Assembly (NCBI GenBank): GCA_964016885.1
Contig: OZ024742.1
Span: 168,640,001-168,704,000, forward strand
Origin: Eledone cirrhosa
Taxonomy: Eukaryota
Direction: 5' to 3'
Length of the DNA: 64,000 bases
Position 1 is the first letter of the stretch. Every line of letters begins with the position of its first letter. Below are positions 1 through 64,000 of this stretch, piece after piece. Under the pieces are notes generated by a model, which ran no database searches, was not told the DNA's origin, and worked only from the letters and a program-made list of their open reading frames with translations. The position numbers and the translations under genes are program-made.

Positions 1-1483
1 CATTAAAAAAAAATTCAATCAAAAACCCATAAAAGAAACATTAAAACAGCATTTAAAAAACCCATTAAAAATTCATTAAAAAAATCCATTTAAAAAATCC
101 ATTAAAAATCCATTAAAAATCCATTAAAAATCCATTAAAAATCCATTAAAAATCCATTAAAAAAATCCATTAAAAAAATCCATTAAAAAATCCATTTAAA
201 AATCCATTAAAAAAAATCCATTAAAAAAAACTCAATCAAAAACCCATAAAAGAAACATTAAAACAGCATTTAAAAAAGCCATTAAAAAAAATCCATTTAA
301 AAAAATCCATTAAAAAAGCCATTAAAAATACATTAAAAATCCATTAAAAATCCATTAAAAATCCATTAAAAATCCATTAAAAATCCATTAAAAATCCATT
401 AAAAAATCCATTTAAAAAAATCCATTAAAAAAATCCATTAAAAAAATCCATTTAAAAAATCCATTTAAAAAATCCATTTAAAAAATCCATTAAAAAAAAT
501 CCATTAAAAAAAATCCATAAAAAAAATCCATTAAAAAAATCCATTAAAAAAAATCCGTTAAAAAAAATCCATTAAAAATCCATTAAAAATCCATTAAAAA
601 TCCATTAAAAATCCATTAAAAAATCCATTTAAAAAAATCCATTAAAAAAAATCCATTAAAAAAATCCATTTAAAAAATCCATTAAAAAAATCCATGAAAA
701 AAAAATCCATTAAAAAAAAAATCCATTAAAAAAAATCAATTTAAAAAAATCCATTAAAAATCCATTAAAAAAAATCCATTTAAAAAAATCCATTAAAAAC
801 CCATTAAAAATCAATTAAAAATCCATTAAAAATCCATTAAAAAATCCATTTAAAAAACCCATTAAAAAAATCCATTAAAAAAATCCATTTAAAAAATCCA
901 TTAAAAAAAATCCATTAGAAAAAACCCATTAAAAAAAATCCATTAAAAAAATCCATTTAAAAAAATCCATTAAAAAAAATCCATTAAAAAAATCCATAAA
1001 AAAATCCATTAAAAAAATCCATTAAAAAAAATCCATTAAAAAAATCCATTAAAAATCCATTAAAAAAAATCCATTAAAAAAATCCATTTAAAAAAATCCA
1101 TTAAAAAAAATCCATTAAAAAAATCCATAAAAAAAATCCATTAAAAAAAATCCATTAAAAAAAAATCCGTTAAAAAAATCCATTAAAAACTCAATCAAAA
1201 ACCAAATTAAAAGGCCATAAAAGAAACATTAAAACAGCATTTAAAATACCATTAAAAACGCCATAAAAAATCATTAAAATCCCATTAAAAATACATTAAA
1301 GGCCCATTAAAAACGCCATAAAAAATCCATTAAAAAAAATCCATTAAAAAAAATCCATTAAAAAAAAATCCGTTAAAAAAATCCATTAAAAACTCAATCA
1401 AAAACCCAATTAAAAGGCCAGAAAAGAAACATTAAAATAGCATTTAAAATACCATTAAAAACGCCATAAAAAATCATTAAAAT
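1..1483. repeat. Internally deleted HOR unit (~1.6 kb, starts before the window)
   Basis: The TTCAATC island at 14 recurs at 1626 (offset 1612). Marker order CCATG (696), TTAGAA (~918) is followed directly by the terminal island pair (1190, 1393). Confidence 0.8.
1190..1325 (+). repeat. Composite diverged-monomer island, empty-site version without the inverted insert
   Basis: CTCAATCAAAAACCAAATTAAAAGGCCATAAAAGAAACATTAAAACAGCATTTAAAATACC...CGCCAT...GGCCC...CGCCAT. It is repeated 203 bp later (1393) with the insert. The same pair starts near 4511, 15692, 26844 and 39535. Confidence 0.9.
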
Positions 1484-1539
1484 TGTTTTTTATGAAATTT
1501 ATAATATGGCTTTTAATGAACTTTTTAATGGGCTTTTAG
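1484..1539 (-). repeat. 56 bp inverted diverged satellite insert, copy 1, with 12 bp flanking direct repeat AATCATTAAAAT
   Basis: Reverse complement reads CTAAAAGCCCATTAAAAAGTTCATTAAAAGCCATATTATAAATTTCATAAAAAACA. Direct repeats lie at 1472-1483 and 1540-1551. Confidence 0.95.
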
Positions 1540-4500
1540 AATCATTAAAATCCCATTAAAAATACATTAAAGGCCCATTAAAAACGCCATAAAAAATCCA
1601 TTAAAAAAAATCCATTAAAAAAAAATTCAATCAAAAACCCATAAAAGAAACATTAAAACCGCATTTAAAAAACCCATTAAAAATTCATTAAAAAAATCCA
1701 TTTAAAAAATCCATTAAAAATCCATTAAAAATCCATTAAAAATCCATTAAAAATCCATTAAAAATAATCCATTAAAAAAATCCATTAAAAAAATCCATTA
1801 AAAAATCCATTTAAAAATCCATTAAAAAAAATCCATTAAAAAAAACTCAATCAAAAACCCATAAAAGAAACATTAAAACAGCATTTAAAAAAGCCATTAA
1901 AAAAAATCCATTTAAAAAAATCCATTAAAAAAGCCATTAAAAATACATTAAAAATCCATTAAAAATCCATTAAAAATCCATTAAAAATCCATTAAAAATC
2001 CATTAAAAATCCATTAAAAAATCCATTTAAAAAAATCCATTAAAAAAATCCATTAAAAAAATCCATTTAAAAAATCCATTTAAAAAATCCATTTAAAAAA
2101 TCCATTAAAAAAAATCCATTAAAAAAAATCCATAAAAAAAATCCATTAAAAAAATCCATTAAAAAAAATCCGTTAAAAAAAATCCATTAAAAATCCATTA
2201 AAAATCCATTAAAAATCCATTAAAAATCCATTAAAAAATCCATTTAAAAAAATCCATTAAAAAAAATCCATTAAAAAAATCCATTTAAAAAATCCATTAA
2301 AAAAATCCATGAAAAAAAAATCCATTAAAAAAAAATCCATTAAAAAAAATCAATTTAAAAAAATCCATTAAAAATCCATTAAAAAAAATCCATTTAAAAA
2401 AATCCATTAAAAACCCATTAAAAATCAATTAAAAATCCATTAAAAATCCATTAAAAAATCCATTTAAAAAACCCATTAAAAAAATCCATTAAAAAAATCC
2501 ATTTAAAAAATCCATTAAAAAAAATCCATTAGAAAAAACCCATTAAAAAAATCCATTAAAAAAATCCATTAAAAAATCCATTTAATAAATCCATTAAAAA
2601 AAATCCATTAAAAAAAACTCAATCAAAAACCCATAAAAGAAACATTAAAACAGCATTTAAAAAACCCATTAAAAATTCATTAAAAAAATCCATTTGAAAA
2701 ATCCATTAAAAATCCATTAAAAATCCATTAAAAATCCATTTAAAATCCATTAAAAATCCATTTAAAAAAATCCATTAAAAAAATCCATTAAAAAATCCAT
2801 TTAATATATCCATTAAAAAAAATCCATTAAAAAAAACTCAATCAAAAACCCATAAAAGAAACATTAAAACAGCATTTAAAAAATCCATTAAAAAAATCCA
2901 TTTAAAAAAATCCATTAAAAAATATATTAAAAATCCAATAAAAATCCATTAAAAATCCATTAAAAAGCCATTAAAAATCCATTAAAAATCCATTAAAAAT
3001 CCATTAAAAATCCATTTAAAAATCCATTTAAAAAAATCCATTAAAAAAATCCATTAAAAAAAACCATTTAAAAAATCCATTAAAAAAAATCCATTAAAAA
3101 AAAATCCATTAAAAAAAAAATCCATTAAAAAAAATCAATTAAAAAAAATCCATTAAAAATCCATTAAAAAATCCATTTAAAAAATCCATTAAAAACCCAT
3201 TAAAAATCCATTAAAAATCCAATAAAAATCCATTTAAAAAACCCATTAAAAAAAATCCATTAAAAAAATCCATTTAAAAAATCCATTAAAAAAAATCCAT
3301 TAAAAAAAACCCATTAAAAAAAAATCCATTAAAAAGATCCATTTAAAAAATCCATTAAAAAAATCCATTAAAAAAAATCCATAAAAAAATCCATTAAAAA
3401 AAATCCATTAAAAAAAAATCCATTAAAAATCCATTAAAAAAATCCATTTAAAAAAATCCATTAAAAAATCCATTAAAAACCCATTAAAAATCCATTAAAA
3501 ATCCATTAAATAAATCCATTTAAAAAATCCATTAAAAAAAATCCATTTAAAAAACCCATTAAAAAAAATCCATTAAAAAAATCCATTTAAAAAATCCATT
3601 AAAAAAAATCCATAAAAAAATCCATTAAAAAAAATCCATTAAAAAAAAATCCGTTAAAAATAATCCATTAAAAATCCATTAAAAATCCATTAAAAATCCA
3701 TTAAAAATCCATTAAAAATCCATTAAAAATCCATTAAAAAATCCATTTAAAAAAATCCATTAAAAAAATCCATTAAAAAAATCAATTTAAAAAATCCATT
3801 AAAAAAAATCCATTAAAAAAAATCAATTTAAAAAAATCCATTAAAAATCCATTAAAAAAATCCATTTAAAAAAATCCATTAAAAACCCATTAAAAATCCA
3901 TTAAAAATCCATTAAAAATCCATTTAAAAAACCCATTAAAAAAAATCCATTAAAAAAATCCATTTAAAAAATCCATAAAAAAAAATCCATTAAAAAAACC
4001 CATTAAAAAAAATCCATTAAAAAATCCATTTAAAAAATCCATTAAAAATACATTAAAGGCCCATTTTAAAATCCATTTAAAAAAATCCATTAAAAAAATC
4101 CATTAAAAAATCCATTTAAAAAATCCATTTAAAAAAATCCATTAAAAAAAATCCATTTAAAAAATCCATTAAAAAATCCATTTAAAAAATCCATTAAAAA
4201 AAATCCATTAAAAAATCCATTAAAAATCCATTTAAAAAAATCCATTAAAAAAAGCCATTAAAAAATCCATTAAAAATCCATTAAAAATCCATTAAAAATC
4301 CATTTAAAAACCCATTAAAAAATCCATTTAAAAAATCCATTTAAAAAATCCATTAAAAAAAATCCATTTAAAAAAACCCATTAAAAAAAATCCATTAAAA
4401 AAATCCATTTAAAAAATCCATTAAAAAAAATCCATTAAAAAAAATCCATAAAAAAAATCCATTAAAAAAAATCCATTAAAAAAAAATCCGTTAAAAAAAT

Positions 4501-4804
4501 CCATTAAAAACTCAATCAAAAACCAAATTAAAAGGCCATAAAAGAAACATTAAAACAGCATTTAAAATACCATTAAAAACGCCATAAAAAATCATTAAAA
4601 TCCCATTAAAAATACATTAAAGGCCCATTAAAAACGCCATAAAAAATCCATTAAAAAAAATCCATTAAAAAAAATCCATTAAAAAAAAATCCGTTAAAAA
4701 AATCCATTAAAAACTCAATCAAAAACCCAATTAAAAGGCCAGAAAAGAAACATTAAAATAGCATTTAAAATACCATTAAAAACGCCATAAAAAATCATTA
4801 AAAT
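1484..4804. repeat. Internally deleted HOR unit, 3,321 bp
   Basis: Insert-to-insert distance. TTAGAA (~2531) is joined to TTTAATAAAT (2581), whereas these markers lie at ~5849 and ~13704 in the full unit. Confidence 0.85.
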
Positions 4805-4860
4805 TGTTTTTTATGAAATTTATAATATGGCTTTTAATGAACTTTTTAATGGGCTTTTAG
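4805..4860 (-). repeat. 56 bp inverted insert, copy 2
   Basis: Same sequence and flanks as 1484-1539. Confidence 0.95.
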
Positions 4861-7017
4861 AATCATTAAAATCCCATTAAAAATACATTAAAGGCCCATT
4901 AAAAACGCCATAAAAAATCCATTAAAAAAAATCCATTAAAAAAAAATTCAATCAAAAACCCATAAAAGAAACATTAAAACAGCATTTAAAAAACCCATTA
5001 AAAATTCATTAAAAAAATCCATTTAAAAAATCCATTAAAAATCCATTAAAAATCCATTAAAAATCCATTAAAAATCCATTAAAAATCCATTAAAAAAATC
5101 CATTAAAAAAATCCATTAAAAAATCCATTTAAAAATCCATTAAAAAAAATCCATTAAAAAAAACTCAATCAAAAACCCATAAAAGAAACATTAAAACAGC
5201 ATTTAAAAAAGCCATTAAAAAAAATCCATTTAAAAAAATCCATTAAAAAAGCCATTAAAAATACATTAAAAATCCATTAAAAATCCATTAAAAATCCATT
5301 AAAAATCCATTAAAAATCCATTAAAAATCCATTAAAAAATCCATTTAAAAAAATCCATTAAAAAAATCCATTAAAAAAATCCATTTAAAAAATCCATTTA
5401 AAAAATCCATTTAAAAAATCCATTAAAAAAAATCCATTAAAAAAAATCCATAAAAAAAATCCATTAAAAAAATCCATTAAAAAAAATCCGTTAAAAAAAA
5501 TCCATTAAAAATCCATTAAAAATCCATTAAAAATCCATTAAAAATCCATTAAAAAATCCATTTAAAAAAATCCATTAAAAAAAATCCATTAAAAAAATCC
5601 ATTTAAAAAATCCATTAAAAAAATCCATGAAAAAAAAATCCATTAAAAAAAAAATCCATTAAAAAAAATCAATTTAAAAAAATCCATTAAAAATCCATTA
5701 AAAAAAATCCATTTAAAAAAATCCATTAAAAACCCATTAAAAATCAATTAAAAATCCATTAAAAATCCATTAAAAAATCCATTTAAAAAACCCATTAAAA
5801 AAATCCATTAAAAAAATCCATTTAAAAAATCCATTAAAAAAAATCCATTAGAAAAAACCCATTAAAAAAAATCCATTAAAAAAATCCATTTAAAAAAATC
5901 CATTAAAAAAAATCCATTAAAAAAATCCATAAAAAAATCCATTAAAAAAATCCATTAAAAAAAATCCATTAAAAAAATCCATTAAAAATCCATTAAAAAA
6001 AATCCATTAAAAAAATCCATTTAAAAAAATCCATTAAAAAAAATCCATTAAAAAAATCCATAAAAAAATCCATTAAAAAAATCCATTAAAAAAAATCCAT
6101 TAAAAAAATCCATTAAAAATCCATTAAAAAAATCCATTTAAAAAAATCCATTTAAAAATCCATTAAAAACCCATTAAAATCCATTAAAAATCCATTAAAA
6201 ATCCATTTAAAAAATCCATTAAAAAAAATCCATTAAAAACACCCATTAAAAAAAATCCATTAAAAAAATCCATTTAAAAAAATCCATTAAAAAAATCCAT
6301 TAGAAAAAACCCATTAAAAAAAATCCATTAAAAAAATCCATTTAAAAAAATCCATTAAAAAAAATCCATTAAAAAAATCCATAAAAAAATCCATTAAAAA
6401 AATCCATTAAAAAAAATCCATTAAAAAAATCCATTAAAAATCCATTAAAAAAATCCATTTAAAAAAATCCATTTAAAAATCCATTAAAAACCCATTAAAA
6501 TCCATTAAAAATCCATTAAAAATCCATTTAAAAAATCCATTAAAAAAAATCCATTAAAAACACCCATTAAAAAAAATCCATTCAAAAAATCCATTTAAAA
6601 AAATCCATTAAAAAAATCCATTAAAAAAATCCATAAAAAAATCCATTAAAAAAATCCATTAAAAAAATCCATTAAAAAAATCCATTAAAAATCCATTAAA
6701 AAAATCCATTTAAAAAAATCCATTTAAAAATCCATTAAAAACCCATTAAAATCCATTAAAAATCCATTAAAAAATCCATTTAAAAAACCCATTAAAAAAA
6801 TCTATGAAAAAAATCCATTTAAAAAATCCATTAAAAAAAATCCATTTAAAAAAACCCATTAAAAAAATCCATTAAAAAAATCCATTTAAAAAATCCATTA
6901 AAAAAAATCCATTAAAAAAAATCCATAAAAAAAATCCATTAAAAAAAATCCATTAAAAAAAAATCCGTTAAAAAAAAATCCATTAAAAAAAAATCCGTTA
7001 AAAAAAATCCATTAAAA

Positions 7018-7107
7018 GCTCAATCAAAAACCCATTAAAAACGCCATAAAAATCATTAAAATCCCATTAAAGATACATTAAAGGCCCATTAAAAACGCCA
7101 TAAAAAA
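7018..7107 (+). repeat. GCTCAATC...AAAGATAC...GGCCC...CGC(C/G)ATA island (representative of 18 copies)
   Basis: Starts at 7018, 9345, 12161, 18211, 20463, 23302, 29351, 31700, 34140, 35991, 42043, 44391, 46887, 51994, 53991, 57785, 59782 and 63576. Confidence 0.9.
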
Positions 7108-10100
7108 TCCATTAAAAAAATCCATTAAAAAAAACTCAATCAAAAACCCATAAAAGAAACATTAAAACAGCATTTAAAAAATCCATTAAAAATCCATTAA
7201 AAAAATCCATTTAAAAAAATCCATTAAAAAATCCATTAAAAATCCATTAAAAATCCATTAAAAATCCATTAAAAACCCATTAAAAATCCATTAAAAATCC
7301 ATTAAAAATCCATTAAAAAATCCATTTAAAAAAATCCATTTAAAAAATCCATTTAAAAAACCCATTACAAAAAATCCATTAAAAAAAATCCATTAAAAAA
7401 AAAGCCATTAAAAAAAATCCAATAAAAAAAATCCATTAAAAATCCATTAAAAAATCCATTAAAAAAAAATCCATTAAAAATCCATTAAAAAATCCATTTA
7501 AAAAACCCATTAAAAAAATCCATTAAAAAAAACTCAATCAAAAACCCATAAAAGAAACATTAAAACAACATTTAAAAAATCCATTAAAAAAATCCATTTA
7601 AAAAAATCCATTAAAAAATCCATTAAAAATCCATTAAAAATCCATTAAAAATCCATTAAAAATCCATTAAAAATCCATTAAAAATCCATTAAAAAATCCA
7701 TTTAAAAAAATCCATTAAAAAATCCATTTAAAAAATCCATTAAAAAAATTCATTAAAAAAAAATCCATTAAAAAAAAATCCATTAAAAAAAATCAATTTA
7801 AAAAAATCCATTAAAAATCCATTAAAAAAATCCATTAAAAAAAATCCATTAAAAACCCATTAAAAACAAATTAAAAACCCATTAAAAATCCATTAAAAAT
7901 CCATTAAAAATCCATTTAAAAAACCCATTTAAAAAAATCCATTAAAAAAAATCCATTTAAAAAATCCATTAAAAAAAATCCATTAAAAAAACCCATTAAA
8001 AAAATCCATTAAAAAAATCCATTTAAAAAATCCATTAAAAAAAATTCATTAAAAAAAAATCCATAAAAAAATCCATTAAAAAAATCCATAAAAAAAAATC
8101 CATTAAAAAAAATCCATTAAAAATCCATTAAAAAAATCCATTTAAAAAAATCCATTAAAAAATCCATTAAAAAACCCATTAAAAATCCATTAAAAATCCA
8201 TTAAAAATCCATTAAAAATCCATTTAAAAAACCCATTAAAAAAATCCATTTAAAAAATCCATTAAAAAAATCCATTAAAAAAACCCATTAAAAAAAATCC
8301 ATTAAAAAAATCCATTAAAAAAATCCATTAAAAAAAAATCCGTTAAAAAAAATCCATTAAAAATCCATTAAAAAATCCATTAAAAAAATCCATTTAAAAA
8401 AATCCATTAAAAAAATCCATTTAAAAAATCCATTAAAAAAAATCCATTAAAAAAAAACCCATTAAAAAAAAATCCATTAAAAAAATCCATTTAAAAAATC
8501 CATTAAAAAAATCCATTAAAAAAAATCCATAAAAAAATCCATTAAAAAAAGTCCATTAAAAAAACCCATTAAAAAAAATCCATTAAAAAATCAATTAAAA
8601 ACCCATTAAAAATCCATTAAAAATCCATTAAAAATCCATTAAAAATCCATTTAAAAAAATCCATTTAAAAAATCCATTAAAAAAATCCATTTAAAAAATC
8701 CATTAAAAAAAATCCATTAAAAAAAAATCCATTAAAAAAAATCCATTAAAAAAAATCAATTTAAAAAAATCCATTAAAAATCCATTAAAAAAATCCATTT
8801 AAAAAAATCCATTAAAAACCCATTAAAAATCCATTAAAAATCCATTAAAAAATCCATTTAAAAAACCCATTAAAAAAAATCCATTAAAAAAAACCCATTA
8901 AAAAATCCATTAAAAAAATCCATTTAAAAAATCCATAAAAAAAAATCCATTAAAAAAATCCATAAAAAAATCCATTAAAAAAATCCATTAAAAAAAAATC
9001 CATTAAAAAAAATCCATTAAAAATCCATTAACAAAATCCATTTAAAAAAATCCATTAAAAAATCCATTAAAAACCCATTAAAAATCCATTAAAAATCCAT
9101 TAAAAATCCATTAAAAAATCCATTTAAAAAACCATTAAAAAAATCCATTTAAAAAATCCATTAAAAAAATCCATTTAAAAAACCCATTAAAAAAAACCCA
9201 TTAAAAAAATCCATTTAAAAAATCCATTAAAAAAAATCCTTTAAAAAAATCCATAAAAAAAATCCATTAAAAAAAATCCATTAAAAAAAAATCCGTTAAA
9301 AAAAATCCATTAAAAAAAAATCCGTTAAAAAAAATCCATTAAAAGCTCAATCAAAAACCCATTAAAAACGCCATAAAAATCATTAAAATCCCATTAAAGA
9401 TACATTAAAGGCCCATTAAAAACGCGATAAAAAATCCATTAAAAAAATCCATTAAAAAAAAATCAATCAAAAACCCATAAAAGAAACATTAAAACAACAT
9501 TTAAAAAATCCATTAAAAATCCATTAAAAAATCCATTTAAAAAAATCCATTAAAAAAAATCCTTTTAAAAAATCCATTTAAAAAATCCATTAAAAAAAAT
9601 CCATTAAAAATATCCATTTAAAAAAAAAGCCATTAAAAAAAATCCATTAAAAAAAATCCATTAAAAATCCATTAAAAATCCATTTAAAAAATCCATTAAA
9701 AAATCCATTAAAAACCCATTAAAAATCCATTAAAAATCCATTAAAAATCCATTAAAAAATCCATTTAAAAAACCCATTAAAAAAATCCATTAAAAAAATC
9801 CATTTAAAAAATCCATTAAAAAAAATCCATTTAAAAAAACCCATTAAAAAAAATCCATTAAAAAAATCCATTTAAAAAATCCATTAAAAAAAATCCATAA
9901 AAAAATCCATTAAAAACAATCCATTAAAAAAAAATCCGTTAAAAAAAATCCATTAAAAATCCATTAAAAATCCATTAAAACATCCATTTAAAAAAATCCA
10001 TTAAAAAAATCCAAAAAAATCAATTAAAAAAATCCATTAAAAAAAATCCATTAAAAACAAAATCCATTAAAAAAAATCAATTTAATAAAATCCATTAAAA

Positions 10101-13100
10101 ATCCATTAAAAAAATCCATTAAAAACCCATTAAAAATCCATTAAAAATCCATTAAAAATCCCTTAAAAATCCATTAAAAATCCATTAAAAATCCATTAAA
10201 AAATCCATTTAAAAAAATCCATTAAAAAAATCAATTAAAAAAATACATTTAAAAAATCCATTTAAAAAATCCATTAAAAAAAAATCCATTAAAAAAAAAT
10301 CCATTAAAAAAAAAATCCATTAAAAAAAATCCATTTAAAAAATCCATTAAAAATCCATTAAAAAAATCCATTTAAAAAAAGCCATTAAAAAGCCATTAAA
10401 AATCCATTAAAAATCCATTAAAAATCCATTAAAAAATCCATTTAAAAAACCCATTAAAAAAATATATTAAAAAAATCCATTTAAAAAATCCATTAAAAAA
10501 AATCCATTAAAAAAAACCCATTAAAAAAAAATCCATTAAAAAAAAATCCATTAAAAAAAAAATCCATTAAAAAAAATCCATTTAAAAAATCCATTAAAAA
10601 TCCATTAAAAAAATCCATTTAAAAAATCCATTAAAAATCCATTAAAAATCCATTAAAAATCCATTAAAAATCCATTAAAAAGCCATTTAAAAAAATCCAT
10701 TAAAAAAATCCATTAAAAAATCCATTTAAAAATCCATTAAAAAAAATCCATTTAAAAAAACTCAATCAAAAACCCATAAAAGAAACATTAAAACAGCATT
10801 TAAAAAAGCCATTAAAAAAAATCCATTTAAAAAAATCCATTAAAAAAGCCATTAAAAATACATTAAAAATCCATTAAAAATCCATTAAAAATCCATTAAA
10901 AATCCATTAAAAAATCCATTTAAAAAAATCCATTAAAAAAATCCATTAAAAAAATCCATTTAAAAAATCCATTAATAAAATCCATTTAAAAAATCCATTA
11001 AAAAAAATCCATTAAAAAAAATCCATAAAAAAAATCCATTAAAAAAATCCATTAAAAAAAATCCGTTAAAAAAAATCCATTAAAAATCCATTAAAAATCC
11101 ATTAAAAATCCATTAAAAATCCATTAAAAATCCATTAAAAAATCCATTTAAAAAAATCCATTAAAAAAATCCATTAAAAAAATCCATTAAAAAAATCCAT
11201 TTAAAAAATCCATTAAAAAAATCCATGAAAAAAAAATCCATTAAAAAAAAAATCCATTAAAAAAAATCAATTTAAAAAAATCCATTAAAAATCCATTAAA
11301 AAAAATCCATTTAAAAAAATCCATTAAAAACCCATTAAAAATCAATTAAAAATCCATTAAAAATCCATTAAAAAATCCATTTAAAAAACCCATTAAAAAA
11401 ATCCATTAAAAAATCCATTTAAAAAATCCATTAAAAAAAATCCATTAGAAAAAACCCATTAAAAAAAATCCATTAAAAAAATCCATTTAAAAAAATCCAT
11501 TAAAAAAAATCAATTAAAAAAATCCATAAAAAAATCCATTAAAAAAATCCATTAAAAAAAATCCATTAAAAAAATCCATTAAAAATCCATTAAAAAAATC
11601 CATTAAAAAAAATCCATTTAAAAATCCATTAAAAACCCATTAAAATCCATTAAAAATCCATTAAAAATCCATTTAAAAAATCCATTTAAAAAAATCCATT
11701 AAAAAAACCCATTAAAAAAAATCCATTTAAAAAATCCATTTAAAAAAATCCATTAAAAAAAATCCATAAAAAAATCCATTAAAAAAATCCATTAAAAAAA
11801 TCCATTAAAAAAATCCATTAAAAATCCATTAAAAAAATCCATTTAAAAAAATCCATTTAAAAATCCATTAAAAACCCATTAAAATCCATTAAAAATCCAT
11901 TAAAAATCCATTAAAAAATCCATTTAAAAAACCCATTAAAAAAATCCATTAAAAAAATCCATTTAAAAAATCCATTAAAAAAAATCCATTTAAAAAAACC
12001 CATTAAAAAAATCCATTAAAAAAATCCATTTAAAAAATCCATTAAAAAAAATCCATTAAAAAAAATCCATAAAAAAAATCCATTAAAAAAAATCCATTAA
12101 AAAAAAATCCGTTAAAAAAAATCCATTAAAAAAAAATCCGTTAAAAAAAATCCATTAAAAGCTCAATCAAAAACCCATTAAAAACGCCATAAAAATCATT
12201 AAAATCCCATTAAAGATACATTAAAGGCCCATTAAAAACGCCATAAAAAATCCATTAAAAAAATCCATTAAAAAAAACTCAATCAAAAACCCATAAAAGA
12301 AACATTAAAACAGCATTTAAAAAATCCATTAAAAATCCATTAAAAAAATCCATTAAAAAAAATCCATTAAAAAATCCATTAAAAATCCATTAAAAATCCA
12401 TTAAAAATCCATTAAAAACCCATTAAAAATCCATTAAAAATCCATTAAAAATCCATTAAAAAATCCATTTAAAAAAATCCATTTAAAAAATCCATTTAAA
12501 AAACCCATTACAAAAAATCCATTAAAAAAAATCCATTAAAAAAAAAGCCATTAAAAAAAATCCATTAAAAAAAATCCGTTAAAAATCCATTAAAAAATCC
12601 ATTTAAAAAAAATCCATTAAAAATCCATTAAAAATCCATTAAAAATCCATTAAAAAATCCATTTAAAAAAATCCATTTAAAAAATCCATTTAAAAAACCC
12701 ATTACAAAAAATCCATTAAAAAAAATCCATTAAAAAAACCCATTAAAAAAATCCATTAAAAAAATCCATTTAAAAAATCCATTAAAAAAAATTCATTAAA
12801 AAAAAATCCATAAAAAAATCCATTAAAAAAATCCATTAAAAAAAAATCCATTAAAAAAAATCCATTAAAAATCCATTAAAAAAATCCATTTAAAAAAATC
12901 GATTAAAAAATCCATTAAAAAACCCATTAAAAATCCATTAAAAATCCATTAAAAATCCATTAAAAATCCATTTAAAAAACCCATTAAAAAAATCCATTTA
13001 AAAAATCCATTAAAAAAAAACCATTAAAAAAAACCCATTAAAAAAAATCCATTAAAAAAATCCATTAAAAAAATCCATTAAAAAAAATCCGTTAAAAAAA

Positions 13101-15985
13101 ATCCATTAAAAATCCATTAAAAAATCCATTAAAAAAATCCATTAAAAAAAATCCATTAAAAAAATCCATTTAAAAAATCCATTAAAAAAAATCCATTAAA
13201 AAAAAACCCATTAAAAAAAAATCCATTAAAAAAATCCATTTAAAAAATCCATTAAAAAAATCCATTAAAAAAAATCCATAAAAAAATCCATTAAAAAAAG
13301 TCCATTAAAAATCAATTAAAAAAACCCATTAAAAAAATCCATTAAAAAATCCATTAAAAACCCATTAAAAATCCATTAAAAATCCATTAAAAAATCCATT
13401 TAAAAAACCCATTAAAAAAATCCATTAAAAAAATCCATTTATAAAATCCATTAAAAAATCCATTAAAAAAAATCCCATTAAAAAAAAATCCATTTAAAAA
13501 ATCCATTAAAAAAAATCCATTAAAAAAAATCCATAAAAAAATCCATTAAAAAAAGTCCATTAAAAATCCATTAAAAAAATCCATTTAAAAAAATCCATTT
13601 AAAAATCCATTAAAAACCCATTAAAAATCCATTAAAAATCCATTAAAAATCCATTAAAAATCCATTTAAAAAAATCCATTAAAAAAATCCATTAAAAAAT
13701 CCATTTAATAAATCCATTAAAAAAAATCCATTAAAAAAAACTCAATCAAAAACCCATAAAAGAAACATTAAAACAGCATTTAAAAAACCCATTAAAAATT
13801 CATTAAAAAAATCCATTTGAAAAATCCATTAAAAATCCATTAAAAATCCATTAAAAATCCATTTAAAATCCATTAAAAATCCATTTAAAAAAATCCATTA
13901 AAAAAATCCATTAAAAAATCCATTTAATATATCCATTAAAAAAAATCCATTAAAAAAAACTCAATCAAAAACTCATAAAAGAAACATTAAAACAGCATTT
14001 AAAAAATCCATTAAAAAAATCCATTTAAAAAAATCCATTAAAAAATATATTAAAAATCCAATAAAAATCCATTAAAAATCCATTAAAAAGCCATTAAAAA
14101 TCCATTAAAAATCCATTAAAAATCCATTAAAAATCCATTAAAAATCCATTTAAAAATCCATTTAAAAAAATCCATTAAAAAAATCCATTAAAAAAAACCA
14201 TTTAAAAAATCCATTAAAAAAAATCCATTAAAAAAAAATCCATTAAAAAAAAAATCCATTAAAAAAAATCAATTAAAAAAAATCCATTAAAAATCCATTA
14301 AAAAATCCATTTAAAAAATCCATTAAAAACCCATTAAAAATCCATTAAAAATCCAATAAAAATCCATTTAAAAAACCCATTAAAAAAAATCCATTAAAAA
14401 AATCCATTAAAAAAATCCATTAAAAAAAATCCATTAAAAAAAACCCATTAAAAAAAAATCCATTAAAAAGATCCATTTAAAAAATCCATTAAAAAAATCC
14501 ATTAAAAAAAATCCATAAAAAAATCCATTAAAAAAAATCCATTAAAAAAAAATCCATTAAAAATCCATTAAAAAAATCCATTTAAAAAATCCATTAAAAA
14601 ATCCATTAAAAACCCATTAAAAATCCATTAAAAATCCATTAAAAATCCATTAAAAAATCCATTTAAAAAACCCATTAAAAAAATCCATTAAATAAATCCA
14701 TTTAAAAAATCCATTAAAAAAAATCCATTTAAAAAACCCATTAAAAAAAATCCATTAAAAAAATCCATTTAAAAAATCCATTAAAAAAAATCCATAAAAA
14801 AATCCATTAAAAAAAATCCATTAAAAAAAAATCCGTTAAAAATAATCCATTAAAAATCCATTAAAAATCCATTAAAAATCCATTAAAAATCCATTAAAAA
14901 TCCATTAAAAATCCATTAAAAAATCCATTTAAAAAAATCCATTAAAAAAATCCATTAAAAAAATCAATTTAAAAAATCCATTAAAAAAAATCCATTAAAA
15001 AAAATCAATTTAAAAAAATCCATTAAAAATCCATTAAAAAAATCCATTTAAAAAAATCCATTAAAAACCCATTAAAAATCCATTAAAAATCCATTAAAAA
15101 TCCATTTAAAAAACCCATTAAAAAAAATCCATTAAAAAAATCCATTTAAAAAATCCATAAAAAAAAATCCATTAAAAAAACCCATTAAAAAAAATCCATT
15201 AAAAAATCGATTTAAAAAATCCATTAAAAATACATTAAAGGCCCATTTTAAAATCCATTTAAAAAAATCCATTAAAAAATCCATTAAAAAATCCATTTAA
15301 AAAATCCATTAAAAAAAATCCATTAAAAAAAATCCATTTAAAAAATCCATTAAAAAATCCATTTAAAAAATCCATTAAAAAAAATCCATTAAAAAATCCA
15401 TTAAAAATCCATTAAAAAAAATCCATTTAAAAAAGCCATTAAAAAATCCATTAAAAATCCATTAAAAATCCATTAAAAATCCATTTAAAAACCCATTAAA
15501 AAATCCATTTAAAAAATCCATTTAAAAAATCCATTAAAAAAAATCCATTTAAAAAAACCCATTAAAAAAAATCCATTAAAAAAATCCATTTAAAAAATCC
15601 ATTAAAAAAAATCCATTAAAAAAAATCCATAAAAAAAATCCATTAAAAAAAATCCATTAAAAAAAAATCCGTTAAAAAAATCCATTTAAAACTCAATTAA
15701 AAACCAAATTAAAAGGCCATAAAAGAAACATTAAAACAGCATTTAAAATACCATTAAAAACGCCATAAAAAATCATTAAAATCCCATTAAAAATACATTA
15801 AAGGCCCATTAAAAACGCCATAAAAAATCCATTAAAAAAAATCCATTAAAAAAAATCCATTAAAAAAAAATCCGTTAAAAAAATCCATTAAAAACTCAAT
15901 CAAAAACCCAATTAAAAGGCCAGAAAAGAAACATTAAAATAGCATTTAAAATACCATTAAAAACGCCATAAAAAATCATTAAAAT

Positions 15986-16041
15986 TGTTTTTTATGAAAT
16001 TTATAATATGGCTTTTAATGAACTTTTTAATGGGCTTTTAG
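15986..16041 (-). repeat. 56 bp inverted insert, copy 3
   Basis: Same sequence and flanks as 1484-1539. Confidence 0.95.
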
Positions 16042-19000
16042 AATCATTAAAATCCCATTAAAAATACATTAAAGGCCCATTAAAAACGCCATAAAAAATC
16101 CATTAAAAAAAATCCATTAAAAAAAAATTCAATCAAAAACCCATAAAAGAAACATTAAAACAGCATTTAAAAAACCCATTAAAAATTCATTAAAAAAATC
16201 CATTTAAAAAATCCATTAAAAATCCATTAAAAATCCATTAAAAATCCATTAAAAATCCATTAAAAATAATCCATTAAAAAAATCCATTAAAAAAATCCAT
16301 TAAAAAATTCATTTAAAAATCCATTAAAAAAAATCCATTAAAAAAAACTCAATCAAAAACCCATAAAAGAAACATTAAAACAGCATTTAAAAAAGCCATT
16401 AAAAAAAATCCATTTAAAAAAATCCATTAAAAAAGCCATTAAAAATACATTAAAAATCCATTAAAAATCCATTAAAAATCCATTAAAAATCCATTAAAAA
16501 TCCATTAAAAATCCATTAAAAATCCATTAAAAAATCCATTTAAAAAAATCCATTAAAAAAATCCATTAAAAAAATCCATTTAAAAAATCCATTTAAAAAA
16601 TCCATTTAAAAAATCCATTAAAAAAAATCCATTAAAAAAAATCCATAAAAAAAATCCATTAAAAAAATCCATTAAAAAAAATCCGTTAAAAAAAATCCAT
16701 TAAAAATCCATTAAAAATCCATTAAAAATCCATTAAAAATCCATTTAAAAATCCATTTAAAAAAATCCATTAAAAAAATCCATTAAAAAAATCCATTTAA
16801 AAAATCCATTAAAAAAATCCATGAAAAAAAAATCCATTAAAAAAAAAATCCATTAAAAAAAATCAATTTAAAAAAATCCATTAAAAATCCATTAAAAAAA
16901 ATCCATTTAAAAAAATCCATTAAAAACCCATTAAAAATCAATTAAAAATCCATTAAAAATCCATTAAAAAATCCATTTAAAAAACCCCTTTAAAAAAATC
17001 CATTAAAAAAATCCATTTAAAAAATCCATTAAAAAAAATCCATTAGAAAAAACCCATTAAAAAAAATCCATTAAAAAAATCCATTTAAAAAAATCCATTA
17101 AAAAAAATCCATTAAAAAAATCCATAAAAAAATCCATTAAAAAAATCCATTAAAAAAAATCCATTAAAAAAATCCATTAAAAATCCATTAAAAAAAATCC
17201 ATTAAAAAAATCCATTTAAAAAAATCCATTAAAAAAAATCCATTAAAAAAATCCATAAAAAAATCCATTAAAAAAATCCATTAAAAAAAATCCATTAAAA
17301 AATTTCATTAAAAATCCATTAAAAAAATCCATTTAAAAAAATCCATTTAAAAATCCATTAAAAACCCATTAAAATCCATTAAAAATCCATTAAAAATCCA
17401 TTTAAAAAATCCATTAAAAAAAATCCATTAAAAACACCCATTAAAAAAATCCATTAAAAAAATCCATTTAAAAAAATCCATTAAAAAAATCCATTAGAAA
17501 AAACCCATTAAAAAAAATCCATTAAAAAAATCCATTTAAAAAAATCCATTAAAAAAAATCCATTAAAAAAATCCATAAAAAAATCAATTAAAAAAATCCA
17601 TTAAAAAAAATCCATTAAAAAAATCCATTAAAAATCCATTAAAAAAATCCATTTAAAAAAATCCATTTAAAAATCCATTAAAAACCCATTAAAATCCATT
17701 AAAAATCCATTAAAAATCCATTTAAAAAATCCATTAAAAAAAATCCATTAAAAACACCCATTAAAAAAAATCCATTAAAAAAATCCATTTAACAAAATCC
17801 ATTAAAAAAATCCATTAAAAAAATCCATAAAAAAATCCATTAAAAAATCCATTAAAAAAATCCATTAAAAAAATCCATTAAAAATCCATTAAAAAAATCC
17901 ATTTAAAAAAATCCATTTAAAAATCCATTAAAAACCCATTAAAATCCATTAAAAATCCATTAAAAAATCCATTTAAAAAACCCATTAAAAAAATCTATGA
18001 AAAAAATCCATTTAAAAAATCCATTAAAAAAAATCCATTTAAAAAAACCCATTAAAAAAATCCATTAAAAAAATCCATTTAAAAAATCCATTAAAAAAAA
18101 TCCATTAAAAAAAATCCATAAAAAAAATCCATTAAAAAAAATCCATTAAAAAAAAATCCGTTAAAAAAAAATCCATTAAAAAAAAATCCGTTAAAAAAAA
18201 TCCATTAGAAGCTCAATCAAAAACCCATTAAAAACGCCATAAAAATCATTAAAATCCCATTAAAGATACATTAAAGGCCCATTAAAAACGCCATAAAAAA
18301 TCCATTAAAAAAATCCATTTAAAAAAATCCATTAAAAAATCCATTAAAAATCCATTAAAAATCCATTAAAAATCCATTAAAAACCCATTAAAAATCCATT
18401 AAAAATCCATTAAAAATCCATTAAAAAATCCATTTAAAAAAATCCATTTAAAAAATCCATTTAAAAAACCCATTACAAAAAATCCATTAAAAAAAATCCA
18501 TTAAAAAAAAAGCCATTAAAAAAAATCCAATAAAAAAAATCCATTAAAAATCCATTAAAAAATCCATTTAAAAAAAATCCATTAAAAATCCATTAAAAAA
18601 TCCATTTAAAAAACCCATTAAAAAAATCCATTAAAAAAAACTCAATCAAAAACCCATAAAAGAAACATTAAAACAACATTTAAAAAATCCATTAAAAAAA
18701 TCCATTTAAAAAAATCCATTAAAAAATCCATTAAAAATCCATTAAAAATCCATTAAAAATCCATTAAAAATCCATTAAAAATCCATTAAAAATCCATTAA
18801 AAAATCCATTTAAAAAAATCCATTAAAAAATCCATTTAAAAAATCCATTAAAAAAATCCATTAAAAAAAATCCATTAAAAAAAAATCCATTAAAAAAAAT
18901 CAATTTAAAAAAATCCATTAAAAATCCATTAAAAAAATCCATTAAAAAAAATCCATTAAAAACCCATTAAAAACAAATTAAAAACCCATTAAAAATCCAT

Positions 19001-22000
19001 TAAAAATCCATTAAAAATCCATTTAAAAAACCCATTTAAAAAAATCCATTAAAAAAAATCCATTTAAAAAATCCATTAAAAAAAATCCATTAAAAAAACC
19101 CATTAAAAAAATCCATTAAAAAAATCCATTTAAAAAATCCATTATCAAAAATTCATTAAAAAAAATCCATAAAAAAATCCATTAAAAAAATCCATTAAAA
19201 AAAATCCATTAAAAAAAATCCATTAAAAATCCATTAAAAAAATCCATTTAAAAAAATCCATTAAAAAATCCATTAAAAAACCCATTAAAAATCCATTAAA
19301 AATCCATTAAAAATCCATTAAAAATCCATTTAAAAAACCCATTAAAAAAATCCATTTAAAAAATCCATTAAAAAAATCCATTAAAAAAACCCATTAAAAA
19401 AAATCCATTAAAAAAATCCATTAAAAAAATCCATTAAAAAAAAATCCGTTAAAAAAAATCCATTAAAAATCCATTAAAAAATCCATTAAAAAAATCCATT
19501 TAAAAAAATCCATTAAAAAAATCCATTTAAAAAATCCATTAAAAAAAATCCATTAAAAAAAAACCCATTAAAAAAAAATCCATTAAAAAAATCCATTTAA
19601 AAAATCCATTAAAAAAATCCATTAAAAAAAATCCATAAAAAATCCATTAAAAAAAGTCCATTAAAAAAACCCATTAAAAAAAATCCATTAAAAAATCAAT
19701 TAAAAACCCATTAAAAATCCATTAAAAATCCATTAAAAATCCATTAAAAATCCATTTAAAAAAATCCATTTAAAAAATCCATTAAAAAAATCCATTTAAA
19801 AAATCCATTAAAAAAAATCCATTAAAAAAAAATCCATTAAAAAAAATCCATTAAAAAAAATCAATTTAAAAAAATCCATTAAAAATCCATTAAAAAAATC
19901 CATTTAAAAAAATCCATTAAAAACCCATTAAAAATCCATTAAAAATCCATTAAAAAATCCATTTAAAAAACCCATTAAAAAAAATCCATTAAAAAAAACC
20001 CATTAAAAAATCCATTAAAAAAATCCATTTAAAAAATCCATAAAAAAAAATCCATTAAAAAAATCCATAAAAAAATCCATTAAAAAAATCCATTAAAAAA
20101 AAATCCATTAAAAAAAATCCATTAAAAATCCATTAACAAAATCCATTTAAAAAAATCCATTAAAAAATCCATTAAAAACCCATTAAAAATCCATTAAAAA
20201 TCCATTAAAAATCCATTAAAAAATCCATTTAAAAAACCATTAAAAAAATCCATTAAAAAAATCCATTTAAAAAATCCATTAAAAAAATCCATTTAAAAAA
20301 CCCATTAAAAAAAACCCATTAAAAAAATCCATTTAAAAAATCCATTAAAAAAAATCCATTAAAAAAATCCATAAAAAAAATCCATTAAAAAAAATCCATT
20401 AAAAAAAAATCCGTTAAAAAAAATCCATTAAAAAAAAATCCGTTAAAAAAAATCCATTAAAAGCTCAATCAAAAACCCATTAAAAACGCCATAAAAATCA
20501 TTAAAATCCCATTAAAGATACATTAAAGGCCCATTAAAAACGCGATAAAAAATCCATTAAAAAAATCCATTAAAAAAAAATCAATCAAAAACCCATAAAA
20601 GAAACATTAAAACAACATTTAAAAAATCCATTAAAAATCCATTAAAAAATCCATTTAAAAAAATCCATTAAAAAAAATCCTTTTAAAAAATCCATTTAAA
20701 AAATCCATTAAAAAAAATCCATTAAAAATATCCATTTAAAAAAAAAGCCATTAAAAAAAATCCATTAAAAAAAATCCATTAAAAATCCATTAAAAATCCA
20801 TTTAAAAAATCCATTAAAAAATCCATTAAAAACCCATTAAAAATCCATTAAAAATCCATTAAAAATCCATTAAAAAATCCATTTAAAAAACCCATTAAAA
20901 AAATCCATTAAAAAAATCCATTTAAAAAATCCATTAAAAAAAATCCATTTAAAAAAACCCATTAAAAAAAATCCATTAAAAAAATCCATTTAAAAAATCC
21001 ATTAAAAAAAATCCATAAAAAAATCCATTAAAAACAATCCATTAAAAAAAAATCCGTTAAAAAAAATCCATTAAAAATCCATTAAAAATCCATTAAAACA
21101 TCCATTTAAAAAAATCCATTAAAAAAATCCAAAAAAATCAATTAAAAAAATCCATTAAAAAAAATCCATTAAAAACAAAATCCATTAAAAAAAATCAATT
21201 TAATAAAATCCATTAAAAATCCATTAAAAAAATCCATTAAAAACCCATTAAAAATCCATTAAAAATCCATTAAAAATCCCTTAAAAATCCATTAAAAATC
21301 CATTAAAAATCCATTAAAAAATCCATTTAAAAAAATCCATTAAAAAAATCAATTAAAAAAATACATTTAAAAAATCCATTTAAAAAATCCATTAAAAAAA
21401 AATCCATTAAAAAAAAATCCATTAAAAAAAAAATCCATTAAAAAAAATCCATTTAAAAAATCCATTAAAAATCCATTAAAAAAATCCATTTAAAAAAAGC
21501 CATTAAAAAGCCATTAAAAATCCATTAAAAATCCATTAAAAATCCATTAAAAAATCCATTTAAAAAACCCATTAAAAAAATATATTAAAAAAATCCATTT
21601 AAAAAATCCATTAAAAAAAATCCATTAAAAAAACCCATTAAAAAAAAATCCATTAAAAAAAAATCCATTAAAAAAAAAATCCATTAAAAAAAATCCATTT
21701 AAAAAATCCATTAAAAATCCATTAAAAAAATCCATTTAAAAAATCCATTAAAAATCCATTAAAAATCCATTAAAAATCCATTAAAAATCCATTAAAAAGC
21801 CATTTAAAAAAATCCATTAAAAAAATCCATTAAAAAATCCATTTAAAAATCCATTAAAAAAAATCCATTTAAAAAAACTCAATCAAAAACCCATAAAAGA
21901 AACATTAAAACAGCATTTAAAAAAGCCATTAAAAAAAATCCATTTAAAAAAATCCATTAAAAAAGCCATTAAAAATACATTAAAAATCCATTAAAAATCC

Positions 22001-25000
22001 ATTAAAAATCCATTAAAAATCCATTAAAAATCCATTAAAAAATCCATTTAAAAAAATCCATTAAAAAAATCCATTAAAAAAATCCATTTAAAAAATCCAT
22101 TAATAAAATCCATTTAAAAAATCCATTAAAAAAAATCCATTAAAAAAAATCCATAAAAAAAATCCATTAAAAAAATCCATTAAAAAAAATCCGTTAAAAA
22201 AAATCCATTAAAAATCCATTAAAAATCCATTAAAAATCCATTAAAAATCCATTAAAAATCCATTAAAAAATCCATTTAAAAAAATCCATTAAAAAAATCC
22301 ATTAAAAAAATCCATTAAAAAAATCCATTTAAAAAATCCATTAAAAAAATCCATGAAAAAAAAATCCATTAAAAAAAAAATCCATTAAAAAAAATCAATT
22401 TAAAAAAATCCATTAAAAATCCATTAAAAAAAATCCATTTAAAAAAATCCATTAAAAACCCATTAAAAATCAATTAAAAATCCATTAAAAATCCATTAAA
22501 AAATCCATTTAAAAAACCCATTAAAAAAATCCATTAAAAAATCCATTTAAAAAATCCATTAAAAAAAATCCATTAGAAAAAACCCATTAAAAAAAATCCA
22601 TTAAAAAAATCCATTTAAAAAAATCCATTAAAAAAAATCAATTAAAAAAATCCATAAAAAAATCCATTAAAAAAATCCATTAAAAAAAATCCATTAAAAA
22701 AATCCATTAAAAATCCATTAAAAAAATCCATTAAAAAAAATCCATTTAAAAATCCATTAAAAACCCATTAAAATCCATTAAAAATCCATTAAAAATCCAT
22801 TTAAAAAATCCATTAAAAAAAATCCATTAAAAAAACCCATTAAAAAAAATCCATTTAAAAAATCCATTTAAAAAAATCCATTAAAAAAAATCCATTAAAA
22901 AAATCCATAAAAAAATCCATTAAAAAAATCCATTAAAAAAATCCATTAAAAAAATCCATTAAAAATCCATTAAAAAAATCCATTTAAAAAAATCCATTTA
23001 AAAATCCATTAAAAACCCATTAAAATCCATTAAAAATCCATTAAAAATCCATTAAAAAATCCATTTAAAAAACCCATTAAAAAAATCCATTAAAAAAATC
23101 CATTTAAAAAATCCATTAAAAAAAATCCATTTAAAAAAACCCATTAAAAAAATCCATTAAAAAAATCCATTTAAAAAATCCATTAAAAAAAATCCATTAA
23201 AAAAAATCCATAAAAAAAATCCATTAAAAAAAATCCATTAAAAAAAAATCCGTTAAAAAAAATCCATTAAAAAAAAATCCGTTAAAAAAAATCCATTAAA
23301 AGCTCAATCAAAAACCCATTAAAAACGCCATAAAAATCATTAAAATCCCATTAAAGATACATTAAAGGCCCATTAAAAACGCCATAAAAAATCCATTAAA
23401 AAAATCCATTAAAAAAAACTCAATCAAAAACCCATAAAAGAAACATTAAAACAGCATTTAAAAAATCCATTAAAAATCCATTAAAAAAATCCATTAAAAA
23501 AAATCCATTAAAAAATCCATTAAAAATCCATTAAAAATCCATTAAAAATCCATTAAAAACCCATTAAAAATCCATTAAAAATCCATTAAAAATCCATTAA
23601 AAAATCCATTTAAAAAAATCCATTTAAAAAATCCATTTAAAAAACCCATTACAAAAAATCCATTAAAAAAAATCCATTAAAAAAAAAGCCATTAAAAAAA
23701 ATCCATTAAAAAAAATCCGTTAAAAATCCATTAAAAAATCCATTTAAAAAAAATCCATTAAAAATCCATTAAAAATCCATTAAAAATCCATTAAAAAATC
23801 CATTTAAAAAAATCCATTTAAAAAATCCATTTAAAAAACCCATTACAAAAAATCCATTAAAAAAAATCCATTAAAAAAACCCATTAAAAAAATCCATTAA
23901 AAAAATCCATTTAAAAAATCCATTAAAAAAAATTCATTAAAAAAAAATCCATAAAAAAATCCATTAAAAAAATCCATTAAAAAAAAATCCATTAAAAAAA
24001 ATCCATTAAAAATCCATTAAAAACATCCATTTAAAAAAATCGATTAAAAAATCCATTAAAAAACCCATTAAAAATCCATTAAAAATCCATTAAAAATCCA
24101 TTAAAAATCCATTTAAAAAACCCATTAAAAAAATCCATTTAAAAAATCCATTAAAAAAAAACCATTAAAAAAAACCCATTAAAAAAAATCCATTAAAAAA
24201 ATCCATTAAAAAAATCCATTAAAAAAAATCCGTTAAAAAAAATCCATTAAAAATCCATTAAAAAATCCATTAAAAAAATCCATTAAAAAAAATCCATTAA
24301 AAAAATCCATTTAAAAAATCCATTAAAAAAAATCCATTAAAAAAAACCCATTAAAAAAAAATCCATTAAAAAAATCCATTTAAAAAATCCATTAAAAAAA
24401 TCCATTAAAAAAAATCCATAAAAAAATCCATTAAAAAAAGTCCATTAAAAATCAATTAAAAAAACCCATTAAAAAAATCCATTAAAAAATCCATTAAAAA
24501 CCCATTAAAAATCCATTAAAAATCCATTAAAAAATCCATTTAAAAAACCCATTAAAAAAATCCATTAAAAAAATCCATTTATAAAATCCATTAAAAAATC
24601 CATTAAAAAAAATCCCATTAAAAAAAAATCCATTAAAAAAATCCATTTAAAAAATCCATTAAAAAAAATCCATTAAAAAAAATCCATAAAAAAATCCATT
24701 AAAAAAAGTCCATTAAAAATCCATTAAAAAAATCCATTTAAAAAAATCCATTTAAAAATCCATTAAAAACCCATTAAAAATCCATTAAAAATCCATTAAA
24801 AATCCATTAAAAATCCATTTAAAAAAATCCATTAAAAAAATCCATTAAAAAATCCATTTAATAAATCCATTAAAAAAAATCCATTAAAAAAAACTCAATC
24901 AAAAACCCATAAAAGAAACATTAAAACAGCATTTAAAAAACCCATTAAAAATTCATTAAAAAAATCCATTTGAAAAATCCATTAAAAATCCATTAAAAAT

Positions 25001-27136
25001 CCATTAAAAATCCATTTAAAATCCATTAAAAATCCATTTAAAAAAATCCATTAAAAAAATCCATTAAAAAATCCATTTAATATATCCATTAAAAAAAATC
25101 CATTAAAAAAAACTCAATCAAAAACCCATAAAAGAAACATTAAAACAGCATTTAAAAAATCCATTAAAAAAATCCATTTAAAAAAATCCATTAAAAAATA
25201 TATTAAAAATCCAATAAAAATCCATTAAAAATCCATTAAAAAGCCATTAAAAATCCATTAAAAATCCATTAAAAATCCATTAAAAATCCATTAAAAATCC
25301 ATTTAAAAATCCATTTAAAAAAATCCATTAAAAAAATCCATTAAAAAAAACCATTTAAAAAATCCATTAAAAAAAATCCATTAAAAAAAAATCCATTAAA
25401 AAAAAAATCCATTAAAAAAAATCAATTAAAAAAAATCCATTAAAAATCCATTAAAAAATCCATTTAAAAAATCCATTAAAAACCCATTAAAAATCCATTA
25501 AAAATCCAATAAAAATCCATTTAAAAAACCCATTAAAAAAAATCCATTAAAAAAATCCATTAAAAAATCCATTAAAAAAAATCCATTAAAAAAAACCCAT
25601 TAAAAAAAAATCCATTAAAAAGATCCATTTAAAAAATCCATTAAAAAAATCCATTAAAAAAATCCATAAAAAAATCCATTAAAAAAAATCCATTAAAAAA
25701 AAATCCATTAAAAATCCATTAAAAAAATCCATTTAAAAAAATCCATTAAAAAATCCATTAAAAACCCATTAAAAATCCATTAAAAATCCATTAAAAATCC
25801 ATTAAAAAATCCATTAAAAAAAGCCATTAAAAAAATCCATTAAATAAATCCATTTAAAAAATCCATTAAAAAAAATCCATTTAAAAAACCCATTAAAAAA
25901 AATCCATTAAAAAAATCCATTTAAAAAATCCATTAAAAAAAATCCATAAAAAAATCCATTAAAAAAAATCCATTAAAAAAAAATCCGTTAAAAATAATCC
26001 ATTAAAAATCCATTAAAAATCCATTAAAAATCCATTAAAAATCCATTAAAAATCCATTAAAAATCCATTAAAAAATCCATTTAAAAAAATCCATTAAAAA
26101 AATCCATTAAAAAAATCAATTTAAAAAATCCATTAAAAAAAATCCATTAAAAAAAATCAATTTAAAAAAATCCATTAAAAATCCATTAAAAAAATCCATT
26201 TAAAAAAATCCATTAAAAACCCATTAAAAATCCATTAAAAATCCATTAAAAATCCATTTAAAAAACCCATTAAAAAAAATCCATTAAAAAAATCCATTTA
26301 AAAAATCCATAAAAAAAAATCCATTAAAAAAACCCATTAAAAAAAATCCATTAAAAAATCCATTTAAAAAATCCATTAAAAATACATTAAAGGCCCATTT
26401 TAAAATCCATTTAAAAAAATCCATTAAAAAATCCATTAAAAAATCCATTTAAAAAATCCATTAAAAAAAATCCATTAAAAAAAATCCATTTAAAAAATCC
26501 ATTAAAAAATCCATTTAAAAAATCCATTAAAAAAAATCCATTAAAAAATCCATTAAAAATCCATTAAAAAAAATCCAGTTAAAAAGCCATTAAAAAATCC
26601 ATTAAAAATCCATTAAAAATCCATTAAAAATCCATTTAAAAACCCATTAAAAAATCCATTTAAAAAATCCATTTAAAAAATCCATTAAAAAAAATCCATT
26701 TAAAAAAACCCATTAAAAAAAATCCATTAAAAAAATCCATTTAAAAAATCCATTAAAAAAAATCCATTAAAAAAAATCCATAAAAAAAATCCATTAAAAA
26801 AAATCCATTAAAAAAAAATCCGTTAAAAAAATCCATTTAAAACTCAATCAAAAACCAAATTAAAAGGCCATAAAAGAAACATTAAAACAGCATTTAAAAT
26901 ACCATTAAAAACGCCATAAAAAATCATTAAAATCCCATTAAAAATACATTAAAGGCCCATTAAAAACGCCATAAAAAATCCATTAAAAAAAATCCATTAA
27001 AAAAAATCCATTAAAAAAAAATCCGTTAAAAAAATCCATTAAAAACTCAATCAAAAACCCAATTAAAAGGCCAGAAAAGAAACATTAAAATAGCATTTAA
27101 AATACCATTAAAAACGCCATAAAAAATCATTAAAAT
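15986..27136. repeat. HOR unit B, 11,151 bp
   Basis: Insert-to-insert distance. Same marker order as unit A, with an 85 bp deletion near 18310. Confidence 0.92.
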
Positions 27137-27192
27137 TGTTTTTTATGAAATTTATAATATGGCTTTTAATGAACTTTTTAATGGGCTTTTAG
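27137..27192 (-). repeat. 56 bp inverted insert, copy 4
   Basis: Same sequence and flanks as 1484-1539. Confidence 0.95.
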
Positions 27193-30100
27193 AATCATTA
27201 AAATCCCATTAAAAATACATTAAAGGCCCATTAAAAACGCCATAAAAAATCCATTAAAAAAAATCCATTAAAAAAAAATTCAATCAAAAACCCATAAAAG
27301 AAACATTAAAACAGCATTTAAAAAACCCATTAAAAATTCATTAAAAAAATCCATTTAAAAAATCCATTAAAAATCCATTAAAAATCCATTAAAAATCCAT
27401 TAAAAATCCATTAAAAATAATCCATTAAAAAAATCCATTAAAAAAATCCATTAAAAAATTCATTTAAAAATCCATTAAAAAAAATCCATTAAAAAAAACT
27501 CAATCAAAAACCCATAAAAGAAACATTAAAACAGCATTTAAAAAAGCCATTAAAAAAAATCCATTTAAAAAAATCCATTAAAAAAGCCATTAAAAATACA
27601 TTAAAAATCCATTAAAAATCCATTAAAAATCCATTAAAAATCCATTAAAAATCCATTAAAAATCCATTAAAAAATCCATTTAAAAAAATCCATTAAAAAA
27701 ATCCATTAAAAAAATCCATTTAAAAAATCCATTTAAAAAATCCATTTAAAAAATCCATTAAAAAAAATCCATTAAAAAAAATCCATAAAAAAAATCCATT
27801 AAAAAAATCCATTAAAAAAAATCCGTTAAAAAAAATCCATTAAAAATCCATTAAAAATCCATTAAAAATCCATTAAAAATCCATTAAAAAATCCATTTAA
27901 AAAAATCCATTAAAAAAATCCATTAAAAAAATCCATTTAAAAAATCCATTAAAAAAATCCATGAAAAAAAAATCCATTAAAAAAAAAATCCATTAAAAAA
28001 AATCAATTTAAAAAAATCCATTAAAAATCCATTAAAAAAAATCCATTTAAAAAAATCCATTAAAAACCCATTAAAAATCAATTAAAAATCCATTAAAAAT
28101 CCATTAAAAAATCCATTTAAAAAACCCATTAAAAAAATCCATTAAAAAAATCCATTTAAAAAATCCATTAAAAAAAATCCATTAGAAAAAACCCATTAAA
28201 AAAAATCCATTAAAAAAATCCATTTAAAAAAATCCATTAAAAAAAATCCATTAAAAAAATCCATAAAAAAATCCATTAAAAAAATCCATTAAAAAAAATC
28301 CATTAAAAAAATCCATTAAAAATCCATTAAAAAAAATCCATTAAAAAAATCCATTTAAAAAAATCCATTAAAAAAAATCCATTAAAAAAATCCATAAAAA
28401 AATCCATTAAAAAAATCCATTAAAAAAAATCCATTAAAAAATTTCATTAAAAATCCATTAAAAAAATCCATTTAAAAAAATCCATTTAAAAATCCATTAA
28501 AAACCCATTAAAATCCATTAAAAATCCATTAAAAATCCATTTAAAAAATCCATTAAAAAAAATCCATTAAAAACACCCATTAAAAAAATCCATTAAAAAA
28601 ATCCATTTAAAAAAATCCATTAAAAAAATCCATTAGAAAAAACCCATTAAAAAAAATCCATTAAAAAAATCCATTTAAAAAAATCCATTAAAAAAAATCC
28701 ATTAAAAAAATCCATAAAAAAATCAATTAAAAAAATCCATTAAAAAAAATCCATTAAAAAAATCCATTAAAAATCCATTAAAAAAATCCATTTAAAAAAA
28801 TCCATTTAAAAATCCATTAAAAACCCATTAAAATCCATTAAAAATCCATTAAAAATCCATTTAAAAAATCCATTAAAAAAAATCCATTAAAAACACCCAT
28901 TAAAAAAAATCCATTAAAAAAATCCATTTAAAAAAATCCATTAAAAAAATCCATTAAAAAAATCCATAAAAAAATCCATTAAAAAAATCCATTAAAAAAA
29001 TCCATTAAAAAAATCCATTAAAAATCCATTAAAAAAATCCATTTAAAAAAATCCATTTAAAAATCCATTAAAAACCCATTAAAATCCATTAAAAATCCAT
29101 TAAAAAATCCATTTAAAAAACCCATTAAAAAAATCTATGAAAAAAATCCATTTAAAAAATCCATTAAAAAAAATCCATTTAAAAAAACCCATTAAAAAAA
29201 TCCATTAAAAAAATCCATTTAAAAAATCCATTAAAAAAAATCCATTAAAAAAAATCCATAAAAAAAATCCATTAAAAAAAATCCATTAAAAAAAAATCCG
29301 TTAAAAAAAAATCCATTAAAAAAAAATCCGTTAAAAAAAATCCATTAAAAGCTCAATCAAAAACCCATTAAAAACGCCATAAAAATCATTAAAATCCCAT
29401 TAAAGATACATTAAAGGCCCATTAAAAACGCCATAAAAAATCCATTAAAAAAATCCATTAAAAAAAACTCAATCAAAAACCCATAAAAGAAACATTAAAA
29501 CAGCATTTAAAAAATCCATTAAAAATCCATTAAAAAAATCCATTTAAAAAAATCCATTAAAAAATCCATTAAAAATCCATTAAAAATCCATTAAAAATCC
29601 ATTAAAAACCCATTAAAAATCCATTAAAAATCCATTAAAAATCCATTAAAAAATCCATTTAAAAAAATCCATTTAAAAAATCCATTTAAAAAACCCATTA
29701 CAAAAAATCCATTAAAAAAAATCCATTAAAAAAAAAGCCATTAAAAAAAATCCAATAAAAAAAATCCATTAAAAATCCATTAAAAAATCCATTTAAAAAA
29801 AATCCATTAAAAATCCATTAAAAATCCATTAAAAAATCCATTTAAAAAACCCATTAAAAAAATCCATTAAAAAAAACTCAATCAAAAACCCATAAAAGAA
29901 ACATTAAAACAACATTTAAAAAATCCATTAAAAAAATCCATTTAAAAAAATCCATTAAAAAATCCATTAAAAATCCATTAAAAATCCATTAAAAATCCAT
30001 TAAAAATCCATTAAAAATCCATTAAAAATCCATTAAAAAATCCATTTAAAAAAATCCATTAAAAAATCCATTTAAAAAATCCATTAAAAAAATCCATTAA

Positions 30101-33100
30101 AAAAAAATCCATTAAAAAAAAATCCATTAAAAAAAATCAATTTAAAAAAATCCATTAAAAATCCATTAAAAAAATCCATTAAAAAAAATCCATTAAAAAC
30201 CCATTAAAAACAAATTAAAAACCCATTAAAAATCCATTAAAAATCCATTAAAAATCCATTTAAAAAACCCATTTAAAAAAATCCATTAAAAAAAATCCAT
30301 TTAAAAAATCCATTAAAAAAAATCCATTAAAAAAACCCATTAAAAAAATCCATTAAAAAAATCCATTTAAAAAATCCATTATCAAAAATTCATTAAAAAA
30401 AATCCATAAAAAAATCCATTAAAAAAATCCATTAAAAAAAATCCATTAAAAAAAATCCATTAAAAATCCATTAAAAAAATCCATTTAAAAAAATCCATTA
30501 AAAAATCCATTAAAAAACCCATTAAAAATCCATTAAAAATCCATTAAAAATCCATTAAAAATCCATTTAAAAAACCCATTAAAAAAATCCATTTAAAAAA
30601 TCCATTAAAAAAATCCATTAAAAAAACCCATTAAAAAAAATCCATTAAAAAAATCCATTAAAAAAATCCATTAAAAAAAAATCCGTTAAAAAAAATCCAT
30701 TAAAAATCCATTAAAAAATCCATTAAAAAAATCCATTTAAAAAAATCCATTAAAAAAATCCATTTAAAAAATCCATTAAAAAAAATCCATTAAAAAAAAA
30801 CCCATTAAAAAAAAATCCATTAAAAAAATCCATTTAAAAAATCCATTAAAAAAATCCATTAAAAAAAATCCATAAAAAAATCCATTAAAAAAAGTCCATT
30901 AAAAAAACCCATTAAAAAAAATCCATTAAAAAATCAATTAAAAACCCATTAAAAATCCATTAAAAATCCATTAAAAATCCATTAAAAATCCATTTAAAAA
31001 AATCCATTTAAAAAATCCATTAAAAAAATCCATTTAAAAAATCCATTAAAAAAAATCCATTAAAAAAAAATCCATTAAAAAAAATCCATTAAAAAAAATC
31101 AATTTAAAAAAATCCATTAAAAATCCATTAAAAAAATCCATTTAAAAAAATCCATTAAAAACCCATTAAAAATCCATTAAAAATCCATTAAAAAATCCAT
31201 TTAAAAAACCCATTAAAAAAAATCCATTAAAAAAAACCCATTAAAAAATCCATTAAAAAAATCCATTTAAAAAATCCATAAAAAAAAATCCATTAAAAAA
31301 ATCCATAAAAAAATCCATTAAAAAAATCCATTAAAAAAAAATCCATTAAAAAAAATCCATTAAAAATCCATTAACAAAATCCATTTAAAAAAATCCATTA
31401 AAAAATCCATTAAAAACCCATTAAAAATCCATTAAAAATCCATTAAAAATCCATTAAAAAATCCATTTAAAAAACCATTAAAAAAATCCATTAAAAAAAT
31501 CCATTTAAAAAATCCATTAAAAAAATCCATTTAAAAAACCCATTAAAAAAAACCCATTAAAAAAATCCATTTAAAAAATCCATTAAAAAAAATCCATTAA
31601 AAAAATCCATAAAAAAAATCCATTAAAAAAAATCCATTAAAAAAAAATCCGTTAAAAAAATCCATTAAAAAAAAATCCGTTAAAAAAAATCCATTAAAAG
31701 CTCAATCAAAAACCCATTAAAAACGCCATAAAAATCATTAAAATCCCATTAAAGATACATTAAAGGCCCATTAAAAACGCGATAAAAAATCCATTAAAAA
31801 AATCCATTAAAAAAAAATCAATCAAAAACCCATAAAAGAAACATTAAAACAACATTTAAAAAATCCATTAAAAATCCATTAAAAAATCCATTTAAAAAAA
31901 TCCATTAAAAAAAATCCTTTTAAAAAATCCATTTAAAAAATCCATTAAAAAAAATCCATTAAAAATATCCATTTAAAAAAAAAGCCATTAAAAAAAATCC
32001 ATTAAAAAAAATCCATTAAAAATCCATTAAAAATCCATTTAAAAAATCCATTAAAAAATCCATTAAAAACCCATTAAAAATCCATTAAAAATCCATTAAA
32101 AATCCATTAAAAAATCCATTTAAAAAACCCATTAAAAAAATCCATTAAAAAAATCCATTTAAAAAATCCATTAAAAAAAATCCATTTAAAAAACCCATTA
32201 AAAAAAATCCATTAAAAAAATCCATTTAAAAAATCCATTAAAAAAAATCCATAAAAAAATCCATTAAAAACAATCCATTAAAAAAAAATCCGTTAAAAAA
32301 AATCCATTAAAAATCCATTAAAAATCCATTAAAACATCCATTTAAAAAAATCCATTAAAAAAATCCAAAAAAATCAATTAAAAAAATCCATTAAAAAAAA
32401 TCCATTAAAAACAAAATCCATTAAAAAAAATCAATTTAATAAAATCCATTAAAAATCCATTAAAAAAATCCATTAAAAACCCATTAAAAATCCATTAAAA
32501 ATCCATTAAAAATCCCTTAAAAATCCATTAAAAATCCATTAAAAATCCATTAAAAAATCCATTTAAAAAAATCCATTAAAAAAATCAATTAAAAAAATAC
32601 ATTTAAAAAATCCATTTAAAAAATCCATTAAAAAAAAATCCATTAAAAAAAAATCCATTAAAAAAAAAATCCATTAAAAAAAATCCATTTAAAAAATCCA
32701 TTAAAAATCCATTAAAAAAATCCATTTAAAAAAAGCCATTAAAAACCCATTAAAAATCCATTAAAAATCCATTAAAAATCCATTAAAAAATCCATTTAAA
32801 AAACCCATTAAAAAAATATATTAAAAAAACCCATTAAAAAAATCCATTAAAAAAATCCATTTAAAAAATCCATTAAAAAAAATTCATTAAAAAAAATCCA
32901 TAAAAAAATCCATTAAAAAAATCCATTAAAAAAATCCATTAAAAAAAATCCATTAAAAATCCATTAAAAAAATCCATTTAAAAAAATCCATTAAAAAATC
33001 CATTAAAAAACCCATTAAAAATCCATTAAAAATCCATTAAAAAGCCATTAAAAATCCATTTAAAAAACCCATTAAAAAAATCCATTTAAAAAATCCATTA

Positions 33101-36100
33101 AAAAAATCCATTAAAAAAACCCATTAAAAAAAACCCATTAAAAAAATCCATTAAAAAAATCCATTAAAAAAAAATCCGTTAAAAAAAATCCATTAAAAAT
33201 CCATTAAAAAATCCATTAAAAAAATCCATTTAAAAAAATCCATTAAAAAAATCCATTTAAAAAATCCATTAAAAAAAATCCATTAAAAAAAAACCCATTA
33301 AAAAAAAATCCATTAAAAAAATCCATTTAAAAAATCCATTAAAAAAATCCATTAAAAAAAATCCATAAAAAAATCCATTAAAAAAAGTCCATTAAAAAAA
33401 CCCATTAAAAAAAATCCATTAAAAAATCAATTAAAAACCCATTAAAAATCCATTAAAAATCCATTAAAAATCCATTAAAAATCCATTTAAAAAAATCCAT
33501 TTAAAAAATCCATTAAAAAAATCCATTTAAAAAATCCATTAAAAAAAATCCATTTAAAAAAAATCCATTAAAAAAAATCCATTAAAAAAAATCAATTTAA
33601 AAAAATCCATTAAAAATCCATTAAAAAAATCCATTTAAAAAAATCCATTAAAAACCCATTAAAAATCCATTAAAAATCCATTAAAAAATCCATTTAAAAA
33701 ACCCATTAAAAAAAATCCATTAAAAAAAACCCATTAAAAAATCCATTAAAAAAATCCATTTAAAAAATCCATAAAAAAAAATCCATTAAAAAAATCCATA
33801 AAAAAATCCATTAACAAAATCCATTTAAAAAAATCCATTAAAAAATCCATTAAAAACCCATTAAAAATCCATTAAAAATCCATTAAAAATCCATTAAAAA
33901 ATCCATTTAAAAAACCATTAAAAAAATCCATTAAAAAAATCCATTTAAAAAATCCATTAAAAAAATCCATTTAAAAAACCCATTAAAAAAAACCCATTAA
34001 AAAAATCCATTTAAAAAATCCATTAAAAAAAATCCATTAAAAAAATCCATAAAAAAAATCCATTAAAAAAAATCCATTAAAAAAAAATCCGTTAAAAAAA
34101 TCCATTAAAAAAAAATCCGTTAAAAAAAATCCATTAAAAGCTCAATCAAAAACCCATTAAAAACGCCATAAAAATCATTAAAATCCCATTAAAGATACAT
34201 TAAAGGCCCATTAAAAACGCGATAAAAAATCCATTAAAAAAATCCATTAAAAAAAAATCAATCAAAAACCCATAAAAGAAACATTAAAACAACATTTAAA
34301 AAATCCATTAAAAATCCATTAAAAAATCCATTTAAAAAAATCCATTAAAAAAAATCCTTTTAAAAAATCCATTTAAAAAATCCATTAAAAAAAATCCATT
34401 AAAAATATCCATTTAAAAAAAAAGCCATTAAAAAAAATCCATTAAAAAAAATCCATTAAAAATCCATTAAAAATCCATTTAAAAAATCCATTAAAAAATC
34501 CATTAAAAACCCATTAAAAATCCATTAAAAATCCATTAAAAATCCATTAAAAAATCCATTTAAAAAACCCATTAAAAAAATCCATTAAAAAAATCCATTT
34601 AAAAAATCCATTAAAAAAAATCCATTTAAAAAAACCCATTAAAAAAAATCCATTAAAAAAATCCATTTAAAAAATCCATTAAAAAAAATCCATAAAAAAA
34701 TCCATTAAAAACAATCCATTAAAAAAAAATCCGTTAAAAAAAATCCATTAAAAATCCATTAAAAATCCATTAAAACATCCATTTAAAAAAATCCATTAAA
34801 AAAATCCAAAAAAATCAATTAAAAAAATCCATTAAAAAAAATCCATTAAAAACAAAATCCATTAAAAAAAATCAATTTAATAAAATCCATTAAAAATCCA
34901 TTAAAAAAATCCATTAAAAACCCATTAAAAATCCATTAAAAATCCATTAAAAATCCCTTAAAAATCCATTAAAAATCCATTAAAAATCCATTAAAAAATC
35001 CATTTAAAAAAATCCATTAAAAAAATCAATTAAAAAAATACATTTAAAAAATCCATTTAAAAAATCCATTAAAAAAAAATCCATTAAAAAAAAATCCATT
35101 AAAAAAAAAATCCATTAAAAAAAATCCATTTAAAAAATCCATTAAAAACCCATTAAAAATCAATTAAAAATCCATTAAAAATCCATTAAAAAATCCATTT
35201 AAAAAACCCATTAAAAAAATCCATTAAAAAATCCATTTAAAAAATCCATTAAAAAAAATCCATTAGAAAAAACCCATTAAAAAAAATCCATTAAAAAAAT
35301 CCATTTAAAAAAATCCATTTAAAAAAATCAATTAAAAAAATCCATAAAAAAATCCATTAAAAAAATCCATTAAAAAAAATCCATTAAAAAAATCCATTAA
35401 AAATCCATTAAAAAAATCCATTAAAAAAAATCCATTTAAAAATCCATTAAAAACCCATTAAAATCCATTAAAAATCCATTAAAAATCCATTTAAAAAATC
35501 CATTAAAAAAAATCCATTAAAAAAACCCATTAAAAAAAATCCATTTAAAAAATCCATTTAAAAAAATCCATTAAAAAAAATCCATTAAAAAAATCCATAA
35601 AAAATCCATTAAAAAAATCCATTAAAAAAATCCATTAAAAAAATCCATTAAAAATCCATTAAAAAAATCCATTTAAAAAAATCCATTTAAAAATCCATTA
35701 AAAACCCATTAAAATCCATTAAAAATCCATTAAAAATCCATTAAAAAATCCATTTAAAAAACCCATTAAAAAAATCCATTAAAAAAATCCATTTAAAAAA
35801 TCCATTAAAAAAAATCCATTTAAAAAAACCCATTAAAAAAATCCATTAAAAAAATCCATTTAAAAAATCCATTAAAAAAAATCCATTAAAAAAAATCCAT
35901 AAAAAAAATCCATTAAAAAAAATCCATTAAAAAAAAATCCGTTAAAAAAAATCCATTAAAAAAAAATCCGTTAAAAAAAATCCATTAAAAGCTCAATCAA
36001 AAACCCATTAAAAACGCCATAAAAATCATTAAAATCCCATTAAAGATACATTAAAGGCCCATTAAAAACGCCATAAAAAATCCATTAAAAAAATCCATTA

Positions 36101-39100
36101 AAAAAAACTCAATCAAAAACCCATAAAAGAAACATTAAAACAGCATTTAAAAAATCCATTAAAAATCCATTAAAAAAATCCATTAAAAAAAATCCATTAA
36201 AAAATCCATTAAAAATCCATTAAAAATCCATTAAAAATCCATTAAAAACCCATTAAAAATCCATTAAAAATCCATTAAAAATCCATTAAAAAATCCATTT
36301 AAAAAAATCCATTTAAAAAATCCATTTAAAAAACCCATTACAAAAAATCCATTAAAAAAAATCCATTAAAAAAAAAGCCATTAAAAAAAATCCATTAAAA
36401 AAAATCCGTTAAAAATCCATTAAAAAATCCATTTAAAAAAAATCCATTAAAAATCCATTAAAAATCCATTAAAAATCCATTAAAAAATCCATTTAAAAAA
36501 ATCCATTTAAAAAATCCATTTAAAAAACCCATTACAAAAAATCCATTAAAAAAAATCCATTAAAAAAACCCATTAAAAAAATCCATTAAAAAAATCCATT
36601 TAAAAAATCCATTAAAAAAAATTCATTAAAAAAAAATCCATAAAAAAATCCATTAAAAAAATCCATTAAAAAAAAATCCATTAAAAAAAATCCATTAAAA
36701 ATCCATTAAAAACATCCATTTAAAAAAATCGATTAAAAAATCCATTAAAAAACCCATTAAAAATCCATTAAAAATCCATTAAAAATCCATTAAAAATCCA
36801 TTTAAAAAACCCATTAAAAAAATCCATTTAAAAAATCCATTAAAAAAAAACCATTAAAAAAAACCCATTAAAAAAAATCCATTAAAAAAATCCATTAAAA
36901 AAATCCATTAAAAAAAATCCGTTAAAAAAAATCCATTAAAAATCCATTAAAAAATCCATTAAAAAAATCCATTAAAAAAAATCCATTAAAAAAATCCATT
37001 TAAAAAATCCATTAAAAAAAATCCATTAAAAAAAAACCCATTAAAAAAAAATCCATTAAAAAAATCCATTTAAAAAATCCATTAAAAAAATCCATTAAAA
37101 AAAATCCATAAAAAAATCCATTAAAAAAAGTCCATTAAAAATCAATTAAAAAAACCCATTAAAAAAATCCATTAAAAAATCCATTAAAAACCCATTAAAA
37201 ATCCATTAAAAATCCATTAAAAAATCCATTTAAAAAACCCATTAAAAAAATCCATTAAAAAAATCCATTTATAAAATCCATTAAAAAATCCATTAAAAAA
37301 AATCCCATTAAAAAAAAATCCATTAAAAAAATCCATTTAAAAAATCCATTAAAAAAAATCCATTAAAAAAAATCCATTAAAAAATCCATTAAAAAAAGTC
37401 CATTAAAAATCCATTAAAAAAATCCATTTAAAAAAATCCATTTAAAAATCCATTAAAAACCCATTAAAAATCCATTAAAAATCCATTAAAAATCCATTAA
37501 AAATCCATTTAAAAAAATCCATTAAAAAAATCCATTAAAAAATCCATTTAATAAATCCATTAAAAAAAATCCATTAAAAAAAACTCAATCAAAAACCCAT
37601 AAAAGAAACATTAAAACAGCATTTAAAAAACCCATTAAAAATTCATTAAAAAAATCCATTTGAAAAATCCATTAAAAATCCATTAAAAATCCATTAAAAA
37701 TCCATTTAAAATCCATTAAAAATCCATTTAAAAAAATCCATTAAAAAAATCCATTAAAAAATCCATTTAATATATCCATTAAAAAAAATCCATTAAAAAA
37801 AACTCAATCAAAAACCCATAAAAGAAACATTAAAACAGCATTTAAAAAATCCATTAAAAAAATCCATTTAAAAAAATCCATTAAAAAATATATTAAAAAT
37901 CCAATAAAAATCCATTAAAAATCCATTAAAAAGCCATTAAAAATCCATTAAAAATCCATTAAAAATCCATTAAAAATCCATTAAAAATCCATTTAAAAAT
38001 CCATTTAAAAAAATCCATTAAAAAAATCCATTAAAAAAAAACATTTAAAAAATCCATTAAAAAAAATCCATTAAAAAAAAATCCATTAAAAAAAAAATCC
38101 ATTAAAAAAAATCAATTAAAAAAAATCCATTAAAAATCCATTAAAAAATCCATTTAAAAAATCCATTAAAAACCCATTAAAAATCCATTAAAAATCCAAT
38201 AAAAATCCATTTAAAAAACCCATTAAAAAAAATCCATTAAAAAAATCCATTAAAAAAATCCATTAAAAAAAATCCATTAAAAAAAACCCATTAAAAAAAA
38301 ATCCATTAAAAAGATCCATTTAAAAAATCCATTAAAAAAATCCATTAAAAAAATCCATAAAAAAATCCATTAAAAAAAATCCATTAAAAAAAAATCCATT
38401 AAAAATCCATTAAAAAAATCCATTTAAAAAAATCCATTAAAAAATCCATTAAAAACCCATTAAAAATCCATTAAAAATCCATTAAAAATCCATTAAAAAA
38501 TCCATTTAAAAAACCCATTAAAAAAATCCATTAAATAAATCCATTTAAAAAATCCATTAAAAAAAATCCATTTAAAAAACCCATTAAAAAAAATCCATTA
38601 AAAAAATCCATTTAAAAAATCCATTAAAAAAAATCCATAAAAAAATCCATTAAAAAAAATCCATTAAAAAAAAATCCGTTAAAAATAATCCATTAAAAAT
38701 CCATTAAAAATCCATTAAAAATCCATTAAAAATCCATTAAAAATCCATTAAAAATCCATTAAAAAATCCATTTAAAAAAATCCATTAAAAAAATCCATTA
38801 AAAAAATCAATTTAAAAAATCCATTAAAAAAAATCCATTAAAAAAAATCAATTTAAAAAAATCCATTAAAAATCCATTAAAAAAATCCATTTAAAAAAAT
38901 CCATTAAAAACCCATTAAAAATCCATTAAAAATCCATTAAAAATCCATTTAAAAAACCCATTAAAAAAAATCCATTAAAAAAATCCATTTAAAAAATCCA
39001 TAAAAAAAAATCCATTAAAAAAACCCATTAAAAAAAATCCATTAAAAAATCCATTTAAAAAATCCATTAAAAATACATTAAAGGCCCATTTTAAAATCCA

Positions 39101-39828
39101 TTTAAAAAAATCCATTAAAAAATCCATTAAAAAATCCATTTAAAAAATCCATTAAAAAAAATCCATTAAAAAAAATCCATTTAAAAAATCCATTAAAAAA
39201 TCCATTTAAAAAATCCATTAAAAAAAATCCATTAAAAAATCCATTAAAAATCCATTAAAAAAAATCCATTTAAAAAAGCCATTAAAAAATCCATTAAAAA
39301 TCCATTAAAAATCCATTAAAAATCCATTTAAAAACCCATTAAAAAATCCATTTAAAAAATCCATTTAAAAAATCCATTAAAAAAAATCCATTTAAAAAAA
39401 CCCATTAAAAAAAATCCATTAAAAAAATCCATTTAAAAAATCCATTAAAAAAAATCCATTAAAAAAAATCCATAAAAAAAATCCATTAAAAAAAATCCAT
39501 TAAAAAAAAATCCGTTAAAAAAATCCATTTAAAACTCAATCAAAAACCAAATTAAAAGGCCATAAAAGAAACATTAAAACAGCATTTAAAATACCATTAA
39601 AAACGCCATAAAAAATCATTAAAATCCCATTAAAAATACATTAAAGGCCCATTAAAAACGCCATAAAAAATCCATTAAAAAAAATCCATTAAAAAAAATC
39701 CATTAAAAAAAAATCCGTTAAAAAAATCCATTAAAAACTCAATCAAAAACCCAATTAAAAGGCCAGAAAAGAAACATTAAAATAGCATTTAAAATACCAT
39801 TAAAAACGCCATAAAAAATCATTAAAAT
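27137..39828. repeat. HOR unit C, 12,692 bp (2.44 kb duplication plus ~1 kb deletion)
   Basis: The CGCGATA island occurs twice (31700, 34140). The second CCATG block is missing, with a junction near 35145. Confidence 0.88.
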
Positions 39829-39884
39829 TGTTTTTTATGAAATTTATAATATGGCTTTTAATGAACTTTTTAATGGGCTTTTAG
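39829..39884 (-). repeat. 56 bp inverted insert, copy 5
   Basis: Same sequence and flanks as 1484-1539. Confidence 0.95.
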
Positions 39885-42800
39885 AATCATTAAAATCCCA
39901 TTAAAAATACATTAAAGGCCCATTAAAAACGCCATAAAAAATCCATTAAAAAAAATCCATTAAAAAAAAATTCAATCAAAAACCCATAAAAGAAACATTA
40001 AAACAGCATTTAAAAAACCCATTAAAAATTCATTAAAAAAATCCATTAAAAAAATCCATTAAAAATCCATTAAAAATCCATTAAAAATCCATTAAAAATC
40101 CATTAAAAATAATCCATTAAAAAAATCCATTAAAAAAATCCATTAAAAAATTCATTTAAAAATCCATTAAAAAAAATCCATTAAAAAAAACTCAATCAAA
40201 AACCCATAAAAGAAACATTAAAACAGCATTTAAAAAAGCCATTAAAAAAAATCCATTTAAAAAAATCCATTAAAAAAGCCATTAAAAATACATTAAAAAT
40301 CCATTAAAAATCCATTAAAAATCCATTAAAAATCCATTAAAAATCCATTAAAAATCCATTAAAAAATCCATTTAAAAAAATCCATTAAAAAAATCCATTA
40401 AAAAAATCCATTTAAAAAATCCATTTAAAAAATCCATTTAAAAAATCCATTAAAAAAAATCCATTAAAAAAAATCCATAAAAAAAATCCATTAAAAAAAT
40501 CCATTAAAAAAAATCCGTTAAAAAAAATCCATTAAAAATCCATTAAAAATCCATTAAAAATCCATTAAAAATCCATTAAAAAATCCATTTAAAAAAATCC
40601 ATTAAAAAAATCCATTAAAAAAATCCATTTAAAAAATCCATTAAAAAAATCCATGAAAAAAAAATCCATTAAAAAAAAAATCCATTAAAAAAAATCAATT
40701 TAAAAAAATCCATTAAAAATCCATTAAAAAAAATCCATTTAAAAAATCCATTAAAAACCCATTAAAAATCAATTAAAAATCCATTAAAAATCCATTAAAA
40801 AATCCATTTAAAAAACCCATTAAAAAAATCCATTAAAAAAATCCATTTAAAAAATCCATTAAAAAAAATCCATTAGAAAAAAACCCATTAAAAAAAATCC
40901 ATTAAAAAAAATCCATTTAAAAAAATCCATTAAAAAAAATCCATTAAAAAAATCCATAAAAAAATCCATTAAAAAAATCCATTAAAAAAATCCATTAAAA
41001 AAATCCATTAAAAATCCATTAAAAAAAATCCATTAAAAAAATCCATTTAAAAAAATCCATTAAAAAAAATCCATTAAAAAAAATCCATAAAAAAATCCAT
41101 TAAAAAAATCCATTAAAAAAAATCCATTAAAAAATTTCATTAAAAATCCATTAAAAAATCCATTTAAAAAAATCCATTTAAAAATCCATTAAAAACCCAT
41201 TAAAATCCATTAAAAATCCATTAAAAATCCATTTAAAAAATCCATTAAAAAAAATCCATTAAAAACACCCATTAAAAAAATCCATTAAAAAAATCCATTT
41301 AAAAAAATCCATTAAAAAAATCCATTAGAAAAAACCCATTAAAAAAAATCCATTAAAAAAATCCATTTAAAAAAATCCATTAAAAAAAATCCATTAAAAA
41401 AATCCATAAAAAAATCAATTAAAAAAATCCATTAAAAAAAATCCATTAAAAAAATCCATTAAAAATCCATTAAAAAAATCCATTTAAAAAAATCCATTTA
41501 AAAATCCATTAAAAACCCATTAAAATCCATTAAAAATCCATTAAAAATCCATTTAAAAAATCCATTAAAAAAAATCCATTAAAAACACCCATTAAAAAAA
41601 ATCCATTAAAAAAATCCATTTAAAAAAATCCATTAAAAAAATCCATTAAAAAAATCCATAAAAAAATCCATTAAAAAAATCCATTAAAAAAATCCATTAA
41701 AAAAATCCATTAAAAATCCATTAAAAAAATCCATTTAAAAAAATCCATTTAAAAATCCATTAAAAACCCATTAAAATCCATTAAAAATCCATTAAAAAAT
41801 CCATTTAAAAAACCCATTAAAAAAATCTATGAAAAAAATCCATTTAAAAAATCCATTAAAAAAAATCCATTTAAAAAAACCCATTAAAAAAATCCATTAA
41901 AAAAATCCATTTAAAAAATCCATTAAAAAAAATCCATTAAAAAAAATCCATAAAAAAAATCCATTAAAAAAAATCCATTAAAAAAAAATCCGTTAAAAAA
42001 AAATCCATTAAAAAAAAATCCGTTAAAAAAAATCCATTAAAAGCTCAATCAAAAACCCATTAAAAACGCCATAAAAATCATTAAAATCCCATTAAAGATA
42101 CATTAAAGGCCCATTAAAAACGCCATAAAAAATCCATTAAAAAAATCCATTAAAAAAAACTCAATCAAAAACCCATAAAAGAAACATTAAAACAGCATTT
42201 AAAAAATCCATTAAAAATCCATTAAAAAAATCCATTTAAAAAAATCCATTAAAAAATCCATTAAAAATCCATTAAAAATCCATTAAAAATCCATTAAAAA
42301 CCCATTAAAAATCCATTAAAAATCCATTAAAAATCCATTAAAAAATCCATTTAAAAAAATCCATTTAAAAAATCCATTTAAAAAACCCATTACAAAAAAT
42401 CCATTAAAAAAAATCCATTAAAAAAAAAGCCATTAAAAAAAATCCAATAAAAAAAATCCATTAAAAATCCATTAAAAAATCCATTTAAAAAAAATCCATT
42501 AAAAATCCATTAAAAATCCATTAAAAAATCCATTTAAAAAACCCATTAAAAAAATCCATTAAAAAAAACTCAATCAAAAACCCATAAAAGAAACATTAAA
42601 ACAACATTTAAAAAATCCATTAAAAAAATCCATTTAAAAAAATCCATTAAAAAATCCATTAAAAATCCATTAAAAATCCATTAAAAATCCATTAAAAATC
42701 CATTAAAAATCCATTAAAAATCCATTAAAAAATCCATTTAAAAAAATCCATTAAAAAATCCATTTAAAAAATCCATTAAAAAAATCCATTAAAAAAAAAT

Positions 42801-45800
42801 CCATTAAAAAAAAATCCATTAAAAAAAATCAATTTAAAAAAATCCATTAAAAATCCATTAAAAAAATCCATTAAAAAAAATCCATTAAAAACCCATTAAA
42901 AACAAATTAAAAACCCATTAAAAATCCATTAAAAATCCATTAAAAATCCATTTAAAAAACCCATTTAAAAAAATCCATTAAAAAAAATCCATTTAAAAAA
43001 TCCATTAAAAAAAATCCATTAAAAAAACCCATTAAAAAAATCCATTAAAAAAATCCATTTAAAAAATCCATTATCAAAAATTCATTAAAAAAAATCCATA
43101 AAAAAATCCATTAAAAAAATCCATTAAAAAAAATCCATTAAAAAAAATCCATTAAAAATCCATTAAAAAAATCCATTTAAAAAAATCCATTAAAAAATCC
43201 ATTAAAAAACCCATTAAAAATCCATTAAAAATCCATTAAAAATCCATTAAAAATCCATTTAAAAAACCCATTAAAAAAATCCATTTAAAAAATCCATTAA
43301 AAAAATCCATTAAAAAAACCCATTAAAAAAAATCCATTAAAAAAATCCATTAAAAAAATCCATTAAAAAAAAATCCGTTAAAAAAATCCATTAAAAATCC
43401 ATTAAAAAATCCATTAAAAAAATCCATTTAAAAAAATCCATTAAAAAAATCCATTTAAAAAATCCATTAAAAAAAATCCATTAAAAAAAAACCCATTAAA
43501 AAAAAATCCATTAAAAAAATCCATTTAAAAAATCCATTAAAAAAATCCATTAAAAAAAATCCATAAAAAAATCCATTAAAAAAAGTCCATTAAAAAAACC
43601 CATTAAAAAAAATCCATTAAAAAATCAATTAAAAACCCATTAAAAATCCATTAAAAATCCATTAAAAATCCATTAAAAATCCATTTAAAAAAATCCATTT
43701 AAAAAATCCATTAAAAAAATCCATTTAAAAAATCCATTAAAAAAAATCCATTAAAAAAAAATCCATTAAAAAAAATCCATTAAAAAAAATCAATTTAAAA
43801 AAATCCATTAAAAATCCATTAAAAAAATCCATTTAAAAAAATCCATTAAAAACCCATTAAAAATCCATTAAAAATCCATTAAAAAATCCATTTAAAAAAC
43901 CCATTAAAAAAAATCCATTAAAAAAAACCCATTAAAAAATCCATTAAAAAAATCCATTTAAAAAATCCATAAAAAAAAATCCATTAAAAAAATCCATAAA
44001 AAAATCCATTAAAAAAAGCCATTAAAAAAAAATCCATTAAAAAAAATCCATTAAAAATCCATTAACAAAATCCATTTAAAAAAATCCATTAAAAAATCCA
44101 TTAAAAACCCATTAAAAATCCATTAAAAATCCATTAAAAATCCATTAAAAAATCCATTTAAAAAACCATTAAAAAAATCCATTAAAAAAATCCATTTAAA
44201 AAATCCATTAAAAAAATCCATTTAAAAAACCCATTAAAAAAAACCCATTAAAAAAATCCATTTAAAAAATCCATTAAAAAAAATCCATTAAAAAAATCCA
44301 TAAAAAAAATCCATTAAAAAAAATCCATTAAAAAAAAATCCGTTAAAAAAATCCATTAAAAAAAAATCCGTTAAAAAAAATCCATTAAAAGCTCAATCAA
44401 AAACCCATTAAAAACGCCATAAAAATCATTAAAATCCCATTAAAGATACATTAAAGGCCCATTAAAAACGCGATAAAAAATCCATTAAAAAAATCCATTA
44501 AAAAAAAATCAATCAAAAACCCATAAAAGAAACATTAAAACAACATTTAAAAAATCCATTAAAAATCCATTAAAAAATCCATTTAAAAAAATCCATTAAA
44601 AAAAATCCTTTTAAAAAATCCATTTAAAAAATCCATTAAAAAAAATCCATTAAAAATATCCATTTAAAAAAAAAGCCATTAAAAAAAATCCATTAAAAAA
44701 AATCCATTAAAAATCCATTAAAAATCCATTTAAAAAATCCATTAAAAAATCCATTAAAAACCCATTAAAAATCCATTAAAAATCCATTAAAAATCCATTA
44801 AAAAATCCATTTAAAAAACCCATTAAAAAAATCCATTAAAAAAATCCATTTAAAAAATCCATTAAAAAAAATCCATTTAAAAAAACCCATTAAAAAAAAT
44901 CCATTAAAAAAATCCATTTAAAAAATCCATTAAAAAAAATCCATAAAAAAATCCATTAAAAACAATCCATTAAAAAAAAATCCGTTAAAAAAAATCCATT
45001 AAAAATCCATTAAAAATCCATTAAAACATCCATTTAAAAAAATCCATTAAAAAAATCCAAAAAAATCAATTAAAAAAATCCATTAAAAAAAATCCATTAA
45101 AAACAAAATCCATTAAAAAAAATCAATTTAATAAAATCCATTAAAAATCCATTAAAAAAATCCATTAAAAACCCATTAAAAATCCATTAAAAATCCATTA
45201 AAAATCCCTTAAAAATCCATTAAAAATCCATTAAAAATCCATTAAAAAATCCATTTAAAAAAATCCATTAAAAAAATCAATTAAAAAAATACATTTAAAA
45301 AATCCATTTAAAAAATCCATTAAAAAAAAATCCATTAAAAAAAAATCCATTAAAAAAAAAATCCATTAAAAAAAATCCATTTAAAAAATCCATTAAAAAT
45401 CCATTAAAAAAATCCATTTAAAAAAAGCCATTAAAAACCCATTAAAAATCCATTAAAAATCCATTAAAAATCCATTAAAAAATCCATTTAAAAAACCCAT
45501 TAAAAAAATATATTAAAAAAACCCATTAAAAAAATCCATTAAAAAAATCCATTTAAAAAATCCATTAAAAAAAATTCATTAAAAAAAAATCCATAAAAAA
45601 ATCCATTAAAAAAATCCATTAAAAAAAATCCATTAAAAAAAATCCATTAAAAATCCATTAAAAAAATCCATTTAAAAAAATCCATTAAAAAATCCATTAA
45701 AAAACCCATTAAAAATCCATTAAAAATCCATTAAAAAGCCATTAAAAATCCATTTAAAAAACCCATTAAAAAAATCCATTTAAAAAATCCATTAAAAAAA

Positions 45801-47900
45801 TCCATTAAAAAAACCCATTAAAAAAAATCCATTAAAAAAATCCATTAAAAAAATCCATTAAAAAAAAATCCGTTAAAAAAAATCCATTAAAAATCCATTA
45901 AAAAATCCATTAAAAAAATCCATTTAAAAAAATCCATTAAAAAAATCCATTTAAAAAATCCATTAAAAAAAATCCATTAAAAAAAAACCCATTAAAAAAA
46001 AATCCATTAAAAAAATCCATTTAAAAAATCCATTAAAAAAATCCATTAAAAAAAATCCATAAAAAAATCCATTAAAAAAAGTCCATTAAAAAAACCCATT
46101 AAAAAAAATCCATTAAAAAATCAATTAAAAACCCATTAAAAATCCATTAAAAATCCATTAAAAATCCATTAAAAATCCATTTAAAAAAATCCATTTAAAA
46201 AATCCATTAAAAAAATCCATTTAAAAAATCCATTAAAAAAAATCCATTTAAAAAAAATCCATTAAAAAAAATCCATTAAAAAAAATCAATTTAAAAAAAT
46301 CCATTAAAAATCCATTAAAAAAATCCATTTAAAAAAATCCATTAAAAACCCATTAAAAATCCATTAAAAATCCATTAAAAAATCCATTTAAAAAACCCAT
46401 TAAAAAAAATCCATTAAAAAAAACCCATTAAAAAATCCATTAAAAAAATCCATTTAAAAAATCCATAAAAAAAAATCCATTAAAAAAATCCATAAAAAAA
46501 TCCATTAAAAAAATCCATTAAAAAAAAATCCATTAAAAAAAATCCATTAAAAATCCATTAACAAAATCCATTTAAAAAAATCCATTAAAAAATCCATTAA
46601 AAACCCATTAAAAATCCATTAAAAATCCATTAAAAATCCATTAAAAAATCCATTTAAAAAACCATTAAAAAAATCCATTAAAAAAATCCATTTAAAAAAT
46701 CCATTAAAAAAATCCATTTAAAAAACCCATTAAAAAAAACCCATTAAAAAAATCCATTTAAAAAATCCATTAAAAAAAATCCATTAAAAAAATCCATAAA
46801 AAAAATCCATTAAAAAAAATCCATTAAAAAAAAATCCGTTAAAAAAATCCATTAAAAAAAAATCCGTTAAAAAAAATCCATTAAAAGCTCAATCAAAAAC
46901 CCATTAAAAACGCCATAAAAATCATTAAAATCCCATTAAAGATACATTAAAGGCCCATTAAAAACGCGATAAAAAATCCATTAAAAAAATCCATTAAAAA
47001 AAAATCAATCAAAAACCCATAAAAGAAACATTAAAACAACATTTAAAAAATCCATTAAAAATCCATTAAAAAATCCATTTAAAAAAATCCATTAAAAAAA
47101 ATCCTTTTAAAAAATCCATTTAAAAAATCCATTAAAAAAAATCCATTAAAAATATCCATTTAAAAAAAAAGCCATTAAAAAAAATCCATTAAAAATCCAT
47201 TAAAAATCCATTTAAAAAATCCATTAAAAAATCCATTAAAAACCCATTAAAAATCCATTAAAAATCCATTAAAAATCCATTAAAAAATCCATTTAAAAAA
47301 CCCATTAAAAAAATCCATTAAAAAAATCCATTTAAAAAATCCATTAAAAAAAATCCATTTAAAAAAACCCATTAAAAAAAATCCATTAAAAAAATCCATT
47401 TAAAAAATCCATTAAAAAAAATCCATAAAAAAATCCATTAAAAACAATCCATTAAAAAAAAATCCGTTAAAAAAAATCCATTAAAAATCCATTAAAAATC
47501 CATTAAAACATCCATTTAAAAAAATCCATTAAAAAAATCCAAAAAAATCAATTAAAAAAATCCATTAAAAAAAATCCATTAAAAACAAAATCCATTAAAA
47601 AAAATCAATTTAATAAAATCCATTAAAAATCCATTAAAAAAATCCATTAAAAACCCATTAAAAATTCATTAAAAATCCATTAAAAATCCCTTAAAAATCC
47701 ATTAAAAATCCATTAAAAATCCATTAAAAAATCCATTTAAAAAAATCCATTAAAAAAATCAATTAAAAAAATACATTTAAAAAATCCATTTAAAAAATCC
47801 ATTAAAAAAAAATCCATTAAAAAAAAATCCATTAAAAAAAAAATCCATTAAAAAAAATCCATTTAAAAAATCCATTAAAAACCCATTAAAAATCCATTAA
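39829..47900. repeat. HOR unit D, C-type, truncated by the switch to the second HOR family
   Basis: Colinear with unit C (islands at 42043, 44391, 46887) until ~47.9 kb. The right boundary is approximate. Confidence 0.8.
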
Positions 47901-50900
47901 AAATCCATTAAAAATCCATTTAAAAAACCCATTAAAAAATCCATTTAAAAAATCCATTAAAAAAAAGCCATTAAAAACCCATTAAAAATCCATTAAAAAT
48001 CCATTAAAAATCCATTAAAAAATCCATTTAAAAAACCCATTAAAAAAATATATTAAAAAAATCCATTTAAAAAATCCATTAAAAAAAATCCATTAAAAAA
48101 AACCCATTAAAAAAAATCCATTTAAAAAAATCCATTAAAAAATCCATTAAAAACCCATTAAAAATCCATTAAAAATCCATTAAAAATCCATTTAAAAAAC
48201 CCATTAAAAAATCCATTTAAAAAATCCATTAAAAAAAATCCATTTAAAAAAACCCATTAAAAAAAATCCATTAAAAAACCCATTTAAAAAATCCATTAAA
48301 AAAAATCCATTAAAAAAATCCATTTAAAAAAATCCATAAAAAAAAATCCGTTAAAAAAAATCCATTAAAAATCCATTAAAAATCCATTAAAAATCCATTA
48401 AAAATCCATTAAAAAATCCATTTAAAAAAATCCATTAAAAAAATCCATTAAAAAAATCCATTTAAAAAATCCATTAAAAAAAATCCATTAAAAAAAAATC
48501 CATTAAAAAAAATCCATTTAAAAAAATCAATTTAAAAAAATCCATTAAAAATCCATTAAAAAAATCCATTTAAAAAAATCCATTAAAAACCCATTAAAAA
48601 TCCATTAAAAATCCATTAAAAATCCATTAAAAATCCATTTAAAAAACCCATTAATAAAATTCCATTAAAAAAATCCATTTAAAAAATCCATTAAAAAAAT
48701 CCATTAAAAAAAACCCATTAAAAAAAATCCATTAAAAAATCCATTTAAAAAATCCATTAAAAAATCCATTAAAAAAGTCCATTAAAAATCCATTAAAAAA
48801 ATCCATTTAAAAAAAATCCATTAAAAACCCATTAAAAATCCATTAAAAATCCATTAAAAAATCCATTAAAAAAAATTCAATCAAAAACCCATAAAAGAAA
48901 CATTAAAACAGCATTTAAAAAACCCATTAAAAATTCATTAAAAAAATCCATTTAAAAAATCCATTAAAAATCCATTAAAAATCCATTAAAAATCCATTAA
49001 AAATCCATTAAAAATCTATTAAAAATCCATTAAAAATCCATTAAAAATCCATTAAAAATCCATTTAAAAAAATCCATTAAAAAAATCCATTAAAAAATCC
49101 ATTTAAAAAATCCATTAAAAAAAATCCATTAAAAAAAACTCAATCAAAAACCCATAAAAGAAACATTAAAACACAGCATTTAAAAATCCATTAAAAAAAT
49201 CCATTAAAAAAAATCCATTAAAAAATCCATTAAAAATCCATTAAAAATCCATTAAAAATCCATTTAAAATCCATTAAAAATCCATTAAAAAATTCATTTA
49301 AAAAAATCCATTAAAAAAATCCATTAAAAAAATCAATTTAAAAAAATCCATTAAAAATCCATTAAAAAAATCCATTTAAAAAAATCCATTAAAAACCCAT
49401 TAAAAATCCATTAAAAATCCATTAAAAAATCCATTTAAAAAACCCATTAAAAAAAATCAATTAAAAAAAACCATTTAAAAAATCCATTAAAAAAATCCAT
49501 TAAAAAAAACCCATTAAAAAAAATCCATTAAAAAAATCCATTTAAAAAATCCATTAAAAAAAAATCCATTAAAAAAAATCCATAAAAAAATCCATTAAAA
49601 AAATCCATTTAAAAAAATCCATAAAAAAAAATCCGTTAAAAAAAATCCATTAAAAATCCATTAAAAATCCATTAAAAATCCATTAAAAATCCATTAAAAA
49701 ATCCATTTAAAAAAATCCATTAAAAAAATCCATTAAAAAAATCCATTTAAAAAATCCATTAAAAAAAATCCATTAAAAAAAAATCCATTAAAAAAAATCC
49801 ATTTAAAAAAATCAATTTAAAAAAATCCATTAAAAATCCATTAAAAAAATCCATTTAAAAAAATCCATTAAAAACCCATTAAAAATCCATTAAAAATCCA
49901 TTAAAAATCCATTAAAAATCCATTTAAAAAACCCATTAATAAAATTCCATTAAAAAAATCCATTTAAAAAATCCATTAAAAAAATCCATTAAAAAAAACC
50001 CATTAAAAAAAATCCATTAAAAAATCCATTTAAAAAATCCATTAAAAAATCCATTAAAAAAGTCCATTAAAAATCCATTAAAAAAATCCATTTAAAAAAA
50101 ATCCATTAAAAACCCATTAAAAATCCATTAAAAATCCATTAAAAAATCCATTAAAAAAAATTCAATCAAAAACCCATAAAAGAAACATTAAAACAGCATT
50201 TAAAAAACCCATTAAAAATTCATTAAAAAAATCCATTTAAAAAATCCATTAAAAATCCATTAAAAATCCATTAAAAATCCATTAAAAATCCATTAAAAAT
50301 CTATTAAAAATCCATTAAAAATCCATTAAAAATCCATTAAAAATCCATTTAAAAAAATCCATTAAAAAAATCCATTAAAAAATCCATTTAAAAAATCCAT
50401 TAAAAAAAATCCATTAAAAAAAACTCAATCAAAAACCCATAAAAGAAACATTAAAACACAGCATTTAAAAATCCATTAAAAAAATCCATTAAAAAAAATC
50501 CATTAAAAAATCCATTAAAAATCCATTAAAAATCCATTAAAAATCCATTTAAAATCCATTAAAAATCCATTAAAAAATTCATTTAAAAAAATCCATTAAA
50601 AAAATCCATTAAAAAAATCAATTTAAAAAAATCCATTAAAAATCCATTAAAAAAATCCATTTAAAAAAATCCATTAAAAACCCATTAAAAATCCATTAAA
50701 AATCCATTAAAAAATCCATTTAAAAAACCCATTAAAAAAAATCAATTAAAAAAAACCATTTAAAAAATCCATTAAAAAAATCCATTAAAAAAAACCCATT
50801 AAAAAAAATCCATTAAAAAAATCCATTTAAAAAATCCATTAAAAAAAAATCCATTAAAAAAAATCCATAAAAAAATCCATTAAAAAAATCCATTAAAAAA

Positions 50901-53900
50901 AAATCCATTAAAAAAAATCCATTAAAAATCCATTAAAAAAATCCATTTAAAAAAATCCATTAAAAAATCCATTAAAAACCCATTAAAAATCCATTAAAAA
51001 TCCATTAAAAATCCATTAAAAAATCCATTTAAAAAACCCATTAAAAAAATCCATTAAAAAAATCCATTTAAAAAATCCATTTAAAAAATCCATTAAAAAA
51101 AATCCATTTAAAAAAACCCATTAAAAAAAATCCATTAAAAAAATCCATTTAAAAAATCCATAAAAAAAAATCCATAAAAAAAATCCATTAAAAAAAATCC
51201 ATTAAAAAAAAAATCCGTTAAAAAAAATCCATTAAAAATCCATTAAAAATCCATTAAAAATCCATTAAAAATCCATTAAAAATCCATTTAAAAAAATCCA
51301 TTTAAAAAATCCATTAAAAAAATCCATTTAAAAAATCCATTAAAAAAAATCCATTAAAAAAAAATCCATTAAAAAAAATCCATTAAAAAAAATCAATTAA
51401 AAAAAATCCATTAAAAATCCATTAAAAAAATCCATTTAAAAAAATCCATTAAAAACCCATTAAAAATCCATTAAAAATCCATTAAAAAATCCATTTAAAA
51501 AACCCATAAAAAAAAATCCATTAAAAAAAACCCATTAAAAAATCCATTAAAAAAATCCATTTAAAAAATCCATAAAAAAAAATCCATTAAAAAAATCCAT
51601 AAAAAAATCCATTAAAAAAATCCATTAAAAAAAAATCCATTAAAAAAAATCCATTAAAAATCCATTAACAAAATCCATTTAAAAAAATCCATTAAAAAAT
51701 CCATTAAAAACCCATTAAAAATCCATTAAAAATCCATTAAAAATCCATTAAAAAATCCATTTAAAAAACCATTAAAAAAATCCATTAAAAAAATCCATTT
51801 AAAAAATCCATTAAAAAAATCCATTTAAAAAACCCATTAAAAAAAACCCATTAAAAAAATCCATTTAAAAAATCCATTAAAAAAATCCATTAAAAAAATC
51901 CATAAAAAAAATCCATTAAAAAAAATCCATTAAAAAAAAATCCGTTAAAAAAAATCCATTAAAAAAAAATCCGTTAAAAAAAATCCATTAAAAGCTCAAT
52001 CAAAAACCCATTAAAAACGCCATAAAAATCATTAAAATCCCATTAAAGATACATTAAAGGCCCATTAAAAACGCGATAAAAAATCCATAAAAAAAAAATC
52101 AATCAAAAACCCATAAAAGAAACATTAAAACAACATTTAAAAAATCCATTAAAAATCCATTAAAAAATCCATTTAAAAAAATCCATTAAAAAAAATCCTT
52201 TTAAAAAATCCATTTAAAAAATCCATTAAAAAACATCCATTAAAAATATCCATTTAAAAAAAAAGCCATTAAAAAAAATCCATTAAAAAAAATCCATTAA
52301 AAATCCATTAAAAATCCATTTAAAAAATCCATTAAAAAATCCATTAAAAACCCATTAAAAATCCATTAAAAATCCATTAAAAATCCATTAAAAAATCCAT
52401 TTAAAAAACCCATTAAAAAAATCCATTTAAAAAATCCATTAAAAAAAATCCATTTTAAAAAACCAATTAAAAAAAATCCATTAAAAAAATCCATTTAAAA
52501 AATCCATTAAAAAAAATCCATAAAAAAATCCATTAAAAACAATCCATTAAAAAAAAATCCGTTAAAAAAAATCCATTAAAAATCCATTAAAAATCCATTA
52601 AAACATCCATTTAAAAAAATCCATTAAAAAAATCCAAAAAAATCAATTAAAAAAATCCATTAAAAAAAATCCATTAAAAACAAAATCCATTAAAAAAAAT
52701 CAATTTAATAAAATCCATTAAAAATCCATTAAAAAAATCCATTAAAAACCCATTAAAAATCCATTAAAAATCCATTAAAAAATCCATTTAAAAAACCCAT
52801 TAAAAAAAATCCATTAAAAAAATCCATTTAAAAAATCCATAAAAAAAAATCCATTAAAAAAAACCCATTAAAAAAAATCCATTAAAAAAATCCATTTAAA
52901 AAATCCATTAAAAAAAATCCATTAAAAAAAAATCCATAAAAAAATCCATTAAAAAAATCCATTAAAAAAAATCCATTAAAAAATATCCATTAAAAATCCC
53001 TTAAAAATCCATTAAAAATCCATTAAAAATCCATTAAAAAATCCATTTAAAAAAATCCATTAAAAAAATCCATTAAAAAAATCCATTTAAAAAATCCATT
53101 TAAAAAATCCAATAAAAAAAATCCATTAAAAAAATCCATTAAAAAAAAAGCCATTAAAAAAAAATCCATTAAAAAAAATCCATTAAAAATCCATTAAAAA
53201 ATCCATTTAAAAAAATCCATTAAAAAATCCATTAAAAATCCATTAAAAATCCATTAAAAAATCCATTTAAAAAACCCATTAAAAAAAATCCATTAAAAAA
53301 AACTCAATCAAAAACCCATAAAAGAAACATTAAAACAACATTTAAAAAATCCATTAAAAAAATCCATTAAAAAAAATCCATTAAAAAATCCATTAAAAAT
53401 CCATTAAAAATCCATTAAAAATCCATTAAAAATCCCTTAAAAATCCATTAAAAATCCATTAAAAAATCCATTTAAAAAAATCCATTAAAAAAATCCATTA
53501 AAAAAATCCATTTAAAAAATCCATTAAAAAAAAATCCATTTAAAAAAAATCCATTAAAAAAAAATCCATTAAAAAAAAATCAATTTAAAAAAATCCATTA
53601 AAAATCCATTAAAAAAATCCATTAAAAAAAAATCCATTAAAAAAAATCCATTAAAAATCCATTAACAAAATCCATTTAAAAAAATCCATTAAAAAATCCA
53701 TTAAAAACCCATTAAAAATCCATTAAAAATCCATTAAAAATCCATTAAAAAATCCATTTAAAAAACCATTAAAAAAATCCATTAAAAAAATCCATTTAAA
53801 AAATCCATTAAAAAAATCCATTTAAAAAACCCATTAAAAAAAAACCATTAAAAAAATCCATTTAAAAAATCCATTAAAAAAAATCCATTAAAAAAATCCA

Positions 53901-56900
53901 TAAAAAAAATCCATTAAAAAAAATCCATTAAAAAAAAATCCGTTAAAAAAATCCATTAAAAAAAAATCCGTTAAAAAAAATCCATTAAAAGCTCAATCAA
54001 AAACCCATTAAAAACGCCATAAAAATCATTAAAATCCCATTAAAGATACATTAAAGGCCCATTAAAAACGCGATAAAAAATCCATTAAAAAAATCCATTA
54101 AAAAAAAATCAATCAAAAACCCATAAAAGAAACATTAAAACAACATTTAAAAAATCCATTAAAAATCCATTAAAAAATCCATTTAAAAAAATCCATTAAA
54201 AAAAATCCTTTTAAAAAATCCATTTAAAAAATCCATTAAAAAAAATCCATTAAAAATATCCATTTAAAAAAAAAGCCATTAAAAAAAATCCATTAAAAAA
54301 AATCCATTAAAAATCCATTAAAAATCCATTTAAAAAATCCATTAAAAAATCCATTAAAAACCCACTAAAAATCCATTAAAAATCCATTAAAAATCCATTA
54401 AAAAATCCATTTAAAAAACCCATTAAAAAAATCCATTAAAAAAATCCATTTAAAAAATCCATTAAAAAAAATCCATTTAAAAAAACCCATTAAAAAAAAT
54501 CCATTAAAAAAATCCATTTAAAAAATCCATTAAAAAAAATCCATAAAAAAATCCATTAAAAACAATCCATTAAAAAAAAATCCGTTAAAAAAAATCCATT
54601 AAAAATCCATTAAAAATCCATTAAAACATCCATTTAAAAAAATCCATTAAAAAAATCCAAAAAAATCAATTAAAAAAATCCATTAAAAAAAATCCATTAA
54701 AAACAAAATCCATTAAAAAAAATCAATTTAATAAAATCCATTAAAAATCCATTAAAAAAATCCATTAAAAACCCATTAAAAATCCATTAAAAATCCATTA
54801 AAAATCCCTTAAAAATCCATTAAAAATCCATTAAAAATCCATTAAAAAATCCATTTAAAAAAATCCATTTAAAAAATCAATTAAAAAAATACATTTAAAA
54901 AATCCATTTAAAAAATCCATTAAAAAAAAATCCATTAAAAAAAAATCCATTAAAAAAAATATCCATTAAAAAAAATCCATTTAAAAAATCCATTAAAAAT
55001 CCATTAAAAAAATCCATTTAAAAAAAGCCATTAAAAACCCATTAAAAATCCATTAAAAATCCATTAAAAATCCATTAAAAAATCCATTTAAAAAACCCAT
55101 TAAAAAAATATATTAAAAAAATCCATTTAAAAAATCCATTAAAAAAAATCCATTAAAAAAAACCCATTTAAAAAAATCCCTTTAAAAAAATCCATTAAAA
55201 AATCCATTAAAAACCCATTAAAAATCCATTACAAATCCATTAAAAATCCATTTAAAAAACCCATTAAAAAATCCATTTAAAAAATCCATTAAAAAAAATC
55301 CATTTAAAAAAACCCATTAAAAAAAATCCATTAAAAAACCCATTTAAAAAATCCATTAAAAAAAATCCATTAAAAAAATCCATTAAAAAAATCCATTTAA
55401 AAAAATCCATTAAAAAAAATCCGTTAAAAAAAATCCATTAAAAATCCATTAAAAATCCATTAAAAATCCATTAAAAATCCATTAAAAAATCCATTTAAAA
55501 AAATCCATTAAAAAAATCCATTAAAAAAATCCATTTAAAAAATCCATTAAAAAAAATCCATTAAAAAAAAATCCATTAAAAAAAATCCATTTAAAAAAAT
55601 CAATTTAAAAAAATCCATTAAAAATCCATTAAAAAAATCCATTTAAAAAAATCCATTAAAAACCCATTAAAAATCCATTAAAAATCCATTAAAAATCCAT
55701 TAAAAATCCATTTAAAAAACCCATTAATAAAATTCCATTAAAAAAATCCATTTAAAAAATCCATTAAAAAAATCCATTAAAAAAAACCCATTAAAAAAAA
55801 TCCATTAAAAAATCCATTTAAAAAATCCATTAAAAAAAATTCATTAAAAAAAATCCATAAAAAAATCCATTAAAAAAGTCCATTAAAAATCCATTAAAAA
55901 AATCCATTTAAAAAAAATCCATTAAAAACCCATTAAAAATCCATTAAAAATCCATTAAAAAATCCATTAAAAAAAATTCAATCAAAAACCCATAAAAGAA
56001 ACATTAAAACAGCATTTAAAAAACCCATTAAAAATTCATTAAAAAAATCCATTTAAAAAATCCATTAAAAATCCATTAAAAATCCATTAAAAATCCATTA
56101 AAAATCCATTAAAAATCTATTAAAAATCCATTAAAAATCCATTAAAAATCCATTAAAAATCCATTTAAAAAAATCCATTAAAAAAATCCATTAAAAAATC
56201 CATTTAAAAAATCCATTAAAAAAAATCCATTAAAAAAAACTCAATCAAAAACCCATAAAAGAAACATTAAAACACAGCATTTAAAAATCCATTAAAAAAA
56301 TCCATTAAAAAAAATCCATTAAAAAATCCATTAAAAATCCATTAAAAATCCATTAAAAATCCATTTAAAATCCATTAAAAATCCATTAAAAAATTCATTT
56401 AAAAAAATCCATTAAAAAAATCCATTAAAAAAATCAATTTAAAAAAATCCATTAAAAATCCATTAAAAAAATCCATTTAAAAAAATCCATTAAAAACCCA
56501 TTAAAAATCCATTAAAAATCCATTAAAAAATCCATTTAAAAAACCCATTAAAAAAAATCAATTAAAAAAAACCATTTAAAAAATCCATTAAAAAAATCCA
56601 TTAAAAAAAACCCATTAAAAAAAATCCATTAAAAAAATCCATTTAAAAAATCCATTAAAAAAAAATCCATTAAAAAAAATCCATAAAAAAATCCATTAAA
56701 AAAATCCATTAAAAAAAAATCCATTAAAAAAAATCCATTAAAAATCCATTAAAAAAATCCATTTAAAAAAATCCATTAAAAAATCCATTAAAAACCCATT
56801 AAAAATCCATTAAAAATCCATTAAAAATCCATTAAAAAATCCATTTAAAAAACCCATTAAAAAAATCCATTAAAAAAATCCATTTAAAAAATCCATTTAA

Positions 56901-59900
56901 AAAATCCATTAAAAAAAATCCATTTAAAAAAACCCATTAAAAAAAATCCATTAAAAAAATCCATTTAAAAAATCCATAAAAAAAAATCCATAAAAAAAAT
57001 CCATTAAAAAAAATCCATTAAAAAAAAAATCCGTTAAAAAAAATCCATTAAAAATCCATTAAAAATCCATTAAAAATCCATTAAAAATCCATTTAAAAAA
57101 ATCCATTTAAAAAATCCATTAAAAAAATCCATTTAAAAAATCCATTAAAAAAAATCCATTAAAAAAAAATCCATCAAAAAAAATCCATTAAAAAAAATCA
57201 ATTAAAAAAAATCCATTAAAAATCCATTAAAAAAATCCATTAAAAACCCATTAAAAATCCATTAAAAATCCATTAAAAAATCCATTTAAAAAACCCATAA
57301 AAAAAAATCCATTAAAAAAAACCCATTAAAAAATCCATTAAAAAAATCCATTTAAAAAATCCATAAAAAAAAATCCATTAAAAAAATCCATAAAAAAATC
57401 CATTAAAAAAATCCATTAAAAAAAAATCCATTAAAAAAAATCCATTAAAAATCCATTAACAAAATCCATTTAAAAAAATCCATTAAAAAATCCATTAAAA
57501 ACCCATTAAAAATCCATTAAAAATCCATTAAAAATCCATTAAAAAATCCATTTAAAAAACCATTAAAAAAATCCATTAAAAAAATCCATTTAAAAAATCC
57601 ATTAAAAAAATCCATTTAAAAAACCCATTAAAAAAAACCCATTAAAAAAATCCATTTAAAAAATCCATTAAAAAAATCCATTAAAAAAATCCATAAAAAA
57701 AATCCATTAAAAAAAATCCATTAAAAAAAAATCCGTTAAAAAAAATCCATTAAAAAAAAATCCGTTAAAAAAAATCCATTAAAAGCTCAATCAAAAACCC
57801 ATTAAAAACGCCATAAAAATCATTAAAATCCCATTAAAGATACATTAAAGGCCCATTAAAAACGCGATAAAAAATCCATAAAAAAAAAATCAATCAAAAA
57901 CCCATAAAAGAAACATTAAAACAACATTTAAAAAATCCATTAAAAATCCATTAAAAAATCCATTTAAAAAAATCCATTAAAAAAAATCCTTTTAAAAAAT
58001 CCATTTAAAAAATCCATTAAAAAACATCCATTAAAAATATCCATTTAAAAAAAAAGCCATTAAAAAAAATCCATTAAAAAAAATCCATTAAAAATCCATT
58101 AAAAATCCATTTAAAAAATCCATTAAAAAATCCATTAAAAACCCATTAAAAATCCATTAAAAATCCATTAAAAATCCATTAAAAAATCCATTTAAAAAAC
58201 CCATTAAAAAAATCCATTTAAAAAATCCATTAAAAAAAATCCATTTTAAAAAACCAATTAAAAAAAATCCATTAAAAAAATCCATTTAAAAAATCCATTA
58301 AAAAAAATCCATAAAAAAATCCATTAAAAACAATCCATTAAAAAAAAATCCGTTAAAAAAAATCCATTAAAAATCCATTAAAAATCCATTAAAACATCCA
58401 TTTAAAAAAATCCATTAAAAAAATCCAAAAAAATCAATTAAAAAAATCCATTAAAAAAAATCCATTAAAAACAAAATCCATTAAAAAAAATCAATTTAAT
58501 AAAATCCATTAAAAATCCATTAAAAAAATCCATTAAAAACCCATTAAAAATCCATTAAAAATCCATTAAAAAATCCATTTAAAAAACCCATTAAAAAAAA
58601 TCCATTAAAAAAATCCATTTAAAAAATCCATAAAAAAAAATCCATTAAAAAAAACCCATTAAAAAAAATCCATTAAAAAAATCCATTTAAAAAATCCATT
58701 AAAAAAAATCCATTAAAAAAAAATCCATAAAAAAATCCATTAAAAAAATCCATTAAAAAAAATCCATTAAAAAATATCCATTAAAAATCCCTTAAAAATC
58801 CATTAAAAATCCATTAAAAATCCATTAAAAAATCCATTTAAAAAAATCCATTAAAAAAATCCATTAAAAAAATCCATTTAAAAAATCCATTTAAAAAATC
58901 CAATAAAAAAAATCCATTAAAAAAATCCATTAAAAAAAAAGCCATTAAAAAAAAATCCATTAAAAAAAATCCATTAAAAATCCATTAAAAAATCCATTTA
59001 AAAAAATCCATTAAAAAATCCATTAAAAATCCATTAAAAATCCATTAAAAAATCCATTTAAAAAACCCATTAAAAAAAATCCATTAAAAAAAACTCAATC
59101 AAAAACCCATAAAAGAAACATTAAAACAACATTTAAAAAATCCATTAAAAAAATCCATTAAAAAAAATCCATTAAAAAATCCATTAAAAATCCATTAAAA
59201 ATCCATTAAAAATCCATTAAAAATCCCTTAAAAATCCATTAAAAATCCATTAAAAAATCCATTTAAAAAAATCCATTAAAAAAATCCATTAAAAAAATCC
59301 ATTTAAAAAATCCATTAAAAAAAAATCCATTTAAAAAAAATCCATTAAAAAAAAATCCATTAAAAAAAAATCAATTTAAAAAAATCCATTAAAAATCCAT
59401 TAAAAAAATCCATTAAAAAAAAATCCATTAAAAAAAATCCATTAAAAATCCATTAACAAAATCCATTTAAAAAAATCCATTAAAAAATCCATTAAAAACC
59501 CATTAAAAATCCATTAAAAATCCATTAAAAATCCATTAAAAAATCCATTTAAAAAACCATTAAAAAAATCCATTAAAAAAATCCATTTAAAAAATCCATT
59601 AAAAAAATCCATTTAAAAAACCCATTAAAAAAAAACCATTAAAAAAATCCATTTAAAAAATCCATTAAAAAAAATCCATTAAAAAAATCCATAAAAAAAA
59701 TCCATTAAAAAAAATCCATTAAAAAAAAATCCGTTAAAAAAATCCATTAAAAAAAAATCCGTTAAAAAAAATCCATTAAAAGCTCAATCAAAAACCCATT
59801 AAAAACGCCATAAAAATCATTAAAATCCCATTAAAGATACATTAAAGGCCCATTAAAAACGCGATAAAAAATCCATTAAAAAAATCCATTAAAAAAAAAT

Positions 59901-62900
59901 CAATCAAAAACCCATAAAAGAAACATTAAAACAACATTTAAAAAATCCATTAAAAATCCATTAAAAAATCCATTTAAAAAAATCCATTAAAAAAAATCCT
60001 TTTAAAAAATCCATTTAAAAAATCCATTAAAAAAAATCCATTAAAAATATCCATTTAAAAAAAAAGCCATTAAAAAAAATCCATTAAAAAAAATCCATTA
60101 AAAATCCATTAAAAATCCATTTAAAAAATCCATTAAAAAATCCATTAAAAACCCACTAAAAATCCATTAAAAATCCATTAAAAATCCATTAAAAAATCCA
60201 TTTAAAAAACCCATTAAAAAAATCCATTAAAAAAATCCATTTAAAAAATCCATTAAAAAAAATCCATTTAAAAAAACCCATTAAAAAAAATCCATTAAAA
60301 AAATCCATTTAAAAAATCCATTAAAAAAAATCCATAAAAAAATCCATTAAAAACAATCCATTAAAAAAAAATCCGTTAAAAAAAATCCATTAAAAATCCA
60401 TTAAAAATCCATTAAAACATCCATTTAAAAAAATCCATTAAAAAAATCCAAAAAAATCAATTAAAAAAATCCATTAAAAAAAATCCATTAAAAACAAAAT
60501 CCATTAAAAAAAATCAATTTAATAAAATCCATTAAAAATCCATTAAAAAAATCCATTAAAAACCCATTAAAAATCCATTAAAAATCCATTAAAAATCCCT
60601 TAAAAATCCATTAAAAATCCATTAAAAATCCATTAAAAAATCCATTTAAAAAAATCCATTTAAAAAATCAATTAAAAAAATACATTTAAAAAATCCATTT
60701 AAAAAATCCATTAAAAAAAAATCCATTAAAAAAAAATCCATTAAAAAAAATATCCATTAAAAAAAATCCATTTAAAAAATCCATTAAAAATCCATTAAAA
60801 AAATCCATTTAAAAAAAGCCATTAAAAACCCATTAAAAATCCATTAAAAATCCATTAAAAATCCATTAAAAAATCCATTTAAAAAACCCATTAAAAAAAT
60901 ATATTAAAAAAATCCATTTAAAAAATCCATTAAAAAAAATCCATTAAAAAAAACCCATTTAAAAAAATCCCTTTAAAAAAATCCATTAAAAAATCCATTA
61001 AAAACCCATTAAAAATCCATTACAAATCCATTAAAAATCCATTTAAAAAACCCATTAAAAAATCCATTTAAAAAATCCATTAAAAAAAATCCATTTAAAA
61101 AAACCCATTAAAAAAAATCCATTAAAAAACCCATTTAAAAAATCCATTAAAAAAAATCCATTAAAAAAATCCATTAAAAAAATCCATTTAAAAAAATCCA
61201 TTAAAAAAAATCCGTTAAAAAAAATCCATTAAAAATCCATTAAAAATCCATTAAAAATCCATTAAAAATCCATTAAAAAATCCATTTAAAAAAATCCATT
61301 AAAAAAATCCATTAAAAAAATCCATTTAAAAAATCCATTAAAAAAAATCCATTAAAAAAAAATCCATTAAAAAAAATCCATTTAAAAAAATCAATTTAAA
61401 AAAATCCATTAAAAATCCATTAAAAAAATCCATTTAAAAAAATCCATTAAAAACCCATTAAAAATCCATTAAAAATCCATTAAAAATCCATTAAAAATCC
61501 ATTTAAAAAACCCATTAATAAAATTCCATTAAAAAAATCCATTTAAAAAATCCATTAAAAAAATCCATTAAAAAAAACCCATTAAAAAAAATCCATTAAA
61601 AAATCCATTTAAAAAATCCATTAAAAAAAATTCATTAAAAAAAATCCATAAAAAAATCCATTAAAAAAGTCCATTAAAAATCCATTAAAAAAATCCATTT
61701 AAAAAAAATCCATTAAAAACCCATTAAAAATCCATTAAAAATCCATTAAAAAATCCATTAAAAAAAATTCAATCAAAAACCCATAAAAGAAACATTAAAA
61801 CAGCATTTAAAAAACCCATTAAAAATTCATTAAAAAAATCCATTTAAAAAATCCATTAAAAATCCATTAAAAATCCATTAAAAATCCATTAAAAATCCAT
61901 TAAAAATCTATTAAAAATCCATTAAAAATCCATTAAAAATCCATTAAAAATCCATTTAAAAAAATCCATTAAAAAAATCCATTAAAAAATCCATTTAAAA
62001 AATCCATTAAAAAAAATCCATTAAAAAAAACTCAATCAAAAACCCATAAAAGAAACATTAAAACACAGCATTTAAAAATCCATTAAAAAAATCCATTAAA
62101 AAAAATCCATTAAAAAATCCATTAAAAATCCATTAAAAATCCATTAAAAATCCATTTAAAATCCATTAAAAATCCATTAAAAAATTCATTTAAAAAAATC
62201 CATTAAAAAAATCCATTAAAAAAATCAATTTAAAAAAATCCATTAAAAATCCATTAAAAAAATCCATTTAAAAAAATCCATTAAAAACCCATTAAAAATC
62301 CATTAAAAATCCATTAAAAAATCCATTTAAAAAACCCATTAAAAAAAATCAATTAAAAAAAACCATTTAAAAAATCCATTAAAAAAATCCATTAAAAAAA
62401 ACCCATTAAAAAAAATCCATTAAAAAAATCCATTTAAAAAATCCATTAAAAAAAAATCCATTAAAAAAAATCCATAAAAAAATCCATTAAAAAAATCCAT
62501 TAAAAAAAAATCCATTAAAAAAAATCCATTAAAAATCCATTAAAAAAATCCATTTAAAAAAATCCATTAAAAAATCCATTAAAAACCCATTAAAAATCCA
62601 TTAAAAATCCATTAAAAATCCATTAAAAAATCCATTTAAAAAACCCATTAAAAAAATCCATTAAAAAAATCCATTTAAAAAATCCATTTAAAAAATCCAT
62701 TAAAAAAAATCCATTTAAAAAAACCCATTAAAAAAAATCCATTAAAAAAATCCATTTAAAAAATCCATAAAAAAAAATCCATAAAAAAAATCCATTAAAA
62801 AAAATCCATTAAAAAAAAAATCCGTTAAAAAAAATCCATTAAAAATCCATTAAAAATCCATTAAAAATCCATTAAAAATCCATTTAAAAAAATCCATTTA

Positions 62901-64000
62901 AAAAATCCATTAAAAAAATCCATTTAAAAAATCCATTAAAAAAAATCCATTAAAAAAAAATCCATCAAAAAAAATCCATTAAAAAAAATCAATTAAAAAA
63001 AATCCATTAAAAATCCATTAAAAAAATCCATTAAAAACCCATTAAAAATCCATTAAAAATCCATTAAAAAATCCATTTAAAAAACCCATAAAAAAAAATC
63101 CATTAAAAAAAACCCATTAAAAAATCCATTAAAAAAATCCATTTAAAAAATCCATAAAAAAAAATCCATTAAAAAAATCCATAAAAAAATCCATTAAAAA
63201 AATCCATTAAAAAAAAATCCATTAAAAAAAATCCATTAAAAATCCATTAACAAAATCCATTTAAAAAAATCCATTAAAAAATCCATTAAAAACCCATTAA
63301 AAATCCATTAAAAATCCATTAAAAATCCATTAAAAAATCCATTTAAAAAACCATTAAAAAAATCCATTAAAAAAATCCATTTAAAAAATCCATTAAAAAA
63401 ATCCATTTAAAAAACCCATTAAAAAAAACCCATTAAAAAAATCCATTTAAAAAATCCATTAAAAAAATCCATTAAAAAAATCCATAAAAAAAATCCATTA
63501 AAAAAAATCCATTAAAAAAAAATCCGTTAAAAAAAATCCATTAAAAAAAAATCCGTTAAAAAAAATCCATTAAAAGCTCAATCAAAAACCCATTAAAAAC
63601 GCCATAAAAATCATTAAAATCCCATTAAAGATACATTAAAGGCCCATTAAAAACGCGATAAAAAATCCATTAAAAAAAAATCAATCAAAAACCCATAAAA
63701 GAAACATTAAAACAACATTTAAAAAATCCATTAAAAATCCATTAAAAAATCCATTTAAAAAAATCCATTAAAAAAAATCCTTTTAAAAAATCCATTTAAA
63801 AAATCCATTAAAAAAAATCCATTAAAAATATCCATTTAAAAAAAAAGCCATTAAAAAAAATCCATTAAAAAAAATCCATTAAAAATCCATTAAAAATCCA
63901 TTTAAAAAATCCATTAAAAAATCCATTAAAAACCCATTAAAAATCCATTAAAAATCCATTAAAAATCCATTAAAAAATCCATTTAAAAAACCCATTAAAA
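46887..64000. repeat. Second HOR family, period 5,791 bp
   Basis: Offset 5791 for islands 51994/57785/63576 and 53991/59782, CCACT 54365/60156, ACACAGC 56273/62064, CCATC 57175/62966 and TAAC 51669/57460. It has no inverted insert and no CCATG marker. Confidence 0.92.
48301..50870. repeat. 1,285 bp tandem duplication
   Basis: Four marker pairs are offset by exactly 1285: CCG 48350/49635, TTAATAAAATT 48655/49940, TCTATT 49017/50302, ACACAGC 49172/50457. Confidence 0.9.

What the first reader, a model, noticed from the sequence alone, without database searches (positions are those of the whole stretch)
1472..1551. 56 bp inverted satellite insert with a 12 bp target-site-like duplication and an adjacent empty site
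Seen: this is the only T-rich stretch in the array, and it is 4-5 diverged monomers in reverse orientation, bracketed by AATCATTAAAAT on both sides. The paralogous island 203 bp upstream (~1258-1290) has a single AATCATTAAAAT and no insert, so filled and empty alleles sit side by side. Five identical copies occur (1484, 4805, 15986, 27137, 39829). I saw no exact forward-orientation source in the window (AAAAGTTCATT, GCCATATTAT). Inference: one templated insertion later amplified with the HOR. Candidate mechanisms are polymerase-theta-type end joining, template switching, or target-primed reverse transcription of a satellite RNA, which typically leaves duplications of this size.
Basis: partly seen in the sequence, partly recalled or inferred. 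Interest (0 to 1): 0.75.

Follow-up and report, generated by a model that had tools for sequence, protein, structure and literature searches.

The report
Copied-in scar amplified within a satellite
A 56-base stretch copied exactly from the parent repeat of this satellite sits between two copies of a 12-base target in about 260 places of one array; it is likely a single DNA-repair or replication slip that later multiplied with the array, an ordinary kind of event and not a jumping element.

Summary
The donor exists. The 56-mer is an exact piece of the natively inverted arm of a 6.1-kb parent repeat on C2 and C4, with other flanks and no duplication. The parent also carries the target site once, so the filled allele is derived. 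Target and donor are collinear, so no inversion was needed. At one C2 locus an empty site with the same derived features as the window's array lies 416 bp from a donor. All 55 filled copies sampled share both junctions; 259 occur genome-wide, all on one strand. No half-way allele is in the assembly. The junctions have 3 nt and 0 nt of microhomology, no poly(A) and no L1 cut consensus. Best reading: one local DNA-templated switch, then array amplification (0.55). Rivals: two steps (0.30; one low-depth contig fits) and retro-copying (0.10). Independent mobility is not supported. This is a known class with a close Drosophila precedent.

The parts
1472..1483 (+). Left copy of the 12-bp duplicated target sequence
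   Evidence: identical to 1540-1551, no extension on either side
1481..1483 (+). 3-nt microhomology (AAT) shared by the target end and the bases before the 56-mer in the donor
   Evidence: 3 nt or more arises at 7.3% of possible donor starts
1484..1539 (+). 56-bp insert, 56/56 identical to the start of the T-rich inverted arm of the 6.1-kb parent repeat on C2 and C4
1540..1551 (+). Right copy of the 12-bp duplication; its junction with the insert has no microhomology
   Evidence: 0 nt is the common chance outcome (63.9%)
1546..1596 (+). Downstream flank predicted to pair with the insert as an imperfect hairpin with a 7-nt loop
   Evidence: -24.3 kcal/mol, z -5.85 against shuffles; 5-7% of random donor-target pairs score as well
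1371..1589 (+). Filled island: remnant of the start of the parent unit's A-rich arm, carrying the insert (ends approximate)
   Evidence: With insert and one 12-mer removed it aligns to the C2 empty island with few differences
1168..1318 (+). Empty paralogous island, with the single 12-mer at 1269-1280
   Evidence: matches the parent unit except for one substitution and one extra T
4793..4872 (+). Second filled copy (empty partner at 4590-4601)
15974..16053 (+). Third filled copy (empty partner at 15771-15782)
27125..27204 (+). Fourth filled copy (empty partner at 26922-26933)
39817..39896 (+). Fifth filled copy (empty partner at 39614-39625)
50..64000 (+). Host array: homogeneous satellite of 10-14 bp monomers with higher-order blocks; part of a C3 array of about 757 kb

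Best explanation
The 56 bases are an exact copy of the inverted arm of the satellite's own 6.1-kb parent repeat, likely laid down once by a DNA polymerase that left the target, copied a nearby donor and came back 12 bases early, and then likely multiplied with the array. Shown: donor identity, collinearity of donor and target, the ancestral empty site, one shared pair of junctions, and junction microhomology of 3 and 0 nt. Inferred: a 3' end ending in AAT at a broken or stalled target primed on the donor arm about 0.5 kb away on the same molecule, in a locus like the C2 one; synthesis ran 56 nt; the end rejoined the target 12 nt upstream of where it left, without microhomology, which made the duplication; a piece with one filled and one empty island then seeded the C3 array. 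The enzyme (Pol theta-type end joining, or a fork template switch of the FoSTeS/MMBIR kind) cannot be told from sequence.
For: Exact donor with other flanks and no duplication: 10 of 10 C2 loci; donor right flank 113 times, the 100 listed on C2 (48) and C4 (52), none on C3. Parent units carry the site once (48 single sites in parent-type context). Three derived features of the C3 array (extra T in the site, new 3' junction, short island) occur 93, 96 and 173 times in 210 kb of C3 and twice each in one C2 locus, but 0 times in 205 kb of the C2 homogeneous array and 350 kb of parent units. In that C2 locus the donor ends 416 bp before a matching empty site on the same strand. Of 99 copies sampled, 55 are filled with the same two junctions and 44 are donor-type; there is no third context. 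Genome-wide: 259 filled, all on one strand; left junction followed by donor flank 0 real matches (1 unrelated chance hit); donor left flank with right junction 0. Junction depths in X1 are nearly equal (872, 920). Only this small insert was found in 459 kb of homogeneous array.
Against: One contig in run X5 (another organism label, depth 4.6) joins the left junction to the donor's own right flank, the intermediate that a two-step route predicts. The right junction has no microhomology, whereas Pol theta joins are primed by base pairing, and templated insertions are generally under 25 bp (PMC12426944, passages). The 3-nt microhomology has a 7.3% chance level. No filled allele was found on C2 and no donor among the listed C3 places, so the place of the event is inferred; the C3 array ends at an assembly gap. 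Earlier scan notes describe active Penelope-type mobilisation in this genome (unchecked).
Confidence: 0.55

Rival explanations
1. Two steps. First a microhomology (AAT) junction joined the island to the donor arm: a 484-bp tandem duplication or circle in the C2-type locus, or a deletion of about 2.8-3.2 kb. Later this hybrid was cut back to 56 nt, either by a 416-bp deletion or because a break in an empty island copied from the hybrid by homology, ran 56 nt past the border and was end-joined (one-sided invasion; mechanism recalled). The 12-bp repeat is then a leftover and not a staggered cut.
For: The X5 contig has exactly the first-step structure, with 254 further donor bases. It explains 3 nt at one junction and 0 nt at the other. 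The C2 geometry allows it. The same hybrid-junction-first model is proposed for Rsp-like insertions in 1.688 satellite (10.1101/846238, passages).
Against: No intermediate in the assembly (with positive control) and no excess of the left junction in X1.
Confidence: 0.3
2. Target-primed reverse transcription of a satellite transcript by a LINE or Penelope-like enzyme: a staggered cut, internal priming of the target's AAT on an A-rich-strand RNA, 56 nt copied (a tailless retrocopy).
For: A 12-bp duplication is in the range for tailless retropseudogenes (8-35 nt screened, PMC5322556) and near Penelope duplications (8-10 bp, PMC3846280), passages. 3-nt priming homology at one end. Earlier notes report Penelope-type activity in this genome (unchecked).
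Against: No poly(A); neither possible nick fits TTTT/A (sequence). No Rfam family in three parent-unit loci. It landed in its own family, beside a donor in the inferred source locus. No dispersed copies with other flanks. No RNA run holds the parent stretch at more than 0.10 of its words, so transcription is not shown.
Confidence: 0.1
3. A tiny independently mobile element with its own target duplication.
For: About 260 copies with a perfect duplication.
Against: One target site only (55 of 55 filled copies), one strand, and the piece is an internal part of a longer native arm.
Confidence: 0.02
4. The filled allele is ancestral and the empty sites arose by deletion between the 12-bp repeats.
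For: Deletion between direct repeats is a common event (established knowledge) and may have produced some empty sites on C3.
Against: Parent units on C2 and C4 have the site once and the 56-mer in its native arm 2.8 kb away, so the filled allele is a chimera of two parts of the unit.
Confidence: 0.01

Closest known systems
Rsp-like insertions into 1.688 satellite clusters in Drosophila simulans and D. mauritiana (10.1101/846238, passages read; published as PMC7403614, listing only)
   Same: Satellite DNA inserted into a satellite array, one junction at microhomology, the other without a clear one, in four clusters a 32-bp duplication of target, spread afterwards as a higher-order unit; MMEJ, FoSTeS/MMBIR and SDSA with template switch proposed.
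   Different: There an unrelated satellite seeds many clusters. Here a 56-bp piece of the same family's parent unit entered once and rode one array to about 260 copies.
Templated insertions of Pol theta-mediated end joining (PMC12426944, passages)
   Same: Exact copy of sequence near the site, primed by minimal base pairing.
   Different: Generally under 25 bp and rejoined at microhomology; here 56 bp, 0 nt at the second junction, with a 12-bp duplication.
[quoted passage not shown]
   Same: A short target duplication with a locally templated insert made by end joining, with no transposase or reverse transcriptase.
   Different: The rice donors are described within 200 bp of the break; here the nearest donor start is 484 bp away in the inferred source locus.
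FoSTeS/MMBIR (PMC4888836, passages)
   Same: Switch to a nearby microhomologous template, short synthesis, return to the original template.
   Different: The return here shows no microhomology.
Tailless retropseudogenes (PMC5322556) and class 1 TSIPs (PMC5110952), passages
   Same: Short templated piece between target duplications; internal priming without a tail in the first.
   Different: No L1 cut consensus, no poly(A) or signal, no known RNA source, insertion into its own family.

Membership tests
DNA-templated insertion (end joining or template switch) | Insert is an exact copy of an intact donor | tested here: met
   56/56 match to the parent arm, donors intact
DNA-templated insertion (end joining or template switch) | Donor near the target | tested here: inconclusive
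   416 bp from a matching empty site on C2, but filled alleles were seen only on C3, where no donor is listed
DNA-templated insertion (end joining or template switch) | Microhomology at the priming junction | tested here: met
   3 nt; chance level 7.3%
Pol theta templated insertion, strict | Microhomology at the resolving junction | tested here: not met
   0 nt
Pol theta templated insertion, strict | Dependence on Pol theta | not testable with these tools
   Needs genetics
Class 1 TSIP / L1 trans-mobilised copy | Target duplication of 5 bp or more | tested here: met
   12 bp
Class 1 TSIP / L1 trans-mobilised copy | Poly(A) tract of 10-40 nt | tested here: not met
   The insert is donor-templated to the last base at both ends
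Class 1 TSIP / L1 trans-mobilised copy | Cut at 5'-TTTT/A-3' | tested here: not met
   Possible nicks read GATT/TTTT (bottom strand) or AAAT/CCCA (top strand)
Tailless retropseudogene | Internal priming by complementarity, duplication of 8-35 nt | tested here: met
   3 nt and 12 bp; not specific to this class
Tailless retropseudogene | Source is a transcribed RNA | tested here: inconclusive
   No RNA run with more than 0.10 of the words; the kind of run X4 is not on record
Penelope-mobilised sequence | pLTR or ribozyme-bearing end attached to the cargo | tested here: not met
   The insert is pure parent-arm sequence; Rfam 0 matches in L013, L057, L070
Independent mobile element | Several target sites with different duplications | tested here: not met
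   55 of 55 filled copies at one site; 259 on one strand

The most novel reading that the evidence does not exclude
Fold-back-guided capture: the parent repeat's T-rich arm pairs with the A-rich target on the same single strand, brings the donor's end next to the target, and lets the polymerase or ligase jump without microhomology. Satellites with oppositely oriented arms would then write pieces of one arm into the other at their best-pairing site, and this locus, with donor, empty site, possible intermediate and 260-fold amplification, would be a worked case.
Probability: 0.2. Interest if true: 0.55.

Novelty: new member of a known kind. Interest (0 to 1): 0.3.

Why it matters
It is an unusually complete natural record of one small rearrangement in satellite DNA: donor, ancestral empty site, a likely source locus and about 260 descendants are all in one genome. 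It shows that a neat 12-bp duplication in a satellite is not by itself a sign of retrotransposition. The insert is a lineage tag: it ties the 757-kb C3 array to a junction on C2 where a simple satellite grew out of a 6.1-kb parent repeat, and it appears to differ in abundance between individuals. It does not reveal a new mobile element or mechanism.

Tried and rejected
DNA search with the 80-bp filled allele scored only 40 of 427 candidates, all on C3, so it gave no census. Two gapped motif searches for other strand-switch junctions found 0 but had no positive control, so they show nothing. The parent unit as a transposon with fixed ends was rejected: the six array ends printed fall at different places in the unit. 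A splice-acceptor origin of the insert's AG end was considered; AG is 2.6-2.9% of arm positions, post hoc and with no other support. Self-templated fold-back synthesis from the downstream flank was rejected: the insert is 83% like the flank's reverse complement but 100% like the donor. The small hairpin loop is no evidence, because any junction of opposed 10-14 bp monomers gives one. Hairpin pairing strength is suggestive only: the target is in the top 0.57% of 9085 window positions, but 47 of 1003 donor windows and 5.1-7.0% of 6000 random pairs do as well, and 164 of 1003 fold at least as stably. Run X4 has no coverage of the insert or the donor core, which the tool's filter may cause, so it was not used. 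Paper searches found nothing. PMC4020087 was not held. Pfam did not name the ORF in L070.

Full report
Observation. The window is one satellite of 10-14 bp monomers. Short-read contigs of run X1 span both junctions at depths 872 and 920, against 1353 for the 59-bp core shared with the donor, and 29 raw reads of X24 show the right junction. The allele is real.

The donor. The exact 56-mer occurs 286 times in the 3.0-Gb genome, 222 forward and 64 reverse. In 10 of 10 C2 loci fetched it has other flanks and no duplication. There it is a native part of a tandem unit of about 6.1-6.2 kb: a 3.3-kb arm of diverged A-rich monomers, a strand switch, a T-rich arm, simple repeats, a short unique part, a second T-rich arm and TA/CA microsatellite. 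The 56-mer starts about 15 bp past the strand switch. The donor's right flank occurs 113 times; the 100 listed places are on C2 (48) and C4 (52), none on C3.

Polarity and orientation. The same unit carries the ancestor of the window's island, with the target site once and 2.8 kb before the donor on the same strand. Forty-eight such single sites were counted in parent-type context. The filled allele is therefore a chimera of two parts of the unit and is derived. The insert looks inverted only because its source arm is inverted; the insertion itself was collinear.

A likely source locus. At C2:245.157-245.162 Mb the parent array passes into homogeneous satellite. Three derived features of the C3 array (an extra T in the site, a new 3' junction of the island, a short island) occur 93, 96 and 173 times in 210 kb of C3 samples and twice each here. 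They occur 0 times in 205 kb of the C2 homogeneous array and 350 kb of parent units. Here a donor ends 416 bp before an empty site of the window's type and starts 484 bp before that site's end. That the C3 array came from such a piece, and that the event took place there, are inferences. No filled allele was seen on C2.

One event. The C3 array runs from about 167,989,130 to an assembly gap near 168,746,700. A gapped pattern for both junctions finds 259 copies, all forward; the 100 listed are on C3. This misses the variant with a change at insert position 2. In the fetched stretches (L011-L111 and the window; L001-L010 left out of this count), 55 of 99 copies are filled with the same junctions (one has a substitution in the left 12-mer) and 44 are donor-type, 7 of these with an internal deletion. 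Internal substitutions mark sub-lineages. In 459 kb of homogeneous array (41 loci) this was the only small foreign insert; the other foreign pieces were parent-unit stretches of about 3 kb on C2. Neither half-way allele is in the assembly: left junction with donor flank gave 1 unrelated chance hit, donor flank with right junction gave 0.

Junctions. The left junction shares 3 nt with the donor (chance 7.3%); the right shares none (chance 63.9%). There are no untemplated bases and no poly(A). Neither possible nick fits the L1 consensus given in PMC5110952 (passages). The insert is predicted to pair with the downstream flank (-24.3 kcal/mol, z -5.85). The target is the best partner in the window (top 0.57% of 9085 positions), but 5.1-7.0% of 6000 random donor-target pairs score as well, and the test was made after seeing the pairing.

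Mechanism. The simplest reading is one excursion: priming on the donor at 3 nt, 56 nt of synthesis, and a return 12 nt early (0.55). End joining at staggered breaks makes small duplications (PMC8355091, passages). Duplications with locally templated inserts are described for rice (as summarised in PMC7407515, passages). FoSTeS/MMBIR gives a switch with return (PMC4888836, passages). Strict Pol theta membership fails on the second junction and fits poorly on length (PMC12426944, passages).

The result most against the one-step reading is a 374-base contig of run X5, labelled as another organism, at depth 4.6. It runs from the island through the left junction and core into 254 bases that begin as the donor's flank. 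That is the intermediate of a two-step route (0.30). It may be a chimera across the shared core. One-sided invasion, named as a possible second step, is recalled; I saw it only as a reference title.

Reverse transcription (0.10) stays open. Tailless retropseudogenes have duplications of this size and internal priming (PMC5322556, passages), Penelope insertions have 8-10 bp duplications (PMC3846280, passages), and unchecked scan notes report Penelope-type activity in this genome. Against it: no ribozyme or other Rfam match in three parent loci, no RNA holder above 0.10, no dispersed copies, and a landing site in the donor's own family.

Comparison and novelty. The closest case is Rsp-like insertion into 1.688 clusters in Drosophila: one microhomology junction, a variable second junction, a 32-bp target duplication in four clusters, and a hybrid-first model (10.1101/846238, passages). 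Its supplements were not seen and may hold closer junction examples. Searches listed no paper on this satellite, but the organism's name was not known to me, so this does not show that it is unpublished. The scan's index held no note near this place or with these words. Verdict: a new member of a known kind, interest 0.30, well documented but ordinary in mechanism.

Noticed in passing
G000:C2:245,157,000-245,205,000 (L057-L060, L015, L016): The homogeneous satellite grows out of one monomer stretch inside the 6.1-kb parent unit. Three parent pieces of about 3 kb, cut 270 nt into the T-rich arm, remain embedded in it. The homogeneous C2 array was still present at 245.585 Mb and gone at 245.600 Mb.
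   Followed up: partly
Runs X23 and X24 laid on window:1385-1615 and L012:9090-9720: Two individuals from one RAD-seq study differ: X24 has 29 reads with the right junction against a depth of about 14 on the donor flank; X23 has 37 donor-flank reads out of a depth of about 38. The filled allele may vary strongly in copy number, but RAD libraries are biased.
   Followed up: no
G000:C2:245,157,610 (L057): A further allele of the same site with a 3-bp duplication; other copies carry substitutions there. The site has at least five derived states.
   Followed up: no
L070, about 1050-4000 (C2:250.556-250.559 Mb): A 2.9-kb insertion in the unit's TA microsatellite with inverted terminal repeats and a 351-aa open frame (1087-2139, +). 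It looks like the 3' part of a Penelope-like element by recalled motifs; Pfam did not name it.
   Followed up: partly
G000:C4:140.036-140.073, 142.445-142.482 and 204.69-205.07 Mb; C2:248.28-248.34 and 250.50-250.70 Mb: Several arrays of the parent unit on two chromosomes with ends at different places in the unit. The first C4 array starts at a junction of about 5 nt of microhomology with another satellite, and the large C4 array changes strand near 204.931 Mb.
   Followed up: partly
L065 and L067 (C2:248.283 and 250.7025 Mb): The outer junctions of two C2 arrays with the flanking satellite are mirror images of each other, which suggests a large inverted duplication or inversion between 248.28 and 250.70 Mb.
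   Followed up: no
G000:C3:167,987,500-167,989,130 (L027) and beyond 168,746,700 (L035): The C3 array abuts a 9-10 bp A-rich satellite on the left, and on the right a 200-N gap followed by other repetitive DNA.
   Followed up: no
L017, L055, L065, L083, L084: Seven of 44 sampled donor arms carry an internal deletion that starts 35 nt into the 56-mer region, apparently between similar monomers.
   Followed up: no
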